Positions 1 to 64,000 of a stretch of DNA of 64,000 nucleotides are shown here, piece by piece. Origin of the DNA: a virus; IMG/VR virus record IMGVR_UViG_3300032782_000001, positions 180,404 through 244,403 of that record; one strand, written 5' to 3'. The notes beneath the pieces were generated by a model. That model did not search any database and was not told the DNA's origin. It worked only from the letters and a program-made list of their open reading frames with translations. Both the position numbers and the translations under genes were made by a program. How positions within the stretch are numbered: the stretch's first letter is position 1; each line of letters opens with the position of its first letter.

Positions 1-1763
1 TACCCCATAAGGACGGGGACGTCCTTCCTGAGGTTGTCCATATGTCGTTGAGCGTCTTCGATGGTGCCGCCGATGTTGCGCTGAATGGCACCTGCTCCAC
101 CACCATAGATGAATGCAAAGTTGCATCGCTTCCCGCGATTCCGTTCATCTTTGTTAACGTCAGCTTTTCCGAAGAGGGTTCTAGCAGTGATGCTATGAAC
201 GTCTCCGTCTTCGTAAAGGAAGGACTTCGTCCAAATGGGATCACCAGATAGGTTCGTGACTACACGGAGCTCTTCGCCAGCGAAATCGAGCTTGACGAGA
301 ATCCACCCATCACGCGGAACAATGCATGTACGAATCTGCTTGAATAACTCAGGTTTATCTTCATCTGAATCACGGGGAATACCCTGGAAGTTAACACCTG
401 AATACCCGTCTTGAATCTTTCCAGCTTTACATGACATACGGGCGGTATCGGTGCCCATTTGATTGAACGAAGGACGAACATCTCCATATTTATCATGGGA
501 CAAGGAGAGTTTCTCAACATAAGAACCTCGCATCTTGTCGTAATGGCGATATTCCAAAATGAGTTCGAAGATGCTTTCAGGTCGAGGATTACCCTCTTTG
601 GTCTTCACTCCTGATCGTTGAACACTCAGTTTCTCACCATAAGCACGGTGCAAGCTTTTGATCGCTTCATCTTTCAATGAATACTTCTTCTCTTGCGGTT
701 CATCATCGTCGTCGTCATCGTCGTCATCGGCATCTTCGACAACCCAGCCTGTTTCGGCTGAGCCAATCATTTCTGCAGTCGGTTTAAGCTTGAGACCTTC
801 AGGATCTGTAATTAGAGCCCGGGAAAGCTGATCAGGGGAACCAATATTTAGCGTAAGCCATTTCCCCGTCCTACCCGTTTTTCCTTCAATGACTCCGCGA
901 ATGAAGTCTCCCACAGATTCTAGTGAAGCTTTGCATTCGACGGTGAGTTGATGGACACGTTCCACATCTACGTGGACCCTGTTGCGTTCCATCTTACGAA
1001 CAACGTTCGAGAACGTTTTCTCGAGACTATAAATGGGAACATCTCCCGCAGTCAGTCTGTGCTGGAGAACGGGAAGCAATTTGTAAGTGAAAATGCCGTC
1101 AGAACATCCATACTCCAAACCTTCTTTAGGGTGGAGAAGCGCAAAGTTATACTGACGTTTTTCGCGCTTAAGTTGGTCTTTTTTCTCTTGAGTGAAGAGT
1201 TCGTCGATATCGATCATGTCGATACCGAAGTTCGCCTTGGCGAGAGGTTTAAGACCGGCCGGATGGCCTTTCAGTGGACTAATTACTTTTGCCATCAAGA
1301 AAATATCTTCAAATTCTTCTCGTCCCCAATACTCTTTTCCCGTGACTGGATATAAGAACTCAGCGTCAAATTTTACGTTATGATAAATAACACGGCACCC
1401 GTTTACAAGCCGAGTGAGTTCATCCCATGCAGGATCCCAAGGAAGATTCCCGGAGTCTTCCGGTTCGTGAGAAAGCGGGGTATAATATCCATTCTCCCCA
1501 TCAAATGAAATGCAAACACCAGCAATTCGATCTACAGTCCTAATTCCATGACGAGTTTTGATCCCATCTTCAAAATACTCATCAGGATAAATCCGGTTAT
1601 CTACGCCGGTAGTCTCGAGGTCGAGAGCGCAAAGCTTGCGTTGTAAGCAAATATCTACGAGTTTCTGAAGCCGTTCAACGGAGTCTATAAGATGGAATCG
1701 ATATTCAGAAAACCAAGGTCGCACGATGCTAACTCGGTCATCCATCGTTTGTAACGGAAACAT
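1..1763 (-). CDS. Family A (PolI/T7-like) DNA polymerase, 3'-5' exonuclease-proficient; partial, C-terminus lies beyond the window start
   Basis: Manual minus-strand translation gives one uninterrupted frame from ATG at 1763 (or 1745) down to nt 1. It is absent from the ORF track because no stop codon occurs in the window. Exo I motif ALDLETTG, Exo II YHNVKFDAEFL, pol motif A DFAGEELRV and motif B RNRGKRCNFAFIYGGG are present; motif C is expected outside the window. A poly-Asp insert EDADDDDDDDDDEPQEKK lies between the exo and pol domains. Confidence 0.85.
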   Translation of the reverse strand, partial: MFPLQTMDDRVSIVRPWFSEYRFHLIDSVERLQKLVDICLQRKLCALDLETTGVDNRIYPDEYFEDGIKTRHGIRTVDRIAGVCISFDGENGYYTPLSHEPEDSGNLPWDPAWDELTRLVNGCRVIYHNVKFDAEFLYPVTGKEYWGREEFEDIFLMAKVISPLKGHPAGLKPLAKANFGIDMIDIDELFTQEKKDQLKREKRQYNFALLHPKEGLEYGCSDGIFTYKLLPVLQHRLTAGDVPIYSLEKTFSNVVRKMERNRVHVDVERVHQLTVECKASLESVGDFIRGVIEGKTGRTGKWLTLNIGSPDQLSRALITDPEGLKLKPTAEMIGSAETGWVVEDADDDDDDDDDEPQEKKYSLKDEAIKSLHRAYGEKLSVQRSGVKTKEGNPRPESIFELILEYRHYDKMRGSYVEKLSLSHDKYGDVRPSFNQMGTDTARMSCKAGKIQDGYSGVNFQGIPRDSDEDKPELFKQIRTCIVPRDGWILVKLDFAGEELRVVTNLSGDPIWTKSFLYEDGDVHSITARTLFGKADVNKDERNRGKRCNFAFIYGGGAGAIQRNIGGTIEDAQRHMDNLRKDVPVLMG

Positions 1764-1825
1764 TGATTGACTGTACACCCTTCACTAGTTTCCGGGACAC
1801 TCAGCGCACGGATGTAATTTGATTT
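1764..1825. promoter_or_regulatory. 62-bp divergent intergenic region between the polymerase and dnaJ starts; presumed divergent promoters
   Basis: Back-to-back ATGs at 1763 (-) and 1826 (+). TTGACT at 1767-1772 is a perfect -35 hexamer, but I could not find a convincing -10. Confidence 0.35.
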
Positions 1826-3010
1826 ATGCCTTCTAAGAGTTTCTATGATGTGCTTGGAGTGAACCAAGACGCTTCTGAAGAGGACATCAAGAAAGCTTAC
1901 AGGAAGCTGGTACTGGAATTTCATCCGGATAAGAATCCAGGAAGCTCGAGTGCAGAAGCTCGCTTCAAAGAAGCTACGCAAGCTTATCAAGTTTTGATCG
2001 ATCCCAAGAAGCGATCAGCATATAATCTTTCCCAAGTACCTGGCATGGAAGGATTTAGGGGATTCGAAGGCTCATTCAATGGAGTGGATCTTGGAGGGCC
2101 GCTAGGTGATATGCTTCAAGATCTATTTAGTCATATGGATGGGGTTGGATTCCGATCCAAGCCCAGGAATCCCGGATTCCGCAATAACCCGCGCGAAAGA
2201 GATCAACATTCGCGACCAGGAGAAGATGTTGAGACAGAAGTATTTTTGACACTAGAAGAAGCTGCATTGGGATGCCGGAAGCGCATTCTCGTTAAATCTT
2301 CCGATGCTCCTATCGTGTGTACTACTTGTCGTGGAAACGGAAGCAGGCCAGGGACCCCTAGAGGTCCGTGCAGTGCATGCGCTGGGAAGGGAAAAAGAGT
2401 CGGCTTCACAGGGAAGTCATATTCTTCTTGTCCTGCATGTAAAGGAAGTGGGACCCAGCCAGTAGTCGCTTGCATTGCGTGTAAGGGCAAAGGTTTCATC
2501 AATATAGATAGGGAAATTGACGTAAAAATCCCGGCAGGTGTGGAGTCCGGTCATAGACTTAGACTGGCTGGACTTGGCTCTCCTGGAATTAGATCAGTAC
2601 CAGGAGACTTATTCGTAGAAGTCCAAGTCGCTCCCCATCCAATTTTCCAACGTAAAGGGAAAGACCTTTTCACCACTGCTTCAGTGCCTCTCATTGGTGT
2701 AGTTCGGGGGACTCAGATCCCCGTAGAAGTAGTAGGTGACGGTCCTATTCTTGTGCGAATTCCGCCAGGTACCCAACCTGGAGAAACCATCGTAGTCAAA
2801 GAAGCAGGTCTGATTGGAATTCTCGATAGATCACGTGGAGACTTGCATGTGACTGTGAAGGTTCATATCCCTCGCGAAATGTCAGAGAGAGCCCACAAGC
2901 TACTAGATGAACTCGCAGAAGAATTTGCAAGGACCGGGAATCGTCAGGAGCAAATCGAAGGGAATATCGCCGACGAAGTCTACGACGCATTCAAAATTAC
3001 CCGGCCGTAA
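1826..3010 (+). CDS. dnaJ: DnaJ/Hsp40 type I co-chaperone (J domain, G/F-rich linker, four CxxCxGxG zinc-finger repeats, C-terminal substrate-binding domains)
   Basis: N-terminus is YDVLGV...AYRKLVLEFHPDKNP with the HPD motif. CTTCRGNG, CSACAGKG, CPACKGSG and CIACKGKG repeats are present, followed by canonical CTD I/II. Confidence 0.9.
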   Translation: MPSKSFYDVLGVNQDASEEDIKKAYRKLVLEFHPDKNPGSSSAEARFKEATQAYQVLIDPKKRSAYNLSQVPGMEGFRGFEGSFNGVDLGGPLGDMLQDLFSHMDGVGFRSKPRNPGFRNNPRERDQHSRPGEDVETEVFLTLEEAALGCRKRILVKSSDAPIVCTTCRGNGSRPGTPRGPCSACAGKGKRVGFTGKSYSSCPACKGSGTQPVVACIACKGKGFINIDREIDVKIPAGVESGHRLRLAGLGSPGIRSVPGDLFVEVQVAPHPIFQRKGKDLFTTASVPLIGVVRGTQIPVEVVGDGPILVRIPPGTQPGETIVVKEAGLIGILDRSRGDLHVTVKVHIPREMSERAHKLLDELAEEFARTGNRQEQIEGNIADEVYDAFKITRP

Positions 3011-3449
3011 CAATCAGAACTTGGAATCCCTGTCTCCAAGCGTGAACGATACATCTAGCCAATTCCGCACCAACCGGATTGGTTGTGGAGTATTCCCAGC
3101 ATTCAGGAAATAACCCGCCTTTTTGTTCACAATTTCGAGTGGTGCATTTAGATAAGTTTGCCATAACGCAGCAACCGATCTGTGAACAGATCGGTTTGTC
3201 AATTTTCATCATTGCTCCGAACGGAGGAGTCTTCAGAGCTTTTTCCAATCCTTTTGTATGCCCCAGTTTTGCCTCTTCCAATGTTGAATGACAAACTCTA
3301 GTACATTTATCTAGGATCCCTGATATGGATTCTTTAGCCGCAGCATCATGCAGTGCTTCTACAGATCCCTCGTCGAGCTCCGCGAAGTGCATTTTTTCTC
3401 CCGTACCCAATACGAGAGAGTAATCTACAGACTGAATAGAGGGTGTCAT
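2997..3449 (-). CDS. Hypothetical Cys/His-rich small protein, possibly zinc-binding
   Basis: 150-aa ORF fills the gap between dnaJ and the zinc-finger gene and has many Cys/His, but no recognised family. It overlaps the dnaJ 3' end by 14 nt on the opposite strand. Confidence 0.4.
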   Translation of the reverse strand: MTPSIQSVDYSLVLGTGEKMHFAELDEGSVEALHDAAAKESISGILDKCTRVCHSTLEEAKLGHTKGLEKALKTPPFGAMMKIDKPICSQIGCCVMANLSKCTTRNCEQKGGLFPECWEYSTTNPVGAELARCIVHAWRQGFQVLIVTAG

Positions 3450-4069
3450 GGGAGCAATTCGTCACCAACAGAATTCATGGCTTCACGGAGCTTTTTGAGA
3501 ACCTTAACCATTTCCGGATTTTGTTTACCACTGGCTTTATCTAGATCGTATTGAACCACGTCCAATACTCTGCAGAATTTCACAAAATCGGACAACGGAA
3601 CCTTGTCCCTAACTCTGGTCAATTTTGACTCCAGTAATGTTAAAGTTCGTGGGACATCTTCCCATTTGTCAGAAATGTAGTTAGCGCCTCGATCGACTGG
3701 CTCTGTGAATTCAGGAGCCTCGGGCCTACGAGGAACTCTAATCCTGAATCTGCGCTCGAGTTCCACGAGCGCATCCATGAATTTGAGTCCTTTGAATTTA
3801 GCATAGAAATTGATGCAGTCCCAGTTCTCTTTGCATTTGAAGCAACGAACAATGTCGTAGCTTCGTCCAGAACCAGCAGGGTAGAAGCGAGCAGATGGTT
3901 TATTGTCCGGCCCGTGGAACGGACATGAAATTTGCATCGGAGTGGACTTGTCAGGGACTTCTTGAATTCCACGTTCCATGAGAACATCGAATGTGGAATA
4001 AACATCTCTAACAGCGGCAACGCGTCTAGCCACCCATTCCTGAACAACAGTTTTACTTTCGTCCGCCAT
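3446..4069 (-). CDS. DnaG-type CHC2 zinc-finger protein; primase zinc-binding domain encoded as a stand-alone gene
   Basis: CPFHGPDNKPSARFYP...RCFKC matches the bacterial/phage primase CHC2 finger (CPFHxExTPSF...CFGC). No TOPRIM catalytic motifs are recognisable in this ORF. Confidence 0.7.
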   Translation of the reverse strand: MADESKTVVQEWVARRVAAVRDVYSTFDVLMERGIQEVPDKSTPMQISCPFHGPDNKPSARFYPAGSGRSYDIVRCFKCKENWDCINFYAKFKGLKFMDALVELERRFRIRVPRRPEAPEFTEPVDRGANYISDKWEDVPRTLTLLESKLTRVRDKVPLSDFVKFCRVLDVVQYDLDKASGKQNPEMVKVLKKLREAMNSVGDELLP

Positions 4070-4726
4070 TCATGCTTCCATTATCGTTTTTACATGAGCT
4101 TCTTTCCACATACGGATGATATCTTCTTCTTCTAGATGATTTACAAGGACTGAAAAGGCCTTCCGGACTTCTTGGACCGCGTCCTCTGCATCTAGACCCA
4201 TAGCTTTTTCAAAGCTAATCTTGCAAAGTCTCGTAGCTTCAACAATGCAAGGAGGAACACCAAGGAAGGCTTCCGCACCTTTTTCTTCTGCAAGTTTATC
4301 CAAACGTTCATACATCTTTCGGAACCAATTATCACGAGGTTTGCCTTTGGTAGGAAACTTCGGATTGACCGCACAAAGCGCAATGCCAGCTACGATAGCG
4401 GAGGTTGCTTTGCGCATATTCCTAGTCTTCATGACGATATGTAAGACAGGAGTGCTCTTTTCTTCCGGTTCAGCATGGAAGAAAATGTGACATCCATCAG
4501 CCAGCTTCTTGAAACGAATCATCAGAAGAGCCTTGCTGATGCCGTCGACTTTTTTGTGGAGAACGACGCTAGGTATTTTGTCGTTGTTGTAATGAGCTGC
4601 AGAATAACTAGGAACTTCCATTTTCAGCATCCAAGCGCTGATCGAGACTTCTGGAAGAATGATCCTAGTCTTTTGAACTTGATCCATCAGGATGACATTA
4701 CAGTGTCGACAATGCCAGTCGGGCAA
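4070..4726 (-). CDS. Hypothetical protein in the replication module
   Basis: 218-aa ORF immediately upstream of the zinc-finger gene. Its stop is adjacent to the zinc-finger gene start at 4069 (no gap), which suggests coupling. No family recognised. Confidence 0.5.
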   Translation of the reverse strand: MPDWHCRHCNVILMDQVQKTRIILPEVSISAWMLKMEVPSYSAAHYNNDKIPSVVLHKKVDGISKALLMIRFKKLADGCHIFFHAEPEEKSTPVLHIVMKTRNMRKATSAIVAGIALCAVNPKFPTKGKPRDNWFRKMYERLDKLAEEKGAEAFLGVPPCIVEATRLCKISFEKAMGLDAEDAVQEVRKAFSVLVNHLEEEDIIRMWKEAHVKTIMEA

Positions 4727-5028
4727 GAGTCGTCAGGATGTCCTGACGACTCCGGAAACAATTGAAGACAATCGCGGCAGTATTTTATCACTAATTGTGA
4801 TTCTACTGTCCTGATTGTTCCTGGCTGGATGACTCTTATCGTCAGAGTCATCCCTTCCAGATTCAAGTATATTACCGAGGGTACAGCAGTAATTTTATCT
4901 GTTGCTACCATAACTTGAGAATAAATTCTATGGTGTTCTCTTTCCCAGTTCAAATCGAAATTAGCATATCCAGGGACATCTTTCCCTCGAATGCGGAAAC
5001 TACCAGACCAACGTCCGTCGGTGATCAA
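4687..5028 (-). CDS. Possible small hypothetical protein
   Basis: 113-aa ORF occupies the 348-bp gap between the helicase stop and the 218-aa gene. It overlaps the latter by 40 nt; the start is uncertain. Confidence 0.3.
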   Translation of the reverse strand: MITDGRWSGSFRIRGKDVPGYANFDLNWEREHHRIYSQVMVATDKITAVPSVIYLNLEGMTLTIRVIQPGTIRTVESQLVIKYCRDCLQLFPESSGHPDDSCPTGIVDTVMSS

Positions 5029-5074
5029 GAATCCATTACCTTTTCTACGATTCCATCATGATCGGAACTGGAAT

Positions 5075-6604
5075 TCATGACGCAGCAGCCAACATCATGT
5101 CATCAATGCCAAGGGACATCGACTGCGCAGCCTTTACCAAGAGACGATCATTGTCGTAATCAATAAGTCCAGTCTCCATGGCTCGCATTCTTTTGGACTG
5201 CCAGATGATTTTCCCTACCATGCGGTCAAAGACCGGACCTCCACGATTCTTCAGATTTCCGAGGTAGAACTTACCCTCTTTTCGGAGTTGATCGTTCAGA
5301 TATGTGTAGGTGATGACGTCCGCAGCTTTCTCAATCTCATTTGCATATGCAATGGCCGCGTAGTCATACCTGCCGTCCGCTTTATCTGCTCGCAATTTCC
5401 CTTGCCGGTTGAGTTGGAAGAGCGCGAGGAGGGGGACGCCACGGCCGCGCGCAAAATTGCTGCAGAGCATTTGGCCCTCACGAACGACATTATTCACACT
5501 GACCACATAATCATTCGTCCTGTACTTCGGCTTTACGAGCGCAAGATAATCTACGACGAGTCCATCGCATCCATATTTCGCATGGAACATTTCGGCTTTG
5601 CGTCGAATGTCTTCGGATGACACAGCTTCAGGAGGATGCCAGATATACGGTTTGCCTTTACAATTTGCTTTGAAATCTTGAGCAATGATCTTCAATCGTT
5701 TCTTGTCTTCCGGAGAAAGTTCACCATCTCGGACCTTCCCAAAATCAAGACCGGTATAACACTGTTCAGGAGGTTTACCCGCTTTCCTGTCCTGTTCATA
5801 CCAATCCGTCACGAATTTTCCATTGGAAGAATGAATGACATAGATTTGATTGCGGAGATTCTTATATTTCATCTCCAAGATTGCATAGAAAATATTCTTG
5901 CCGTATAGATAACAATTGTTGTAAAGATAGTTCAGAGCAAGAGTGGTCTTGAGTTCTCCGCTGAATGCACAATGGATCCAATATTCACCCTGCCTATGTC
6001 CTTTACAAACTGAGTCCACTGGCTCGAGGCCGAATAACAACCGCCCTGCATATTGATTCGACTTCTCTTGAGCCTCATATTCATCGACTACTTCATCGGC
6101 ATCATCAGAGACTACTCCTTCGAGCTTCTCCCCGACCTCAATATGATAAATATGAGCCATCTTCTCATAGAGAAACGTGATGGCATCAGTGACTCCACGC
6201 ATGACCTTCTTGCCGTTAATGGGCTTCTCTAGATTCCTACCATGTTCGGCAATTGCAGAAGCATCTCTGCAAGCTAATGAGAAAGCTTTGATCTGCTGTT
6301 GTTCTTGCTCAGACTTGACAATAGCAAGATAATTTGTCCTGATGTAAGGCTGGGCCTTCCGGACTTCCTCTAGTCTATCGCAGACTTCAACGTCGTCCAA
6401 TTTCTCAAAGTATTCTTTAACCAGAGAGAAATCCGGCGGAGCGGACATCTGATCGTAGAATGTCTTGAGATAACCGACGATCTTTTTATCTTCTTCCGAT
6501 CGGAAGTCAAGGTTGTACTCTTGGAACCTATTCCAGTTATGGAAACAGTCTTCCCCTTCAGGAATATTGCCGACCTGGATTACGCTCCTTAAGATGCGTT
6601 CCAC
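5075..6604 (-). CDS. DnaB-family replicative helicase-like protein with a non-canonical P-loop
   Basis: C-terminal RecA-fold motifs match DnaB: FSGELKTTLALNYL (Walker A position), YAILEMK (H1a/SLEM), VVDYLALVKP (Walker B/IDYLQLM), ALFQLNRQGK (H4/SQLNR). The Walker A reads SGELKTT rather than GxGKT. Confidence 0.75.
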   Translation of the reverse strand: MERILRSVIQVGNIPEGEDCFHNWNRFQEYNLDFRSEEDKKIVGYLKTFYDQMSAPPDFSLVKEYFEKLDDVEVCDRLEEVRKAQPYIRTNYLAIVKSEQEQQQIKAFSLACRDASAIAEHGRNLEKPINGKKVMRGVTDAITFLYEKMAHIYHIEVGEKLEGVVSDDADEVVDEYEAQEKSNQYAGRLLFGLEPVDSVCKGHRQGEYWIHCAFSGELKTTLALNYLYNNCYLYGKNIFYAILEMKYKNLRNQIYVIHSSNGKFVTDWYEQDRKAGKPPEQCYTGLDFGKVRDGELSPEDKKRLKIIAQDFKANCKGKPYIWHPPEAVSSEDIRRKAEMFHAKYGCDGLVVDYLALVKPKYRTNDYVVSVNNVVREGQMLCSNFARGRGVPLLALFQLNRQGKLRADKADGRYDYAAIAYANEIEKAADVITYTYLNDQLRKEGKFYLGNLKNRGGPVFDRMVGKIIWQSKRMRAMETGLIDYDNDRLLVKAAQSMSLGIDDMMLAAAS

Positions 6605-7434
6605 TAGTGACTCCTCCTGAATTGTTTCTTCGGGCCAAGACCTGTTCCATATTCAGGCAATAAATCTCCTTCATCAGGTGCTGACTGAATTTTCGGGCGT
6701 GGTTTCTTTTCAGAATCACGAGCAGGTTCGCTTTGCACGAGCCTATTTTGAACCTTTGGACCGTTATCAGTCGTCGTCTGATGCGGTAATGGATCCGGAT
6801 TCAATGAACTGTCGAGAGTCATTCTAGGAAGAATTCTCGGAATTCGAACTGTTGGCATAGTCGACTTAATGTAATACATTAGTGATTCGGAGTAAGCTTT
6901 GCTGCTCTCCACGAAAGGCTTGTCTAGATCTGAAAACAACCATGTTGGTTTTTCTTGATCGATCCTATAACAAACAGCCTCTTCTAGAACTTCCGCTGCA
7001 GCTTTGTTCTTATATCCAATTTTATTCAACCAAATGATGGCCAGATCGGGAGGTTCCATCAGTTCTTGAAGACTGTTATAAATATCTCCAACCCGTTCAA
7101 TGACGTCCGATCCTTTTACTTGCCGAGCTTTTTTTCCCAGGTAGACGTCAAGAATTTCACTATCTGTAATGAGTTTAATGAATTTGGAGCGACTCGCGAT
7201 CATGGCTAGTTTAATGATAGCCCACATATCTGGAGCAGCCGCCAAAATGAACATGGACTTACTAACAGATCGGACTGGTATCTGTTTTACATGTTCATCT
7301 AGAACCTTCGCCATGACGATTTGAGCCGGCATGTCGCTTTTCCGTCTACGAAGGTAAGCACATTCACATTCAATGATACGTCCGTCTTTATCGACGTACC
7401 CGATCCCACCGCACATGCAAATTTGTGGGTCCAC
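6604..7434 (-). CDS. Hypothetical protein with N-terminal CxC...CxC zinc ribbon; candidate primase/helicase-loader partner
   Basis: N-terminus MDPQICMCGGIGYVDKDGRIIECEC. Positioned directly upstream of, and overlapping by 1 nt with, the DnaB-like gene. Confidence 0.5.
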   Translation of the reverse strand: MDPQICMCGGIGYVDKDGRIIECECAYLRRRKSDMPAQIVMAKVLDEHVKQIPVRSVSKSMFILAAAPDMWAIIKLAMIASRSKFIKLITDSEILDVYLGKKARQVKGSDVIERVGDIYNSLQELMEPPDLAIIWLNKIGYKNKAAAEVLEEAVCYRIDQEKPTWLFSDLDKPFVESSKAYSESLMYYIKSTMPTVRIPRILPRMTLDSSLNPDPLPHQTTTDNGPKVQNRLVQSEPARDSEKKPRPKIQSAPDEGDLLPEYGTGLGPKKQFRRSH

Positions 7435-7443
7435 GATTGCGAT

Positions 7444-8019
7444 TTACACCGGGTTTTTCCGAAGTTCAGCTCGAACTTGCATGATGGCTTCCCCAAGCCA
7501 ATTCTTTCCACGCCAGTGCTTGGGCTGAACAGCACGCGGGTCATCTTTTTGGAGTCCGATCCCCCAAATCTTATCATTCGGACTCGCTTCAACGATGGTG
7601 GCGCTTTCTGTCTCTTCTAAAATCTTTCGGAGGCCTTCATTCTGTGAAAATTTCGCCAAATTCCCTTCGAAGACAATTTGACGACAAACGCTCGTCCATT
7701 GTCGTTCATTAAATCCTCGGACTTGTCTACCGATTCTTTTCTGTTCGGCCGGGTCCTTGGATCGCATGATCAAAGATAAGCTGTGTTTATCGTCGAAAGT
7801 TCGGGCCTTACCGGCCATCATGAATTGTTCTGCACAGTTATATTGGCGTCCTTCAATGACAAAAGGGGAAGGATGCCATTGACTAAACGGCCCACTCCAA
7901 AAAAGAACAAATCCGCTCTCCATCTTCATTCCGTGGAAATCCATCTGGAGACCGTACGCTGAATCAGATATCCGATAGATCGATCGTATGAATAACAATG
8001 GTTTCAGCGTCATCTGCAC
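7444..8019 (-). CDS. NADAR (YbiA/DUF1768) domain protein
   Basis: FWSGPFSQWHPSPFVIEGRQYNCAEQFMMAGKARTFDD and ASPNDKIWGIGL match the conserved NADAR signature. The true start is probably an internal Met (about 7944 or 7923), which removes the 56-nt overlap with the SNF2 gene. Confidence 0.8.
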   Translation of the reverse strand: MQMTLKPLLFIRSIYRISDSAYGLQMDFHGMKMESGFVLFWSGPFSQWHPSPFVIEGRQYNCAEQFMMAGKARTFDDKHSLSLIMRSKDPAEQKRIGRQVRGFNERQWTSVCRQIVFEGNLAKFSQNEGLRKILEETESATIVEASPNDKIWGIGLQKDDPRAVQPKHWRGKNWLGEAIMQVRAELRKNPV

Positions 8020-10168
8020 GAATAGGCATATCGACTTCTACGGGAGTGTTTGCAACTTTCTTAGAAGGTTTTGACCGACGTGAGGCCGAAGCGATTTTCT
8101 TATTTACTTCATCGAGAAGTGTCTTCTTATCCTTATGTTCACCTCGAATGAGTTGGAAAATATCCGCAACATCATTCCCTTGTACGAACTGAAGTCCACC
8201 CTTTAATGATTCCCCTGCTACTTTATCGGCCAGGGCTTTCTTTCCCTTGAGAGTCTTGATGACATGATCGTCAATGGTCTTCCCTCCACCCTTCTTGACA
8301 GCAACAAGATGCGTTGCCACAACCATTAAATGCAAACTTCCAATGCGAATGGGCCGACCGGTGATTTGTACATAGTCCCCCCAACTCCATGGTGAATCCA
8401 CAAAAATGAGATGCTCGGCCGCATGGAGGTTGATAGACTCCGCTCCGGCCATCGTAATGAGGATCACATTTACGCCGGATTTCACGTCCTGGAAAACTTT
8501 CTTGGCCTTCTCTCGGTCGGAAGCTTTGTTTTCTTTCCCCGTAATACGAACGGTCCGAATCTTTTGTTTAGCAAGCGCCTTCTCGATGAGAGAAATCATT
8601 TTTTCGAATTTGGAAAAAATAATTACCTTGATCCCATCAAGTTCATCTTCGAGCAGCTCAAGTAATGCGTCGATCTTGCACGACGGACCATCAAAAGGAT
8701 TCCCATTCTCGTCAGCAATTAAGGCGGGCGAGTCTACTGCCTGTTGAACTAACGTCATCGCCTTAAGCATTTCAGACTCGTTTGCATCCGCTTGAGATCC
8801 AGTCTCCAAAAGACCGACTTCTGCCAGGTCATAAAGTTCTTGCTGAACATCTGAAAGCTCACATCGGAGTTCTCGAGAAACGAGTTGAGGAAGTTCCTTC
8901 GCAACCTCATGCTTCCGCCGACTAAGGTAGTACGGTTCAATAAGTTCTACGAATTTGTCGAGGTGTTTGTAACCCACGACAATCGGGACCTTCCGACCAC
9001 CGCCGATTGGTTGAAGTTTCACAACGCAAAAATCATCGTGAAATTTTTTAATAGTCGGCATTAATCCGGGTCGTACGATGCGAAACAGACTGAAGAACTC
9101 CATCAAACGGTTTTTTACTGCTGTAGCTGTCATACCGATAATTCGATCGCATTCAGATGAGATTTCAGCCACCGTTTGATGAATACGGCCTCGATGGTTT
9201 TTCAGTACATGTTGCTCATCCATGACGAGCATAAATTTCACTTCAGGCTGTCGATTTTTTAGTTCTCGAAGATATGAAAGGAATCCAGGGGTCTTCTTGG
9301 GAGGAGCTACAATGTCTCCCAGTCTCACGATTTCAGCATCCCCTGCTTTCTGGGAATCACGCAGAGTAATTAGCTTCTGAACAAATTCCATGTCTCCTTG
9401 CGTAAGCGGAGCAGGGAGATCTCGCGATGGGGCAGAGCCCGCCAGAACGGCTCGGAGATATTCACTGGCCTCATAAGGAAGTTCTCCGAATTTCCGACGA
9501 AATTGATCTCGCGTGGCGTCAAGAAGAACGGCCGATTCTTTCAGAGATTTCCGAAGATCTTTTAGTTGTTTGACAATGTTTTTATCCGGCTTTTGACTCT
9601 TGTCACGGACGACAGATTCCCCGGCGTCTCGAAGAACCATGTCGTAGGTCAGAATCAATAACTTCTTCTTAGAAGGATCATGGTTCAAGAAGAAATCTTC
9701 GTAGATAACCTGACGTTCGTAGGGTTCCCCGTCTACAGTCACTGCTTCCATGTTGTGCATGAATCGAGAAGTTTCATCTGCCCATTGGAATAATGCTGAT
9801 TTTTTCGTGAAGACGATAGGAACGTACTCTGGTTCCTTCATCCAAATGTAGCCGATGGTACTTAGAACTTGAAGCGTTTTACCAAGTCCTGTATCGTCTC
9901 CGAGAATCATCCGCTCCACCATGAGCATGTTCATGATGCCTTGAGCTTGATAATTCCTAATTTGGACAGGACGTTCTTCGGTCTCGTCGTGATACACTGA
10001 TTTAAGATATGGTGATGGCTTCAATTTCAAATCTTGAGCCGACCGAAGCTGACGGAGCTTCCCCAAGATCTCTTGCATATCTTCACATCTTACAGAGAGC
10101 CGATGGCATGATGGGCTCTTTCTAGAACCCATCCGGTATGAACCGGAACTTCCGATCTGCCATCGCAT
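7964..10168 (-). CDS. SNF2/Rad54-family DNA-dependent ATPase
   Basis: Motif I ILGDDTGLGKTLQV, motif II MLVMDEQHVLKN, and a helicase-C domain with motif VI QITGRPIRIGS. Confidence 0.9.
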   Translation of the reverse strand: MRWQIGSSGSYRMGSRKSPSCHRLSVRCEDMQEILGKLRQLRSAQDLKLKPSPYLKSVYHDETEERPVQIRNYQAQGIMNMLMVERMILGDDTGLGKTLQVLSTIGYIWMKEPEYVPIVFTKKSALFQWADETSRFMHNMEAVTVDGEPYERQVIYEDFFLNHDPSKKKLLILTYDMVLRDAGESVVRDKSQKPDKNIVKQLKDLRKSLKESAVLLDATRDQFRRKFGELPYEASEYLRAVLAGSAPSRDLPAPLTQGDMEFVQKLITLRDSQKAGDAEIVRLGDIVAPPKKTPGFLSYLRELKNRQPEVKFMLVMDEQHVLKNHRGRIHQTVAEISSECDRIIGMTATAVKNRLMEFFSLFRIVRPGLMPTIKKFHDDFCVVKLQPIGGGRKVPIVVGYKHLDKFVELIEPYYLSRRKHEVAKELPQLVSRELRCELSDVQQELYDLAEVGLLETGSQADANESEMLKAMTLVQQAVDSPALIADENGNPFDGPSCKIDALLELLEDELDGIKVIIFSKFEKMISLIEKALAKQKIRTVRITGKENKASDREKAKKVFQDVKSGVNVILITMAGAESINLHAAEHLIFVDSPWSWGDYVQITGRPIRIGSLHLMVVATHLVAVKKGGGKTIDDHVIKTLKGKKALADKVAGESLKGGLQFVQGNDVADIFQLIRGEHKDKKTLLDEVNKKIASASRRSKPSKKVANTPVEVDMPIRADDAETIVIHTIDLSDI

Positions 10169-10656
10169 CCGTCTTGATCGTCACGTCCGTACCTACTTTG
10201 GGCCTTTCTACAGCCGGATGTAGTTCTTGGATCAGTAACTTCAAGAAGGATCCTGTCGGTCAGATTCAGAATGTCATCCAAATCGTAGAGACAATCATCT
10301 CTGTCGGTACTCTTGTCTTCGGCCAAGTCAAGCAAGCGCTTCCGACTGATGCTCAAGCCAAGGCTCAAGCCGATTGGGATGAAGCACTGTTGAAGGTGAA
10401 CTCCGCCGTAGCGGCACTCCAATCAGCAGTAAAAGTAGCAGCTGACGCCAATCAGCCTAATCCGGATTTGAGCAAGCTCGTGACGGATCTCATGGCAGCA
10501 ATCGATGCTCTCCACGCTGTTGTAAACACGTACAGTGCAAAACCTTCGACTGGTAAATTGACGGCTGCAGTGAAGCCGAAGGGATATGATTTATTCGTAC
10601 AGCAGATTGCGCTTCTAAAAAGCCAATCGCCAATGATCTCGTCTTCGACGAAGTAA
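10138..10656 (+). CDS. Secreted/lipoprotein-like small protein with helical mature domain
   Basis: N-terminal hydrophobic segment ending GLSTAGC (lipobox-like), followed by a predicted alpha-helical Ala/Lys/Gln-rich region. This is the only plus-strand gene besides dnaJ in the first 63 kb. Confidence 0.55.
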   Translation: MNRNFRSAIASVLIVTSVPTLGLSTAGCSSWISNFKKDPVGQIQNVIQIVETIISVGTLVFGQVKQALPTDAQAKAQADWDEALLKVNSAVAALQSAVKVAADANQPNPDLSKLVTDLMAAIDALHAVVNTYSAKPSTGKLTAAVKPKGYDLFVQQIALLKSQSPMISSSTK

Positions 10657-10661
10657 TTGCC

Positions 10662-11636
10662 CTATGGGCAACACATCACGTCCTTGCCTGAAATGACCTG
10701 TTTCAGGTTTTGGCATCCAGGGTTGGACTGCGTGGTGTGAACGCAGATTCCTGCATTGCACTTATTTTCCAGACAATCGCTGTCGTATAGACATCCCTGT
10801 CCAACATCACACCTTGCCGGGTTGACTCCACCGCAGTCGATGTCGGTTTCGTAGGTGTCTTGAGTATTGTTGGCGTACGAAGCCGGGCAGGCATATCCAT
10901 TTCCGGCCGTCCCACAGAATCCGTCAAACCCGGAGTCACGGTAGCATCCTTCGCAAATGCCCACGTGTGCCCAATTCGGCGGAGGATTGGCGTAAGGGAC
11001 GTACGGAGGATCGCCAGAAGTGCAGTATTGCAACTCGATGACGAAAACTCCATCAACCAAACGTTGGCACTGCCCATTTGAGTTGGGCTGCGGAACGCAG
11101 TTCTGCGTATGACCGCAGTCATCGATGTAGCTGCCACAATTGTTGGATTGGCAGACTACGTTCGGAGTCTGAGTCGGAACGCACTGATGGCACTGATGAT
11201 CAGCCCCGCAAGTATCCGAACCTGAACACGGGTTGCATTGTACGGTGTTGCCGCACCCGTCGTCCCAAGCCCCGCAATACGCAGGACTCGGGCACCCATC
11301 GGGCACACATCCCGTTCCGCTGGAACCGCCAACTCCGGAACCGCCACCGCCACCGCCACCGCCACCGCCACCGCCACTTCCGGAGGACACGCCGGTACCA
11401 CTTCCCGAATTACTGGCGCCACCAGAAGAACCCGTAGAACCCGTGGAGTTCGCAGATGAAGCCATAGCTCCACCAGAAGAGTCCGAATTACCTCCGCCAG
11501 CATTGCCTCCGCCCGACCCAGGAGACCCTGACCCGGCGGACGTGGGCTTGGTTTGGAACAAGTCACTCGTTCCAGGATCACCACACCCGAGGACCACCGA
11601 AACCAAAATGGAAACCAAAAACAAACCCTGATTCAT
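10662..11636 (-). CDS. Lipoprotein with long Gly/Ser linker and Cys-rich C-terminal domain
   Basis: Signal peptide MNQGLFLVSILVSVVLGC (lipobox VLGC), an ~100-aa G/S-rich low-complexity linker including G12, then ~40 Cys in CG/CxxC-type patterns. Confidence 0.7.
   Translation of the reverse strand: MNQGLFLVSILVSVVLGCGDPGTSDLFQTKPTSAGSGSPGSGGGNAGGGNSDSSGGAMASSANSTGSTGSSGGASNSGSGTGVSSGSGGGGGGGGGGGGSGVGGSSGTGCVPDGCPSPAYCGAWDDGCGNTVQCNPCSGSDTCGADHQCHQCVPTQTPNVVCQSNNCGSYIDDCGHTQNCVPQPNSNGQCQRLVDGVFVIELQYCTSGDPPYVPYANPPPNWAHVGICEGCYRDSGFDGFCGTAGNGYACPASYANNTQDTYETDIDCGGVNPARCDVGQGCLYDSDCLENKCNAGICVHTTQSNPGCQNLKQVISGKDVMCCP
10687..10711 (+). terminator. Candidate rho-independent terminator for the plus-strand lipoprotein gene, embedded in the 3' codons of the convergent minus-strand gene
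   Basis: cctgaaa-tgacctg-tttcagg (7-bp stem) followed by tttt, 31 nt after the stop at 10656. Confidence 0.4.
11339..11374. repeat. Perfect (ccgcca)x6 hexanucleotide microsatellite encoding poly-Gly in the lipoprotein linker
   Basis: Six exact tandem copies at 11339-11374; in-frame, so copy-number change alters linker length and not reading frame. Confidence 0.85.
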
Positions 11637-11687
11637 GAACCGTATCCTCCTTTAGGATAATCAGTTCTACGAAAGGGTGTTTGGTAT

Positions 11688-14600
11688 TTACGGAGTTTCC
11701 AAAGTAGCAATGTTATGGAGCATTGCGTTACCGGAAGTAAATACTCGGTCTCCGATCACTGTAATGCTGTAACCAGTCTCGCACCCGCGGAGACCGAGAG
11801 TGCTCACACTCGATGGAGTCGTCAATGCTACCTGAAGACTTCCGGCATCAAGCTGATTGACTTTAATGTGGCCTCCAGTATTACCATTCCGAACGTCATT
11901 CCCCATGATCAGTCCATGAGGTTTGTTATTGGCAATGCCTCCAGCAGGAATTTCGAATTGAATCTGAACCGTCGACGTGTTGTTTCCGTAACAAAGATTG
12001 TCCAGAATTTCGAATGGAGCGCTATCGCCTGATCCAACCAAACTCATGTAAATACCGGGGACATTGAAGAATTGTCCGCAATTCGTGATGAGATTTCCGT
12101 TGATAGACACGTTAAACCAGTTTCCAATTCCAGCAGAAGCAGCAGCAATTCCGCTGTTGGAACAGTCGATGATATGATTATTGAGAAATCGAATCTGAGA
12201 TACGGCGGAATCTGCAACGAACATATTGAAGCCCATGCCAACTCTGGCTTCGCTGACATGACAATTTTCAATTGTCAAGTTACTAGCAAAATTGGAGGAA
12301 CCGGTGTATAGCGAACCGGTAGCCACGGATGGGATTAAGAATCCCCAAGCTTGGGTTTGAGCCGGTGCGAATCCGGGTTGACGGTATAGCTGAATAACTG
12401 AATTAATGATGTTGATTCCGGCCAAAGGACTGGGACTAAACAACGTGGAGTCCCAAGGTTCCAAAATCACAATTGCAGATTGTGCCCAGTCTCCGGTCGA
12501 TGCCGTGGTCCCCGTCATACGCAAACCATCAATGTTAGCGTAGAAGACGTTCGGAACACCGCTGGCAACACGAGGTCGTAGCCTCAACCTGTGGAAGGGT
12601 TGGCCTCCAATCCCACCCAATACGTAATCCCGAATTGAAACATCCTTCATCACGAGTTCAGACCACCGCACAATAAGATCACCCGAAGCACCAAGCTGAG
12701 GGCAACCTTGGAATTGGACTCCATTCATTTCAATATGGAACGCATTGATTGCAAATGCTGACCATGCGTTGGCGTTGATGACATCACCAACTGCACCAAG
12801 CCACCAAAGCTTGGAATCAGCAGTCATGGTTCCGGAAACTGTAGCTCCTGGAGCCCCCCTGTCGAAGCCCATAGTCACATTCCGAATGAACACACCGCCC
12901 TGACCATCACCATAAGACCCAGGCTGGATCAGGTCGGCGCCTCCGACATCCGAAATAGTGAATGGATTGAAGAAAGTCGGGACTGCCGTGCAGAACCACC
13001 GACCTCCTTCAATTTCAAGTCTGTGAACGGCTAGATATCCAGTTCCAGCATTCTGACCATTTGTCTGAGGTTGCAAATGGATGAGGATGGAATTGATGCC
13101 ACCATTAACATTTGCGACGACTTGGCAGTTCCTGTAGAGAAGCCGACTTACTGCTACCCCGGTCAAGGCAGTGGCATCAGATCCGGCGGGGTCAACATCA
13201 ATGACTCCGCAATTTCCTACCAAGTTCCCGCCAACACCCGTAGTCGACATTAAATTGAACGAGCATCGTTCGTATTCGATGTCACCAATAAGGGTGAGAG
13301 GAACGACAGCACTGGCTGAAACGAGCTTCAACGCCGGCTGATTTTGACCAACGTTGAAGGTACAGTCTAACGCCTTGAAAGGGCCATGGACGAGCCCATT
13401 ACCCATCGTCATGGTAATGCAAGGTTTGTCGGCACTAGCATTACCAGTATTGAATACACAACGGATGAGATTATATGCACCGCCATCCGTAATTTGCAAG
13501 ACGGTGCCTGAAAATAGAACGTCTTCAGCGACCAAAATGACGTTTTTGTTGACATCTACACGAGCGAAGGGGGGACCAGCATGACTAATAGTAAGATTCT
13601 TGAGCCAAACATTGGCTCCTGATACTCCTGTCCCGAATTGGATGGCGGGAGTCACGCCATCCGTCACATTAATGACGACGCCGTCCCTATGCATTCCTTC
13701 AATGACAACGCCTTTACCATCAGCGATAGAAATAGCACCAACACCCGTATTGATATTGTAAATGCCGCTCTTGACTTGGATTCGAATATGATTGAATGGG
13801 GTGCTGGAATTCCAGAAAGCAATAGCTTGCTGGATAGCATTTACACCGTTGAAATCACCAAAGCTAATGTTCCCGTCACCGCATGTGACAGTCCATTTTG
13901 CGTTAACACGCTTAAATAGCGTCGGAGTAGGATCTGGGTCAGCATTATCTAGAACGTGGAGATTTTCAGCATTATCCGAACCTACGGAATTCGTAAGTTG
14001 AACCGGATCGACGGTGTTTTGATCTCGGAACAGAAGAGGTCCGGTAAGACATGCAAGAGCAGTTTTGGATCCGAGTTCTGCAGACCACTCAGTGTCGGCA
14101 ACGTCGAAGACGCTAAGACGGACAGCGTGTTGATCCCAGTTACTTTCGTTCCATGTACCCGCAGATAGACGACCACGGGTAGCAACGTCCATGAAATGTT
14201 GGCTTCCGGAATCATTCCCTGGAGCCAATGAGAGTTTCGTAGCGGCCAATGAAGCAACATCTTTAGCGTACGCCGTTCCATTCCATTTGGCGTTGACCGT
14301 AAAGATCATTCTTCCACTGTCGTCTGTATACAGACGAAATGCAACATCTGTGGGAATGGCAGGAGCAGGAATCGCAATGGATTCCCAAATCAGGGTATAC
14401 TGACCAGACGAGACCGAATGGGGAGTCAGAATTCTGGGAGCAAGCGCAACCGCAGAAGGAGTTACATCAGCACCGAGCTGAATACTGGCAGCTTGAATGA
14501 ATCGTTGGAAAATTTCAAGGACCCCCGCAGGGATTTTGCCTTGATTGTTCAGACCGGCAAATCTACCGATGTTTTGGATACCATCATTAGGGTTGGCAGG

Positions 14601-16238
14601 AATTTCCTGCCGGTTGGAGAAGAAATCTTCGGAAGTCTTTTCTTCGTTCGCGGGGACCTCTCCAAATTCCATTACTTCTGGAATGAGAATGTCCAGACCC
14701 GTATCGAAATCATTAGATGGAGGGGTGGCGGGTTCTTCTCCAACCGAGTTAGAGTATACCCCCGCCGTTAGACCCATCTTGGCTAGGGGTGTCCCACTCA
14801 GATTACTAACTGAAATCGTGCTAGTTAAATCTGGGTTCCTATAAAGTCCAGACAGTGTGATTTCAGCTCCACCATAAAGGGTGGCAAGAACACTCCCGTG
14901 GTACTCACCAGGAATGATCCCGAGAGTATTGAGTGCACTGAGATTCTGGTTAGGATTGAGTTGTAGAATGACGGAGGACACAGTCCCGTCAATACTGGTG
15001 CTCCGAATTTCTACAAACTTCTGACCGTTAATTGTAACGGCAGAACATGTTCCTTGAGCCGCTTGAGAAGCCGCAGCAATGGCTGCAGTAACTGTTGCCG
15101 CTACGTCCTCTGCGGTAGTCTCCGGACCCAGATTAATGACGATCGGAGCGTTATTGTTGAGAATCAGTTGAAAGTTACTAGTATTGGTAAAGTTATATGG
15201 TTCGGGTACATTAGATGTGACAATAGCGCGTCCAGCGCCCGTTCCGAAGCCGTCCGTAGCGTTATGCCATGATTGATTGATGGCATTAATGACATCTTGA
15301 ACGGAAGTAATGGTCCCGAAAGCTGTGTCTACTGTAACTGAGTAGCTGGTATCAGGATCAGCTACGACAATTCGAAGAACATCGCCGGGGCCCAGAGATG
15401 TGAAATTGCTCTGAGTAGTGGTGATGGAAGCGGGTACGGGTCCCGTAGTGAACCAAGAAAGCTGCCAAGTTGGAGTGTATGCCTGATGAGGATCGTAAGG
15501 CTTCTGCGGACTCCAACGTAACCTAGCGTAAACTGGCTGTGCGGGTCCAATATTGGGAACGAGAGTCCTGAACCCTGTCGACAACATCTGCAAAGGAGCT
15601 GTGAGCAGGATTTGTTCACGGGGACTGTAACGAGCTTGGACTGTTCCTCCCCTACCATCAGGAGTATTTGAATTAATCCCTCGTCGAGGCCCGGAAAACC
15701 CCGTAGCAGTGGCCGTGGTTACAAGTCCATAACCAAGAATCTGAACAATTCCGGGGGTAACATCAGTAATAGTAACAAACGCATCATCGCCAGTAGTGAA
15801 ATTACTACCATGAGCGCTTCGAATTTGAAGCCGTCCGTTATTATTACTAGCAGCATTTACAGTGACGCCGAATCCCGCAAGAGTAGCATTGATACGTGCT
15901 GCAATGCGGGAGGCTGTCAAAACCGAAATAGATGAAAGAGTTACAAAATCACCAGCCTGAATCGTGACAACAATGGGATTACCACTATTGACATTGGGCA
16001 TGGTAATGGAAAATTGATTTCCAGTTCCAGCTCCAAAGAATGGTTCGTTGTTCAGACCAGTGAGGTAAGCACCAACATCCAGAGCAGCACCGTCAACAAT
16101 TTGACTGACGGTGTCGTTCAGGAAGCCGTTATACTGGCCTCCAGTGAGATTCCAGACCGGCCCCGTGTGGAACGGAACGGTATGGCGTGAAAACCTAAGC
16201 TGAAGGTCATCAATTTGTTGCGCGCGAGGCCTGGTCAT
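11688..16238 (-). CDS. Giant tail fibre/tailspike protein with C-terminal right-handed parallel beta-helix (pectate-lyase-like) domain
   Basis: 1516 aa. The C-terminal ~700 aa carry repeated beta-helix rungs (NNHIIDCSNSGIAA..., INGNLITNCG..., GNDVRNGNTGGHI..., many N/G/S/T-rich turns). SD GGGAG 4 nt upstream of the ATG. Confidence 0.7.
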   Translation of the reverse strand: MTRPRAQQIDDLQLRFSRHTVPFHTGPVWNLTGGQYNGFLNDTVSQIVDGAALDVGAYLTGLNNEPFFGAGTGNQFSITMPNVNSGNPIVVTIQAGDFVTLSSISVLTASRIAARINATLAGFGVTVNAASNNNGRLQIRSAHGSNFTTGDDAFVTITDVTPGIVQILGYGLVTTATATGFSGPRRGINSNTPDGRGGTVQARYSPREQILLTAPLQMLSTGFRTLVPNIGPAQPVYARLRWSPQKPYDPHQAYTPTWQLSWFTTGPVPASITTTQSNFTSLGPGDVLRIVVADPDTSYSVTVDTAFGTITSVQDVINAINQSWHNATDGFGTGAGRAIVTSNVPEPYNFTNTSNFQLILNNNAPIVINLGPETTAEDVAATVTAAIAAASQAAQGTCSAVTINGQKFVEIRSTSIDGTVSSVILQLNPNQNLSALNTLGIIPGEYHGSVLATLYGGAEITLSGLYRNPDLTSTISVSNLSGTPLAKMGLTAGVYSNSVGEEPATPPSNDFDTGLDILIPEVMEFGEVPANEEKTSEDFFSNRQEIPANPNDGIQNIGRFAGLNNQGKIPAGVLEIFQRFIQAASIQLGADVTPSAVALAPRILTPHSVSSGQYTLIWESIAIPAPAIPTDVAFRLYTDDSGRMIFTVNAKWNGTAYAKDVASLAATKLSLAPGNDSGSQHFMDVATRGRLSAGTWNESNWDQHAVRLSVFDVADTEWSAELGSKTALACLTGPLLFRDQNTVDPVQLTNSVGSDNAENLHVLDNADPDPTPTLFKRVNAKWTVTCGDGNISFGDFNGVNAIQQAIAFWNSSTPFNHIRIQVKSGIYNINTGVGAISIADGKGVVIEGMHRDGVVINVTDGVTPAIQFGTGVSGANVWLKNLTISHAGPPFARVDVNKNVILVAEDVLFSGTVLQITDGGAYNLIRCVFNTGNASADKPCITMTMGNGLVHGPFKALDCTFNVGQNQPALKLVSASAVVPLTLIGDIEYERCSFNLMSTTGVGGNLVGNCGVIDVDPAGSDATALTGVAVSRLLYRNCQVVANVNGGINSILIHLQPQTNGQNAGTGYLAVHRLEIEGGRWFCTAVPTFFNPFTISDVGGADLIQPGSYGDGQGGVFIRNVTMGFDRGAPGATVSGTMTADSKLWWLGAVGDVINANAWSAFAINAFHIEMNGVQFQGCPQLGASGDLIVRWSELVMKDVSIRDYVLGGIGGQPFHRLRLRPRVASGVPNVFYANIDGLRMTGTTASTGDWAQSAIVILEPWDSTLFSPSPLAGINIINSVIQLYRQPGFAPAQTQAWGFLIPSVATGSLYTGSSNFASNLTIENCHVSEARVGMGFNMFVADSAVSQIRFLNNHIIDCSNSGIAAASAGIGNWFNVSINGNLITNCGQFFNVPGIYMSLVGSGDSAPFEILDNLCYGNNTSTVQIQFEIPAGGIANNKPHGLIMGNDVRNGNTGGHIKVNQLDAGSLQVALTTPSSVSTLGLRGCETGYSITVIGDRVFTSGNAMLHNIATLETP

Positions 16239-16293
16239 GATGCTCCCGTCACAGCAAAACGCACTATAGACCTAGAATAGATCAAAAGAGTAT

Positions 16294-19200
16294 TCACAGG
16301 AGTACGTACCAGACTTCCACCACGTCAGTGACGATGAGGTTTGGAGCAGTTGGAGGATCTGGGATATACGTCAAGTCTTGATTTGTGATTCCATCAACGG
16401 TGTAATTCAGTCCGTATGCTTGCTTGACACCATTAATCCACATAATAACTGTAGTCGGATCAACGGGCCTAAGACTGAGAGAAAACGCAGTCTGACCATT
16501 GGTAGTCACAGGTAGAGTTTCCTGCTTCACCGAAGTCAAACTAATGTCACTGGACCCAAAGAAAATCGGATTATCGTAAATATTGTTTACGAATACCGGG
16601 GGCTCCGTCGGAATTTGAGTCAGATCAATGTTCCGACGACGCTTCTCCAAGGGACGCCCCCACACTCTGAACCTGTCCACAGCCGTATAACCTTCATTCG
16701 TCCCATTAGCTGAATGGACGACATCAGTATCACGGAAATAAGACGGCATTGCGTGAGTCACGACTATCATCTGCAATTCGAACCCAGCGTGGACTTCAAC
16801 AGAAGAAACCACTTCCGGATGGGATTTCACTAAATACGCCACACCAGCGAGAACCGAACCCGCTTCAATGTTGGGTCGAGCTCGAGGAAGCTTGGCAGAA
16901 ATTACTCCGCCTGGCCACGGCCCGGTAACAGACCAAGCCGCTCCACCACGAGTGGTCTTGAAGTTGACGACATCTGAGAAACTGTTCGTTCCGTCTACCT
17001 TTATGATGGACTCTCCGCCCACACCAGATGTGCCTGATGCATGACCACAGAGGAATTCAGTTCCCTCCCAAGTGGACTGCCCGGAGCCGATCGGAGGATT
17101 GGAGGCCTGGAAAGCAGGGAATGAAAGAGTTCCCATGGGGATGATTCCAACACCGCTTGTACTGCGGGTTTGATAGAGGGACTTACCGACGAAGTCCTTA
17201 TCGCGGAACCAAATTCCGAGCGGAAGATTGACCGTGCATCCTGCAAATTCAGGATGAACATCGCGGTCAAATACCTCAGAAATAGCCAAACGAACCGTAG
17301 AAGGCCTGGCAACAAAACCCCCATCTGGTACAACTACGGGGAATCTTGGGGTGGACCAATCTTCATAACCGGTCCTATTGGCAGAGTACCTGCGGTTCAA
17401 ATCTACAATTGTTCCCGCATAATCAGGCGGCTGGCTGGGATTTTCTACCGTATTGAGCAGAGGAATTGGATTAGATCCTGAAAGCCTTCCGGTGCCAAGA
17501 GAAGTGACAAAATTCCTGGACGCCAGGACTTCAAATCCAGCTTTATTATTGAACGCGAGCGTGTTTACAGGTCCAACAGGATTTGCCTGAATACTATTAG
17601 ACTCGGACAACGCCAGCGGTCCTAACCGATAAACGTCGTCGGAATAAGCGGATTGCGTACCAAAGATATCTCCTTGATACGGAGACCGACTGTAATAAAC
17701 GGTCAGTTCGTTATTGACCGAGTCCACAGACATGGGTGCAGGAGTAATGATCCCGATCTTATTGTCGCCAGTGGAAGTAAAAGTGTTAATCGGAGCTTCA
17801 ATGCTTCCACCACCACTGGTTCTGGCTCCAAGGATCCGACCGTTGGTTTGCAAAAACCCGCGATCGAATCCGAAGAGAGTGCACTCAACCAGGAATTCGG
17901 AGTTATCAAATGTGGTTCCAGATGGAGCCTTCGAGAAATCGATAACATCAGCATTCAAGACGAACGTAATGTCACCGTTGTCTCCAACTTCCAATAGGAA
18001 CGTTGGACCATCAAAGTCATCTTTGAGAAGATTCGTATCTGTTCCGGCTCCTCCTACAAATTTGCGATCAGTGCTAAAAGGAGAAGCCGCTGGCACAGTG
18101 GGATAGGGGCCAGGACCCGTCGTATTCCTCTTGTAAACCCCCGTAATACGAGCAGGACCATAAAATGGAGGGAACTGAATCCCACGGAAAATGCCGCCGC
18201 CTGAACCTGGAATTCGCTTATTTGAGTATTTTTGCCCGAATACTGAAGGCAGTGTTCCAGTTCCATAAGTTTCTCCAACTACAGGAGTTACAATATAATA
18301 ACCAGCCGTACTTGGATAGCTGACCAGGTTCCTATTCCAGTCGGAGCTGTCTACACCTCCAAATGGACCTTCCTTCGACATCATGATGCAGTTAATTCCT
18401 GAAGGAAACACTGCATTCGTAACTGGAACGATAGGTACATGATGCAGACCAGGCCTCGGAAGGAAGGCCATGTCGATTTCAGCGTACCTAGTTGAAACGC
18501 CTACGAAGAACAGGTTGAGAGGGTCTACTACCGTATGAACTGTAGTATTCCCCGCTTGATTCAAATGAGGCATAGCCCCTTGGAAAGTGGGAACAACCCC
18601 ATACCAATTGAGCTGGGAACCATCTCTAACAAGGAGCGCAGGAACTAAAACATTCCTGTAAGGAGCCGCATAGACCGTCTTAGACCCTGGGTCGATCATG
18701 ACCTCAGAAGTTTTAGCAACATCTCTGTTGATCCCGGTTTGAACGTACGGGGAATCACTTAGATATGTAGGAATCATGCGATTCCGATCTGAAAGACCGG
18801 GACGGAGGATAACTTTCGAAGAGTTCGTCGGACTGCCACGATAATGAACAGTGTGTACGTAATCTGGCCTATGAGATAACCCTCGGCCTGCTCCGTACAC
18901 AACTGCAAACTGCACATGCATGACAGTTTTAGTTGCTAAATCTGTGCTGGGAGGCGTCGGAACTGCATCCGTGAACTCTTGTAGTAATGATCCAGGAGTA
19001 TTAGGGCCGAATACCCCAATAATATCAATTACAAGATTCCCAGAACCATCTAATGAAACATTCAGTCCTTGACCATGCTTCAGAATCCTTGCACCCAAAG
19101 TAACCAAATTCGGATTGGTAGAAGTGGGAGAAGTCATTAAAGGAGGCGCAGTGGGAACCCCACCATTGGGGTCCGTCGTCATTCCTTCAAATCTGATTAG

Positions 19201-20952
19201 AACAGCGTCAGGATCCTCGGACGGTAGTACGAATCGGACCTGATCTGAATCAGAAACCGGCATACCTACTTTGAATTCATCCAGACCAATAGTGATTTGA
19301 TCGCCGACATACCACCAAGGCGTCGAACCGTTGAGTCGGAAGCCGGGACCACGACCCGGAGCTGCCGCAGTCCATTCCACATTGACAGTATATGGGCTGA
19401 CTGCTACTTCAATGCTGTCATCAATGGCATTGGAATTAGATGGAACTTGAACCGGGACGTCATACCTTTCAGTAACAACGGCATCCGAGAACATTCTCCG
19501 ATTACCATTGGGTCCATCTAGCCTTGTCAGACCTCCGACAAAGATAGTCCCATCAGTAATCCGATCTCCGTAGAAAACAACAGTGCCAGCAGAATTGGTT
19601 GATCCGTACCTCTTCCACGCCGTACGAAGGTTCCCCTTCATGAGCTGTGTTAGAGCAGTCTCCAACATTGCTTCATAATCGAATTTATCGGCTACAGAAT
19701 GGCGAAGGTCGAGAATGTCGGTGGAAGTGATCTGGTCCGCGAAAAGTCCATCCGGCCGAACAGTGTACAGGATTACTGGAGTCCCTTGCTTATGAGATCG
19801 GACTGTGGTTTGAAGCTGACCACGATCCATTGTAACAACGAAGGATGTAGGACTCGTTTGTGTGATGTTATTAACACGGACAATTTCTTGGTTGATCTTA
19901 AAATATGCTTCACCGAAATTGTTCATCGTGGAGAGCACAGTTCCGGAAATGCTCGTCAACGTGAACTGAACGTCAGTCTCTACGATGTCATTCGGCAACA
20001 GGACTGTGTTAGTGTAGACGGTTGCACCATCACGAGTCGTGGCCTTACTATTCCGGTTGAAGGCACCTGCAAGGTTGCCTACATCTGAAAAACCCGCCCC
20101 ATTCCTTCGGAACACAACGCAAATAGGGATGGCATACGAATATCCATCCACAGTCCCGAAAGTAGTCGGGTCTCCCGACCCAGCCCTCCAAAGACCAGGA
20201 TCTCCCAAGAGCTGCCGCATGTTGGTGAAAGGAACAGCACTAGGGACACTCAGGAGGCCTTGAGCAAATACGAGCGATGGATCGAATCCATCTGGATTCT
20301 GGGCAATGTTGACATTGGTGACAACACGAATTCTATACTGAACCTGAACCCTCTTCGTGGTTTCAAAATTGACATCAGGATCAATCAAATCATCAGGGAG
20401 GAAAGAGAACCCGCCTTCCACATTCCCGAACTTGTAAATGAAACCACGTTGAGGTTTGCCAGGCGCAACGCCAGGAGGCGCCGGATCAACATCGATACGC
20501 GCGAGCCAAGCTTCCAGGAACACAAATTCCGCTTGATTCCCGCCTGTTGAAGTATTCGGTGGGTTTAGTTGAATTCGATTCCAACTATCAACGTTATCCG
20601 CCGCAAGAGGCGGCTGTCCAGTGCGAGTCCCCGTGACAGGAACCGGCCAACCATTTACAATAGCCCATGTAACATCACGAATCTCTTGAGGAGAATTCCT
20701 GCCAAAGTAAAATAGATTAGAATAACTTTGTTGAGTAATGAAGTCTCCCCGAGGGGATGCTTCATTCATGAGCCAACCCGAAGCGACTCGAGATCTAACT
20801 TCCTCCGCTCGGGACTCAAGGTCGATCAGAGCAGCGAGGTTGAGCTCGGAGTCAAGAGGGGGCTTATTTCCCTGGAAGACAACTGCAGCAAGTTGCTTAT
20901 CCCGGTCATCAATGAACCGGGTGACTCCAGGGCCTAGAGGGTTCGGCGGCAT
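16294..20952 (-). CDS. Giant structural (fibre/baseplate) protein; N-terminal ~450 aa paralogous to the 882-aa protein
   Basis: 1552 aa. Shared blocks with 22839-25487: VVFQGNKP, EFVFLEAW, DDLIDP...RVQVQYRIRVV, GTVDGYSYAIPICVVFRRN, RPDGLFADQITSTDILDLR. Confidence 0.75.
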   Translation of the reverse strand: MPPNPLGPGVTRFIDDRDKQLAAVVFQGNKPPLDSELNLAALIDLESRAEEVRSRVASGWLMNEASPRGDFITQQSYSNLFYFGRNSPQEIRDVTWAIVNGWPVPVTGTRTGQPPLAADNVDSWNRIQLNPPNTSTGGNQAEFVFLEAWLARIDVDPAPPGVAPGKPQRGFIYKFGNVEGGFSFLPDDLIDPDVNFETTKRVQVQYRIRVVTNVNIAQNPDGFDPSLVFAQGLLSVPSAVPFTNMRQLLGDPGLWRAGSGDPTTFGTVDGYSYAIPICVVFRRNGAGFSDVGNLAGAFNRNSKATTRDGATVYTNTVLLPNDIVETDVQFTLTSISGTVLSTMNNFGEAYFKINQEIVRVNNITQTSPTSFVVTMDRGQLQTTVRSHKQGTPVILYTVRPDGLFADQITSTDILDLRHSVADKFDYEAMLETALTQLMKGNLRTAWKRYGSTNSAGTVVFYGDRITDGTIFVGGLTRLDGPNGNRRMFSDAVVTERYDVPVQVPSNSNAIDDSIEVAVSPYTVNVEWTAAAPGRGPGFRLNGSTPWWYVGDQITIGLDEFKVGMPVSDSDQVRFVLPSEDPDAVLIRFEGMTTDPNGGVPTAPPLMTSPTSTNPNLVTLGARILKHGQGLNVSLDGSGNLVIDIIGVFGPNTPGSLLQEFTDAVPTPPSTDLATKTVMHVQFAVVYGAGRGLSHRPDYVHTVHYRGSPTNSSKVILRPGLSDRNRMIPTYLSDSPYVQTGINRDVAKTSEVMIDPGSKTVYAAPYRNVLVPALLVRDGSQLNWYGVVPTFQGAMPHLNQAGNTTVHTVVDPLNLFFVGVSTRYAEIDMAFLPRPGLHHVPIVPVTNAVFPSGINCIMMSKEGPFGGVDSSDWNRNLVSYPSTAGYYIVTPVVGETYGTGTLPSVFGQKYSNKRIPGSGGGIFRGIQFPPFYGPARITGVYKRNTTGPGPYPTVPAASPFSTDRKFVGGAGTDTNLLKDDFDGPTFLLEVGDNGDITFVLNADVIDFSKAPSGTTFDNSEFLVECTLFGFDRGFLQTNGRILGARTSGGGSIEAPINTFTSTGDNKIGIITPAPMSVDSVNNELTVYYSRSPYQGDIFGTQSAYSDDVYRLGPLALSESNSIQANPVGPVNTLAFNNKAGFEVLASRNFVTSLGTGRLSGSNPIPLLNTVENPSQPPDYAGTIVDLNRRYSANRTGYEDWSTPRFPVVVPDGGFVARPSTVRLAISEVFDRDVHPEFAGCTVNLPLGIWFRDKDFVGKSLYQTRSTSGVGIIPMGTLSFPAFQASNPPIGSGQSTWEGTEFLCGHASGTSGVGGESIIKVDGTNSFSDVVNFKTTRGGAAWSVTGPWPGGVISAKLPRARPNIEAGSVLAGVAYLVKSHPEVVSSVEVHAGFELQMIVVTHAMPSYFRDTDVVHSANGTNEGYTAVDRFRVWGRPLEKRRRNIDLTQIPTEPPVFVNNIYDNPIFFGSSDISLTSVKQETLPVTTNGQTAFSLSLRPVDPTTVIMWINGVKQAYGLNYTVDGITNQDLTYIPDPPTAPNLIVTDVVEVWYVLL

Positions 20953-21038
20953 CTCAGGTTGACTCCGTCATCTTGACCGTGCTCAAAGAGACGGTCTGCA
21001 TTACCGCCCCATGAACGGCCTACGCCCACCATACCCGG

Positions 21039-21686
21039 TCATTGATAAAGAAACGTCCAGTCAGATAAATACCAAATATGGTTCGGGTCGTTGTTTGTGA
21101 AACGGAGTCTAAAGTTGAAATTTGGACCCCCAGCAAATGGAACCTTCACATCTGGGCTAAGAGTAAAAAGCGTCGAAGTATCAGTGGTATCTCTAACTTC
21201 AGCCAAAAATATGTTCGGATCAAAATCCGTAAACATGCTTGTGACTGTATCCCAGTTGTAAAGAGCTGGAGGCGCAGGAGTGGATGGTGCGTTAGTAGGT
21301 TCCGTCGAAGGAAAAAACAAAAACGCATACCAATGAGCAAAAATCTGCGTAAAAGCGGGAGTTATGGTCAAAATATTAGTTGTGATCCATCCTTGTTGGA
21401 GGATCAAGCTTCTTTTATTAGGACCCACTCCATATCGATACGATTTAGTGGAATCGATATTTGGAGTAGTTAACAATTCGTCATTCAAACCATCTACCAT
21501 CCCCTGAGATTGAATGAAAGCAGTCGTCTTGGCGCTGATGAGATCGGAAACGGAATCTGTAGAAGCTTGGACCCCCACACTGTCAGGGACATCAATAACA
21601 TATCGTCCGGAAATAGAAAAATTTAAAGGCGCCAGGTAAGTGCCTCGAATTTTGTTTGTTTGAGAATCAACCAAAATCTTGGTCAT
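21039..21686 (-). CDS. Hypothetical protein downstream of a fibre gene; positional candidate for a fibre assembly chaperone
   Basis: 215-aa ORF; the fibre gene stop at 21688 lies 1 nt upstream of its start at 21686. No family recognised. Confidence 0.5.
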   Translation of the reverse strand: MTKILVDSQTNKIRGTYLAPLNFSISGRYVIDVPDSVGVQASTDSVSDLISAKTTAFIQSQGMVDGLNDELLTTPNIDSTKSYRYGVGPNKRSLILQQGWITTNILTITPAFTQIFAHWYAFLFFPSTEPTNAPSTPAPPALYNWDTVTSMFTDFDPNIFLAEVRDTTDTSTLFTLSPDVKVPFAGGPNFNFRLRFTNNDPNHIWYLSDWTFLYQ

Positions 21687-21687
21687 A

Positions 21688-22839
21688 TCAATAACCAGCA
21701 GAGAACACTATGACGTTTATTTTACCGGTGCTACTGTTGTAGAAGCCTAACAGCATAGTATGACTGTTGGCACCTGAGCTGACAGTATGGGAAAGCGGTC
21801 CAAAATTGAAAATGGAAGCGAATGACACTGTTCTGCCTCCAGTAGCATCTTGGACAATTTCAATGGCCACCATCTGCCCATTGGCCATATTGACGGCACC
21901 GATAGTTGTTGAAGCTTGATCTAGTATGAACCGATGGAAGTTGCTCTGTGCACCATCAGCGTTAGGGAATCCAAATGCTGCAGAAGAATTTTGAGTATAA
22001 GGGACGGTCCACATCCCCATCTTATTAACTTCAATTCCAGATACTGAAGTCGAGAACCCGCCGATATATCCCATATACATGTACGAAGTTGCAGCATCGC
22101 GCGGGGTATCTCCAATTCCATAAAAGCCCATCTGGATGTACCCGTTAATACCTCCTGAACTAATCATGTCAATACTGCCACGAGTGGCGCCGAATTTCTG
22201 GACCTTGATTTCCGCGTATGGAAATGAATCATCGCCAGCGAAAATATCAACGAACGGGTTGGCATTATTCTCACTAATATTGACTCGACCATGAGTCGTG
22301 GGAGTAGAGCCAATCAAATTAATGTCAAATTCTGGATGAGTAGATGTTTCTTCGGTTCCAATAGTGGCGTAGGTTTTCCCTGAAACATTGATTGTTGCCT
22401 GACCGGTTCCGTCATAAGCCCAAACCGTTGCATCAGCACCACCACCACTTACGGTTTGCCACGTAGCGGATCCGGCACCCGTTACGACTAGAGCTTTCCC
22501 AACATCGCCACCGGCCGTTACTGGGATGGTAGTACCATTGATTTTTATGACCGTCTGATTTGTATTGCTGCCGGAAAGATCTCCACCAGCTGTAAAACCA
22601 GTGGCAGTTTGCCAAGCTGCAGCTCCTGCCCCGGTAACAGTCAGCGCTTTCCCAACATCAGGTGCAGAGGTCGTAGGGACGGTTGTTCCGTTAATCTTGA
22701 GGACGTTGGGATTGGGGTAAGAACCACCAAGATCACCTCCAGCTGACCCAGTCACGGCCCCCGGAGGACCTTGAGGACCCGGGGGCCCAATAAGAAGTCC
22801 TAGATTGGCGGAAAGCCCATTGGAAACGGGAAGAGGCAT
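21688..22839 (-). CDS. Tail fibre protein with short collagen triplet run and tandem fibre repeats
   Basis: GPPGPQGPPG, then repeated GGDLxGSxxNxxVxKINGTTxP...GKALxVTGAGxAxWQT units typical of phage fibre shafts. Confidence 0.75.
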   Translation of the reverse strand: MPLPVSNGLSANLGLLIGPPGPQGPPGAVTGSAGGDLGGSYPNPNVLKINGTTVPTTSAPDVGKALTVTGAGAAAWQTATGFTAGGDLSGSNTNQTVIKINGTTIPVTAGGDVGKALVVTGAGSATWQTVSGGGADATVWAYDGTGQATINVSGKTYATIGTEETSTHPEFDINLIGSTPTTHGRVNISENNANPFVDIFAGDDSFPYAEIKVQKFGATRGSIDMISSGGINGYIQMGFYGIGDTPRDAATSYMYMGYIGGFSTSVSGIEVNKMGMWTVPYTQNSSAAFGFPNADGAQSNFHRFILDQASTTIGAVNMANGQMVAIEIVQDATGGRTVSFASIFNFGPLSHTVSSGANSHTMLLGFYNSSTGKINVIVFSAGY

Positions 22840-25487
22840 TATGGATTACTCCTCTTCGGATTCATGAGATTACCGCGGACTTTGTATACTGCTGCGCAAG
22901 TATCTCCGGGAGTAGAAGTCAAACTCACACTGTTTTGATTGTCATACTCCAACCACCTAGTCACAATCACTAGAACAAGAGTTCCTTTGCGACCAATGGA
23001 TGGGAAATCCTGCCTTAGCTCCATGAGGACTGGCAACACAACCTTATGTCGTTGATTATTTGCCAAAGGAGGGCCATATGCAATTGGTGAATAAATAGGA
23101 GTAAGTCCGTTATCAGATTTCGGCCAGAAATTCCGGTTATCTCCGTCGACTGTTGTGTCCAGTCCACTGCTGTATAGAGTAACTTGGCCGGGACTAGGAG
23201 AATATGGAACGTTGGCTACCACTTGCACGAAACCGGTATTAATCCCGAACCCGATCATCGTGATGGAATTTGGGGTATCAAGCCGGCTCTCCGGATAATT
23301 CCCGGACGGCAGAAGTCCTACCGGAATTTGAGAACTAGCAGCAGCGTACGGAAATCCAGCATCCGGAGAACCGGAGCCATTTGTAATAACGTATAAACTC
23401 TTCCCAATCTTTCGAGGTGTAATACTGAGAGTCTGACTCCCCGCCGGAACGGGAAGGGATTGAATAGCAGCTGACTGATAAAACAATTGGAAAGAGTCAA
23501 ATGGAGCTGCAGCTACTGGAGGGAGAGCTCTGATAGCTTTGTATGTAACCGTGACTGCTGATCCTGCAGGAATCGTAATGGCGCCTGTCAAAATGATCAC
23601 GGAATGCATGAGAGAAAAATAATTTGTGGTGTTATAGATAGGATTAACACCATCATTAATTGTAACTGGGTCACCATTAAGCCTCTCCCAAACGAATAAG
23701 ATGTTCCCTTCTGCTGTGTAGAAGGTATTCGTCTGAGTAACAGAAGTCATCTGGACTGCCAATTCTCGATGACCTGGGTCTATCCACCAGCTAGTGGTAG
23801 GAAGACTAGACCTGTTGGGATCGGAAGTGGCCGTCCACCCAGTTTGATCAATCCACGCTGGTGCTCCAACAGGAGACATCCAGAATTGGTAAGCACTCAG
23901 CATATTCCGGTTGACACCATTGTCTGCCGGGTATTCGATTACAAGATCTGCGTATACGGTTACATTGGAAATCGGAACATCAAATGTGATTGTGACTTCA
24001 TCAATAGCAGGACCAACTGCCACATGGAAATTCATCGACGTGACGAGAGGACTACCAATGCTCAAAGCCCAATGATCCGTATGGGCCGTTGTGTCCGTAA
24101 TACGGACTGATAGAACTGTGACTATATTTGTCCCCGTAGGACTCAAAGACAAGAGGTTAACAGGGGACGAATCCCAAGATAAAGTAATGGCAGATAAATT
24201 AAAACTGACAGTTGAAGTAGCTCCAACGACATCATGCTTAGCGACAATCGATTCACTGTAGCTTCTATCGGTGAAATATCGGCGAACAGAGTCCGAAGTC
24301 CCAATATGGTTTCCGACCCCGATAGACGCTTTAGCGAAAATAGAAGTCCCACCTGGACCTGTTGCAGTAATTTCTTGATGAGTAGTCATGGTGTTATCGA
24401 AGACCTGTTGAAGGGCCTTCTCCATGACTTCTTCCCAAGAATTAGTCACACCTTTACGAAGATCCAGGATATCCGAAGCAACTATTTGATCAGCATAAAG
24501 ACCATCCGGTCGACCGGAAACACCCGAAGCCATCAAACCAGCTCCATTCATATTGGAGCTTCGTTGGAAAGCCGAGCTGTTTCTTCGGAAAACAGCACAA
24601 ATGGGGATCGCGTATATGAAACCGTCGACGGTCCCAAGAGTTGTTACAGACCCCGGAGTCCCATTGCCAGCCACCCACAAACCTGCATCAACCGTAGATG
24701 GAATATAATTGAATGCAGTCACATTTCCATCTACGGTTGATCCACCGAGATACGGAACTGTGTTAGCAAACAGAGCAGGAGAATCTAGTCCATCCGGATA
24801 AGTGGACAAATCAATTCCTGATACAACCCGATAGCGATATTGAATTTGGACTCGGCGAGTCGTTTCCATGATGGGAACGGTCATTGCCGCAAAATTGGGA
24901 TCGATAAGATCATCAGCAAGATTTTCGTTCCCTGGTGGGAACGAATCTGATGCTTTAGCATTCCCGTACCTCAGAATTTGACCAGTCGGACTTTTGTTAT
25001 CTGGGATTCCGGGCGATACGAGAGCTCGCCAAACTTCAAGAAAAACAAAATCTGTCCGAGTCGTGTTCGCCCCCACCGGAGGTGCCGGGAGCTGAAGGAG
25101 ATTCACGCCAATGGTTGCACTGGCGGTGAGATCAAATCTCACCAACCAACCATTAACGTTCAGATCTGCAGCTGCTAGTTGGAATTGATTGGCAGTAGTT
25201 GCAGCGGGAGGATCCGGTGTTAAGAAGGAATATGAACCAGTTTCATCGGAAGTCTCTAAGAAATCTCCCGTCAGAAAGCACGATGGCATGCTTTTCTGAG
25301 TCAGAAGCCTCTGACCAGAAGCGCCGAAAATTTCGGATTGGAGATTCAGTTCCCAATCGGCAATTGGCTTGTTAGTTTGGAAAACGACCTGTTCAAATGA
25401 ATGGTCCTCAGCCGTGAATTGGCCGCCACCAGGCACGATGGCCTGCGGTTTTTGCGAAACGTTCGGTCCGAGATCCTTGTAGGCCAT
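22839..25487 (-). CDS. Large structural protein, paralogue of the 1552-aa protein over its N-terminal domain
   Basis: 882 aa. Shared motifs VVFQTNKP, DFVFLEVW, RVQIQYRYRVV, GTVDGFIYAIPICAVFRRN, RPDGLYADQIVASDILDLR. SD AGGAAG 4 nt upstream of the ATG. Confidence 0.75.
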   Translation of the reverse strand: MAYKDLGPNVSQKPQAIVPGGGQFTAEDHSFEQVVFQTNKPIADWELNLQSEIFGASGQRLLTQKSMPSCFLTGDFLETSDETGSYSFLTPDPPAATTANQFQLAAADLNVNGWLVRFDLTASATIGVNLLQLPAPPVGANTTRTDFVFLEVWRALVSPGIPDNKSPTGQILRYGNAKASDSFPPGNENLADDLIDPNFAAMTVPIMETTRRVQIQYRYRVVSGIDLSTYPDGLDSPALFANTVPYLGGSTVDGNVTAFNYIPSTVDAGLWVAGNGTPGSVTTLGTVDGFIYAIPICAVFRRNSSAFQRSSNMNGAGLMASGVSGRPDGLYADQIVASDILDLRKGVTNSWEEVMEKALQQVFDNTMTTHQEITATGPGGTSIFAKASIGVGNHIGTSDSVRRYFTDRSYSESIVAKHDVVGATSTVSFNLSAITLSWDSSPVNLLSLSPTGTNIVTVLSVRITDTTAHTDHWALSIGSPLVTSMNFHVAVGPAIDEVTITFDVPISNVTVYADLVIEYPADNGVNRNMLSAYQFWMSPVGAPAWIDQTGWTATSDPNRSSLPTTSWWIDPGHRELAVQMTSVTQTNTFYTAEGNILFVWERLNGDPVTINDGVNPIYNTTNYFSLMHSVIILTGAITIPAGSAVTVTYKAIRALPPVAAAPFDSFQLFYQSAAIQSLPVPAGSQTLSITPRKIGKSLYVITNGSGSPDAGFPYAAASSQIPVGLLPSGNYPESRLDTPNSITMIGFGINTGFVQVVANVPYSPSPGQVTLYSSGLDTTVDGDNRNFWPKSDNGLTPIYSPIAYGPPLANNQRHKVVLPVLMELRQDFPSIGRKGTLVLVIVTRWLEYDNQNSVSLTSTPGDTCAAVYKVRGNLMNPKRSNP

Positions 25488-25611
25488 CCGTCTTCCTACC
25501 CACCGAGGACAATAAGAACTCCCTTCATCCTACCAGACAGGAAGTTCAACTAGCACGATGGGATGGCGCGCAAAAAAGACAAATGCATCGCCAACCGGTC
25601 TTTGATGTTTA

Positions 25612-26271
25612 CTAAAAGGTAAGACGCCAAGTCCAGCTAAGAGTGCTAGTCGGGGGCTTGGATATAGCCGGAAAGGTTACATAATTTACAAGAGTGTCCT
25701 TTCCGACCAAGTTGACTGTTGGATCGTAGGTTCCATTTGGAGGAAGGACAGGATTTGTAACAGACATATTAGTGTCGACGTCGCCCCCAAGGAGCCCCAT
25801 TTCAGTGAGAACGCCGACAGCTTCGGACTCGGAATACGTTGTCGTAAAATCTACAACATTCGTCGGAACACCAGAAATGGCTCCATCTCCATCAATGAAA
25901 CTAGTTGTGGCGATTTGTTTACGTGCCAATTCATTGAAAAGGGACCGTTGAGTATTCGTTGCAGGAGGTGGATTGAGCGGATTCCAGCCAATATCGCCCG
26001 TACCAACGGCCAGAGCGAATACCCCAAAGTTAGGTTCACATTGATGGGCAATTGGGGCCCCAGTTCCCTTCATGAGACGAGCAATCAAGATACTTGCATC
26101 CAATGTCACAACATTCAGTTTGCCGCCTTTGGTAACCCCGGTCTGGGCATCTCGGAGCTCCCAGAAGATCTCACCTTTGATTTTGCAACCGTAATAGTGG
26201 TCATGTAGCAGGGTCTTGAGGACAAAGGAGAATGCGGCATCCTTCGCCTTCTTGAATTTTTGCTGGATCAT
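25612..26271 (-). CDS. Hypothetical structural protein
   Basis: 219-aa ORF with good coding-strand continuity; no family recognised. Confidence 0.5.
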   Translation of the reverse strand: MIQQKFKKAKDAAFSFVLKTLLHDHYYGCKIKGEIFWELRDAQTGVTKGGKLNVVTLDASILIARLMKGTGAPIAHQCEPNFGVFALAVGTGDIGWNPLNPPPATNTQRSLFNELARKQIATTSFIDGDGAISGVPTNVVDFTTTYSESEAVGVLTEMGLLGGDVDTNMSVTNPVLPPNGTYDPTVNLVGKDTLVNYVTFPAISKPPTSTLSWTWRLTF

Positions 26272-26332
26272 CCGGTTCTCCTATCGACCCTACCATCCCA
26301 TGAGTGTCTTAAAAGAAGAACACGTATAAAAA

Positions 26333-27253
26333 TCACTGGAATTTCGCCTTCCTACGGCGTTCTCTTTGTTTGATAGCACTCCTAATTTTCTGTTCTGAAT
26401 AACAAACCCCGCAAATTATATACGGATGTCCGCGTTTCTGGACCTGATGGCATTCATTGATAGGAACTAGGCCATGCTTTCTACAAAACCTTTCTTGCAA
26501 TAGCGCTCGTATGCGCCTCTTTTCTTCATTGATGGCTCGAATCTTAACTTTGGATTCAGTGGACTGTTTCCGTCCCGTATTGGATGATGCTATTCTTTCG
26601 ATAATATGTTGATCACGAGAACCGACGATCGCGCTAATTTTGGCGCAGTGGGCTTCACTCAGTTTCCTACCAAGAAGCGAAGATGCTATTTTCTTCTTGG
26701 TTTCGTATTTATGATGTTTACCGGAAAAAGTCCCATCACACCGAGATTTAACTTCTGGCCTCATCCGCGTTTCTTTAGAAGAATCGGAACGTTTAGAACG
26801 AGATTCAGAAGTTTGGAACGTGGACTTTCTTTTAAACCGGGCTTCAGCAGTCTGAGATAGTTGGTGAATATTTTTTAAATTTTCGAGAGCCTTCTCTCGG
26901 TATTCTATTCGATCCCACGGATTCTTGATCGGATGCGGAACATGAGATCCGCCTTTAACGAGATTGAAACCCTTAGCGGGGTTTCTCGTGTCGTAAAATT
27001 CAATTCGGTCCTCTTCTAAAAGATTAGCCTCTTCTAGAGTATTGCAAAATCCTAGAACTTCATGCGAGAAGGCTTCCTTGCCATACGCACGGATGGCATT
27101 CGCGAAGTGGGAAACGCCCTTCCCGACCTTCGTTCGGTTCGCCGTGTAGACGTGCTGATTCCAGCGCTGAAGAAGCGTCTTCTTCGTCAAACCGACGTAA
27201 CGGCGGCCAGTGGCAGCATGAATGTGGCAATAGACTGTCCAGCGGGATTCCAT
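26333..27253 (-). CDS. Free-standing GIY-YIG homing endonuclease (Seg/I-TevI-like) with NUMOD-type C-terminal DNA-binding repeats
   Basis: WTVYCHIHAATGRRYVGLT...RWNQH...YDTRNPAKGFNL matches the GIY-YIG catalytic core. C-terminal repeats of type GKHHKYETKKKIS and GRKLSEAHCAKIS resemble NUMOD3. Confidence 0.85.
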   Translation of the reverse strand: MESRWTVYCHIHAATGRRYVGLTKKTLLQRWNQHVYTANRTKVGKGVSHFANAIRAYGKEAFSHEVLGFCNTLEEANLLEEDRIEFYDTRNPAKGFNLVKGGSHVPHPIKNPWDRIEYREKALENLKNIHQLSQTAEARFKRKSTFQTSESRSKRSDSSKETRMRPEVKSRCDGTFSGKHHKYETKKKIASSLLGRKLSEAHCAKISAIVGSRDQHIIERIASSNTGRKQSTESKVKIRAINEEKRRIRALLQERFCRKHGLVPINECHQVQKRGHPYIICGVCYSEQKIRSAIKQRERRRKAKFQ

Positions 27254-27286
27254 GGGAAACCCTACCGGATAGCAATCTCAAAGTCG

Positions 27287-28078
27287 CTAATAGAGAATCA
27301 CCGAAGTCTCCAAAGAAACGGAGTCAAACATGACTCCCCGAACAGTCGGTTTGGTGTTCATTAAGGCATAATTCGGGTCATTGAGAACAGGAATATAGCT
27401 GTCGGAAAATTGGGGCGGGAACGGAGGAGGAGAAATTGGGGGGACTGGTAATGGCGGTCCCACCAGGAAAGGCCTCGGATTAGGTGTTTGGGCCAGCTCA
27501 TACGGATCAGAAGTTATGACTCTTGATTCCAAAGAGTCAATATCGACTTCGTTGCCGGAATTTGCAGTTTGAAGGGCTGGAGACATGAAAACAAGCCCTT
27601 GAGAACCTGAGAGAAGACCCTCCTGCGATTCACCTGAAAATCGATTCAGGAAAATTTCACCAATAACCGCGCCGAATGGAGTCGGAGGATAATCAGGTCC
27701 TCCACGGAATGAATACGTCTGCGTGCTATCCGTACCATCAGTGGTGGAAGTAGATACTTCCACCACTGCCATGGCTTCGAGATGAACCAATGGGACTTGG
27801 ATATCGAACGCATATCCGTTATTGGGAGCATCATAAATAAAACTGGATCCCGTCACAAAATCGGGAGTAAATGTGACAGTGGACCCATCAAATACGAGCA
27901 AAAAGCTCAGATAAATCTTGGTCTTAGATAAATCGATGAGAGAACCTTGAACTCCGACCGTTAAGTGAACATGAAGATCGTTTGGGATGAAGTCTTCTGG
28001 TAGAGGAGTAAGATCCGTGAGATACGGGATTCCGCCTCCACCAACATTCTGACCTACATTTTGTCCGAATCCAGACAT
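27287..28078 (-). CDS. Hypothetical structural protein with Pro-rich C-terminus
   Basis: 263-aa ORF; GQNVGQNVGGGG at the N-terminus and PPLPVPPISPPPFPPQF near the C-terminus. Confidence 0.5.
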   Translation of the reverse strand: MSGFGQNVGQNVGGGGIPYLTDLTPLPEDFIPNDLHVHLTVGVQGSLIDLSKTKIYLSFLLVFDGSTVTFTPDFVTGSSFIYDAPNNGYAFDIQVPLVHLEAMAVVEVSTSTTDGTDSTQTYSFRGGPDYPPTPFGAVIGEIFLNRFSGESQEGLLSGSQGLVFMSPALQTANSGNEVDIDSLESRVITSDPYELAQTPNPRPFLVGPPLPVPPISPPPFPPQFSDSYIPVLNDPNYALMNTKPTVRGVMFDSVSLETSVILY

Positions 28079-28081
28079 AAT

Positions 28082-28372
28082 TTACGATACGTAATCTTCT
28101 TCTACTGTGGCGCCTGAAATGGCTGTACTACCGGATTTTGTTCCCGTATAATAGACTCCAGTAGGATCTGGAAGGTCAGTAACAACCCAAACTCTGTAAA
28201 TAATTGATGGTAATGCGTCTACGTCTAGCCAACGCATTTTGATCCTTCGAACGGGCCCTTGAGTGGATGGCTCTTGGAATGTGGCTGGAAAGGCATATGA
28301 AGTAACAACAGGGGCGTAATAACTAGCCTGAGCCACAGTGTACGTCCACCCTTGAGTAGTAAAATCAGCCAT
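28082..28372 (-). CDS. Small hypothetical structural protein
   Basis: 96-aa ORF tightly packed (3-nt gaps) between neighbouring genes. Confidence 0.45.
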   Translation of the reverse strand: MADFTTQGWTYTVAQASYYAPVVTSYAFPATFQEPSTQGPVRRIKMRWLDVDALPSIIYRVWVVTDLPDPTGVYYTGTKSGSTAISGATVEEDYVS

Positions 28373-28373
28373 A

Positions 28374-29312
28374 CTAAACCGCTACGGGAGTTCCGTCCCA
28401 TGGTAGATTGACGTCACTAATGACTATCCTGTCGCCTGTACTGAGATAGCTCAATAGCTGTCCAGACTGTTTCCGCATCCCGTGCCACATCATAACATAC
28501 CCCACGCCCTTGATCCCGATAGGTTCTGAGGTAGTTGTATTATGACCGTAGATAACGGGGCCAACCTCTTCGTCCATAGAATGAGGATTTATTCCAAGTA
28601 GATTAGGAAACATGAAATTTCCTGCACTAGGATTACCAACCCCTAATGGATTGCAAGCAGACCAAGCTTCTGCTGGAGTCCCTTTTCCAAACCAGGCACC
28701 ACCGCCTGAAGCACTTGATACGTTTCCAATTGAAAAACCGTTTGTACCTGGGACTGTCCAAACAAAGGGATCTGGGTCATTTGGAGACCCCGTATTGGCC
28801 ATGATTGCATCCAATACAATTCCTCCTCCTGGAGCGCTGCCGGGGTTCCCGTCTGATATAATAGCGAGGAAAAATCCATAAGGAGCTGCGTTATCAGCTC
28901 CCATATTTACATGATAACTATTATCGCTCAAGAATCCTGTGAATGTTCCACGAATATTCTGAGAATCTGTAGCCGTAGGGATGACAGTAGCACTAGGACT
29001 GCCGCCTGTATACCCAGCAGAATAACTATATGTGAGTGTGCTAACATTGGAAATTCCTGACATCTGTAAAAGCATTTCTCGAGTAACCCCGAGATAAGAA
29101 GGCATCTGGATGCGAAACCAAGCGTTGGCGTTACCAAGGCCTCCAGCTCCAGAAGATGCCGTTGTCAAAATATCACTGGAACTCGAGAACAGACTAAGTC
29201 CGTCCCCTGAAGATTTAACAGTCCATCCAGCGGTTTTGAGAAGCTCCTTCAAATTGAAAAGAGCTCCCGCTCCCGTTACAAGACCAATATTCTTCCGGAA
29301 TATGAACGACAT
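28374..29312 (-). CDS. Member A of a four-gene tandem paralogous family (~315 aa)
   Basis: Aligns with members B-D from the internal Met (MSFIFRKNIGLVTGAGALF...); the longer ORF start at 29345 would overlap member B. Shared motifs GWTVKSSGDG, AWFRIQ, AAPYGFF/W, terminal D[IV]NLPWxGxxP. Confidence 0.7.
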   Translation of the reverse strand: MSFIFRKNIGLVTGAGALFNLKELLKTAGWTVKSSGDGLSLFSSSSDILTTASSGAGGLGNANAWFRIQMPSYLGVTREMLLQMSGISNVSTLTYSYSAGYTGGSPSATVIPTATDSQNIRGTFTGFLSDNSYHVNMGADNAAPYGFFLAIISDGNPGSAPGGGIVLDAIMANTGSPNDPDPFVWTVPGTNGFSIGNVSSASGGGAWFGKGTPAEAWSACNPLGVGNPSAGNFMFPNLLGINPHSMDEEVGPVIYGHNTTTSEPIGIKGVGYVMMWHGMRKQSGQLLSYLSTGDRIVISDVNLPWDGTPVAV

Positions 29313-29317
29313 ATTGC

Positions 29318-30265
29318 CTAGAGAAGGGGGTAACTGCCGTTCCACGGCAAGTTTATATCACCAAAACAAATCCTGTCTCGAGCAGTATTGATTCCGATAG
29401 CTGTTCCTGTAGCAAACCTGGAACTGTTGAACTTGAAAATTGAACTCATTCCTTTCCATCCGTTAGGGGCGGCTTGGCTTCCTGAAGTGGTTCGACCCCA
29501 GAACAGCGGATAAGAAAATTTCTTATTGAAATAAGTCAACAAAACTTCTGCTTGTGCAGGAATTAATGGAGTGCTAGAAGCCCCATATTGCATGGCTTGA
29601 ATTTGTTGGAATGTGGCTCCAGTTTGCCCGTAGTTGTACCAGGCTCTCTGAGTGTTACTTTGAGTAGTTAATGAAGTAAATGGAGTACCCGACGTACTGG
29701 CAATGAGAACCACAGGATCCGCATCGCTGACAGGATATGTGCCCGTCACCATCGGGTCCATGACGAGAACTCCGTCTAAAGTGGTTCCATCAATCGAATT
29801 AGGTCTAAATCCGACACTCCAAAAACCATAAGGAGCAGCTGCATCAGCAGCTGCATTCCATCTATATGTTGCATCAGTGCTATTCATCCAAGATACGAAT
29901 GTACCTGAAGTACCGATCAAAAATTGTTCATCGGTAGCGGTCGGCATTACAGTAGCACTTGGACTACCGCCAGTAAACTTTGCCTGCGCCGAGTATTTTA
30001 CTCTCCATTGCCCAATGGATCCGTTTGTCTGCATGCAGAATTCCCGAGTACCTCCCGGGTCTTGAATTCGGAACCATGAATTGGCATTTGCCATACCACC
30101 AGAGCCAGTTGTAGCACTAGTAATTTGGTCTCCTGATGAGTTAAAAGTAGTTCCATCCCCAGACGACTTCACGATCCAACCTACGAGCTTTAGCAGTGCT
30201 TTGAACCTGAATACAAGTTGCCAGCTCGTGGTCACCGCGGTGTTAGAATCATAGGAGAAAGCCAT
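29318..30265 (-). CDS. Member B of the tandem paralogous family
   Basis: MAFSYD...GWIVKSSGDG...SWFRIQ...AAPYGFW...GDINLPWNGSYP. Confidence 0.7.
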   Translation of the reverse strand: MAFSYDSNTAVTTSWQLVFRFKALLKLVGWIVKSSGDGTTFNSSGDQITSATTGSGGMANANSWFRIQDPGGTREFCMQTNGSIGQWRVKYSAQAKFTGGSPSATVMPTATDEQFLIGTSGTFVSWMNSTDATYRWNAAADAAAPYGFWSVGFRPNSIDGTTLDGVLVMDPMVTGTYPVSDADPVVLIASTSGTPFTSLTTQSNTQRAWYNYGQTGATFQQIQAMQYGASSTPLIPAQAEVLLTYFNKKFSYPLFWGRTTSGSQAAPNGWKGMSSIFKFNSSRFATGTAIGINTARDRICFGDINLPWNGSYPLL

Positions 30266-30267
30266 GA

Positions 30268-31227
30268 CTAAATCGTTGGAGTGGACCCATTCCAGGGAAG
30301 ATTAACGTCTCGATACACGATTCTATCCTTAGCACCAGGAGAAGAGATAGAAAGTGTGTCGCCTGTGGTCCTAGATGAGCCATTCCATTTCATGAAGGAA
30401 CACATCCCTTTAAAACCTCCAGGCCAACGAGCTTCTCCAGAGATAACTTGTCCAGGAGAACCGACAGGAATATCAAAGACGTCATCGTTCCCGTTGTGAG
30501 GATTGGGCCCGACGTTATTAGGAATGGTGGAAGATCCATTGTAGAAAGAAAAACACCAAGTTGGGACCCCAGAGGTAAAAGCGGAATTAAAACGCTCTCC
30601 TGTAAGTCCTTTGCGGAAATAAGCAGCAAGACCGTTTCCGCCACCCGCAAGATCGCTTCCAGCGGAAAAAGTGGAAGTGACAATCGAAATATAGAAAACA
30701 TACGGATCTGCATCAGACGGGTCAGTTTGATTCAACGGAAACATGCAAATGCACCCGTTCGGATTTCCTCCGCCGATAGCGAACTGACTAGCCCAAAATC
30801 CATAGGGAGCAGCATCATCAGCAGCTGCATTCCATCGATACGTGCTATTGCCAGGGAAAATGCTGAACCCATTAGATAGGCTAATGCTGTCAGTTGCCGT
30901 AGCAGGCACGGAAGCAGAACCACCAGAGAAATGAGCAGAATATGAGTATTTGATAACCCAAGAAGTGTCGTTACTACGCTCAAACATGAGCTGCCGATTG
31001 ACCCCATTCATGGTCGGCATCTCAATCACGAACCAAGCAGTTCCGTTCCCGAGCCCACCCGCTCCAGTGTTACCAGAAGTTATGACGTCACCGGAAGAAC
31101 TGAAAGCACTGAGACTGTCCCCGGATGATCTGACAACCCATCCGGCGGCTACCAACAGAGTCTTCAGCTTGAAGACAGCCTGAGGCCCCGTAATGGCTGC
31201 GTTGTTGACGTCATAATGGAATGCCAT
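30268..31227 (-). CDS. Member C of the tandem paralogous family
   Basis: MAFHYD...GWVVRSSGDS...AWFVIE...AAPYGFW...RDVNLPWNGSTP. Confidence 0.7.
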   Translation of the reverse strand: MAFHYDVNNAAITGPQAVFKLKTLLVAAGWVVRSSGDSLSAFSSSGDVITSGNTGAGGLGNGTAWFVIEMPTMNGVNRQLMFERSNDTSWVIKYSYSAHFSGGSASVPATATDSISLSNGFSIFPGNSTYRWNAAADDAAPYGFWASQFAIGGGNPNGCICMFPLNQTDPSDADPYVFYISIVTSTFSAGSDLAGGGNGLAAYFRKGLTGERFNSAFTSGVPTWCFSFYNGSSTIPNNVGPNPHNGNDDVFDIPVGSPGQVISGEARWPGGFKGMCSFMKWNGSSRTTGDTLSISSPGAKDRIVYRDVNLPWNGSTPTI

Positions 31228-31233
31228 AATTCC

Positions 31234-32163
31234 TCAGGTCAGGATTTTGCTGCCATTCCAAGGCAAAGCAATGTCACCAACCGTCACAGTATCTCGTGTC
31301 GTAGAAACTGAAAGAAGAGTGGGAGTAACATAAGCCTGTCCAACCATTTTCATTAGACTGGAAACTCCTTTCCAACCGACAGGGGCCGTTTTTCCAGTAT
31401 CTCTTGCGTAGAACACGGGAAACATCACTTCATTGAATGAATGAGAATGATTACCGGCTCCTCCCGGGAACAGAATCGGTGATGACCCTAGAGCCACTCT
31501 CATCCAGGGAATGTTAACAAATCCTTCCCCCGCCAATCCCTTCTTCAAATACCCAAGTGGTGAACCAGGAGTGCCGACGGAAAAAGCACTGCTGCCGACA
31601 AAAATAAACACCATCGGATCGTTATCGGCCGCAGGATAAGATCCTGCGAGCAGAGGGTCCATGACAAGAGAACAAGTTATGGACGAATTGAACTGACCGC
31701 CAAAGGTGTAGGCAAACATGTAAAAACCATATGGAGCAGCATTGTCACACGCGATCTGGATTCGATAAGTATTATCAGTAGTGAAAAGAGTAGTGGCATT
31801 TAACAGAGTTTGACTATCAGTTGCAGTCCCAGGTGTCGTGGAATTTGGTGAACCGCCGGTAAATCCTGCTGAAAATGAATACTTAGAAGTCCAAACAGGA
31901 TTGGAAGAACCTCTTTGAAATATGAGTTCACGAGAACCTGCACCGGCAGGTGATTGCATTCGAACCCAAGCACTTGTATTTGCGAATCCATTGGCGCCTG
32001 AATTCCCGGAGGTAATAATATCACCTGAACTAGAGAAAGCACTCAACCCGTCTCCGGATGACTGCGTAGTCCATCCTGCAGCTATGAGCGCTTGCTTGAA
32101 GCGGTACATAGCTTGAGACCCCGTCAGGGGTAGAGGATAGTTGATGTCAAATACGAGTGCCAT
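31234..32163 (-). CDS. Member D of the tandem paralogous family
   Basis: MALVFD...GWTTQSSGDG...AWVRMQ...AAPYGFY...GDIALPWNGS. Confidence 0.7.
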   Translation of the reverse strand: MALVFDINYPLPLTGSQAMYRFKQALIAAGWTTQSSGDGLSAFSSSGDIITSGNSGANGFANTSAWVRMQSPAGAGSRELIFQRGSSNPVWTSKYSFSAGFTGGSPNSTTPGTATDSQTLLNATTLFTTDNTYRIQIACDNAAPYGFYMFAYTFGGQFNSSITCSLVMDPLLAGSYPAADNDPMVFIFVGSSAFSVGTPGSPLGYLKKGLAGEGFVNIPWMRVALGSSPILFPGGAGNHSHSFNEVMFPVFYARDTGKTAPVGWKGVSSLMKMVGQAYVTPTLLSVSTTRDTVTVGDIALPWNGSKILT

Positions 32164-33488
32164 TAGCTGTAAAGAACCTCAAGCTGCGCGAGCTTGCACG
32201 TGCAACCATCTCCAGCGCCCGCAGGATTGGGGGTGAAGACTTGAAGTTGGACCTCGTAAGTTCTCAAAGCGTTTTTAATATTCCCAGCAGCACCGCCTAC
32301 GGTGAGAGTCCCGGAAATAAGACGAGAAGGTGTCGTGGATGCCACAGACAACGCCGTCCCGGTAACATCTTCTGCGTCGTCTACGTTAAATAATTTCACC
32401 TGGGCAGTAACGCCAGGGGTTCCTTCCAACACCGCTCGGAACTTGATTGTCCTCGTGAATCCTGAAGATCCAGCTCCAGCGGCAATTACGGAAGGATCGA
32501 AAACAATGCAACCAATACCTTTATAAGTATTGGAGCCTGTGCCGGAATTAGACTGAGACCCTGTGACACCTGGGAAAGTGAAAATTGCAGGGACAGTAGC
32601 CAGGGAAGAAGGAGTCCATTGTGCTCCGTCCCAAAGAACCACATTGCCGGTTGATGGAGCCGCAGAATTAAAATTCCTACCTTGAATTTTTACAACGGTG
32701 TTAGACCCTATAGTCCCGGTTACATCTCCAGAAAGAGTCAAATTCAAAGTAGTGGGGGCCCATTTGGAACCATCCCATTCCAAAACTTGACTGGAGGTAG
32801 GAGCTGTCGAATCGACCGCCCTACCTTGAAGCTTGATAACAGTTGCACTAGCAATAGTCCCGGAAAGGTCTCCTCCTACTGCAGGATTGGTTGGAGTCCA
32901 AGCCGAACCATTCCACTCCAGGATATCTCCTGAAGACGGAGAACTTGCGCTTATTGGGTGGGATTGTAATCCCACTACCACTGCATCGTTGAGAGGCCCG
33001 GAAAGATCCCCACCAGCGCCTGCCGAAGTATTTAAGACGACATCCCAAATGTCTTCAATAACGTAAAGCCACGCATCCAGTTCTGTCATGGCTCCACGGG
33101 AGCCCGTTTCAGATCCTTCAGTATAAGCAGGATGACGGCGGGGAAGCGTAGCAGTAGCTGCAATGACCGGATCGCCGGGGTTCCTGGCGTAGAACCATAG
33201 TTCTGAAATTTTGTTGAGACCTACTCCACCATCAGCAATAAACCGGACTTTATACGTACCCTTGAAAGTAGGAGTGATGGTAACAGCAGGAAGCGTCAAA
33301 GGTGGAACTAAATTATCCCCAGATTCTATTAAACTGTGATCGACAGGACGACTAATTAACTGCCATTCATAAATACCGAAAGCAGACGTCAGAGAAAAGG
33401 TCACGGGGGTCCCCGTAACCACATCGTAGTTCGGGACTCCGGTGGTGACCGACAGACCCTGAGTTATGACGATGACCGGGCCTGGCAT
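32163..33488 (-). CDS. Tail fibre protein with three GGDLSG...W.P shaft repeats and a C-terminal domain shared with the collagen-like fibre
   Basis: Repeats GGDLSGPLNDAVVVGLQ...GDILEWNGSAWTP (x3). The C-terminal ~120 aa (…YEVQLQVFTP…CTCKLAQLEVLYS) are paralogous to the C-terminus of 43394-46147 (…YEVQLRCYP…[13 protein letters not shown]). Confidence 0.7.
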   Translation of the reverse strand: MPGPVIVITQGLSVTTGVPNYDVVTGTPVTFSLTSAFGIYEWQLISRPVDHSLIESGDNLVPPLTLPAVTITPTFKGTYKVRFIADGGVGLNKISELWFYARNPGDPVIAATATLPRRHPAYTEGSETGSRGAMTELDAWLYVIEDIWDVVLNTSAGAGGDLSGPLNDAVVVGLQSHPISASSPSSGDILEWNGSAWTPTNPAVGGDLSGTIASATVIKLQGRAVDSTAPTSSQVLEWDGSKWAPTTLNLTLSGDVTGTIGSNTVVKIQGRNFNSAAPSTGNVVLWDGAQWTPSSLATVPAIFTFPGVTGSQSNSGTGSNTYKGIGCIVFDPSVIAAGAGSSGFTRTIKFRAVLEGTPGVTAQVKLFNVDDAEDVTGTALSVASTTPSRLISGTLTVGGAAGNIKNALRTYEVQLQVFTPNPAGAGDGCTCKLAQLEVLYS

Positions 33489-33521
33489 TCTTCCCGGATC
33501 GTCCGATTAGGCTCTTAGGGA

Positions 33522-36500
33522 TCAGTTGAGAATAATAAGTTGTAGAGAATTGCGTTTGAGATCCCGCACCAATCGATAAGTGTGGAAGTTTCCATCTTCC
33601 CAGTCAAAAGGACGACGGAACAAAGTTTTGCCTGAATTTAGATCTTGAACTTTGACGAAACGAAATGAACCAAGCTTTTCAAAGCCGATACCAGCTGTAA
33701 AGCCGAAAGGTCCGGCAATTCCGGAAAAACCAACATAGATTCCTGAGTCCAAATTAGTGGATGGAGAGAATACGGAATTGATTCGAATGGAAAGAGTCAT
33801 TTCAAACTTGACGGAAATAGAATCAGGGAGCCCCGAGCGGCTCTCATATGCCGTTCTCGTAGTTCCAATAGTTCCGTAACGCATGAAGTCTATTGGACCT
33901 GCACTCATCATGGTGACGGACACAGAAGAGGGATCGTCTGACAAAATGAACCAGGGCGTGTATTGAGGAACGTCTAGTCCCAACAAGAAAATGGCTGAAC
34001 CACTAAGAATCATTACTTTGGACGAGGGACCAGACGTCGGGCTAATAAGCCTAATGCGTCCATCGATCTCAGATGAGGCAAGAGATGAAGGGAGTCCCGG
34101 CGCAGAGTTGATTCGTGAAACAACAGCCCCCGAAGTCGTATCACCCGCTTGGAAAGTCACGAGAACAGGATCCGCTTGATCTACCTGAATCGTGATGGTT
34201 TCTCCTCCTACGATATTGAACGGCGGGGTCAGATTCCCAACAAGCTGAGCATTCTCAGGAAGAGCCGCACCAGTGAAAGTAAGCGTCTGATCTTGTTGCG
34301 CTTTAAATCCATCAATATGCCACGTTTCATCATCCGAGAACGGTGAAACGTGACCAGGTTCCCCCGTCGGAGTCCGGAAGAATTTCATTCCTTCATACAA
34401 AACACGTGATGGCGGATCTAGTCTAATGAACACGGTTCCGCCGTGAACACCAGGCTGGACTCTATGAAGTTCATACTTTGTCCTAATCTCATTAAGTAAA
34501 TCCACCGCCGTAATCAAATCCACAGCATCGGGGGATGTGACTACATTCACAGTGTCATCTGTTACGTGCACGTCATCTGCCGTCCGATGAATGTTAAATT
34601 TGAGTTTAAGCTGATTGGTGGTAAGAATAAGACTGGCAAGATCAGAAGGTGGGGGCAAGAACACATGATCTTGAATGTCTTCCGTCACGTGGGTTCGAGG
34701 TCGAACCAAATGCATGTTGAATTGATTCAACAGATCAGCAGCAAGGGTCAAAGCAGTAACGGTCGGTCCATCGATAGAGCTGACTGACAGCACGGGGGAG
34801 AAGCCAAAATGATAAAGGTTTCCAACTCTATGAAGGTTATACTCTGACTTGAGCTCATTGAGAAGTGTAATCGCGGTATTCAAGTCAAATGCATCTGGAG
34901 ATACAACAGCATATCTAATGTCAAGATCTTCATGCAGTTCCACTTGGGACTCGATGAGTGTCCTGTGCCGATTGAATTTCAGCTTCATATCATTGATCAA
35001 TCCAATAATGGATGGCAAATCCAAAACTGGTTGACCTGCGACAATTCGAGTGAAGGAACTTGGAGAAGAATCCGGAGTCGCATAAGGAGCAGATGCAGTA
35101 AAGAATCCGGCACCTACAGCAATAACGACCCTGAACGATCCAGCATTTGGACCCGTGAGAAATTCGATAGAGTTCCCGATTCCCAAAGGAATGGTCGGAT
35201 TTTCGACAGTAACCAGATCAGCTTGGACCGATCCATACCCCAGACCCGGAATCCGTAGAATCGTTTCAGCATCGAGAATGTCAGAGAAGAAATGGAATGA
35301 TGTGGCCAATACGTGGGCACTCATTTGAACTCGAACTTCGTCAGCGAGAATCGCCAGACTAGTAATATCGGAAGCGTCAGCTGCCGTCACGATATTTGTG
35401 ACATCAGGCGTGATGTGGAGCGGGCCGCCGTTCCTATGACCTGTGTACTGAACAATCAAGTCATCTGCCAGTACGACAGCTGAATCAATATCAGTCGCAT
35501 CGGCGGATGTAACTATGTCTTGGTTGTCATCGAAATCATGAATACCAGGTTGAGTCCTGTGGGCGTTAAATTTAGCTTTCAGTTCATTGAGTAGTGCGAT
35601 GGCCGACGACAGATCTAAAGCTGCTGGAAGAATCGAAGCGTTTACGAGATCATTGGATACATGCAAACCTGGCTGCACGCGATGTGAATTATACTTAGAT
35701 TGAACATCATTTGCAATAGAAATAACATCAGAAATAGCATCGGAAACTGTTGTAGCTGATGGTTCAGTAACAACGTCATCAATATCATCTTCAAGGTCAG
35801 AAATGAATCCTTTAGTATTAACAAGATCTACGGACGGAATATTTTCTACGGGAGTAACGACACGAGTTAGCCCTCCCCTAGACTCAAGATTTTGAGTCTT
35901 CGGGACTGGCGGAGTGCCTTCGCCGAGAATAGTAAAAGCAGCAACATCCGCATCGCTCATGAAATCGTCCAGAGGAGTGCCACCAGAATAAATCCGGAAG
36001 CCAAAATGTTGATGAGTCTTGGCAGTAAAAAGATGATCGGGAGACGCTACAGCATTTGCCCGATTAGTAACTTGACCGGGAGAAATAAGTCGATCGCTCA
36101 AAGTGAGTTTGCCGATGGAATACTTAATGAAATCCCATCGAGTCCGGACGATCTCTTGCGGATTGAAACTACCGAAGGCTACGGCTTGATGGCCGCTTGT
36201 GATTCCTTTCAAAAAACTTGTGGAGGATGATGGAAGTCGCAAAGAGTCGTAATTTGTGCTGATTACAGGAACTTGTCCCCCATCCACATAAACGGAAACG
36301 GCAGACACGGGGTCACGAACAATTCGATAAGTGTGGAGCGCTGTCCAATCAACTTGATATAAATAGTATGAGTCGAGAATCGTAGGATCTCCACCCATGA
36401 AAATTCCCACGAATCTACGACTAGAAGCGCTGGGATCAGAAATCTTACTATCACGGAAAACTGTCACAGTATTCCAATCCACCACAGACATGGCAGAACG

Positions 36501-39500
36501 CATGTCACTTCCGTTTACTGGAGCACTTCCGGATCCAAACGACAAAGAAGGACCTGCCAATCCAGTATTTAATCCAGAATAAGTCGGTGACGGTTGTCCC
36601 GATAACGGACTAAGAAGAGATCCGTCTGCGAGGACAAAAATGGAATCGGCGTTCTTGGACGTGTAGACATCATAAGAGTGAGTTTGCCCGTCTCCCCAGT
36701 TGAAAGCGTACTGAGCTTTCACGTCCAAAGAACCGGTAGACGTATTGAAAGACACAAGATTTAGGTATTTATTGTTGGTTATCGGATCAATAGCAGTCTG
36801 CAGTTCTAAAGACTTACCGGAAGGGCCTTCATCAACGGATACTAAAGCACCACAGAAATGATATGTATTGTACGGGGGCGCCGCCGGGATACTATCACCA
36901 GGCACGAATGAAAGAACTGCGAATCTGCAGTCCATCTTCCAATCCACAGATGAATTGAATGCTTGATTTGTAACTACAGGATCAGCAAGATTAAATACAA
37001 CATAATCAGAAACGTCTGAATCGGTCAGACGCATAGTCCGACCAAGCATTTCAGAAGACTGGGTACCGGCTCTAGTCCAAACTGGGCTATCGAGGTCAGG
37101 AAGATTCTCGCCGAACCAACTTACTCTTGGTTCCGGATTCGAGTCCTTGCCTCGATAAACTCCAGGACTGAATCCAAGTTTGGACAGCGAACTCCCGGAA
37201 ATGATCTGAATACTGGATTGAATACCAACATCTGAGCTAGTGAGGGTGACTCGGCCTCCTGCTGCAGAAGCTAAAGTGAAACCAGCTGCAGTATTGATAG
37301 TCGAAGCCACATTCACGGCAGTGGAATCAGATGGTGAGAAATTCACAGTAAAGGGAGGAGCTCCATCCAGACTAATGACGATGGAGTCACCTGAAACCAT
37401 CGGAAACGGTTCGGTAGACGATCCTGTGATAGTAGCCGGAGATGGCGAAAATTGAAGGAAACAGAATTGAACTGAAAAATTTTCGTCGTCGAGGAAAACC
37501 CCCGCAGCTCGATTATCCAGGCTATGGGTCCAAAAATCAATCGAAGCAGCGAATTCGAAACTACAGGCAGTGTTTACAGAAAGAATAGGTTCAAGTCGTA
37601 GACATCCTCTATACGCACCAGAGCTCAAGCCTAGAGCTTGAACACTAGCAGAAGGAGCTGACGCCGTGGAATCAATCGTCAAAATTCCTGAAGCTACTCG
37701 TTCCACGCCTCCTTGGCCAACAGTGATCCAAGGAGCTTGAGGATCCAATTCCGGAAGAGTATCAGCTTCGTAATCTACTCTCTTATTATCCCCGATTAAG
37801 TTTGCATCCACAGGGCTCATGTTGGAACGAACGAAAGCCCAATTGCTAGTTGATGTTGAATTTCTACCAATTGACCCGAAGAAAATTTGTTGTAGTGGGT
37901 CGAATTGTCCATCCAAATCGCTAATGGATGGGAGTTCCGTAACCGACGCTGTAGTAATAGGTGAAAGCCCACCGCTCAAGAAGAGTGAAATATCTCCGTC
38001 AGAATCACGGAAAATACGGTAAGTGGTAAGAACAGTCCAATCGACGCTAGCAGCATTCCAACTTTCTTGGAATTCCGCGAATCCTCGATTAGTAAGAATC
38101 CCGGCTTGGCGAACTTGGTTGACAACGTTAGTTACGTCATTGACGAAGTGAATTCCAGGTTGTGTTTCATGTGCATTGAGTTTAGTCCTAATTTCATTCA
38201 CAAGAGTAAGAGACGTGGGCAGGTCATCCGCATCCGGAGACACAATGGGGTCAATCGTGTCTGGGATAATATGAACACCACTGGCTCCACCTTTTGCCAT
38301 GTGGAGGTTCATTTTAGATTTCAGGTCATTCAATAAGATGACCAAAGATACTAGATCTGTCGCATCAACGATAACGACTGTATCATCAGGATCGTTGGGG
38401 ATATGAGATCCTAGATTCGTAAGGTGTGAATTAAATTTAGCCTTCGCATCATTGACCATCACAATAGCTGACGATAGATTAATAGCGTCAGTCAGAATGA
38501 ATCCAATAACAGCCACTTTCTGGCCATCAGAAACTCCGAAAGAAACCCCTGTGAAAACTCCATCATTGACAGATTCTTCTACGAACATACGGAATGCTGC
38601 CGACAAAATAGCCGGTGCCCGCATGTCAATAGTATGAGTAAAGAACGGAGGTTGACTCGACGGTCCAGTCTGAATATTGGAATCGACGATGGTCAGTTGA
38701 TTCCCTCCGGGAGCGAGAATAAACGTACCGTCACCTTCAAGAGTCCAAGGGTTATGGGCATTTTGAGGGAGTGTGATCGGGTCGTATCGAATGGTAGTTT
38801 CGAAGAAAGTTTGGAATAGGACAGGATATGCAAGACGATTGGTAGGAACGTTCAAAAGAAGGGTGCTGGGATCATTCAGAACAGCGGAATACCTCCTTTC
38901 AAGGCCTTTATACTTCCAGCCAACTTTTTGCGGCTGATAGGGGGACGTGAAATCAGGACTGGTGACTGGGTCAATAAGAAAAGACCGAGATCGATACCTG
39001 TGTTCTGGGAATCCAGCATACCCGCGATTCCCAGCCTGATTCAGATTGAATTCTGGAGAATTTAGTCTGAGTAACTTGGCCGGCGGATTATTCAAAAATG
39101 CATAGTTGATCGAGACTATATCTGTGGGGCTCGGTTTATTTGTAAGAACAACTGCCCCGAGAAGTCCGAATACTGCATCAACCGCAGCAGGAGACCCATT
39201 CACAATTACGTCTACGTCCGCAGAATCATCTGCAACCATTCCAGGCCGAGGATCTTTGAGAATCCAAGAAAAAGGTCCAGTAAGGGGGCCCGGATATAGA
39301 CCCGTAATTGGTTTTACTTCTGAAATCGTGACCCGATTAACGGAATCCCCGACTTGATGAGATTTAAGGTTTTGCCTATGAGATTCAAATTTCCTACGTA
39401 AATCATTGACAAGAATAACCGCACTAGCCAATGACGTTGCCGCAGGCGATAGAATCACATCATCCGTATCCGCAACTTTGTGAACAGGCGGAACACCTGA

Positions 39501-40010
39501 TACGTCCACTACGTGTAAATTAAATTGGGTACGAATATCATTTAACATGATGATAGCCGATGCCAGATCAACAGCAATCGGGCTAGTTACTATGTTCACG
39601 GTATCATCGGTCCCGTGGACTCCGATGATAGTAGTCCCCTGAGTAATTTTCTGAATCCTGTGAGAGTTATACCGAGCTTTGAGCTCGTTGGTTAAACCCA
39701 CGACAAGATTAGTAGTGATCCCAACATCAGAAATATCAAAACTAGCGTTTTCAAGTTGAAGAAGTTGATTATTGATGGCCTTCTTAATGTAGAAGACCCC
39801 GTCGTTGCGGCCTCCGGCACTTCCCGTGATTGCAATTTGCTGACCCACATTGAGGGAATTGAAACTGCCAGTCGGAATTGAAACCTGCGTTTCCGACATA
39901 ATTCGGAGGTTACTTCCGGCCAATAAATCAGCTGGCCTCTTGACAATAGGGCCTCGATTGGTAAAGAGAGTCCTATCGAGAACAGAGCTGAGACCAGTAA
40001 AGGTGATCAT
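33522..40010 (-). CDS. Giant repeat protein (2162 aa) built from at least 15 copies of a 41-45 aa helix-loop repeat with two conserved His
   Basis: Recurrent units such as DAVDLITAVDLLNEIRTKYELHRVQPGVHGG, ALDLSSAIALLNELKAKFNAHRTQPGIHDFDD and DATDLVSLVILLNDLKSKMNLHMAKGGASGVHII. The ATGA start overlaps the stop of the upstream 832-aa gene. Confidence 0.8.
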   Translation of the reverse strand: MITFTGLSSVLDRTLFTNRGPIVKRPADLLAGSNLRIMSETQVSIPTGSFNSLNVGQQIAITGSAGGRNDGVFYIKKAINNQLLQLENASFDISDVGITTNLVVGLTNELKARYNSHRIQKITQGTTIIGVHGTDDTVNIVTSPIAVDLASAIIMLNDIRTQFNLHVVDVSGVPPVHKVADTDDVILSPAATSLASAVILVNDLRRKFESHRQNLKSHQVGDSVNRVTISEVKPITGLYPGPLTGPFSWILKDPRPGMVADDSADVDVIVNGSPAAVDAVFGLLGAVVLTNKPSPTDIVSINYAFLNNPPAKLLRLNSPEFNLNQAGNRGYAGFPEHRYRSRSFLIDPVTSPDFTSPYQPQKVGWKYKGLERRYSAVLNDPSTLLLNVPTNRLAYPVLFQTFFETTIRYDPITLPQNAHNPWTLEGDGTFILAPGGNQLTIVDSNIQTGPSSQPPFFTHTIDMRAPAILSAAFRMFVEESVNDGVFTGVSFGVSDGQKVAVIGFILTDAINLSSAIVMVNDAKAKFNSHLTNLGSHIPNDPDDTVVIVDATDLVSLVILLNDLKSKMNLHMAKGGASGVHIIPDTIDPIVSPDADDLPTSLTLVNEIRTKLNAHETQPGIHFVNDVTNVVNQVRQAGILTNRGFAEFQESWNAASVDWTVLTTYRIFRDSDGDISLFLSGGLSPITTASVTELPSISDLDGQFDPLQQIFFGSIGRNSTSTSNWAFVRSNMSPVDANLIGDNKRVDYEADTLPELDPQAPWITVGQGGVERVASGILTIDSTASAPSASVQALGLSSGAYRGCLRLEPILSVNTACSFEFAASIDFWTHSLDNRAAGVFLDDENFSVQFCFLQFSPSPATITGSSTEPFPMVSGDSIVISLDGAPPFTVNFSPSDSTAVNVASTINTAAGFTLASAAGGRVTLTSSDVGIQSSIQIISGSSLSKLGFSPGVYRGKDSNPEPRVSWFGENLPDLDSPVWTRAGTQSSEMLGRTMRLTDSDVSDYVVFNLADPVVTNQAFNSSVDWKMDCRFAVLSFVPGDSIPAAPPYNTYHFCGALVSVDEGPSGKSLELQTAIDPITNNKYLNLVSFNTSTGSLDVKAQYAFNWGDGQTHSYDVYTSKNADSIFVLADGSLLSPLSGQPSPTYSGLNTGLAGPSLSFGSGSAPVNGSDMRSAMSVVDWNTVTVFRDSKISDPSASSRRFVGIFMGGDPTILDSYYLYQVDWTALHTYRIVRDPVSAVSVYVDGGQVPVISTNYDSLRLPSSSTSFLKGITSGHQAVAFGSFNPQEIVRTRWDFIKYSIGKLTLSDRLISPGQVTNRANAVASPDHLFTAKTHQHFGFRIYSGGTPLDDFMSDADVAAFTILGEGTPPVPKTQNLESRGGLTRVVTPVENIPSVDLVNTKGFISDLEDDIDDVVTEPSATTVSDAISDVISIANDVQSKYNSHRVQPGLHVSNDLVNASILPAALDLSSAIALLNELKAKFNAHRTQPGIHDFDDNQDIVTSADATDIDSAVVLADDLIVQYTGHRNGGPLHITPDVTNIVTAADASDITSLAILADEVRVQMSAHVLATSFHFFSDILDAETILRIPGLGYGSVQADLVTVENPTIPLGIGNSIEFLTGPNAGSFRVVIAVGAGFFTASAPYATPDSSPSSFTRIVAGQPVLDLPSIIGLINDMKLKFNRHRTLIESQVELHEDLDIRYAVVSPDAFDLNTAITLLNELKSEYNLHRVGNLYHFGFSPVLSVSSIDGPTVTALTLAADLLNQFNMHLVRPRTHVTEDIQDHVFLPPPSDLASLILTTNQLKLKFNIHRTADDVHVTDDTVNVVTSPDAVDLITAVDLLNEIRTKYELHRVQPGVHGGTVFIRLDPPSRVLYEGMKFFRTPTGEPGHVSPFSDDETWHIDGFKAQQDQTLTFTGAALPENAQLVGNLTPPFNIVGGETITIQVDQADPVLVTFQAGDTTSGAVVSRINSAPGLPSSLASSEIDGRIRLISPTSGPSSKVMILSGSAIFLLGLDVPQYTPWFILSDDPSSVSVTMMSAGPIDFMRYGTIGTTRTAYESRSGLPDSISVKFEMTLSIRINSVFSPSTNLDSGIYVGFSGIAGPFGFTAGIGFEKLGSFRFVKVQDLNSGKTLFRRPFDWEDGNFHTYRLVRDLKRNSLQLIILN

Positions 40011-42505
40011 GGAATTACCGCATTCCCTGCCGTATCAGTGAGACCAACGGCTTGAAGGGTATATGAGATGGGTTCCATGCTGGTTACTCGAATTGACACA
40101 ACTTGCGGATCTCTCCAACTCATTTCTTTGACCACAATAGATCCACCTGTAAGGACTAAGTTAGATGAATCGAGTGGGACTTGATACATTGGCTTAGAAA
40201 AGTATACTTCTACAGTGTCGGCTTCCAGTCGAACACCGGCATCAGTGTCAACAATTCCAGGCCTAGGGAGTGCGGATGCCAAAGAGGGGGTGGACGCAAC
40301 ACCTTCAATGGGGAATTGGATCGATACTTGATGGTGATGATCTGCCCCTAAATGCCTACCATCAAATGTACCGGGGGTCAAATCACCATCGGAATTATCA
40401 TGATACACATCTTTGAAATTAGCAGAAAAAGTATACGTCATGCTATCGATCATTGAATCAGTCTCAATGATGATTCCATCAAAGAGTCGAGCTGAATAAA
40501 TACGCCATCCCGGTGCAGAATGAACTCCCAATTTAATATTGTGAGCCAAGAATTTCTTACGAATTTCGGCCACTAGCGCCACCAAAGTATCCATATCAGA
40601 AGCAATTGGTGCCTGGACGATATCGAAATCTGATTGGAAATGATAAAAATTACTCGACATATGATTGTTGAGATTGATAACAAATGAATTGACAGATATG
40701 ATTGCATCTTCTAAAGTAGGAGAAACGGCGTAAACCGGATTATTCATGAAATCAATATTCTGGTGACCAGCTCCTGTATTAGGGAATCCTGAAACATGTT
40801 GTGAGAATGCAAATGCAAGTTGATTGAATGCCCACATAACACCAGGGAGAGTAGCTGAAACTCTAACTGAATTAGACTCAACAATATTCCCACTAGAATC
40901 CAGAAGTTTGACTGAACTGGAAGAGTCAAGAAGCGGTTCTCTATCGAAGAAGAGAGCTGCTGATTCATCCACTACTTCCTGATCGAAAATCTGAGTAACC
41001 TGCGTATTGACTGCACGGGCAATAATGCTGCCTGTGTAATCACCAGGATTGGTCATACTACCGGCGTCATCACTTGTAAGCGTGGCTGCAATCGTAACGG
41101 GTATTTCATTGGAATTCATGACTAGATGTAAATCCGCGTAATAAGTATAGGGGGTTTCCGCAGGGAACACTTGCGGAAACAAATCTGTGGACGCACTTAA
41201 TTGAGTCCTGTCTAAAATTTCTGGTCCAATCTGGAATGGGTACCTAATAGAAAAAGGGACAGAATAAATAGGAGCCAAATGACCATTATAAGCCGGCTTC
41301 AAATTCTGGTTCATCACAGCCACGGCGAATCCGAGTTGACCATGAGGAACGGACAAGAATCCGAATGTGTTGTATAAGTCATTGTAAACATGAACACCGG
41401 ACGCCACAAAGTGAGATAGAACTTTCAGTTGTCCTTCATTCAAGATGTCGATACCGCTGTCTGTATCAACAGCGTCAGGTGATGTGACCGTATCAGTAGG
41501 ATCATTGTTGACATGTATTCCGGCTGCCACCAGATGAGCATTGAATTTTGCCTTGAAGTCATTCATGAGAGTGACAAATGTGGGCTCATCAATTGCGTCG
41601 GGGGCTGTAATTAGATCAACCGTATCTGTATGGACGTGCGGACCTTGCTGAGTCACTGACCAATTCGTTTGAGTTCGAGCATCTCCAACTGGTCCGTTGA
41701 AATAAACACGAACAGTGCCAGTCATGATGAAATCGTTACTAACATCTGCTACGTATGCATCAATAATCTGAAGTTGAGTAATTTTTGTGTAGTCATACGG
41801 AAGAGGAGACCTTAAAACTAGGTCTAAATCAGTGCTACCAGTAGCCGAATTGAAAGACTGGTCTACGACACCTGAGAAGTCAATCGCATAGGAATTAGCC
41901 GCCGCCATTCCTGGAGGAAGTGCAAATCTCAAAGAGGATTCAGGTAGAACGAGTTCCGAAGACCAAACTTGAAGCGTCATAGCGACGCCTCCGCCACCAT
42001 TCGAATCTCTGATTGTTGCTGTTGCAGCAGGAGAAGTGGGTCCTACGGATCGATCAAAAACAATATCCACACAACCACGACGGGACAGATAAGCTCCGAG
42101 AACATGAGGAGGGTCAATAACATTAGCAGTAAAATTGCGAGCTGCCCCAGAAACTCCTTCGCCTGCAGCATCTTCCACACCAAACACTTGAACGGAATAA
42201 GCCGTACCTGAGGTAAGGCTGAGAGAAAGGTTCAAAACAACAGAGCGTCGAGTTTCATCATAAAACTCGACTGAAAGAATGGCTGGAACTATGGCTGTCC
42301 CTGGAGGAGCCAAAGACGACATGAAATACATACCAACAGGGAGTGCTGAATCTGTAACAGGAACGTCGAATACAATTCGGACTTTCCGGGCACCAATCTG
42401 ATGGGCCGTAAACCCGAACGTGCCGAGACCGAATGAATCAACAATCCCGAGAACGATGTTCCCGAGTTGACTGTTCGGAGTGCCGAGCCTTCCAGTAAAG
42501 GGCAT
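40007..42505 (-). CDS. Large structural protein (832 aa) carrying at least 5 copies of the same His-containing repeat
   Basis: PDAIDEPTFVTLMNDFKAKFNAHLVAAGIHVNNDPTDTVTSPDAVDTDSGIDILNEGQLKVLSHFVASGVHVYND; ...LVALVAEIRKKFLAHNIKLGVHS. Confidence 0.8.
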   Translation of the reverse strand: MPFTGRLGTPNSQLGNIVLGIVDSFGLGTFGFTAHQIGARKVRIVFDVPVTDSALPVGMYFMSSLAPPGTAIVPAILSVEFYDETRRSVVLNLSLSLTSGTAYSVQVFGVEDAAGEGVSGAARNFTANVIDPPHVLGAYLSRRGCVDIVFDRSVGPTSPAATATIRDSNGGGGVAMTLQVWSSELVLPESSLRFALPPGMAAANSYAIDFSGVVDQSFNSATGSTDLDLVLRSPLPYDYTKITQLQIIDAYVADVSNDFIMTGTVRVYFNGPVGDARTQTNWSVTQQGPHVHTDTVDLITAPDAIDEPTFVTLMNDFKAKFNAHLVAAGIHVNNDPTDTVTSPDAVDTDSGIDILNEGQLKVLSHFVASGVHVYNDLYNTFGFLSVPHGQLGFAVAVMNQNLKPAYNGHLAPIYSVPFSIRYPFQIGPEILDRTQLSASTDLFPQVFPAETPYTYYADLHLVMNSNEIPVTIAATLTSDDAGSMTNPGDYTGSIIARAVNTQVTQIFDQEVVDESAALFFDREPLLDSSSSVKLLDSSGNIVESNSVRVSATLPGVMWAFNQLAFAFSQHVSGFPNTGAGHQNIDFMNNPVYAVSPTLEDAIISVNSFVINLNNHMSSNFYHFQSDFDIVQAPIASDMDTLVALVAEIRKKFLAHNIKLGVHSAPGWRIYSARLFDGIIIETDSMIDSMTYTFSANFKDVYHDNSDGDLTPGTFDGRHLGADHHHQVSIQFPIEGVASTPSLASALPRPGIVDTDAGVRLEADTVEVYFSKPMYQVPLDSSNLVLTGGSIVVKEMSWRDPQVVSIRVTSMEPISYTLQAVGLTDTAGNAVIP

Positions 42506-42508
42506 GAA

Positions 42509-43366
42509 TCAACTAGTCCTGGACCGACGTGCTAGTTTCTTCCTTGCAAAAACAACTAAAGCACGTGCCTTTCGGCATACTATGCATTCGTATCGAACCT
42601 TTAAGCCAATTTTCTTATGGCATTCTCCGATCGGGATTGGACCGTGGACCTTGCAGTTGAAATGAGTCCGTTCTAATGATAACCTCTTGAGAGTCGCACC
42701 ACCGTTCTTGATCGCGGCATCTGACGGACGACGACCTTTCATGGCTGCAGAGATTTTAGCTCTCGCTTCCGTGGATAGCTTTCTGCCTGACGACGCCTGC
42801 CGGATTTTTTCTTTATGGTCATTGGAGAGCTTCTTCCCCCGTTGCACTTCGGAAATTTTCCGCTTAGACTCGTCGGAATGGTGTTTTCCTTTGAAAGAAG
42901 AACCGAGAGCCACAATCTCCGGACGAGAATGAACTTCCTTGGAAATTTTGGACATCTTCTGACGATATTCAGGCGTCCATGATGCCTTACTAACTGCAGA
43001 CGCCTTCTCTCGGAAGCCCGGACGGTTCCAGTAATCAGTTTTAACTGAATGTGGGGTATGAAGTCCTCCCTGCATAAGATTGAAACCCTTCTCGGAATTC
43101 CTTGTGTCGTAGAATTCAATCCAACTCTCTTCAGCTAGATTCGCAACTCCGAGCTCAGAGCAAACTTCAAGCACCTCGTGCAAAAAAGCATCCTTCCCAT
43201 ATTTCCGAATTGCACTCCAAAAATAACGACATCCTTTGCCGAGTTTGGACTTCGCATTATGAAGATGTTGATTCCATCGCTTCATCATTGTGAGCTTCGT
43301 CAGCCCAATATAGCGACGTCCAGATTCAGTATGCGTATGACAGTAAATAGTCCAGCGAGTCCCCAT
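42509..43366 (-). CDS. Second free-standing GIY-YIG homing endonuclease, paralogue of 26333-27253
   Basis: WTIYCHTHTESGRRYIGLT...RWNQH...YDTRNSEKGFNL; about 60% identity to the first HEG over the catalytic domain; NUMOD-like C-terminal repeats. Confidence 0.85.
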   Translation of the reverse strand: MGTRWTIYCHTHTESGRRYIGLTKLTMMKRWNQHLHNAKSKLGKGCRYFWSAIRKYGKDAFLHEVLEVCSELGVANLAEESWIEFYDTRNSEKGFNLMQGGLHTPHSVKTDYWNRPGFREKASAVSKASWTPEYRQKMSKISKEVHSRPEIVALGSSFKGKHHSDESKRKISEVQRGKKLSNDHKEKIRQASSGRKLSTEARAKISAAMKGRRPSDAAIKNGGATLKRLSLERTHFNCKVHGPIPIGECHKKIGLKVRYECIVCRKARALVVFARKKLARRSRTS

Positions 43367-43393
43367 GAGGACACCCTACCGGACCAATATTCG

Positions 43394-46147
43394 TCATGCC
43401 CAGGTAAATACGATTTGTGCCAGTTTGCAGGTAGCCTGATCCGAAGGCCCAGGACCAGTAGGACCAGAAGGTCCCGTCGGATAGCATCTAAGCTGAACTT
43501 CGTAGAGTTGCATCTGGTTATCCAAGTCGGCCGGCACGGTCAGTATCTGTCGAACGAGTGTGGGAGTGGTATTGATCAAGTTCTTCGTAGTTCCCGAAAT
43601 ACCAGTACCGACGCCAAGGTTATAGAGACGAATCTCTGCATACATGCTTGGCGTGGACTCAATAACAGCTTGCCATTCGATTTGTCGACCACTGACTTGA
43701 GTTTTGGTTGGATCTACTGCGATGGCTCCAATACCAACGAAGCCAGTTTGACCAGTTTGTTGAGCTCCAACCACCCCCGGGAAAACAACAGAAATTGGGA
43801 ATGGTCCAGATCCGCCCCCACCACCTCCACCAGGACCAGTTGCACCTTGAGGACCCGTCGCTCCGGTAGCTCCGGCGGGTCCGGTAGCTCCGGCGGGTCC
43901 GGTAGCTCCCGTTACGCCTGGAGATCCTTGCGAACCAATAGCTCCTTGCGGTCCAGTGGCTCCTGTAACTCCTGGAAGGCCGATCGGACCTGTGGATCCC
44001 TGAGGTCCGGTAGGTCCCGCAGGTCCAATTGCACCTTGAGGACCAGTCGCCCCCGTCAACCCCGGAGATCCTTGAGGAGCTCCGGCGGGTCCGGTAGCTC
44101 CAGTGACCCCGTCCATGCCGGCAGGACCCGTAGCCCCCTGAGGACCCGTAGCCCCCGGAGCTCCAGTTACTCCGTCCGCACCTTGTGGTCCAGTGGCTCC
44201 AGTGACGCCGGGTGACCCTTGAGGAGCTCCCGCAGGTCCAGTTACTCCAGTGACCCCAGGTGAGCCCTGAACGCCCTGCGACCCAGTAGGGCCAACCGCA
44301 CCCGTCGCCCCAGTTGCACCAGCATTTCCAATGGGTCCGGTTGCACCTTGTGGACCGGTTGCACCTTGTGGACCGGTTGGACCAGTTACTCCAGTTAAAC
44401 CTGGAGACCCTTGCGGACCTGTTGCTCCTTGTGGCCCCGTAGATCCTTGTGGCCCCGTAGATCCTTGTGGTCCAGTCGCCCCAGTTGCTCCTTGGGGACC
44501 AGTTGCTCCTTGGGGACCAAGGGGCCCTGTAACGCCATCAATTCCCGTTGCACCTTGAAGGCCCGTTGCACCTTGTGGACCGGTTACTCCCTGCGCTCCG
44601 GTTGTACCGACAGGTCCAGTTGGGCCAGTTGCTCCAGTGGCCCCTTGTGGACCGGTTGCACCTTGTGGACCGGTTGTACCAATAGGTCCAGTCGGGCCAG
44701 TTGCTCCAGTGACTCCGTCTACACCGGTGGCGCCTTGTGGACCAGTTACACCATCAGCTCCTGTTGAGCCCTGCGGCCCTGTGGGGCCAGTAGCCCCCGT
44801 TGCACCTGGGGGCCCACCAAAGGGACCCGTAGGCCCTTGAGGACCAGTGGAACCGGTAACACCTTGTGGGCCTGCAGGACCTGTCGGACCAGTAGTTCCC
44901 GTAAAACCTGGAGAACCTTGCGGCCCGATTGAACCAGTAGGTCCTTGGGGACCTGTGGGGCCAGTTGCACCTTGCGGGCCAGTTGGTCCAATTGGACCAC
45001 CAGAAGGTCCAGTCGGGCCAGTAGCACCAACGGCACCAACCAAACCAATCGCAGAAATTTCGCCTGTTAAGAAATTGACAGTTCCGGAGTTAGCAAGCCA
45101 TTGAACCTTTACGGTATAAGTTCCAGCTGACAAGGCCGTGGACGTAAACGTCCCGGCCACAATGCTCATGGAAGTGGATTCTCCATCCTCTTGGAGAGAT
45201 GGACCGTTTTGGGAGTCAATAACGAGTCGAAAAACGGCAGAACTTGAAAGAACATCAGGCTGCCACTGGAGAGAGAACGACGCCGAAATAGGCGCCGTAC
45301 TTCCAATAGTGACGCTCGTAGACATACCCGGGATGTCTACGAATCCGACACTCGTAGTCTGAGCAAATGTCGGAGTGCTAATATATCCGAAGGGAATTGG
45401 AGCGGGGGCTGGTGCCGGACCCTGAATACCCGTAGCGCCTTGTAAACCTGTAGCTCCTTGTGGTCCAGTGACTCCCGGAGAACCTTGAGGCCCAGTCGGC
45501 CCCGTGGCACCAGTCGCTCCAACTGGCCCAGCAGCACCTGTGACTCCAGCGGGTCCAGTGACTCCCGGAGAACCTTGAGGCCCAGTCGTTCCAGGACTAC
45601 CTTGGGGACCTGTGGTTCCTGCAATACCAGGAGAACCTTGAGTTCCTTGGGATCCCGTAGCTCCTCTCGGTCCCGTTGGTCCAGTCGCCCCCGTCGATCC
45701 GACAGGTCCGGTGGCTCCAGTTGGTCCCTGAGGACCTCCAAAAGGCCCCGTGGGACCCTGGGCACCAGTAGGACCCACAGGGCCCGTGACACCAGTAGGA
45801 CCCGCAGGTCCCGCAGGTCCTATGGGACCCGTAGAACCAGCAGGACCGGTAATTCCGGTGATGTCTGTTTTAAGTTGATCAATGGCCCCTGCAGTCAAAA
45901 TATGAGTGACTGTCGCGCCGAAAGCGTGGGTCGCTGCGGAAGTTCCCTCTTGACCACGGAGAACTGTAAATAAATTCCCGGCGACTCCAGTGACGATCAA
46001 AATCTCATCGTCAATCCGAATACGGAATTGCGGGAGAGGAGGAAACAACGCAGCGCTGGCGACAGTAACATTCGTCGCCACGGGGCTAATGCCGCCGAGC
46101 TGGTTGATAGTCGTCTGTGCGCCGTTGGAGAATTTCTCGGTGGTCAC
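43394..46147 (-). CDS. Collagen-like tail fibre (917 aa): N-terminal anchor, two long G-X-Y triple-helix blocks separated by an Ig-like insert, C-terminal domain shared with the 441-aa fibre
   Basis: About 550 aa of [10 protein letters not shown]-type triplets; a G7 run before the C-terminal domain; C-terminal homology to 32163-33488. Confidence 0.85.
43800..45880. repeat. Highly repetitive coding DNA of the collagen blocks, including perfect 18-bp tandem duplications and ~30-bp dispersed repeats
   Basis: tccggtagctccggcggg x2.5 at 43862-43909; gcaccttgtggaccggtt x2 at 44343-44378 and again near 44650-44685; ccttgtggccccgtagat x2 at 44427-44462; caggtccagttgggccagttgctccagtg at 44611 and 44684. 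Confidence 0.85.
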
Positions 46148-46223
46148 GAGCTACCCTCGCTGACGCAGGAGCGGCCGTTCATGGTCACACCGACGTCGGC
46201 GATAAGAATCCCAGACCGGGGGT

Positions 46224-47036
46224 CTAAAACGAACCAGAATGGTCTTCGTTTGTCACAAAGACCGCCCTTTTTGTACCGAGAACATCGATCCGTTCCACAC
46301 CTTCAACGAATTTACGAAAATCTTCGTAACCATAATTCGACAAATCGAAAGTAAAAGTGTCGGTCACTTTATTGGGCTGGAACTCATCCAAATTCTGTTG
46401 GCCCGTGTAAACATCTTGAAGGATGAACCTGAGTCTATACAAAGTGTGAGCGGGTCGAATGATATTCAAAAGGATACGGATATTCTTGTCTGCTAGGAAA
46501 ACATCCGTAGCACCTGGAGAAGCAAGAAAAACATCAATGTCAAATCCAAATTCATCTGAGATATCCAGTCCAGATGCTGGATTACGAGCTTCCAAGAAGT
46601 TTTCCCTGACAACCACTGTTCCATTCACGAACAGTTCTGCAGATTTCTTAATGGAACTCGGTACACTTCCCGCAAAATAAATATCGATGATTTTGAGTAA
46701 GAAATCTCGAAAATCTAAATCTGCAAGCTGAGGATCCGGAGCTCCCGCTTTCTGCGGGAACAAAATGGATGTGACCATCTGATAGAGGAAGTCAGTTCTG
46801 GTCGTGGCGTAATAAGTATCACTACGGACATCATCGAGAGACAATCGAACCCTGGCAAGAGCCAGAGCCATCGCCTTAATCTCCCGAGTATAATTCGGTC
46901 CGTCGATAGTTGACTGCCAATATGAAGACAGTAAAGCCAGGAAAACTTTGAAATGCTTGTCGGCCTCGTCGTTGAGACGATTTAGATACTCTTCACCGGC
47001 TTCATAAGTGTTGAAGTTAATCCTTACAATAGCCAC
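46224..47036 (-). CDS. Hypothetical structural protein
   Basis: 270-aa ORF between the 1150-aa gene and the collagen fibre; no family recognised. Confidence 0.5.
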   Translation of the reverse strand: MAIVRINFNTYEAGEEYLNRLNDEADKHFKVFLALLSSYWQSTIDGPNYTREIKAMALALARVRLSLDDVRSDTYYATTRTDFLYQMVTSILFPQKAGAPDPQLADLDFRDFLLKIIDIYFAGSVPSSIKKSAELFVNGTVVVRENFLEARNPASGLDISDEFGFDIDVFLASPGATDVFLADKNIRILLNIIRPAHTLYRLRFILQDVYTGQQNLDEFQPNKVTDTFTFDLSNYGYEDFRKFVEGVERIDVLGTKRAVFVTNEDHSGSF

Positions 47037-47055
47037 TTCTTCCCTCAGTATGAGA

Positions 47056-50000
47056 TCAGCTTGCCGGCCGATAGGTCAAAGTGATGTCCCCCGGAGTCAA
47101 GAATTCAATTTGAGATGTATTGATATCTTGAACTCCCTTATCACCACTCACTACATAGGTTGCAGAAAATGCATGGTTGCCGGGAACGTCTGGTGGAGTC
47201 GCACCAGCGTCGAGTGAGACCACCACCCGATTAGCAGTCCTACGGACTCTCTCAGCGGGAATAGCAGAAGCCACGAATACAACGGGCAAAAGAGTAGCGT
47301 CGTCCGAATACCCTTGAATAACAGCACCGTTCTGACCAATAATCCAAGATTGATTTACAGCATTTCCCACGGATTCCAAAGAATCTGCCATTTTCATGAT
47401 GAGGTCATCTTTGAAAACACCATGATGAATATTATTAGCACCTCCACCGTCAGTGGTATTGAATGGAAGCGCTTGAGTCAGAAGATAAACAGCGTTAGCG
47501 AATGCGTTCAAAGACGGCAGAGCCACAGATTCGGGCAGAATTTCATCTCGAATTCGAACGGCTCCATCTTGGAGGGATAAACGAGAGAACGGCTGGACGA
47601 CAAAATCTACTCCCGTTGTGTCGTCAATAACGGATGTTACGTCTGATTGATGGATGGAACCACCAACACCTTTGGAGTCAGTCAAAATAGTGAACGAAGT
47701 TCGAATGGCGGAGTCAACTGTGGCTTGATTTGCATTTGGAAGCAGCTGGACAGTAGCTTCTACCGATATCGGATTCTCAAGAGCTTGCTTCACTACAACA
47801 TCCGCAGTAACATGCCGCATCGTTTGGATTTTGGCTTGCAGCTGTTGTAGAACATCGTTCACCACATAGGTAACGGAAAAATTTTCATCTTTCTGATAAT
47901 CGACCGATATTGTCGCACCGCTTGCGATGTTGGATAAAGTCGTTCGAATAATCTTGATAGGTGTGGTCTGTGATCCACCAACGACAAGATAATCTGGATT
48001 GGCATTATCAGGGCCGTTATATTGAATAGTCCTGTCTTTACTATAGACCACCAGAGTAAAGCTATTGATACCAACGGAATCGAGAGGCTCCTGGAATTCA
48101 CCAATCAATACATGTTGTTCGTCATTGACCTGGAGTGAATTCCCGGAAGGAACATTCCCAACTTGATTGATCGTAATGAAGTCCTTAGCAATAGTGCTCT
48201 CTCCTTCAAGGAGAGGATCTTGGATCTTGAAAATGGTGAAGCCTAATACAGAATCAAGCGCTCCTGAAACTTCGCCAGTTACAGATGAAACCCTTAGGAT
48301 CGGTTGAATCGATGGAATGAATTTGTTGTTACTACGGAATCTATAATCACCTTCCACGAAGTCATCGAGAAGGGTCTGCGGCTGCGGAATGGATTGGCTG
48401 AGACGAATTGTCCTATAGTCAACGAGAGTAACTCCCGTCAGATCATAAGAAGCGGTGGGAAGATCCGAATGATTTCTCAACCCGAGTCCTTGGCTCGGGT
48501 TGAAGAGCATTTCTACGATCGGATTGGATGGGGTGAGTCTTGAATCTCTGGCTCGAAACGTGAGAGTAGTGACGTCAATAACATCAAACCTTATGTTTTT
48601 TGCAATCTCAAACTGGAAAGCAAATGTTTCCGTAGTGGTCCTCTCAAGAGTCCCTTTCACATAAATATCGACTTTGCCGCCAATGTGCTTTTTGCGGACT
48701 TCATCATAGTCACGCATCATGAAAGGATCGCCCGATTTAATTACGCGCGTCTCGAGAACACCAGGCACAGAAATAGAATTCTCTTCGTAACCACCTTCGG
48801 TACCAGTATCCAAAGAAGAAAGTGCGTTTTGTGCGCTCTCTGCGAGTTCCAAGTTACTCTGAACGTCTCGACCAAAATCTGCAGCTACTTCATTGATAGT
48901 ATTGAAACCACTCGCGCCAGATACGACTGTATCAATACTCCCAGCGGGGATATTGCCTGCCGAACCCGGGGTATCGGCAAACATTTGGACTTTGATCTCA
49001 TATCTACGAGTATCTTGATTGTAGAAACTCTGAGCATTGGCCGCGGTAAGTGTAGCCGCACCTTTAGCTCTATAACGTGGAGCCGTACTGACAGTGGACG
49101 AAGAAACGATAGCGTTTTGCGCCACAATCAGGTCACGTGTCGGTTTCGTAGTCGTATAGAATGTCTGGTTAACAACCGACGGCCGACTACCAAGGCGGGG
49201 GATTCCGAAATTTTTTGCTAGAGAGTCAAACGCGGAATCAATTAACCCTTGGGTGGCAGCGTCCGTAGACAGGCTCAAAGCCGCCTTCAGTGCTTGTTTA
49301 TACTGAGAATTAGATACTGGAATGCTCGTCCCCGTGAGACCAGGGTCGTCGATTTGAAGGAGAGCGGAGAAAGACTTAGCTCGATGGACAAAGTCCATCA
49401 AAAAATAAGCCTTTTGCATTTCATTAGCAAAAGGTTCAATATGAACTTCCCGAACTGTGGACCCAGGAATCAAAGAAAGAGTTGGCTGAACTGTTGAAAT
49501 CTCTCGAATATAATTATTAACGACCGCATCTTGTTGACGGATCTGGATACCGCGAACAGTTGCGTCTAAAGCTAGAGGGTTCCCAGAAATTTCTTGAGAG
49601 AACCTACTCTCTTGGAGAAGACCGGTGGATTTATTGAAGAAGACAGATGTTATGACGTAGAAGAGGGGATCTTCAGACGCAACTGCCGCAAATGTATCGG
49701 AGTTGAGAGTGTTGTTAACGATCCCATTATTGCGATTATGATTGAAGGTAAAAAAATTGGTCTCTTCCAGAGCGGAAACGGATACGGTTAGTCTGAAATT
49801 AGGCTGACCAAGAAGTGAATATCGATTATCTGACGTCTGAGTGATGACCTCATTTGTAACTGGGTCAAGAATTTGTGAAACAATCCTGACATCATTTCCA
49901 GAAAAAGGCGTGATTTGAGGTGCGGAATCAGTAAGATCATAACTTACTGATGAGCTCGGAATTTCTTCCACTACGGTGGTCGTTGGAGAGGTGAAAGGAA

Positions 50001-50508
50001 TCGTATCTTTGTTGATACGAAGATACCCCGATCCTGTTCCGCCTTCTCCTGTAGAAGCATACACATTATATCCAGTAATGGACGAAGAAGAAGAAACATC
50101 AGACCAAGTAATATCAACTGAGCTAGCACGACGTTTAAGAACGATCCCCGTTGGAGGAGTCAACAAGTTTTTCAGGTCGGACTCAGCAACGACCGTAGCA
50201 CTGATAGTTGCTGCGGGACTAACAGCGCCTGTGATATCAACTGCCCTGAGTCTAATGACATTCAGACCCTTGTCCAGTTTGAGACCGTCTGGAAAACTGG
50301 ACAAGTTAGGAACCGTGAAATTCGGGAGCGCAAGATCGACCAAAGAAGGATCCGACACAAACCCAGCGTCGTTGACATCAATTTGAACGTCAATGACATT
50401 CGGACCCACGGAACCAGTAAAAACCAGCCCGAACAAATTCGTAGTGATGGTTAGGGATGAGGTTGTCCCGGAACCGTCAAAATAATTCAGCTGCGGCGTG
50501 GCCGTCAT
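47056..50508 (-). CDS. Large baseplate/fibre-associated protein (1150 aa) with at least one fibronectin-III-like module
   Basis: VDITWSDVSSSSSITGYNVYASTGEGG is FN3-like; the remainder is beta-rich with T/S/N/V bias. Confidence 0.7.
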   Translation of the reverse strand: MTATPQLNYFDGSGTTSSLTITTNLFGLVFTGSVGPNVIDVQIDVNDAGFVSDPSLVDLALPNFTVPNLSSFPDGLKLDKGLNVIRLRAVDITGAVSPAATISATVVAESDLKNLLTPPTGIVLKRRASSVDITWSDVSSSSSITGYNVYASTGEGGTGSGYLRINKDTIPFTSPTTTVVEEIPSSSVSYDLTDSAPQITPFSGNDVRIVSQILDPVTNEVITQTSDNRYSLLGQPNFRLTVSVSALEETNFFTFNHNRNNGIVNNTLNSDTFAAVASEDPLFYVITSVFFNKSTGLLQESRFSQEISGNPLALDATVRGIQIRQQDAVVNNYIREISTVQPTLSLIPGSTVREVHIEPFANEMQKAYFLMDFVHRAKSFSALLQIDDPGLTGTSIPVSNSQYKQALKAALSLSTDAATQGLIDSAFDSLAKNFGIPRLGSRPSVVNQTFYTTTKPTRDLIVAQNAIVSSSTVSTAPRYRAKGAATLTAANAQSFYNQDTRRYEIKVQMFADTPGSAGNIPAGSIDTVVSGASGFNTINEVAADFGRDVQSNLELAESAQNALSSLDTGTEGGYEENSISVPGVLETRVIKSGDPFMMRDYDEVRKKHIGGKVDIYVKGTLERTTTETFAFQFEIAKNIRFDVIDVTTLTFRARDSRLTPSNPIVEMLFNPSQGLGLRNHSDLPTASYDLTGVTLVDYRTIRLSQSIPQPQTLLDDFVEGDYRFRSNNKFIPSIQPILRVSSVTGEVSGALDSVLGFTIFKIQDPLLEGESTIAKDFITINQVGNVPSGNSLQVNDEQHVLIGEFQEPLDSVGINSFTLVVYSKDRTIQYNGPDNANPDYLVVGGSQTTPIKIIRTTLSNIASGATISVDYQKDENFSVTYVVNDVLQQLQAKIQTMRHVTADVVVKQALENPISVEATVQLLPNANQATVDSAIRTSFTILTDSKGVGGSIHQSDVTSVIDDTTGVDFVVQPFSRLSLQDGAVRIRDEILPESVALPSLNAFANAVYLLTQALPFNTTDGGGANNIHHGVFKDDLIMKMADSLESVGNAVNQSWIIGQNGAVIQGYSDDATLLPVVFVASAIPAERVRRTANRVVVSLDAGATPPDVPGNHAFSATYVVSGDKGVQDINTSQIEFLTPGDITLTYRPAS

Positions 50509-50538
50509 GTTCAGTCACGATACGGCATTAGAACCGTC

Positions 50539-51690
50539 TCAAGCACGAAGCTGGAATGTTGGAGATCCTTGACCAAACGTAAAGGGATTGGGAGTACCGA
50601 TAACGCGCTTAAGAGGGACAGGGACACGACTCCGACTATCGATAGTCGTAACTACGATAGCGACAGTCGGGTCATCCGTCGGACTCCGAACAGAAACGCT
50701 AATGAGTTTGGCCGGATATTCAGCATCCGAGACTTGTTGGATTGGGAATCGAGAGTCTTGTTGCTGTTTGATATTCTGATAGGTTCGGAAAGCCTGGGTC
50801 ACGTCGAGGTTGATCATTGCATTGATCGTCGTTAACCCCGTAGTTCCTTTCCCACCTACTCTGTTGATGAGACCTGATCCCAACCAGGCCCATTTGAAAT
50901 GAGAACCAATTCGTGTGAACAGGAATTTATCAAATTCTTGCGCAAGCAGATCGGTATCCTGAACCGTGTCATAGCTCCCATTGAGAATGCCATAATCAAA
51001 TTCAATTTTTGAACCAAAACATCTACGACAGTTCTGAGGAGCAGTCACATAACTGAGTCGAATTACGGGATCATGATTCAGAAGAGGAGATTCGAATTGG
51101 ATGAGTCTACCGGTCCCGTCACCTGAGTTAGGGTCCAGCACCAAAGACCAACCGGGGAATAACTTTTTACCAGTTACTGCTCTCCCAGGAACGATGCCAA
51201 GTTTAGAATAGGCCCCCAAGATTCTTCCAGTGGAAGGTAGAGAACTGGTCTTGTCAGTCCATCGGGGATCAGGAAAAGAGAATGAGGTCCCGGTAGACGG
51301 CTGACGTGCAGCAAGTACCACGCGATTGTTCTGAACCGAAATATTGAGTGCTGGAAGTTTCTTTTGAAGGTCTTGCGCTAAGTCCGAAGCTTTCAGATTA
51401 GATCCGGAAATGATCTGGATCATCTGCGGCGGATCGAATCCGATTCGTACGAAAATGAGGTCGTTTACTCCCGCTGTGATTCGATATGGTTCGGGCTTGG
51501 AAAAAGGAAGAGTGGCTACAGAATAAAGCCCTCCGGGCGGAATGTCTACTCCGTCGATTTCTACCCTCACAGATTTATTTACTGGAGGACGTTGGAAAGA
51601 AGCCGTTAGATGCGAATTAACGTTCAAAGTGCTCGCTTCACGAACAACTTCATGAGTACAAATTTGTTCCGTAGCAAAATCGTAACTCAT
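50539..51690 (-). CDS. Hypothetical baseplate-module protein
   Basis: 383-aa ORF; ATGA start/stop overlap with the upstream 251-aa gene indicates translational coupling. Confidence 0.55.
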   Translation of the reverse strand: MSYDFATEQICTHEVVREASTLNVNSHLTASFQRPPVNKSVRVEIDGVDIPPGGLYSVATLPFSKPEPYRITAGVNDLIFVRIGFDPPQMIQIISGSNLKASDLAQDLQKKLPALNISVQNNRVVLAARQPSTGTSFSFPDPRWTDKTSSLPSTGRILGAYSKLGIVPGRAVTGKKLFPGWSLVLDPNSGDGTGRLIQFESPLLNHDPVIRLSYVTAPQNCRRCFGSKIEFDYGILNGSYDTVQDTDLLAQEFDKFLFTRIGSHFKWAWLGSGLINRVGGKGTTGLTTINAMINLDVTQAFRTYQNIKQQQDSRFPIQQVSDAEYPAKLISVSVRSPTDDPTVAIVVTTIDSRSRVPVPLKRVIGTPNPFTFGQGSPTFQLRA

Positions 51691-52442
51691 CGTTCTGCGT
51701 CCTCTGAGTCTTCAGTGATTGCAGAATCTCGAGTGAAGTCCGAAGGCACACCAACATTCAGTCCGAAGATATCAGTGGTGTCATCTACCGTGTTCTGGGC
51801 ATCGGGAGTATCGATTTGGACGTCCACAGCCAAAACTTGGTCGGAGGCGCTACCTAGACCCTCGGCGGTGAGTTGATCGATCAATGCCATTTCTTTTTGG
51901 ATCTGGTCGGAGTAGTCCAACGCTCGCTTGATCTTATATTCGATTCTCTCTCGCTTTAGCTTAATGGCTTCTAACTGCCATTTCTTGAGCCTTTCAACCA
52001 AAATCCCTAAATCCCGATCGAAAATTTGACTCCCACGGAACCTTCGGTTATTGGAGAAAGTATCCGCTACTCCACCTGTCACTTCACCATTCTCATCGGT
52101 AGTAAGTGGCACAGTGCGGGATGCGTATACAGGGATGTCTGAGGTCCTGAGAAGCATGTCCCTCTCGGGGATACCTCCCAAGATTCTGTATGCAGTCATG
52201 AGTTTGTCTGCGTAGCTTCCAGCAACAGCCGCAAAACCCGTAGGATTAGGGCCATCATAATCAGTAATGAATACGCCAACTCGAGTTAGCTCCCTTTGGA
52301 GCCAAGCCTTGCGTTGAATGAGGTCAATTTGTTGGATAGCAACGAAATTTTTGAATTCTTCCCATTGACCCGTGGTGAAGGTCCCATAAAAATTAAACGC
52401 CATGTTTACATCCTTTCCTCTGATGGATATAAAGTCCACCAC
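51687..52442 (-). CDS. Hypothetical baseplate-module protein
   Basis: 251-aa ORF; acidic C-terminus; no family recognised. Confidence 0.55.
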   Translation of the reverse strand: MVDFISIRGKDVNMAFNFYGTFTTGQWEEFKNFVAIQQIDLIQRKAWLQRELTRVGVFITDYDGPNPTGFAAVAGSYADKLMTAYRILGGIPERDMLLRTSDIPVYASRTVPLTTDENGEVTGGVADTFSNNRRFRGSQIFDRDLGILVERLKKWQLEAIKLKRERIEYKIKRALDYSDQIQKEMALIDQLTAEGLGSASDQVLAVDVQIDTPDAQNTVDDTTDIFGLNVGVPSDFTRDSAITEDSEDAER

Positions 52443-52484
52443 CAGGATGTTTGCAAAAATTTGGAAAGAATTGAAGGTTCATTA

Positions 52485-54632
52485 TCAGAATCCGAAAATG
52501 AAAGACAATGCGTCGATGATGCCGGTGCCAGGACCACCTGCTGTTATGACGAGCCCAGAGTGGAGACCGAATGGAGAGTCTCCTGGTTTATCAGTAGAAG
52601 CTTGAAGATCGGAAGCCAGCTGATCTGCGCTCCCAGCAGAATTGACGTCCACGAAGACACTGACGGTTAAGTCAATACTCAAGATGGCCAAAATATCGAG
52701 AATTGTCTGAACAAGTTGTTCTAGTTGGACGACCTTTTGAATCAGTGTTTGAATAATTTCCGTAATTTCTTTTACGGCGTCCTGAATGGCTTTAAGTAAA
52801 GCCAAAATGAATTGTTCCAACCAGTTCAACAACTTACGAAGGTCAGGGAGAAGGTCTCCAAGAGTAACAGAATACCAATGAAGATATGAAGTGTTGAAAG
52901 ATAATAGAGCCAGAGCCAATCTGAGAAAATCAGCCAAGTCTTTGCGTTGTTGAGCCGCAATTCCGCCGGGAATGGCAGGACTGATCGGATAAGGTCCTTT
53001 AAAAGGTGAACTGGTATTAGTGGAAGTATAATTATTTTCTAGTGCCAAGTATGCATTGATCTTGGTACCACTCGTAGTAGTAATTCCGCCAATGATCCCT
53101 ATGAAACTCCAGATATCTGTGGTATTGATGATGGTATTTACGGTAACATTAACTCCTGCCGTCCATTTATCCGTCAGGTTCTGCAGAAGTGTCGGCTGAG
53201 CATAAAGCTTGTCCAAAACCATGTTCGACAATCGTCGAGACATGGAAGTAAACAAAAAAGCATTTTTAAGCTGATCCGATGTATTGTAAGCTGCTTTCAG
53301 TGGTCCCATTTGACCACCAATCATCGTCAGCGTACCCCAACCAGTTTTTTGCTGCTGTTGCTGAACGTTATCTGTGGAAGAAGCTTGAGGGAAATCAAAA
53401 TTCAATAGAATCCCGGCTTTGACAGCGTTATTTAGATCATTATATGGGTCAAAGTCCCCAGTCGGGATGACCGGTACTACTCCCTTAACGATAGCGCTAG
53501 CTTTCCCGAGAGTAACACCTGGTTCGGTCCTGAAATACCATTGGACTCCGGAACGGAATAGCAAAGTATTCTGAGCAGCAATTACGTCATCGGGGGACTT
53601 GAGAGCTAAATACTGGGTCGGCTCGCCGAAAAACGCACGAATTCTATAATAATAGGTAGCCCCTTGAACGAGCGCGGGATCATTATCAATGTATGTATAA
53701 GTGCCAGTCAAATTTCCTTCTACAAGACTAGCACCATCTACACGAATTTTGGTACCAAAATCTCTGTAAGTGCTCCCCGTCCAATCTCGAACAAGATATT
53801 TGGTCTTGACAGCGGGAAATGAATACCTATCCAAGATAGGATTAACACTATTGCCGAGAACAGAAGTATCAGGGAGAATTGATACCAACTGACCACGCGG
53901 ATTAAGTGCATCTGTACGTTCGACAATGAAGCTCGGGAAGCTGAACGATGTATATAATGAAGTAGCTTGACCAATGAGCCCGGTCAATCCGCTTCCTGCA
54001 GGGGAATCTGGCATGCGCCATTGCAATGCAACAGCTTTCTGCAAATCCGGACTGAAAACACTGGCAAATTGAGTAACAGCAGCGGCAGCACTGCCTTCGG
54101 TTTGAGTCACAGGACGTGCAGTTACTGCAACAGGAGCAGGAAGTTGAATCTGCAACGGATGCTTCAGCAAATACAAGAGCTCAAAAATTAGTCCGAGCAA
54201 GTCGCCGGGGGAATCAGCACCAATATACAGAATGAGCATGGCGACGGCCGAGCCGTCAGGATACATGGGCCGAAAAACATCGGCAGTATCATAAAATTTA
54301 CCAACAACTTTAGTTTCAAACCCAGGATACGCTCCAGATACAGAATTGAATACACCAGTAATATCAGCCTGACTGAAGTCAGGATGAACTAGAAGGATAG
54401 AAAATCCAGTCGCTGCAATTTGATCAAGCAAAAGCTCAATCGCGGCAAGGATCAAATAAACAGCTGCAATAATAGGACTTAGCAGAGCTAGTAAGAAGAT
54501 CTGAATGATCTCTAGGAAGGCTTCTAATACGGCTTCGACGACTTGAAGAACTATGAGGAGACCTTCGAAAACCGGGATGAGCGGATCGAACGGAGCAAAA
54601 TGAAAAGTTACTGTTGCGATCCAGTCAGCCAT
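52485..54632 (-). CDS. Membrane-interacting structural protein: hydrophobic N-terminal helices, globular core, C-terminal coiled coil
   Basis: N-terminus IATVTFHFAPFDPLIPVFEGLLIVLQVVEAVLEAFLEIIQIFLLALLSPIIAAVYLILAAIELLL; C-terminus KLLNWLEQFILALLKAIQDAVKEITEIIQTLIQKVVQLEQLVQTILDILAIL. Confidence 0.6.
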   Translation of the reverse strand: MADWIATVTFHFAPFDPLIPVFEGLLIVLQVVEAVLEAFLEIIQIFLLALLSPIIAAVYLILAAIELLLDQIAATGFSILLVHPDFSQADITGVFNSVSGAYPGFETKVVGKFYDTADVFRPMYPDGSAVAMLILYIGADSPGDLLGLIFELLYLLKHPLQIQLPAPVAVTARPVTQTEGSAAAAVTQFASVFSPDLQKAVALQWRMPDSPAGSGLTGLIGQATSLYTSFSFPSFIVERTDALNPRGQLVSILPDTSVLGNSVNPILDRYSFPAVKTKYLVRDWTGSTYRDFGTKIRVDGASLVEGNLTGTYTYIDNDPALVQGATYYYRIRAFFGEPTQYLALKSPDDVIAAQNTLLFRSGVQWYFRTEPGVTLGKASAIVKGVVPVIPTGDFDPYNDLNNAVKAGILLNFDFPQASSTDNVQQQQQKTGWGTLTMIGGQMGPLKAAYNTSDQLKNAFLFTSMSRRLSNMVLDKLYAQPTLLQNLTDKWTAGVNVTVNTIINTTDIWSFIGIIGGITTTSGTKINAYLALENNYTSTNTSSPFKGPYPISPAIPGGIAAQQRKDLADFLRLALALLSFNTSYLHWYSVTLGDLLPDLRKLLNWLEQFILALLKAIQDAVKEITEIIQTLIQKVVQLEQLVQTILDILAILSIDLTVSVFVDVNSAGSADQLASDLQASTDKPGDSPFGLHSGLVITAGGPGTGIIDALSFIFGF

Positions 54633-54648
54633 TTTAACAGTTCAACAA

Positions 54649-54942
54649 TTAGCGTTTGCTAATACTATCTCTAACTCCAATAAGATGATCGATTCTAGAT
54701 CTTTCCACTTTGATCAAATTCTCCATTCGTTCTTTCACGGTCTGAAGATGAGCTTTGACTCTTCCGAAGTGAATCCTTTGGTTATGCTTCCATGGGATTC
54801 CCTTCTCTACCCCAGAGCCAGCGCAATCAGAAGCTTCTGCTGATCGTCCAGAAGCTTCTGAAGATTCTCCACTCTCGTATCCGCTGCCTGCTTCAGCTGC
54901 GTCAACGATCCCGTTTTCCGATTGATCCTCTGGTCGATCCAT
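54649..54942 (-). CDS. Possible small acidic protein; start uncertain, overlaps 3' end of the 1752-aa gene in another frame
   Basis: 97-aa ATG-ORF overlaps 54807-54942 of the upstream gene by 136 nt. It could start at a downstream non-ATG codon or be reached by frameshifting. Confidence 0.3.
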   Translation of the reverse strand: MDRPEDQSENGIVDAAEAGSGYESGESSEASGRSAEASDCAGSGVEKGIPWKHNQRIHFGRVKAHLQTVKERMENLIKVERSRIDHLIGVRDSISKR

Positions 54943-57900
54943 AGGTACCTGGTGTCGTATAGCTTATCGCCATTTTTCAAGATAGACGCGATCTTCTTCG
55001 TAAAAGAAGTCACATCGGAGATGCGTTGTGCAATAAGCGTTTGCCTAGCTACGCTACCGGACGGATCCGGCGCAGCTGCCCAAGCTTCAGTGGCAGACAG
55101 GAAGGCAAGAGTTTTTTGGAAATACCCCGCCATGAATTGAGGACCTTTAGTACCTAGGAATGAGTATTTTTGGATAATAATATACTGAGTGGGACCCGAA
55201 GACGGGAAAGCGTAAAATGGAGAAGAAGTGGATACGGTAATAGTTGTGGTCGTCTTGCTCTTAATTTCGTAGACTCCTTGGTTTGGACCGGAAGGGACAT
55301 AAAGAACATACTTTGTAGTCACGTCCGAGAAATCAGTTGAATTATCAGTAAGGACAGCACCAGACGCCGTTCCAGTCCCGGATTGACCTACAGGACCCCA
55401 ATCTCGAATAATTTGATCCACAATCGGAAGTTCTGCGTTCAGAGTTCCAATAATAGCAAGAGGAACCGGAGGAGCAGCTACATTGTTGACAAGGATCCCG
55501 AGTTCCTTGGTCAGAATGTCAGGGAGAGCTCCATCAATAGTTACTTTTACAAGATTGCTGCCGGTTGTATCTAGAGAAGTAAATGGAATTGTAACCGTCG
55601 CAGTAACTCCCGATACTGCGGAAATAACTTTATCTTGATTAGCATTCGGTCCATTAATGAACCGGACAGTATCTCCGACTGCTACACTGAATGGTAAACC
55701 GGAAATAGTAGTTGTCGTCGGAGATACCGTAGCAACACCGAAAGTATCAAGTGCGGTTGCTTCAAGTGCCAGGTATCGGGACTCTGATCCATATTTCATC
55801 TGCGGCCTGGAAAGCCGTCCGTCATCCAATTGTTCAATCCCATCCAAAGCGGGGATACGTGTGGCCTTGGTGTTTTGAGGAATATAGAATACCAAAGTTT
55901 CTACAATTTCATTCCCAACCGGAGGGAACTGGAAAGCAGAACTGGGATCAGCCTGAGTAATGTTGTCGATTCCACCGGAATCACCATCAACAAACACGTC
56001 TCGTTGATCAAAGTAGAACCTGAATGTGGTGTCGTTAGCGGCCAGAAGAGAATGTTGCAAACTGCCAGAAGTCAAAGTGGTGGGCGTATCAATGGTAATG
56101 GCAGTACCTGAGATGTTTGTCACATTAGCGATGACGTCAGGGGTCCCATCAGGCGCAAAAATGTGAACAGGCTGCATCAATTCAAATGGAGGAGTCAAAG
56201 TTTTAGTATCACCATTTTTGTCAATATTTAGAACAGTGCCGCCAGCAGAAGTAGAAGAGAAAATGGCGTTAGATAAACCAGACGTCACGACAAATGCATA
56301 TAGGAGATTGGATACTGGTTGTCCGAGAACAGAGAGTGTTCCCATGACAGCTCCATAATCGTCACTCGTTACTTGATCATTCAATGCTGCAGTGGCCACA
56401 ACCAAAGTCCTGAAGAATCTCCCGAATCGGTTGATTCCTCCCATATACCCGTAAAATGGAGCGAGTTCGAAATCAAAAAAGTCAACAAGCTCGAAGAAAT
56501 CGAAAAGCTTAATCTGATCGTCAATATCATTAGTGACTTGAGTCAGATCGGCTCTCGGAGGATTGGCAGTATTTCCATCAAAACGGAAACGACCGTCGGT
56601 ACCACCAACCACACGACCGTCTAGGTTAGCAAGAAGATCCTCCCATGCATTAGTCAAATCGTTATACCACTTGAGAAGGCGAATAGCGACAAGGTCAATA
56701 TTGGAATAATGTTGTTCTGGAAAGAAAAGACTCGGATTCCCGAAATCTTTTGCTTTCATGGAACTCCTACTTGCGGTATCTGGTCCGGAAGAGCCTCCGG
56801 CTTGAGCACTTTGTTGAAGAAGTGCTTGGACTTCCGGCAGGAATGTGTTGAATGATTCAATTCTATAAAAGAAGCTATCGGGTGCGTACAGAGTATATGA
56901 AGCTACCAATTGCTGAGTCAAAATTCCATTGGAATCGCTAGGTGCAATAGCATGAGAATAGTTTAGATGGAATACGGACCCAGCAGGCTTCGATACCCTT
57001 GCCACGTAAAGGACCTGTAGAGAATCACCAAACACAGCATCAGTGCTGAGTTTAATGAGACCACCCTCTGCAACGGTGTAATCAACATTGTTTGCGAGGA
57101 CCGCCCGATTCGGTCCCATTCGAATAAGAGTAACAGGAAAATCGACGTCTAACGGCTTGTCTGTTTGGAATTTCCCATCCGTTTTCAACACGGGACGAAC
57201 AGTTCTAGTAATATTCGGAATAATGTAATTCCTGACGGCAGCAGAAGCCAATGTGATCTTGGTCGTATTGGCTTTAGTGTCTTTCAAAACTGAAAGAACA
57301 TAATACGGGTCTCCGTCAACAGTGATGACTGTCCCAATCCTATACGGCAAGTCCCCGGTAAGGGTTATGGAATTCGTGCCCTTCGTGAAGGAATCAGAAG
57401 GAGCAGTTTCATGAACCCTATAATCTCCATTAATCGGCTCACAAACGAGAATAGGAGAACTTCCAGAATCTGCAATGGCGGCATTTTCAAATACAACTTC
57501 AGTAGTATCGGTACTGCTGTTGTATGTCACAAGCTTTGCAATTACAACATCTTTATCAGAGAGAAGGAATGCTGACCCCGGGGAAACTGTGGACGTTTGA
57601 TCCCCATTGAAAGATGCTTGCGTAGATCCTTTAGTAATAACTGGCGGGTCTTGATCAATAGGAGCAAAAATAAGATTGAACATCCCGTTACCACCGGGTG
57701 CATTTTGAACCCAGTAGTCGAGAACAACTGAATCACCGGCTTTGGAAGGGTTTGTCAGATTGATAGTTCCGGGAGGAACAAAAGTGAAGTCAGTAGATTT
57801 TTGAGTGAAACCGTTGATGGCCACCTGAATTGGCCTATCCAGGCTTACAATATCTCCATCCGGATTGAAGGTGACTTTCGTTGAACCGGTGGTGACTACG

Positions 57901-60065
57901 CCATTTTCCTGGCGGATTTTGAAAATAGCTTTTTCGACCTTCGGGATAGGTGTGAAATTAATGTTATCAGTAGAGCTCAAGAAGATATAATGAGCTTCAA
58001 AAGATTGACCGGCCTTTGCCGGATTAGTAAGATTGACTTGACCAACTGATGCCAGAATCGAGTATTCTGACTCATCCATCAGTGTGTAAGGACCAGCAGG
58101 ACTGTCAGCCTTATATAAGGTGAATTTCTTCATCTTTGGCTTAAAATCTGTCCAAAATCTGTCTGCTACAATCTCCCTATCTTGCCTTAAATCGACGGAA
58201 TCAGGTCCAGCATTAGACAAATTCGGGGAAACAGTAACCTGCCTTGGAGTGTCCACCGTGAGGATCTTGTAGATCCCGGAATTGCCACCAGCCGGGAAAA
58301 GTAAGAACTTCCCAATATGGGAAGGAGTAAACACAGGAGAATCTGAAACGAACGTATCCGGAAGATGGACAGTCCCAACAATCCCGAGAATATTTTTGGG
58401 ATCATCTTCACCAATCGGTTCAATGAATTCTAAAAGACCGGTGTCTTCATCGAAATTAAAATCAACACCAGGAATAATTGGATGTCCATTCAGAGAGACT
58501 TCGAATCCCTGTTTGGTGATGGCGCCTTCAGCTAATTTCACTACTGGTGAATCTTTGGCCAGTACGATGTCTACAGTCTTGCGGAAGCAAAATTTGAATT
58601 GATGGGAATCAAGATCTAGAAGATATCCGTAACCTTGCTTAGTAGGATCTGTCCCATCTCTTAATTCTCCACTCAAAGTCCCGGTGGAACCGGGACCTGG
58701 AAGAATGAAAAATTGCAGGGTAGAATCAACAATGGGTGTAGTTGGGAGCATAACGAAAGGCCCTGCTCCAATACCATCTACGATTACCTGATCAACTACG
58801 GAGTAGAGGATGACAAAATCCTTGACTGCCTCCTCTCCAGAACCATTGATACCGGATCTGTAAACCTGGAAAGAAACCCCCCTTTCTACAATTTGAGCTG
58901 CATGAACATATGAAATAGTCCACCCAAGGTAATTACCGATATCGTCTGAAGAAAAATAAACTGCCCCGGTAGATACATCGCCGAAAACAGTTCCGCTTGA
59001 AGGTTCATCATCGGGTGTAGATACAGACGAATCGAACAGACTCATTGGGAAATAGTTGCGTAACTGACCGACGAGTTCAGCAAACACAACATATCGACTA
59101 TTTTCATCAGTCGTAAGTCCAACCAAACCAGGAATGAAGAATTGTGGAGTAGGGAAACTCGTAGTGATGGGACCGACATTGGTCCGATCAAGTTGGAAGC
59201 TATCCATGATTACCCCGTCATAGTAGACGGTAGCTTCCAAGTTGGAGTTAATGTCAAAGTCGGAAAATTTTACTCGACCGGTGTCGAGAGACCAGGTAAA
59301 AGTCCCTGGAGCAGGAGTTCCAAGAGAACCTTCATTAGGAACTTCAATGGCTTGCAACAACGGCCCGTACCCGATCCGAATCCGAGGAGTTTGTCCGGGA
59401 GCCGGTAGAGGGTTCAGGAATAAGAAATAGGATGAAGCAGATGAAAGAGGAAGTTGACCAATAGACCCTTTCCTCTGAGTCCTATCAAAGAAATTCTGTC
59501 TCTGACCGTAAACAGTTTGACCTGAATATGTTGCGAGATCTGAAGCACTGAAATTAAGCGATCCGGTATCTTTAGCTATTTGGAGTTTTCCGGCAGTCAA
59601 AGATGACGGATTAGTGAAGTCAGATTCATGATTCACTACGTGAACGTCAAATGTGACAAGTCGTACGGGGGTTCCAACGTAGAAAGAGAATGGGGCCGTA
59701 GCAATAGTCGGATCAGGAACTGCTGCCACCAGTCGTGGGTTATTTCCGATAATTCCAACATTGTCCGGAGGACCGCCAGGGGACGGCATCCACCTACGAT
59801 TAAATCCATCCCAGTCAAATCGATTTACACCGGGTTCATTTTTCGTCCAACGGAAAATGAGATCAGGATTTCCAATCTCAATTTCTTGTTCACCTGCTAA
59901 AAGACTGTCAGCTAGAATAACATATTCAGCACGACTAGTAGTAGCTTGGAAAGTGTCATTATTTTCAGGGAGAACGTAATTACGTGGAGGAAATGAGAAC
60001 AGGTTATTACCTGAACTCACTCGAACACCTTCTAGCAGCATTCCACTAGTGTCAATTAGGGACAT
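54807..60065 (-). CDS. Giant baseplate/tail structural protein (1752 aa)
   Basis: Long uninterrupted ORF with consistent coding bias; beta-rich; no recognisable catalytic motifs. Confidence 0.75.
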   Translation of the reverse strand: MSLIDTSGMLLEGVRVSSGNNLFSFPPRNYVLPENNDTFQATTSRAEYVILADSLLAGEQEIEIGNPDLIFRWTKNEPGVNRFDWDGFNRRWMPSPGGPPDNVGIIGNNPRLVAAVPDPTIATAPFSFYVGTPVRLVTFDVHVVNHESDFTNPSSLTAGKLQIAKDTGSLNFSASDLATYSGQTVYGQRQNFFDRTQRKGSIGQLPLSSASSYFLFLNPLPAPGQTPRIRIGYGPLLQAIEVPNEGSLGTPAPGTFTWSLDTGRVKFSDFDINSNLEATVYYDGVIMDSFQLDRTNVGPITTSFPTPQFFIPGLVGLTTDENSRYVVFAELVGQLRNYFPMSLFDSSVSTPDDEPSSGTVFGDVSTGAVYFSSDDIGNYLGWTISYVHAAQIVERGVSFQVYRSGINGSGEEAVKDFVILYSVVDQVIVDGIGAGPFVMLPTTPIVDSTLQFFILPGPGSTGTLSGELRDGTDPTKQGYGYLLDLDSHQFKFCFRKTVDIVLAKDSPVVKLAEGAITKQGFEVSLNGHPIIPGVDFNFDEDTGLLEFIEPIGEDDPKNILGIVGTVHLPDTFVSDSPVFTPSHIGKFLLFPAGGNSGIYKILTVDTPRQVTVSPNLSNAGPDSVDLRQDREIVADRFWTDFKPKMKKFTLYKADSPAGPYTLMDESEYSILASVGQVNLTNPAKAGQSFEAHYIFLSSTDNINFTPIPKVEKAIFKIRQENGVVTTGSTKVTFNPDGDIVSLDRPIQVAINGFTQKSTDFTFVPPGTINLTNPSKAGDSVVLDYWVQNAPGGNGMFNLIFAPIDQDPPVITKGSTQASFNGDQTSTVSPGSAFLLSDKDVVIAKLVTYNSSTDTTEVVFENAAIADSGSSPILVCEPINGDYRVHETAPSDSFTKGTNSITLTGDLPYRIGTVITVDGDPYYVLSVLKDTKANTTKITLASAAVRNYIIPNITRTVRPVLKTDGKFQTDKPLDVDFPVTLIRMGPNRAVLANNVDYTVAEGGLIKLSTDAVFGDSLQVLYVARVSKPAGSVFHLNYSHAIAPSDSNGILTQQLVASYTLYAPDSFFYRIESFNTFLPEVQALLQQSAQAGGSSGPDTASRSSMKAKDFGNPSLFFPEQHYSNIDLVAIRLLKWYNDLTNAWEDLLANLDGRVVGGTDGRFRFDGNTANPPRADLTQVTNDIDDQIKLFDFFELVDFFDFELAPFYGYMGGINRFGRFFRTLVVATAALNDQVTSDDYGAVMGTLSVLGQPVSNLLYAFVVTSGLSNAIFSSTSAGGTVLNIDKNGDTKTLTPPFELMQPVHIFAPDGTPDVIANVTNISGTAITIDTPTTLTSGSLQHSLLAANDTTFRFYFDQRDVFVDGDSGGIDNITQADPSSAFQFPPVGNEIVETLVFYIPQNTKATRIPALDGIEQLDDGRLSRPQMKYGSESRYLALEATALDTFGVATVSPTTTTISGLPFSVAVGDTVRFINGPNANQDKVISAVSGVTATVTIPFTSLDTTGSNLVKVTIDGALPDILTKELGILVNNVAAPPVPLAIIGTLNAELPIVDQIIRDWGPVGQSGTGTASGAVLTDNSTDFSDVTTKYVLYVPSGPNQGVYEIKSKTTTTITVSTSSPFYAFPSSGPTQYIIIQKYSFLGTKGPQFMAGYFQKTLAFLSATEAWAAAPDPSGSVARQTLIAQRISDVTSFTKKIASILKNGDKLYDTRYLWIDQRINRKTGSLTQLKQAADTRVENLQKLLDDQQKLLIALALG

Positions 60066-60081
60066 TGATCTGAACCGTACC

Positions 60082-60657
60082 TTAGCTCATGACGCCGACG
60101 CCAGCACCGGCTCCAGGGAATGGGCTAGGAGCACCAGCTATTACGGTAACCCCTTTTGCGGTCGGCAAAGCAGTGTCTAAGCCAATGGCAACTGCTGTCG
60201 CCATTGTAACGGAAGCGATTCCAAGCAATCCAGCTGCTTTAAATCCTGCAATGAATGCAGGGACAGAAATTCCAGGGTTAGGAATTGCTGTAACAACACC
60301 CGCTCCTACTCCTACTAAAGGGTCTACGGTATTGATGATTGCAGTTGCAAAAATTTGAGTAAGACCGAGTGCGACAGCCGTGGCAGCTGGAGCTGAGAAT
60401 ATTCCAACTAATACGGAAGACGCGAAAGCTGCGACCATTTGGCCTACGGGAGGTGGCATGATGAGTCCAATTCCCGTTCCCTTTCCAACGCCTAACGTCC
60501 CCGTGTCCACCGTAGCGATTACGATGCCAGGAGCATATGTTGCAAGACCTGTGGCAATGCCAAGTGCGACTTGAGCCGTAGATATGCCATGGAAAGAAGC
60601 TCCTGCCATGCTCGCTGCTATAATGGCAGCATTTGCTGGAACAGCTAGAAGAGGCAT
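60082..60657 (-). CDS. Highly hydrophobic Ala/Gly/Val/Ile-rich protein immediately downstream of the central-spike gene
   Basis: 191 aa, more than 60% A/G/V/I/T/L (AIIAASMAGASFHGISTAQVALGIATGLATYAPGIVIATVDTG...). Confidence 0.5.
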   Translation of the reverse strand: MPLLAVPANAAIIAASMAGASFHGISTAQVALGIATGLATYAPGIVIATVDTGTLGVGKGTGIGLIMPPPVGQMVAAFASSVLVGIFSAPAATAVALGLTQIFATAIINTVDPLVGVGAGVVTAIPNPGISVPAFIAGFKAAGLLGIASVTMATAVAIGLDTALPTAKGVTVIAGAPSPFPGAGAGVGVMS

Positions 60658-60681
60658 CAGTAAACCAATCCCGAGTTCGGG

Positions 60682-62997
60682 CTAACCGACCAATACTGTG
60701 GGAACACCCAATAGAGGAATCCCCACTAAATAATCTAGATGCGGCGCAGGCGGACCAGGTATGCCAGCAATAGCGAACCCAACGCCAGTCGGGCCAACTT
60801 TGCACAGTGGAGCAATCATACTCGCAATACCAGCCGCCACGACGCTGGCCACAGGACCTCCAACAAAGGAGGCAGTTCCAGCCGCGCACGTCAAAGCAAG
60901 ATTTCCAGCACCAACAGTGGCCGCAAGGTTCCCGGCACCAACAGTGATAGCAGTATTTCCTGCCGCAGTAGAAAGAGCATAATTTCCTGCAGCAACAGTA
61001 TCAGCCATTGCGCCAGCTACAACTGTACGAGTCATGGCTCCAGCTAAAATCATGTAGACGTCCAGACCAGCCACGACAGTCTTGATGTCACCAAGTGCGA
61101 ATGCAGTAATTCTAGGTTGAGCAAAAAGTTCCGTAGTGAGTCCGAGAATTGTCTGATTGACGTTCCCGGCAAATTTCATTTTGCAACCACCAACGCCAGC
61201 ATTGAGTGTGATGGTATTGGCTTCTACGGCCCAGGCTCCACCCACGTTTTGAACGGAACTACCTTGGATGAGATCCATGGAAGTCCCAGTCATTGTTCTT
61301 AAATCATCTCCTGTCAAAACAGTTTCCCGACCACCGACACCTGCATATGTAGTCTTAATCTTCCCTGCGAGAGTAAGATCGATAGAAATAGGATCCAGAT
61401 CATCGTCAGGGTCTTCCTTCATGAAAGCACCGACTTTGATCTTCATACCACCTTGGAGAGATGCATCCAAGCTCACACGGGATTGATCCATTCCAAGGAT
61501 TGTTTTAACGGCGCCAAGAATGTTGGCGTCAATAGACTTACCCGATTCATCAGGCTGAGAACCCGTGCTAGCGGGCACATGTAAAAGAACCCGGCCTTCT
61601 TTCGTGATACCGAAAGCATACTGATTACTATTCATGGGGCTTTGAACCCTGAATAGCCTGCAAAGAGCCTTCGTATCAGCGTCAGACTGGCTAGTTACAG
61701 TGTCAATCGGGTCAAATTTAGGACCATTGGAAGGAGAAGCTTCGTCAGGACTATCAAAGACCCTCATGGTGAGGATCCGTTTGTAAAGAGCTCGACCCGG
61801 AACGGTGTATGGATCGTTTCCTACTACGGTTCCGTAGACATCTTCAATGAATGATTGTGGGTATCCGATGGGATCAATTTGAATCCCATCTCCATCGGCC
61901 GTAACGGCCATAGTTCCATCGCTAGTGTGTCGAATCTCTCTCCGATCTTCCACATAGCAATCAGAGGCTTCGTCAAAGCTTAGGCCATGTTCTCCCGTGA
62001 CAATGTAACTCGCACGTTGTCCATCAGGGTGAACTACGTAAGGATAGAAAGGATCATTAGGATCGTCAGGAAATGATTTGGTTCCATCTTCATTAATGAG
62101 ACCAAAAATGAGAAGTTGATTGTAAGCAGGACTATTGATTGGGACGCCTTTAGCCCCAATCACAGAACGTGAAGCAACAGGATTCCCGTCAGAGTCAACA
62201 ACGGGATTCCCAGAAGAATCGAGTAAATCTTGAGTGTCAAATGGATTTGCGGCTAGGAAATCGTCGAAGGACTGGGTTCCAGTAGGATCGAAGCCAGAAG
62301 TGATTAGATCAGGAAGAAGATTGAAAGCATCTCTTCGAATGAGACCTCGTCGATAATAACCAGCGGCATTACTTATGAACTCATTACTGGTTTGCATGAC
62401 GTATGTTTGGTCTGCGTCACGCAACCGGATTTCATTGCCTGCACGATTCGTGGCATAGAAATCTCTATCTAAAATAATATCGGCTCCAGAGCTAGAAGAA
62501 GCAATGAAGTCCCCGGGATAGCCTTTACGAGCCTTGACTCGAGTGACTTCCAAATTCAGATGAGGGTCATCTGCCAATTCCGGCATGATGGAGAGGACAG
62601 AAGCAATGTCACCAGGATCTGCCGTAGAGAAGGGAGTATAATCACGAGCTGATAGCGTCCCAACGGTCATTACGGAAATGATGTAAGGGACGTAAGCTCG
62701 TGCCCCCAATTTCTTCCATCCAAGAATAACTCTAGACCCGGGTTCTAGAATGGAACCGGACCAAGAGCGGGGGCCACCGCCACCAGAAGCCGGAAGCGGT
62801 ACGTCATGGCGTTCCCCGTTCCCCGTTTCGAGACGAACAGAACAGACCATCTGTTCCGTATCGACGTGAATAACACGACCAGCCCACAGATAAGCCCGAG
62901 CATCAGGTCCGTCCAGGGAATGCGCCCTGGCTCCGCCCATCGCCCGAGGATCTGGCGTCATGGGTACCGGAGGTCGGAAATTATTTTCGTTCGCCAC
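60682..62997 (-). CDS. Baseplate central spike / cell-puncturing protein (gpV/gp5/VgrG-like OB-fold N-terminus plus C-terminal octapeptide beta-helix)
   Basis: GRVIHVDTEQMVCSVRLETGNGERHDVPLPASGGGGPRSWSGSILEPGSRVILGW resembles the gpV/gp5 OB domain. The C-terminal 8-9 aa repeats TVVAGAMA, DTVAAGNY, TAITVGAG, NLAATVGAG resemble the VxGxxxxx needle of T4 gp5/VgrG. Confidence 0.65.
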   Translation of the reverse strand: MANENNFRPPVPMTPDPRAMGGARAHSLDGPDARAYLWAGRVIHVDTEQMVCSVRLETGNGERHDVPLPASGGGGPRSWSGSILEPGSRVILGWKKLGARAYVPYIISVMTVGTLSARDYTPFSTADPGDIASVLSIMPELADDPHLNLEVTRVKARKGYPGDFIASSSSGADIILDRDFYATNRAGNEIRLRDADQTYVMQTSNEFISNAAGYYRRGLIRRDAFNLLPDLITSGFDPTGTQSFDDFLAANPFDTQDLLDSSGNPVVDSDGNPVASRSVIGAKGVPINSPAYNQLLIFGLINEDGTKSFPDDPNDPFYPYVVHPDGQRASYIVTGEHGLSFDEASDCYVEDRREIRHTSDGTMAVTADGDGIQIDPIGYPQSFIEDVYGTVVGNDPYTVPGRALYKRILTMRVFDSPDEASPSNGPKFDPIDTVTSQSDADTKALCRLFRVQSPMNSNQYAFGITKEGRVLLHVPASTGSQPDESGKSIDANILGAVKTILGMDQSRVSLDASLQGGMKIKVGAFMKEDPDDDLDPISIDLTLAGKIKTTYAGVGGRETVLTGDDLRTMTGTSMDLIQGSSVQNVGGAWAVEANTITLNAGVGGCKMKFAGNVNQTILGLTTELFAQPRITAFALGDIKTVVAGLDVYMILAGAMTRTVVAGAMADTVAAGNYALSTAAGNTAITVGAGNLAATVGAGNLALTCAAGTASFVGGPVASVVAAGIASMIAPLCKVGPTGVGFAIAGIPGPPAPHLDYLVGIPLLGVPTVLVG

Positions 62998-63030
62998 GAT
63001 AAACGATACTCAAGAGTAACGTTTTAGAGC

Positions 63031-63438
63031 ATGCTAATTGTCCAAGTCAACACTTTGCGTGACGGATCCCGGATTGAAGGGGCCAGGTGGGAAATCAAAA
63101 GCCTGACAAATGTTAGAGAAGGTCATCACATGCAAGTGAGCCTTCCCACGTCAGACGTCCACGTAATCAGTTACGTGAAGAAGCAGGCCAAACAAGAACT
63201 CGGATTGGAGAAGGATGAAAATAAAGGGAAAAATGCCCACTCCGTGATTCTCAAATTCGTAGTAAAAGAAATTCGACATTTACTAGACACGACCACTAGT
63301 GATATGGATACAATGGTAACACTAGTACCCGTAGACAGGGTCGTGGAAGGCGTACTTACGTATCTACTTCACCCTGAGAAATGCGATCCTCGGTGGGTGC
63401 AAGTCATGAGAGGCAGCGCAACTGCTAATCCTACTTAG
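63031..63438 (+). CDS. Possible plus-strand small basic protein occupying the only sizeable gap in the minus-strand structural block
   Basis: 135-aa Lys-rich ORF exactly fills the 437-bp gap between 62997 and 63435. Confidence 0.35.
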   Translation: MLIVQVNTLRDGSRIEGARWEIKSLTNVREGHHMQVSLPTSDVHVISYVKKQAKQELGLEKDENKGKNAHSVILKFVVKEIRHLLDTTTSDMDTMVTLVPVDRVVEGVLTYLLHPEKCDPRWVQVMRGSATANPT

Positions 63439-63983
63439 CCTTGACCAAGCCGAGTGCTATCACTTGAATAACCGGAAGGCGGAAGGCCCTTCGGATTCAG
63501 GACACTTGAAAGACTAGGTCCTGCGGCAGGTGGTTGGAATTGCGTTGCTTGAGATCCAGTGCTAACCCCGACCGGAATGAAAGCACCGGATGCCACTTGA
63601 GATCCAAGGCTGGAAAAAGCAGCACTGGCTTGTTGATTAATACTATCAATTTGCTGATTGAATGCCGTCAGTGCACTTTGGGCTTGTGTTAGATCAGGGG
63701 TGGCATCCGCATGAAGTGCCGCTAATGCATCTGTATCGCCTGAAGCGGCCCTATCAAAGAGACTTTGATATGGATTCCCGAGCATATTACTGAATGGAGA
63801 TCCCGGACCACCAGCCGAATCTTCGGTAGTGAAGTCAATAGGTGCGCGACCAGCATTCGTCGCAAATTCTTCTCGTTGAAGGTTTTGCTGGTAATCCGTG
63901 TCGAATTTCTGAGAAAGATACTGATGTAAAATATTGAAGAATCCACTCGGATCTTGAAGTGCCTGGCTTACACCTGTAGCCAC
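63435..63983 (-). CDS. Hypothetical structural protein
   Basis: 182-aa ORF, Q/S/A-rich; the operon continues upstream beyond the window. Confidence 0.5.
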   Translation of the reverse strand: MATGVSQALQDPSGFFNILHQYLSQKFDTDYQQNLQREEFATNAGRAPIDFTTEDSAGGPGSPFSNMLGNPYQSLFDRAASGDTDALAALHADATPDLTQAQSALTAFNQQIDSINQQASAAFSSLGSQVASGAFIPVGVSTGSQATQFQPPAAGPSLSSVLNPKGLPPSGYSSDSTRLGQG

Positions 63984-64000
63984 AAGAATGTCGGCTTGGG

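Follow-up and report, generated by a model that had tools for sequence, protein, structure and literature searches.

A gene for a SNF2-family ATPase directly followed by a gene for a NADAR protein raises the question of whether the two products work together on phage DNA or are neighbors by chance. A sequence-only reading of the locus had taken their proximity as a hint of an anti-defense or DNA-repair unit that strips protein or ADP-ribose adducts from phage DNA. We analyzed the pair within a window of 64,000 nucleotides (positions 180,404 to 244,403 of the IMG/VR record IMGVR_UViG_3300032782_000001), whose genes for baseplate J, a collagen-repeat fiber, homing endonucleases, a DnaB helicase and a primase mark it as phage DNA.

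The upstream gene lies on the minus strand in an open reading frame at 7964..10168. Its product matches the Pfam domains SNF2-rel_dom (E = 7e-33) and Helicase_C (E = 1.7e-18) and the family phrog_62, "DNA helicase" (6.8e-77), and it shows the Walker A motif GDDTGLGKT, a DEQH box and a conserved C-terminal tail ending in IDLSDI. The assignment as a SNF2 ATPase thus stands, but position 10168, given earlier as the end of the gene, is merely the limit of the maximal open reading frame. The homologs in two related contigs, L019 and L020, and the public gene call all begin at the ATG at 10078, so this is almost certainly the true start, and the predicted protein is of 704 aa (7964..10078). Homologs with 52–62% identity were found in 11 related contigs; among cultured phages, the closest SNF2 protein is that of an Acidobacteriota jumbo phage, with 32% identity.

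The SNF2 gene stops with a TGA at 7966-7964 and the first ATG of the NADAR gene, at 7944, starts 19 nt further on, leaving a spacer at 7945..7963. The NADAR gene is therefore the next gene downstream on the minus strand and follows closely, at 19 nt instead of the approximately 17 nt estimated before. A scan for promoters and terminators around the NADAR gene returned nothing above the shuffled expectation and no site within the spacer, and because of this the SNF2 and NADAR genes are probably cotranscribed. Farther downstream on the same strand lie p276 (6604..7434), a DnaB-like replicative helicase (5075..6604; DnaB_C 1.6e-16, phrog_19 2.1e-28), and a primase zinc-ribbon protein (3446..4069; Zn_ribbon_DnaG annotation in the identical public contig and PHROG matches to DNA primases). 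SNF2, NADAR, p276, DnaB and primase form, in this order, a tight operon; genes for PolA and dCTP deaminase are found further along the source contig, and the placement of the pair in a replication region was correct. The p276 protein has an N-terminal zinc-ribbon-like motif (CxC...CxC) and gave no match in Pfam, PHROG or NCBIfam, and its homologs in the relatives, with 32–44% identity, always sit between SNF2 and DnaB. We regard it as a lineage-specific protein, for which a helicase-loader-like role can only be inferred.

The identity of the NADAR gene itself is clear. The minus-strand open reading frame 7444..8019 contains the NADAR domain PF08719 (E = 1.5e-52; 178.6 bits versus a cutoff of 35.1), which covers residues 18–162 of the 166 encoded from the first ATG (7444..7944) and places the protein in the NADAR superfamily (PF08719/DUF1768). 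Other ATGs are at 7929 and 7923, and the latter is the start in the public gene call for the identical contig, giving 159 aa. The protein also matches phrog_1017 (E = 1.5e-49) and has a pI of 9.4. Its AF2 model (pLDDT 95.7, pTM 0.89) has the alpha-helical core and active-site cleft seen in the Phytophthora nicotianae NADAR (PnNADAR; 8BAU, ADP-ribose-bound) and in Escherichia coli YbiA (2B3W). These two structures were found both by Foldseek (8BAU, E = 3.4e-11, TM 0.87; 2B3W, E = 1.4e-8, TM 0.76) and by sequence (2e-17 and 66.6 bits for 8BAU; 6e-11 and 45.5 bits for 2B3W), and no other NADAR chain appeared at E values up to 10 in the PDB sequence profile or Foldseek searches. By size, the modeled protein is a minimal core with N-terminal beta-hairpins like those of YbiA; PnNADAR, in contrast, carries additional segments at the N terminus and internally (PMC11543638), and both it and YbiA are cellular proteins. 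Family profiles, structural matches and residue conservation together predict an ADP-ribosylglycohydrolase of YbiA-like fold.

Using the published list of ADP-ribose-contacting and catalytic residues (PMC11543638, PMC12945103), we found that every position is retained: E43, K50, K75, R79, W89, E125, D130 and W133 of PnNADAR correspond to E39, K46, K69, R73, W83, E119, D124 and W127 in the phage protein (166-aa numbering), to which S21 is added as a key residue. Across 34 homologs, no variation is seen at S21, E39, K46, K69, W83, E119, D124 or W127, and conservation at R73 is 90% or higher. The phage protein has both the Ser/Glu/Lys triad and the ADP-ribose contacts that characterize the superfamily and that YbiA and PnNADAR share. 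An alignment of the catalytic residues, proposed along with the first reading as a check, therefore revealed no loss, and the enzyme looks catalytically intact.

The residue at position 119 also separates the known types. It is Asp in the DarTG1 antitoxin DarG1 (BC4488-type) and His in the T4-type AdfN (gp30.3 clade), whereas the Glu119 of the phage protein is, by its signature, that of the NADAR/YbiA type (signatures from PMC11543638 and PMC12945103), the same as in AdfN-Bas60. The protein shares with DarG1 and T4 gp30.3 the superfamily and the expected chemistry, the removal of ADP-ribose from guanine, but it carries neither the N-terminal beta-beta-alpha DNA-binding extension of DarG1, the domain spanning residues 18–162, nor an adjacent DarT1. 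With Glu in place of Asp, no ADP-ribosyltransferase (ART) gene nearby, PDB profile matches confined to 8BAU and 2B3W, and PADLOC returning only the candidate-system component PDC-M42C, we rejected membership among the DarG1/BC4488 antitoxins.

The Glu signature, together with the YbiA-like topology, could alternatively indicate a YbiA N-glycosidase of the housekeeping type, which breaks down reactive intermediates of the riboflavin pathway as a form of metabolite damage control. At the sequence level the protein does fall in this class: it reaches 169.3 bits, where the cutoff is 73.7, with the NCBIfam equivalog-domain profile TIGR02464, "riboflavin biosynthesis intermediates N-glycosidase," and activity on riboflavin intermediates is documented for YbiA. 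However, neither a ribA/ribD fusion nor neighboring riboflavin genes were found near the NADAR gene among the Pfam-scanned open reading frames of the window, and PnNADAR, which is active on ADP-ribosylated guanine (G-ADPr), outscores YbiA as a PDB match. YbiA itself also hydrolyzes both G-ADPr and ADP-ribosylated cytosine (C-ADPr) (PMC11125620, PMC12945103). Copies of the gene occur in no fewer than 590 viral contigs and 731 phage records, a spread that fits a role in conflict better, and we consider riboflavin damage control a most improbable function.

Whether SNF2 and NADAR form a pair was assessed from related contigs gathered via SNF2 and DnaB, from NADAR loci collected via protein and family alignment, and by tblastn mapping. 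A NADAR gene occupies the junction of SNF2 and p276 in only 2 of the 12 lineages in which the SNF2-p276-DnaB module is found, the window and its closest relative L020. Ten related contigs, one of them a 485-kb huge phage, retain the module without NADAR; in one of the ten, L019, a LAGLIDADG homing endonuclease fills the junction instead; and in one relative, IMGVR_UViG_3300012980_000004, the NADAR gene lies approximately 180 kb from SNF2. None of the 98 other NADAR loci has a SNF2 gene within 5 kb. Conserved synteny of SNF2 and NADAR is therefore rejected, and the claim of a functional pair finds no support. The conserved core is SNF2-p276-DnaB, SNF2 is not a dedicated partner of NADAR, and their adjacency is incidental, NADAR being a lineage-specific accessory insertion into a conserved replication operon. 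Nothing points to SNF2 stripping adducts from DNA, as had been suggested; it is a gene of the core replication module that exists independently of NADAR.

Some observations do speak for a dedicated anti-defense or repair unit, in which SNF2 would act on stalled forks by translocation or remodeling, or would strip adducts, and would recruit or potentiate NADAR. The two genes are on the same strand with a gap that is 19 nt here and 2 nt in L020, and their adjacency has survived protein divergence of approximately 38%. The AdfN of T4 needs an unidentified phage (T-even) factor for full activity (PMC11825919), and the ybiA gene of E. coli reportedly shares a LexA-controlled operon with the DinG helicase (PMC11125620). 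On the other hand, neither AdfN-Bas60, which is of the Glu type, nor AdfN-Bas32, which is archaeal-like, requires a phage partner (PMC11825919), and this, added to the scattered distribution of the gene, makes a dedicated unit very unlikely. More generally, a single adjacency is poor ground for inferring a functional pairing. The locus also draws attention to the SNF2/p276 and p276/DnaB junctions as hot spots where accessory and selfish genes insert.

The insertion does not appear to be recent. The GC and GC3 of the NADAR gene match those of the neighboring genes, and its divergence from the L020 counterpart (dN 0.35, with dS saturated) is similar to that of SNF2 (dN 0.31); on these two grounds we rejected recent horizontal transfer and consider the insertion old. 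The gene would have been gained at the SNF2/p276 junction by the common ancestor of the window phage and its closest known relative, and kept under purifying selection ever since.

The surroundings of related NADAR genes count in favor of a counter-defense enzyme, but they could also point to another function. Over approximately 90 NADAR loci, the recurrent neighbors were NAMPT (24 loci), NUDIX/NMNAT-like (16), Sir2 (14), SLOG (14) and Macro (12), and a 296-kb contig encodes a homolog with 56–59% identity together with Macro and ADP_ribosyl_GH proteins within 4 kb. Such company, found repeatedly for the NADAR subfamily in other viral contigs, is also consistent with a helper in NAD+ or ADP-ribose metabolism that, for example, cleaves small-molecule ADP-ribose or ribosyl N-glycosides beside a phage NAD+ salvage pathway and counters NAD+-depleting or ADPR-signaling immunity; small molecules have indeed been raised as possible physiological targets of orphan NADARs (PMC11543638). 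In the present phage, however, the gene is located in a DNA replication operon, and NAD genes are absent near it in the window, in the identical segment of the source contig and in L020. Among the window open reading frames of at least 90 aa taken as genes, Pfam detected no ART, Macro, ARH, NAMPT or Sir2, and tblastn with proteins from the NAD islands of other loci gave no match in the window, in L016 and L020, or in any further relative tested. Moreover, every NADAR tested so far acts on base-linked ADP-ribose in nucleic acids (PMC11125620, PMC12945103), and we regard a metabolic helper as rather unlikely for this locus. The same empty Pfam and tblastn searches led us to reject a toxin partner or further ADP-ribose genes in the window.

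Like the AdfN proteins, the NADAR studied here is an orphan: a phage encodes it, and no cognate DarT was found among the scanned genes. That phage NADARs reverse DNA ADP-ribosylation by DarT1 is already established by experiments on the AdfN of T4, Bas32 and Bas60 and by bioinformatics. The most informative comparison is with AdfN-Bas60 (bas60_0111 of Escherichia phage PaulScherrer, its identity confirmed from the bas60_ locus tags), to which the protein is 33% identical in tblastn (E = 1e-16) and 35% in alignment. AdfN-Bas60 neutralizes DarT1, defeats DarTG1 and rescues three phages with no other phage factors (PMC11825919, Johannesman et al. 2025). The two proteins have in common the Ser/Glu/Lys triad, the catalytic Glu within a VEASP.D motif and the lack of a DarT neighbor; AdfN-Bas60 differs in two insertions of approximately 10 and 7 residues and in a Tyr at the position of W127, and its gene is surrounded by small genes without a known function rather than placed in a replication operon. 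While the activity of AdfN-Bas60 has been demonstrated, that of the window protein is predicted from its sequence.

The anti-defense part of the first reading thus survives as a likely counter-defense enzyme, with intact residues and homology to AdfN-Bas60, while the partnership with SNF2 does not. Judged by these features, the NADAR is probably a phage counter-defense enzyme that removes ADP-ribose from DNA bases, and an anti-ADP-ribosylation role is well supported by homology. The predicted reaction is cleavage of the N-glycosidic bond that joins ADP-ribose to guanine, and possibly also to cytosine, in phage single-stranded DNA or in RNA, as Glu-type NADAR/YbiA enzymes take both G-ADPr and C-ADPr off DNA and RNA (PMC12945103). 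In this way the enzyme may undo the modification made by host toxins of the DarT1 type, or by related ADP-ribosyltransferase toxins, and allow replication to go on. For this protein, the removal of ADP-ribose from guanine and the restoration of replication in DarTG1 hosts are suggested by its 33–35% identity to AdfN-Bas60. Intact residues are no guarantee of function against DarT1, since YbiA, also a minimal-core Glu-type enzyme, hydrolyzes G-ADPr in vitro yet gives no rescue from DarT1 in vivo (PMC11125620). The TIGR02464 match and the failure to find any other ADP-ribose-related gene (ART, Macro, ARH or NAMPT) in the window or the related loci also weigh against a counter-defense role.

The NADAR most likely acts alone, and the operon position would have it coexpressed with the replisome genes at the time when single-stranded DNA is exposed; SNF2 would work as a core replication gene in its own right. 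We hold with moderate confidence the account as a whole, that of an active, minimal-core, Glu-type NADAR acting alone in counter-defense and retained as an old accessory insertion under purifying selection. The gene is one more AdfN-like example, an ordinary addition to the phage NADAR class, from an uncultured phage, and illustrates that a Glu-type NADAR can become fixed within a core replication operon. A bolder idea is that the NADAR was recruited to the replisome operon to work at the fork, where SNF2, or p276/DnaB, would localize or potentiate it on single-stranded DNA at forks stalled by ADP-ribosyl-guanine. We consider this a long shot; if true, the operon would couple de-ADP-ribosylation to replication as one module and would offer a candidate for a potentiating phage factor of the kind that T4 AdfN reportedly needs.

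Among cultured phages, the best homologs of the protein (phrog_1017; 50–55% identity) are the NADARs of Xp12-like and PaMx28-like phages, Herelleviridae and others. Xp12 and PaMx28 encode theirs in a small divergent cassette within the structural module, where no SNF2 gene lies close by, and the cultured-phage NADARs of this family are often misannotated as "GTP cyclohydrolase II."

On the minus strand of the window, a closely packed gene row runs from an SNF2-family ATPase (ORF 7964–10168; SNF2-rel_dom 7e-33, Helicase_C 1.7e-18, phrog_62) to the NADAR gene (7444–7944; PF08719 1.5e-52, phrog_1017), p276, whose product lacks a family match and has an N-terminal Cys-rich, Zn-ribbon-like motif (6604–7434), a DnaB-like helicase (5075–6604; DnaB_C, phrog_19), p218 (4070–4726; without family match) and a primase Zn-ribbon protein (3446–4069; PHROG primase matches). 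As the sequence-only reading had stated, NADAR lies directly downstream of SNF2, with domain matches and sequence in agreement. Its spacing of ~17 nt was essentially right: the SNF2 stop TGA is at 7966–7964 and the first NADAR ATG at 7944, leaving a 19-nt gap, and p276 starts 9 nt past the NADAR stop. An identical public contig (Logan SRR8881007, 83.5 kb), which runs on into DnaJ, PolA and dCTP deaminase, has SNF2 called from ATG 10078 (704 aa), the position equivalent to the start of SNF2 homologues, and NADAR from ATG 7923 (159 aa). We found no promoter or terminator signal between the genes of the row beyond the level of shuffled sequence, and NADAR is probably co-transcribed with the replisome genes with which it is co-oriented.

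The same reading had proposed SNF2 and NADAR as a single DNA-repair or anti-defence unit, and this did not hold. Among relatives retrieved via SNF2 and DnaB, the common order is SNF2, p276, DnaB, primase, p150 and DnaJ. A p276 homologue lies ~10–45 nt past the SNF2 stop in L003, L004, L018/L021, L023, L024, L025, L026 and L028, therefore leaving no space for an extra gene, and directly follows SNF2 in an uncultured 485-kb phage (LR745208.1, L121). The junction is occupied by a 291-aa LAGLIDADG homing endonuclease in L019/L022. The sole relative with NADAR in the same slot (62.6% NADAR identity) is the closest one, L020 (Ga0326727_10002736; DnaB 72%, SNF2 62%), while on the 393-kb source contig of L004 a NADAR of 50% identity lies ~180 kb away from SNF2. 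Conversely, of 98 NADAR-bearing loci retrieved via NADAR (90 from IMG/VR, the phages Xp12, PaMx28 and Bas60, and five metagenomic contigs), none had an SNF2 homologue within 5–7 kb. The search was sensitive enough, because across 178 diverse phages the same query picks up SNF2 proteins with 25% identity. SNF2 has p276 and DnaB, not NADAR, as its conserved functional neighbourhood; the SNF2–NADAR adjacency is incidental and lineage-restricted, and a genuine SNF2–NADAR unit, favoured by the tight spacing in the window and L020, is very improbable.

The window NADAR gene is itself intact. With its product as the phmmer query, the PDB matches included Phytophthora nicotianae NADAR (8BAU, 2e-17) and E. 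coli YbiA (2B3W, 6e-11), and an AlphaFold2 model built with 34 homologues as input (pLDDT 95.7) superposes on the ADP-ribose complex 8BAU with a TM score of 0.87 and on YbiA with 0.76. ADP-ribose is contacted in PnNADAR by E43, K50, K75, R79, W89, R93, E125, D130 and W133 (Schuller et al., PMC11543638); the window protein (166-aa numbering) has E39, K46, K69, R73, W83, E119, D124 and W127 as equivalents, and for R93 its Arg sits one residue off in the alignment. S21, E39, K46, K69, W83, E119, D124 and W127 are invariant in the 34 homologues. At the position of E125, members of the YbiA subfamily carry Glu, NADARs of the DarG1 type Asp and phage NADARs of the T4 type His (PMC11543638), and the Glu that corresponds to E119 is indispensable (Mikolcevic et al., PMC12945103). 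Loss of catalytic residues had been named as evidence against an anti-defence role; because the listed residues are present, the alignment does not refute it. The protein is a minimal core without the DarG1-type N-terminal extension and has a pI of 9.4.

A tblastn search against cultured phages gave 731 records, the best, at 50–55% identity, from Xp12-like and PaMx28-like phages, in which the gene often carries the wrong label 'GTP cyclohydrolase II'. Among the matches was bas60_0111 of Escherichia phage PaulScherrer, the anti-DarT factor AdfN-Bas60, which is 33–35% identical to the window NADAR and has the same Glu. With AdfN-Bas60 present, DarT1 is neutralised in E. coli, and the phages RB69, T5 and Bas25 are rescued from the defence system DarTG1 without the help of other phage factors (Johannesman et al., PMC11825919). 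NADAR and YbiA enzymes of the Glu type act on DNA and RNA, freeing guanine as well as cytosine of ADP-ribose, whereas those of the DarG1 and T4 types do so for guanine alone (PMC12945103). We consider it somewhat probable that the window NADAR counters ADP-ribosylation: during infection it would hydrolyse base-linked ADP-ribose (on guanine N2, possibly cytosine) in phage ssDNA or RNA, placed there by host DarT1-type or pierisin/ScARP-like ADP-ribosyltransferases, and co-expression with the replisome would provide it while ssDNA is exposed. A role for SNF2 is neither required nor indicated. By analogy an anti-DarT1 function is well founded but short of certain, because E. coli YbiA, although active on ADP-ribosyl-guanine in vitro, did not protect DarT1-exposed cells (PMC11125620). 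That orphan NADARs of phages act against DarTG1 has already been published and validated by experiment, a Glu-type homologue of the window protein being among them; the window protein adds a further case, from an uncultured phage. Judged by SNF2, the cultured phage closest to this one is Tunturiibacter phage Tunturi_5 (32% identity).

The window NADAR also scores above cutoff in NCBIfam TIGR02464, a domain of the YbiA type named 'riboflavin intermediates N-glycosidase', and its sole PADLOC match is the candidate-system NADAR PDC-M42C. A riboflavin housekeeping enzyme, as the TIGR02464 name would have it, is the least probable reading, marginally behind a unit with SNF2. Many deposited phage genomes label NADAR 'GTP cyclohydrolase (II)' (H1–H3, H24–H35 and H50 among the matching records), probably a misleading carry-over from RibA/RibD-fused NADAR domains.

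Clustering of ORFs within 3 kb of NADAR over ~90 analysed loci gave as recurrent neighbours NAMPT (24 loci), a NUDIX/NMNAT-like protein (16), dCMP deaminase (15), Sir2 and a SLOG/YspA-like protein (14 each), HAD_SAK_2 (13) and a Macro domain protein (12). One 296-kb contig holds Macro, ADP_ribosyl_GH and NADAR inside 4 kb (L033:1773–5510), and another has RtcB and RNase HII near NADAR. These neighbours fit the family name and a role in NAD+/ADP-ribose conflicts; the neighbourhoods of L041–L120 and L033 look like phage NAD+/ADP-ribose counter-defence islands. None of the recurrent neighbours occurs near NADAR in the window or L020, and small-molecule NAD/ADPR metabolism, a reading to which genes such as NAMPT are pertinent, is an unlikely function for the window NADAR, which more probably counteracts base ADP-ribosylation.

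Between the window and L020, dN is 0.35 for NADAR (dS saturated), 0.31 for SNF2, 0.21 for DnaB and 0.45 for p276, so that NADAR has diverged much as SNF2 has, and NADAR matches its neighbours in GC content. NADAR is an accessory insertion retained by selection; the simplest history would place a single insertion in the ancestor shared by the window phage and L020, with vertical descent under purifying selection since then.

Selfish elements are scattered through the replication operon. An HNH endonuclease separates p276 from DnaB in L020 (L020:6435–7001), and in several relatives (L025, L026, L027, L028 and L121) the DnaB match is interrupted by gaps of ~1.4–2 kb, as is the SNF2 match of L121 by ~1.4 kb; such gaps point to inteins or to endonuclease genes inserted there. 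All SNF2 homologues (L003–L028; window 7964–7985) end in an acidic tail, (L/I/F)D(L/F)SD(I/L/V) or a close variant, which may be a protein-interaction motif. The LAGLIDADG endonuclease after SNF2 in L019 (5272–6147) itself ends in ...VDFSDI, as if its insertion had brought a duplicated SNF2 3′ end.

Divergent from SNF2 lies p172 (10138–10656, plus strand), with an apparent lipoprotein signal (…LSTAGC) at its start, followed by p324 (10662–11636, minus strand), Gly/Ser-rich and then Cys-rich, inside whose low-complexity region the Logan contig ends; neither has a family match. Four very large minus-strand ORFs gave no Pfam match at all: p1516 (1516 aa, 11688–16238), homologues of which adjoin the replication module in relatives, and ORFs of 1552 aa (16294–20952), 2162 aa (33522–40010) and 1752 aa (54807–60065). 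Outside the gene row around NADAR, the window is phage structural DNA, with baseplate J, a collagen-repeat protein, Big_5 and two GIY-YIG endonucleases. The latter are free-standing homing endonuclease genes within the structural block (26333–27253 and 42509–43366, minus strand), one with a NUMOD3 motif. The collagen-repeat protein (43394–46147, minus strand; 917 aa), probably a fibre protein, has at least eight stretches of collagen triple-helix repeats (E = 5e-70) and lies in the segment at 44–46 kb, where GC rises to 0.60, against a window mean of ~0.47.

What the first reader, a model, noticed from the sequence alone, without database searches (positions are those of the whole stretch)
27287..33488. 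Tandem array of four diverged ~315-aa paralogues downstream of a fibre gene
Genes A-D are head-to-tail with 2-6-nt spacers. They share a conserved scaffold (N-terminal MAFxYD, GW[TVI]V[KR]SSGDG, AWF[RV]IQ, AAPYGF[WY], terminal D[IV]NLPWNGSxP) with variable intervening segments. A four-member tandem family next to fibres suggests a diversified set of receptor-binding tips, decoration or adhesin subunits. The family is not one I can name.
Basis: seen in the sequence. Interest (0 to 1): 0.7.

Follow-up and report, generated by a model that had tools for sequence, protein, structure and literature searches.

The report
Four-gene fibre-arm subunit array, huge phage
Four neighbouring genes in the tail region of a very large uncultured phage encode related proteins with the same fold as the two proteins that build the pilus-grabbing side arms of Pseudomonas phage JBD30. 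This gives a first probable role to a large protein family that had no annotation.

Summary
Four head-to-tail minus-strand genes (A 31234-32163, B 30268-31227, C 29318-30265, D 28374-29312) encode 309-319-aa paralogues that are 35-40% identical.

No Pfam, PHROG, PDB-sequence or GenBank-phage match exists. The family is nevertheless large: 2,183 cluster representatives in metagenomes, many on 200-450 kb phage contigs.

The array is not a recent diversification. The same A-B-C-D order recurs in three other contigs, and each gene is closer to its positional counterpart (44-59%) than to its own neighbours. Two flanking features are co-conserved: an upstream gene ending in a shared ~130-aa C-terminal domain, and a downstream ~96-aa gene. 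In relatives the third gene carries 300-650-aa Kelch propeller insertions.

Best reading: four non-interchangeable subunits of a hetero-oligomeric, JBD30-like adhesion arm or fibre platform on the tail. The fold match and orthology are shown. Assembly, virion location and receptor binding are inferred. I rate it a new variant of a known kind, of moderate interest.

The parts
31234..32163 (-). Paralogue A (309 aa), first gene of the array; the best-conserved positional orthologue group
   Evidence: It is 52-59% identical to the first gene of the arrays in L001, L022 and L023, against 39-40% to its own neighbours. The A clade has NJ bootstrap 182/200.
30268..31227 (-). Paralogue B (319 aa), second gene; the member that was modelled
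29318..30265 (-). Paralogue C (315 aa), third gene; the fastest-evolving position
   Evidence: Only 40-46% identical to third-position genes elsewhere, and 26% in segment 179-270. Bootstrap 52/200. In three-gene arrays of other contigs the third gene carries Kelch insertions.
28374..29312 (-). Paralogue D (312 aa from the ATG), fourth gene
   Evidence: 44-48% identical to fourth-position genes elsewhere. Bootstrap 199/200. The 312-aa form equals database protein P0001.
28082..28372 (-). Co-conserved small gene (96 aa) immediately after the array; role unknown, possibly a small partner or assembly factor
   Evidence: Homologues directly follow the array in L001 (53% identity), L002, L004, L007, L022, L023, L027, L031 and L037. 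There is no Pfam, PHROG or PDB match. The single-sequence AlphaFold model is unusable (pLDDT 37.5).
32163..33488 (-). Upstream fibre-like gene (441 aa): three ~42-aa repeats (aa 162-293) followed by a conserved C-terminal domain (aa ~299-441, nt 32163-32594)
   Evidence: PHROG tail-fibre hits are weak; repeats shown. The C-terminal domain is 50% identical to the C-terminus of the gene upstream of the array in L001. It is also found in the genes upstream of the arrays in L004, L007, L022, L023, L024, L042 and L052.
43394..46147 (-). Second carrier of the same C-terminal domain: a 917-aa collagen-like fibre (~185 G-X-Y triplets); domain at aa 787-917 (nt 43394-43789)
   Evidence: Strong PHROG tail-fibre and collagen-like hits. 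The C-terminal domain matches the domain profile (score 176.9) and is 36% identical to that of the 441-aa protein.
27287..28078 (-). 263-aa gene in the same tightly packed gene string; proline-rich around aa 200-225; not conserved with the module
   Evidence: It starts 3 nt after the 96-aa gene. It has no Pfam or PHROG hit and no homologue in any related locus.

Best explanation
Genes A-D encode four distinct, non-interchangeable structural subunits with the fold of the JBD30 gp47/gp48 'tail-fibre-forming' proteins.

I propose that they co-assemble into a hetero-oligomeric, bead-like arm or platform on the periphery of the tail tip or baseplate of a very large, probably contractile-tailed phage. 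In JBD30, gp47-gp48 heterodimers stack into three pilus-binding arms in the same way.

The conserved N-terminal ~115 residues and the C-terminal ~50 residues would form the core and the subunit contacts. The hypervariable stretch (about aa 179-270) and the loops near profile positions 86, 110 and 160 would face outwards and make host contacts. In relatives those loops carry whole Kelch propellers.

The upstream protein, through its shared C-terminal domain, and the downstream 96-aa protein are proposed partners of the complex (a fibre that docks on it, or a knob that it carries; and a small linker or assembly factor).

Shown here: paralogy, fold match, positional orthology, module conservation and the insertions. 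Inferred: co-assembly, stoichiometry, position on the virion and receptor binding.

For: (2) Old, ordered duplication. Identities to positional counterparts in L001, L022 and L023 are A 52-59%, B 48-52%, C 40-46% and D 44-48%, against 35-40% between the window's own paralogues. Bootstrap support is A 182, B 188, D 199 and C 52 of 200.

(3) Tight packing, with spacers of 6 nt or less or overlaps, both here and in L001. This fits co-expression.

(4) Co-conserved flanking genes: the C-terminal-domain carrier upstream and the ~96-aa gene downstream.

(5) Tail context. The window holds a 1150-aa Baseplate_J/gp6-like wedge protein and a collagen-like tail fibre upstream. Distant single-copy members (E about 1e-36 to 1e-46 to the family profile) sit inside a myophage baseplate block: sheath, tube, tape measure, Dit-like, Pam3 gp18 plug, E217 gp41 hub, a 206-aa protein with a phage N-terminal domain (PF18352), the family member, a gp25-like wedge, Baseplate_J.

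(6) Binding-domain insertions. In L008, L009 and L040 the third gene of a three-gene array carries 300-650-aa Kelch propeller insertions. JBD30 gp47 relatives carry PA14 or F5/8-type-C insertions.

(7) Tandem duplication recurs independently in other lineages of the family (L002, L006) and in JBD30 itself. This suggests a general tendency of this fold to work as a heteromer.
Against: Sequence-level homology to gp47/gp48 is not established. hhalign gives probability 19-57% and E 1e-3 to 1e-4, covering only the N-terminal ~57 columns against the gp48 family; against the gp47 family it is not significant.

Foldseek against the PDB found nothing. BFVD hits are weak, with TM 0.43-0.52.

There is no direct evidence that A-D are in the virion or bind each other.

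In L001, L002 and L022 the module is not next to recognisable baseplate genes. In L023 it lies about 4 kb downstream of a major capsid gene.

The gene position differs from JBD30, where the pair lies between the tape measure and Dit genes. The C orthologue group is weakly supported.
Confidence: 0.58

Rival explanations
1. One reading: the four proteins are alternative, independently acting receptor-binding tips or adhesins. Each would form its own homo-oligomer and recognise a different receptor, widening host range.
For: Segment 179-270 is hypervariable, at 19% identity between paralogues. Relatives insert Kelch propellers. Copy number varies from 1 to 4 between lineages, so single members can evidently function alone.
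Against: The four types are old and kept in a fixed order across diverged phages. They are not recently expanded or shuffled. The closest structural relatives work as obligate heterodimers. The N-terminal third is strongly conserved in all four, as expected for a shared assembly interface.
Confidence: 0.2
2. They are virion proteins but not part of the baseplate. They could be capsid or tail-shaft decoration, or head-fibre anchors, with the C-terminal-domain fibres attached to them.
For: In L023 the module lies close to a major capsid protein gene. The window's 832-aa neighbour has a weak head-fibre PHROG hit (E 5e-4) and an Ig-like domain. In several huge-phage contigs the module is not next to baseplate genes.
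Against: Single-copy relatives lie inside the baseplate gene block. JBD30 gp47/gp48 are baseplate-attached. The window context includes Baseplate_J and tail-fibre genes.
Confidence: 0.12
3. They are enzymes, for example cell-wall hydrolases. The JBD30 authors tentatively classified gp47 in the nitrilase superfamily.
For: The gp47 classification is stated in PMC11445458. The family has several near-invariant Asp residues and an invariant Lys273.
Confidence: 0.04
4. They are non-virion helpers, such as chaperones or assembly scaffolds for the neighbouring fibres.
For: They are genetically linked to fibre-like genes and to a small downstream gene, an arrangement seen for fibre chaperones.
Against: The fold matches proteins resolved in the mature JBD30 virion. 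Four ~315-aa paralogues with Kelch-bearing variants are atypical for chaperones.
Confidence: 0.06

Closest known systems
Pseudomonas phage JBD30 gp47 and gp48, 'tail-fibre-forming proteins' (PDB 8RK3/8RK5; PMC11445458)
   Different: There is no significant full-length sequence similarity. The window has four genes rather than two. The context is a huge phage (436-kb contig) with a Baseplate_J wedge rather than a 37-kb siphophage, and the genes do not lie between the tape measure and Dit genes. Extra partners are co-conserved (the C-terminal-domain carrier and the 96-aa protein). Insertion sites differ: after the N-terminal helix in gp47 relatives, and at profile positions ~86, 110 and 160 here. 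The gp47 family occurs in 354 GenBank phage records; this family occurs in none.
Predicted gp47/gp48-like pairs in other siphophages: Pseudomonas phage Lydia gp67/gp68 (PMC11946847) and Vibrio harveyi Mu-like prophage GP41/GP42 (PMC12482185)
   Same: Two adjacent proteins of similar fold, proposed to build JBD30-type fibres. This shows that the heteromeric arm design is widespread.
   Different: These are pairs in small siphophages that can be linked to JBD30 by structure prediction. They are not four-gene arrays, and they are not the sequence family of the window.
[quoted passage not shown]
   Same: Same genomic neighbourhood and a presumed role in host adsorption.
   Different: A-D are compact alpha/beta globular proteins without shaft repeats. 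They match no fibre family in Pfam or PHROGs.

Membership tests
JBD30 gp47/gp48-like tail-fibre-forming proteins | Shared three-dimensional fold over most of the chain | tested here: met
JBD30 gp47/gp48-like tail-fibre-forming proteins | Detectable sequence homology to gp47 or gp48 | tested here: inconclusive
   hhalign against the gp48 family gives probability 19% (E 1.2e-3), rising to 57% (E 1.1e-4) with an enlarged profile, over the N-terminal ~57 columns only. Against the gp47 family E is 0.018-0.067. As a control, gp47 against gp48 gives probability 98%.
JBD30 gp47/gp48-like tail-fibre-forming proteins | Encoded as adjacent paralogous genes | tested here: met
   Four adjacent paralogues in the window. 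Arrays of 2-4 occur in many related contigs. JBD30 genes 047 and 048 are adjacent.
JBD30 gp47/gp48-like tail-fibre-forming proteins | Gene position between the tape measure and distal tail protein of a siphophage | tested here: not met
   The window array lies between fibre-like genes, downstream of a Baseplate_J wedge gene. Single-copy relatives lie between a 206-aa PF18352-domain protein that follows the hub and a gp25-like wedge protein of myophage baseplate blocks.
JBD30 gp47/gp48-like tail-fibre-forming proteins | Heterodimers assembling into baseplate arms | not testable with these tools
   No multimer prediction or experimental data were available. The inference rests only on conserved positional orthology.
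JBD30 gp47/gp48-like tail-fibre-forming proteins | Binding of type IV pili | not testable with these tools
   The host and receptor of this uncultured phage are unknown.
Nitrilase superfamily hydrolases (the tentative classification of gp47 in PMC11445458) | Conserved Cys-Glu-Lys catalytic triad and a nitrilase-type fold | tested here: not met

The most novel reading that the evidence does not exclude
A-D form a defined hetero-tetrameric building block of a non-trimeric, bead-like fibre or arm that is widespread in huge contractile-tailed phages. The fast-evolving third subunit acts as an exchangeable receptor-binding cassette; in some lineages it is replaced by Kelch-propeller-bearing versions. 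Knob-bearing fibres dock on the complex through the shared C-terminal domain. This would be a second general architecture for phage adsorption organs alongside trimeric fibres and spikes.
Probability: 0.3. Interest if true: 0.65.

Novelty: new variant of a known kind. Interest (0 to 1): 0.5.

Why it matters
A protein family with at least 2,183 cluster representatives at 50% identity has had no name, domain or cultured-phage relative. Here it receives a fold and a testable structural role.

If the reading is right, the heteromeric 'globular-subunit arm' has so far been solved only in the small siphophage JBD30. It would then be a widespread adsorption device that has expanded to four fixed subunits in huge phages. 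The variable loops and Kelch insertions would become candidate host-range determinants in uncultured phages.

The conserved gene set (C-terminal-domain carrier, A-B-C-D, ~96-aa gene) also gives a recognisable marker for annotating tail regions of huge-phage genomes.

Tried and rejected
- **Family and sequence searches:** Pfam and PHROGs on A-D gave no hit. A profile search of PDB sequences gave none at E<=10.
- **Cultured phages:** megablast of the region, and tblastn of B, of a distant member and of a hand-completed consensus of alignment A2, all gave no match against 50,697 GenBank phage records.
- **Bacterial genomes:** a motif-seeded scan of 185,579 species-representative genomes found no relative. 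Its sensitivity is limited to the two motifs used.
- **Link to gp47/gp48 by sequence:** profile-profile comparison was inconclusive.
- **Other structures:** the single-sequence AlphaFold model of the 96-aa protein has pLDDT 37.5 and is unusable. PDB sequence searches of the 96-, 219-, 441-, 882- and 2162-aa neighbours gave nothing useful.
- **Transcription signals:** no sigma-70-like promoter excess (8 found against 9.7 +/- 3.8 in shuffles). Terminator-like sites were about twice the shuffle mean (16 against 8.0 +/- 3.3), but most lie inside coding sequence and none defines a transcription unit.
Orthologues are at most 59% identical at the protein level, so synonymous sites are saturated. Per-segment amino-acid identity was used instead.
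- **Look-ups:** the exact-sequence look-up of A's contig failed. The cluster look-up added no provenance.
- **Readings rejected:** tube/sheath, nitrilase-type enzyme, and a recently diversified repertoire of tips.
Full report
**1. The observation**

The interval lies in a long run of minus-strand genes. Read in the direction of transcription, it contains:
- a 441-aa gene (32163-33488);
- four genes of 309, 319, 315 and 312 aa: A 31234-32163, B 30268-31227, C 29318-30265, D 28374-29312;
- a 96-aa gene (28082-28372);
- a 263-aa gene (27287-28078).

The spacers between A, B, C and D are 6, 2 and 5 nt. The 441-aa stop codon overlaps A's start by one base, and the 96-aa gene starts 1 nt after D.

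The four proteins align end to end at 39-41% identity to A, with 57 invariant columns. BLASTP E-values between paralogous positions are 1e-45 or better.

The pattern of a conserved scaffold with variable segments is real. Identity between the four paralogues is 50% over residues 1-115, 37% over 116-178, 19% over 179-270 and 41% over 271-319 (B numbering).

**2. Nothing known by sequence, but a large family**

- A-D have no Pfam or PHROG hit.
- A 66-sequence family profile finds no PDB sequence even at E<=10.
- The 6.2-kb region, protein B, a distant family member and a consensus-like sequence find nothing in 50,697 GenBank phage records.
- A motif-seeded scan of 185,579 bacterial and archaeal species genomes found no relative.

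Metagenomic protein collections tell a different story. The profile finds 227 proteins in the word-indexed search. In the exhaustive search it finds 2,183 cluster representatives at E<=1e-3, of which 1,136 are at E<=1e-30. Nearly all are 300-345 aa and match full-length, and none carries a name or domain.

The window's own proteins come from a 436,316-bp contig. Other members lie on contigs of 210-448 kb.

The window carries phage tail genes:
- a 1150-aa Baseplate_J/gp6-like wedge protein (47056-50508);
- a 917-aa collagen-like tail fibre (43394-46147);
- a 1552-aa protein with a tail-protein hit;
- two GIY-YIG homing endonucleases.

This is therefore the tail region of a very large uncultured phage, probably with a contractile tail. 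That last point is an inference from Baseplate_J.

**3. The fold**

AlphaFold2 on B with the 66-sequence alignment gave a confident model: mean pLDDT 92.5, pTM 0.92. Confidence dips only in the variable loops, for example residues 261-270 at pLDDT 56.

According to the JBD30 cryo-EM paper (PMC11445458):
- gp47 and gp48 have similar folds and form heterodimers;
- three heterodimers build each of three bent 'tail fibres' (arms) attached to the upper baseplate;
- these arms embrace the type IV pilus.

Similar pairs have been predicted in phage Lydia and in Vibrio Mu-like prophages.

Foldseek did not recover this relationship in the PDB. In BFVD it gave only weak hits to ~310-390-aa uncharacterised or 'virion structural' proteins of cultured phages.

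At sequence level the link is marginal. Profile-profile comparison against the gp48 family gives probability 19-57% (E 1e-3 to 1e-4). The match is confined to the N-terminal ~57 columns, but it is in register: a helix followed by GW ... DG ... G.N..AW. The gp47 family is not significantly matched. As a control, gp47 against gp48 scores 98%.

I therefore treat the fold match as shown. Common ancestry is likely but unproven.

**4. The array is old and ordered**

Three other contigs carry four adjacent paralogues followed by a ~96-101-aa gene:
- L001 (326 kb): 316-321-311-314-96 aa;
- L022 (93 kb): 308-310-316-313-101 aa;
- L023: 308-311-314-328-100 aa.

Each window protein is most similar to the gene at the same position elsewhere. 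The figures are A 52-59%, B 48-52%, C 40-46% and D 44-48%, against 35-40% between the window's own paralogues.

In a neighbour-joining tree the four positions form four clades. Bootstrap support is 182, 188, 52 and 199 of 200 for A, B, C and D. Protein-table evidence shows further contigs with A, B and C or D types.

The duplications therefore predate the divergence of these phages, and the order has been kept. This is the signature of four non-redundant subunits, not of a recently diversified repertoire.

Position 3 (C) evolves fastest. Within its group it is only 26% identical in segment 179-270.

Other lineages have 1, 2 or 3 copies, some produced by independent duplications such as L002 and L006.

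**5. Co-conserved partners**

*Upstream gene.* The gene just upstream of the array ends in a shared ~125-140-aa C-terminal domain in many loci: the window (441-aa protein, aa ~299-441), L001 (592 aa), L004, L007, L022/L023 (172-aa proteins that are little more than the domain), L024, L042 and L052.

The N-terminal parts differ. They can be fibre-type repeats, collagen-like sequence, or almost nothing. The window's collagen-like 917-aa fibre ends in the same domain.

*Downstream gene.* A homologue of the 96-aa gene follows the array in the window, L001, L002, L004, L007, L022, L023, L027, L031 and L037.

The conserved unit is thus: C-terminal-domain carrier, then 2-4 paralogues, then the small protein. 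Its surroundings vary. In L001, L002 and L022 the neighbours are metabolic or unknown genes. In L023 a major capsid gene lies nearby.

**6. Where such proteins sit and what they display**

Distant single-copy members lie on 28-47-kb contigs and score E about 1e-36 to 1e-46 against the family profile. They sit inside a canonical myophage baseplate block, in this order:
- sheath (DUF3383);
- tube;
- tape measure;
- Dit-like protein;
- Pam3 gp18 plug;
- E217 gp41 hub;
- a 206-aa protein with a phage N-terminal domain (PF18352);
- the family member;
- a 127-aa protein;
- a gp25-like wedge protein;
- Baseplate_J.

In L008, L009 and L040 the third gene of a three-gene array is 1026-1111 aa long. Kelch beta-propeller modules are inserted into the fold at profile positions ~86 and ~160. 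L048 has a ~230-aa insertion at ~110.

Relatives of JBD30 gp47 carry PA14 or F5/8-type-C domains inserted after the N-terminal helix.

Both families thus serve as scaffolds that present ligand-binding domains. This fits an adhesive role at the tail tip.

**7. Mechanism proposed**

A-D are co-expressed and assemble into a hetero-oligomeric, JBD30-like arm or platform at the periphery of the baseplate. The conserved N- and C-terminal parts make the core and the subunit contacts. The hypervariable 179-270 segment and the insertion-tolerant loops face the host.

Fibres or knobs carrying the shared C-terminal domain, and the 96-aa protein, are partners of the complex.

Shown: paralogy, fold, orthology and order, module conservation, insertions, and the baseplate context of distant members. 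Inferred: co-assembly, stoichiometry, virion location in this phage, and receptor contact. I put this at about 0.58.

**8. Rivals**

- Independent alternative receptor-binding tips (0.20). This is weakened by the old, ordered orthology and by the heterodimeric precedent.
- Virion decoration elsewhere, such as capsid or shaft (0.12). It is suggested by the variable genomic context and the L023 capsid neighbour, and weakened by the baseplate context of single-copy members.
- Non-virion helpers (0.06).
- Nitrilase-like enzymes, as tentatively suggested for gp47 (0.04). These are disfavoured because the family has no conserved cysteine and no enzyme fold hit.

**9. Novelty and verdict**

The kind, meaning paralogous globular subunits that build a heteromeric adsorption arm, is known from one solved phage and from a few predictions in small siphophages. 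Several things are new here:
- a separate and much larger sequence family with that fold;
- its restriction to uncultured, mostly huge phages;
- the fixed four-subunit version with two co-conserved partner genes;
- the variants carrying Kelch insertions.

I rate it a new variant of a known kind, with interest 0.5.

Noticed in passing
window 33522-40010 (-): The 2162-aa ORF just upstream of the fibre-like gene contains at least 11 copies of a ~40-45-aa unit. The motif is [LIVM]xN[DE][LIV][KR]xK[FY]NxH, followed a few residues later by a second His. The copies cluster at aa 106-200, 518-603, 1432-1481, 1671-1716 and 1838. There is no Pfam or PDB-sequence match. It is an unnamed repeat family in a giant presumed structural protein.
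   Followed up: partly
window 26333-27253 (-) and 42509-43366 (-): Two GIY-YIG homing-endonuclease genes are embedded in the structural gene block. They are 43% identical to each other. Similar GIY-YIG or HNH genes sit near the module in L022.
   Followed up: partly
window 43394-46147 (-): The 917-aa collagen-like fibre has about 185 G-X-Y triplets. This explains the local GC peak of 0.60 at 44-46 kb. It ends in the same ~130-aa C-terminal domain as the 441-aa gene next to the array.
   Followed up: yes
L008 11072-14302, L009 12056-15391, L040 6757-9837: The third paralogue of three-gene arrays is split by 300-650-aa Kelch beta-propeller insertions at profile positions ~86 and ~160. These are rare examples of large domains nested inside this fold.
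   Followed up: partly
proteins P0331, P0322, P0362, P0351 (relatives of JBD30 gp47): Members of the JBD30 gp47 family carry PA14 or F5/8-type-C (carbohydrate-binding) domains inserted after the N-terminal helix. The JBD30 paper, as read here, does not mention this.
   Followed up: partly
L002 (247.7-kb contig), genes around 3859-8344 and 13590-14750: A huge-phage contig encodes PrkA, an intein-containing SpoVR and DUF444 around the two-copy module. In bacteria these three form a conserved operon (recalled, not tested here). Cpn60 and a Clp protease are also present. This is an unusual gene set for a phage.
   Followed up: no
L004 578-1780 (-): An IS605-type OrfB/TnpB (Cas12f-like) gene lies about 8 kb from the family array on a 298-kb phage contig.
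   Followed up: no
window 27287-28078 (-): The 263-aa ORF at the end of the gene string has a proline-rich stretch (15 Pro in its last 63 residues). It has no homologue in any related locus.
   Followed up: partly
L023 9149-9463 and 6185-9121: A 104-aa ORF is 62% identical to the N-terminal 105 residues of the neighbouring 978-aa collagen-like protein. This suggests a duplicated or split fibre anchor domain just upstream of the module.
   Followed up: no

What the first reader, a model, noticed from the sequence alone, without database searches (positions are those of the whole stretch)
33522..42505. At least 20 copies of a previously unrecognised 41-45-aa helix-loop repeat with two invariant histidines in two adjacent giant proteins
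The 2162-aa protein has at least 15 copies and the 832-aa protein at least 5. Each repeat is an amphipathic helix (…DA[VI]DLxSAIxLLN[DE]L[KR]xKFNxH…) followed by a loop (…[RT]QPG[IV]HxxDDxxNVVTSPDA…). It is not a collagen, fibritin-heptad or beta-helix repeat, and I cannot match it to any named fibre repeat. In a trimer, two regularly spaced His per unit would give a ladder of His triads, reminiscent of the metal-coordinating HxH ladders in T4 gp37. This could be a metal-stabilised alpha-helical fibre shaft.
Basis: partly seen in the sequence, partly recalled or inferred. Interest (0 to 1): 0.8.

Follow-up and report, generated by a model that had tools for sequence, protein, structure and literature searches.

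The report
Three-repeat histidine helix bundle in phage fibres
Two neighbouring giant tail proteins of a very large uncultured phage carry a real, previously undescribed repeat.

Summary
The 2162-aa ORF (33522-40010, -) has 15 copies of a ~41-aa helix+loop unit. The 832-aa ORF (40007-42505, -) has six helices plus one loop-only copy. The motif H-x6-H-x3-D is 98-100% conserved over ~2,750 units from 252 proteins.

The repeats do not form a continuous shaft. They occur in blocks of three, separated by beta-rich domains, and copy numbers in relatives are mostly multiples of three (3-27).

AlphaFold2 models one block with high confidence (pLDDT 96, pTM 0.90) as three helices joined by long return loops, with the N- and C-terminal flanks paired. 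I read this as a single-chain, pseudo-threefold parallel three-helix bundle.

An exhaustive profile search finds 1,654 cluster representatives, from 148 to 3,370 aa long, almost all from uncultured phages.

The genes sit in the tail-fibre slot, after a baseplate-J-like gene.

The first His falls on a core 'd' heptad position at the helix C-terminus, so a His triad per block is plausible. I could not measure the geometry, and metal binding is untested.

Verdict: a new structural domain family. The trimer-ladder interpretation is only partly supported.

The parts
33522..40010 (-). ORF A, 2162 aa: giant multi-domain virion protein with 15 repeat units, i.e. 5 three-repeat blocks
   Evidence: 126 full-length relatives on contigs of up to 436 kb.
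40007..42505 (-). ORF B, 832 aa: Ig-like (Big_5) N-terminus, two three-repeat blocks and an Ig-like C-terminus. It overlaps the start of A by ATGA.
39324..39704 (-). A block I (aa 103-229), three units. His 117/132, 166/177 and 211/218 are invariant in 21 relatives.
38115..38489 (-). A block II (aa 508-632), three units. This is the block that was modelled, with flanks, as aa 498-641.
   Evidence: pLDDT 96.3, pTM 0.90; helices at model residues 15-33, 56-74 and 100-118; flanking strands 5-10 and 136-141
35373..35735 (-). A block III (aa 1426-1546), three units
34770..35378 (-). A block IV (aa 1545-1747), three units, with a beta domain inserted after its first helix and loop
35022..35270 (-). 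85-aa six-strand beta insertion inside block IV (aa 1581-1663), resembling the E1 FCCH domain
   Evidence: Strands at model residues 193-260. Relatives hit Pfam E1_FCCH. The weak top Foldseek hits are Uba1.
34413..34757 (-). A block V (aa 1752-1866), three units
41270..41683 (-). B block I (aa 275-412): a loop-only pre-unit (H290), two full units (H324/H331, H365/H372) and a third helix with His1 only (H409)
40517..40861 (-). B block II (aa 549-663), three units (H570/H581, H615/H622, H655/H662)
42146..42388 (-). Bacterial Ig-like domain (Pfam Big_5) in B, aa 40-120
   Evidence: E 1.5e-7, above the gathering score
47056..50508 (-). Context: baseplate-J / wedge-like protein, 1150 aa. It defines the baseplate-to-fibre gene order in which B and A sit.
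   Evidence: The same order is seen in relatives L001 and L002.

Best explanation
The repeat is the building brick of a previously undescribed protein domain. Three consecutive ~41-aa units make one ~125-aa domain; each unit is a 19-residue amphipathic helix followed by a conserved return loop. I read the domain as a single-chain, pseudo-threefold bundle of three parallel helices, with the three return loops running back along the outside, so the chain enters and leaves at the same end.

ORF A has five such bundles and ORF B has two. They are inserted into or between beta-rich domains (Ig-like, concanavalin/LamG-like, flagellin-IN-like, FCCH-like). A and B lie directly after the baseplate-J-like gene of a ~436-kb uncultured phage, which is the tail-fibre slot.

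I therefore read A and B as baseplate-attached, beads-on-a-string fibre or adhesin proteins. In them the bundles act as rigid knob or spacer modules, and relatives change the number of bundles in steps of three repeats.

Shown here: the repeat itself, its grouping in threes, the confident compact model, the invariance of H-x6-H-x3-D, the lack of any known family, the wide distribution and the gene order.

Inferred: the helices are parallel and pseudo-threefold. His1 occupies a core 'd' heptad position in the last helical turn, so the three His1 of a bundle converge on the axis. His2 and the Asp anchor the return loop, with the Asp probably N-capping the short helical turn that follows it.

Speculative (about 0.4): the His cluster binds a metal ion that clamps the open end of each bundle.
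For: Repeat and significance.

Rule of three:
- In 119 relatives of A the two N-terminal blocks are always x3, and the C-terminal arrays are x3, x6, x9, x12 or x18.
- Totals are divisible by 3 in 89 of 119 relatives (binomial p 3e-20, not corrected for relatedness).
- Among 131 diverse representatives, 73-78 are divisible by 3 (p 1e-7 to 7e-10), with modes at 3, 6 and 9.
- A large family of ~175-aa proteins has exactly one block.

Fold:
- AF2 of aa 498-641 with 58 relatives gives pLDDT 96.3 and pTM 0.90. It has three 19-residue helices and two flanking strands that can only pair with each other, so the termini are adjacent.
- AF2 of aa 1398-1885 gives nine helices plus a beta insertion, with pLDDT 87.8 and pTM 0.61.

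Conservation: all six His are invariant in 58 relatives. All 30 repeat His of A are invariant or at least 90% conserved in 21 relatives of 32-67% identity. Per unit, His1 is 99%, His2 100%, Asp 98% and Asn 80% conserved.

No known family.

Distribution: 1,654 cluster representatives at E<=1e-3 and 871 at E<=1e-10.

Gene order (baseplate-J-like, ~265 aa, B-like, A-like).
Against: - AF2 was run on a monomer only, so a homotrimer could not be tested. Monomer predictions of truly trimeric fibres can fold back on themselves.
- The rule of three is imperfect. About 25-40% of proteins deviate, mostly by one undetected degenerate unit, and the relatives are not independent.
- The role in the virion rests on gene order only. 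Some small single-block relatives lie next to the major capsid gene instead, so the domain is not specific to tails.
- The small proteins and B block I lack the third His2 and return loop, so a six-His site cannot be universal.
Confidence: 0.68

Rival explanations
1. A and B are homotrimers, and each repeat contributes one helix to an inter-chain three-stranded coiled-coil segment. Two His triads per repeat then stack into a metal-binding ladder along an alpha-helical shaft.
For: Tail fibres are usually homotrimers (established knowledge; also stated in PMC12143355). The helices have a heptad pattern and His1 is at a core position. Only a monomer was modelled.
Against: A homotrimer gives no reason for copy numbers to run in threes, or for 175-aa proteins to hold exactly three units. 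The 20-25-residue loops are as conserved and as confidently modelled as the helices, and the flanks of a block pair with each other. The blocks are separated by Ig-like, LamG-like and FCCH-like domains typical of monomeric bead chains.
Confidence: 0.12
2. The fold is as in the best explanation, but the invariant His/His/Asp form a purely hydrogen-bonded network, or a pH-sensitive switch, that locks each return loop onto the bundle. No metal is involved.
For: The Asp is followed by a short helical turn in the model, which suggests N-capping. His2 is lost exactly where the return loop is lost, which ties it to the loop rather than to a central site. No Cys or carboxylate ligand set typical of structural Zn sites is conserved.
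Against: Conservation of 99-100% over ~2,750 units is higher than for the hydrophobic core positions (51-83%). That is unusual for hydrogen-bond donors, which normally tolerate Asn or Gln.
Confidence: 0.35
3. The H/H/D motif is catalytic, for example a repeated hydrolase or depolymerase site acting on the host envelope.
For: His/His/Asp sets occur in many metallo-hydrolases (general knowledge). Phage fibres often carry enzymes.
Confidence: 0.03

Closest known systems
T4 gp37 long-tail-fibre tip with HxH iron sites
   Same: A phage fibre protein with recurring invariant His placed around a threefold axis. In gp37, seven iron ions are coordinated by paired His (HxH) (PMC11705849).
   Different: gp37 is an intertwined beta-structured homotrimer with H-x-H motifs (beta structure from my own knowledge). 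Here the unit is alpha-helical, the spacing is H-x6-H, and the threefold is apparently within one chain. There is no sequence or fold match.
[quoted passage not shown]
   Same: A repeating helix-plus-turn element in a phage fibre with threefold packing of helices (PMC7602432). A PHROG annotated 'head fiber protein' gives the only weak library hit.
Vps30/Beclin-1 BARA domain
   Different: It is a eukaryotic autophagy protein with 4-7% identity. Its return elements are beta sheets, and it has no His motif. This is an analogue, not a relative.
Single-chain or designed parallel helix bundles (gp41-5; de novo His3 three-stranded coiled coils)
   Different: These are engineered proteins. The natural domain uses extended loops, not helices, as its return segments.

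Membership tests
T4 gp37-type HxH metal-binding fibre repeat | His-x-His motif recurring along the chain | tested here: not met
   The His1-His2 spacer is 6 in 1447 of 2237 units and ranges from 3 to 25; it is never 1.
T4 gp37-type HxH metal-binding fibre repeat | Sequence or fold similarity to known tail-fibre repeats | tested here: not met
T4 gp37-type HxH metal-binding fibre repeat | Metal ion coordinated by six His from three chains | not testable with these tools
phi29 gp8.5-type head fibre | Homology to gp8.5 (beta-tulip base plus helix-turn-helix supercoil) | tested here: not met
PHROG 6994 'head fiber protein' | Full-length match to the 67-position profile | tested here: inconclusive
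   E = 5e-4 for B and 0.06 for A, over profile positions 31-55 only. Small relatives score 2e-6 to 9e-4. The Otagovirus VCM member shares the helix half but has no His. The annotation has no experimental basis that I could find.
Continuous trimeric coiled-coil fibre (fibritin-like) | Long uninterrupted heptad register | tested here: not met
   The helices are 19-24 residues long, each followed by a 20-25-residue non-helical loop.
Any curated family (Pfam-A, NCBIfam, PHROGs) | Score above the curated threshold on the repeat | tested here: not met

The most novel reading that the evidence does not exclude
Each three-repeat block is a new kind of natural metal site in a phage virion protein. A His3 (or His5-6) cluster caps a single-chain pseudo-trimeric helix bundle. 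This would be an alpha-helical, intrachain counterpart of the beta-structured, interchain HxH iron sites of T4 gp37. With 7 blocks in A plus B, up to 9 blocks (27 repeats) per protein in relatives, and more than 1,600 sequence clusters in uncultured phages, it would be a second, widespread way for phage particles to carry bound metal. It may have arisen by triplication of a homotrimeric single-helix fibre protein such as the His-less 73-aa Otagovirus 'head fiber protein'.
Probability: 0.3. Interest if true: 0.7.

Novelty: new variant of a known kind. Interest (0 to 1): 0.5.

Why it matters
Tail-fibre and adhesin proteins of huge uncultured phages are almost entirely unannotated. This work defines a domain of ~125 aa (three repeats, motif H-x6-H-x3-D) that recurs in at least 1,650 sequence clusters and has no Pfam, NCBIfam or PDB counterpart. 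The definition would allow annotation of many 'hypothetical' virion proteins.

The domain is a natural example of a single chain imitating a trimeric helical bundle. It also gives a small, confidently modelled target for structure determination and for testing metal binding: a 125-aa block, or the ~175-aa one-block proteins.

If the His cluster binds iron or zinc, that would bear on how much trace metal phage particles sequester.

Tried and rejected
- Family searches of A, B, a three-repeat fragment and ten diverse relatives (Pfam, NCBIfam, PHROGs) found nothing, apart from Big_5 in B and the weak PHROG 6994 hit.
- PDB sequence searches with profiles of the single unit, the block and the whole A family gave only chance-level hits: a DEAD-box helicase at E 0.26-0.88 and triosephosphate isomerase at E 0.2.
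- tblastn against 50,697 GenBank phage records found no match for A or for a six-unit relative. The block and a small relative hit only one uncultured record, MW202476.1, plus the helix-only Otagovirus proteins.
- A word-indexed protein search with the 40-position unit profile found nothing, so that search was wasted.
- IMG/VR scans failed. The block alignment was too variable to seed a scan, and B has no close relative there.
- An exact look-up of A's own contig returned nothing.
- I looked for model coordinates in the sandbox to measure His-His distances, but none are provided.
- I considered testing whether His losses are correlated within blocks, but dropped it. Only ~1% of units lack a His, which is too few, and most of those are degenerate or truncated units.
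Full report
**1. The observation**

- A regular-expression seed followed by four rounds of hmmbuild and hmmsearch converged on 15 solid units in A. They lie at aa 103-229 (x3), 508-632 (x3), 1426-1580 (x4) and 1664-1866 (x5). It found 6 units in B, at aa 275-379 and 549-663.
- The consensus unit is DAxDL-x-[ST]-A-[IV]-x-L-x-N-[ED]-[LI]-[KR]-x-x-[FY]-N-x-H-x(6)-H-x(3)-D-x-x-N-x-V-x-x-P.
- As a control that avoids circularity, an HMM built from A's units alone scores B at 92 bits (E 1e-27). The best of 1000 shuffles of B reaches 6.4 bits.
- Nothing else in the six-frame translation of the window carries the repeat.
- An alignment of B with eight relatives shows that the HMM missed one helix in B (aa ~388-410, with N399 and H409 invariant). 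It also shows that B's first 'unit' is only the loop half. B therefore has 3+3 helices.

**2. The histidines**

- In the window, His1 is present in 20 of 21 units and His2 in 21 of 21.
- All six His of block II are invariant in 58 relatives.
- All 30 repeat His of A are invariant or at least 90% conserved in 21 relatives of 32-67% identity.
- Over ~2,750 units from 252 proteins, His1 is 99%, His2 100% and the following Asp 98% conserved. The hydrophobic core positions are only 51-83% conserved. HMM-based unit detection favours units that keep the His, so these figures are somewhat inflated.
- The His1-His2 spacer is 6 residues in about two thirds of units, but it tolerates insertions of up to 25 residues.

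**3. The units come in threes**

- In 119 relatives of A, the two N-terminal clusters are always x3. The C-terminal arrays are x3, x6, x9, x12 or x18, and totals range from 6 to 27.
- At a relaxed detection threshold, 89 of 119 totals are divisible by three. Clusters of exactly three are by far the commonest, at 322 of ~480.
- Among 131 diverse cluster representatives from an exhaustive search, 73-78 totals are divisible by three, with modes at 3, 6 and 9. The binomial p values are 3e-20 and 1e-7 to 7e-10. They are not corrected for relatedness. Most exceptions are one unit short, which fits an undetected degenerate copy.
- In the window protein, the apparent x4 + x5 is nine units split by an 85-aa insertion.
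- A large family of ~175-aa proteins consists of a ~55-aa N-terminal part plus exactly one block of three.

**4. Predicted structure**

AlphaFold2 on A aa 498-641, with 58 relatives as the alignment, gave pLDDT 96.3 and pTM 0.90.

- The model has three 19-residue helices (model residues 15-33, 56-74, 100-118), joined by 22-25-residue, mostly extended linkers.
- Two beta strands lie at the extreme N- and C-terminal flanks (residues 5-10 and 136-141). They are the only strands of that length in the model, so they must pair with each other. The chain therefore enters and leaves the domain at the same end.
- Three equivalent helices, three return linkers and adjacent termini fit a parallel, pseudo-threefold bundle.
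This topology is therefore an inference.

A second model, of aa 1398-1885, gave pLDDT 87.8 and pTM 0.61. It shows nine helices, i.e. three blocks, with a six-strand beta domain inserted after the fourth helix.

Because each block starts and ends at the same end, blocks cannot simply stack head to tail into a thin rod. Block II looks like an excursion from a beta-sandwich domain.

**5. Heptad register (inference from sequence)**

- The conserved hydrophobic positions L5, A8, A/L12, L15 and F/Y19 follow an a/d pattern. This puts His1 (position 22) at a 'd' core position in the last helical turn.
- Three parallel helices would then bring three His1 together on the axis, at the C-terminal end of the bundle.
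- His2 follows a Pro-Gly-type turn. The Asp precedes a short helical turn in the model, which suggests N-capping.
- In the small one-block proteins and in B block I, the third unit ends just after His1 and has neither a return loop nor His2. His2 is thus tied to the loop, and a six-His site cannot be universal.

**6. Is it known?**

- No Pfam or NCBIfam family matches the repeat.
- PDB sequence searches with profiles of the unit, the block and the whole A family give only chance-level hits.
- The single library signal is PHROG 6994, 'head fiber protein', at E 5e-4 for B, over ~25 residues of the helix. Its Otagovirus members, for example the 73-aa Pseudomonas phage VCM protein encoded next to the terminase gene, share the helix but have no His. 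I found no experimental basis for that name.
[quoted passage not shown] A recent tail-fibre structure atlas lists no comparable class (PMC12143355).

**7. Distribution and context**

- An exhaustive profile search over 1.84 billion cluster representatives found 1,654 proteins at E<=1e-3 and 871 at E<=1e-10. Among the 150 best-scoring hits that were listed, lengths run from 148 to 3,370 aa. None of the ten looked up has an informative name.
- Among 50,697 GenBank phage records, only one uncultured genome (MW202476.1) carries a block. There it is a 178-aa protein three genes after the major head protein.
- The window comes from a 436-kb contig with phage replication and baseplate genes.
- In the window and in two relatives on 303- and 383-kb contigs, the gene order is baseplate-J-like (~1150 aa), a ~265-aa gene, optional extra genes, B-like (~800 aa), then A-like (~2100 aa). 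This is where tail fibres are normally encoded.
- Other carriers lie at the end of tail-like modules or directly after a probable capsid gene. The domain is therefore a general virion-protein module, not a tail-specific one.
- Relatives of A give occasional Pfam hits to Laminin_G_3, Flagellin_IN and E1_FCCH in the non-repeat parts. B has a Big_5 Ig-like domain.

**8. Interpretation**

- The best-supported reading is that A and B are baseplate-attached multi-domain fibre or adhesin proteins. In them, single-chain three-helix bundles serve as compact rigid modules between or within beta-rich domains. Arrays of these modules have expanded and contracted in steps of one bundle.
It does not explain the rule of three, the one-block proteins or the paired flanks.
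- Whether the invariant His cluster binds metal remains open. The extreme conservation favours a specific chemical role. The absence of the third His2 in minimal versions, and the likely capping role of the Asp, argue for at most a His3-type site, or for a hydrogen-bonded lock.

**9. Verdict**

The repeat is a real, statistically solid and previously undescribed domain family. I would provisionally describe it as a three-repeat His-His-Asp helix bundle. It is a new variant within the known kind 'modular phage fibre domains', and of moderate interest. The interest would rise if metal binding is confirmed.

Noticed in passing
window 42509-43366 (-) and 26333-27253 (-): Two homing-endonuclease-like ORFs lie inside the structural gene block. 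One (GIY-YIG + NUMOD3) sits between the collagen-like gene and B. The other hits PHROG homing-endonuclease families. The first is absent from the same slot in relatives L001 and L002.
   Followed up: partly
window 43394-46147 (-) and 32163-33488 (-): A 917-aa collagen-like protein (nine Pfam Collagen stretches; local GC 0.60 against ~0.46 elsewhere) shares a ~130-aa C-terminal domain with the 441-aa ORF just downstream of A (36% identity, E 3e-15). Both end in ..CKLAQ[LI]... The two genes bracket B and A.
   Followed up: partly
window 28374-32163 (-): Four tandem paralogous ORFs of 309-323 aa. The pair I compared is 40% identical (E 1e-59). The three whose translations I read (29318-32163) end in LPWNGS. 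None has a family match (for one of them). They may be a diversified set of distal fibre or receptor-binding proteins.
   Followed up: partly
window 35022-35270 (-), A aa 1581-1663: A small six-strand beta domain is inserted inside one three-repeat block. Two relatives hit Pfam E1_FCCH in my scan, one of which also carries this domain in the precomputed table. The weak top Foldseek hits of the nine-unit model are ubiquitin E1 enzymes.
   Followed up: partly
L003 5881-6102 (Pseudomonas phage VCM, NC_029065.1): A 73-aa protein annotated 'head fiber protein', encoded next to the terminase gene, shares the helix half of the repeat (76-80% identity over 25 residues in this genus) but has no histidines. 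It may be a single-helix relative that has to oligomerise.
   Followed up: partly
L004 5815-6351 (MW202476.1); L008 7001-7543: One-block proteins of ~178-180 aa are encoded just after the major head protein in L004 and after a probable capsid gene in L008, in ~50-77-kb phage contigs. This hints at a head-associated role for the minimal form of the domain.
   Followed up: partly
window 11688-25487 and 52485-62997 (-): Several other very large ORFs (1516, 1552, 882, 715, 1752 and 771 aa) have essentially no Pfam or PHROG match, apart from a weak 'tail protein' hit for the 1552-aa ORF. None carries the repeat.
   Followed up: no
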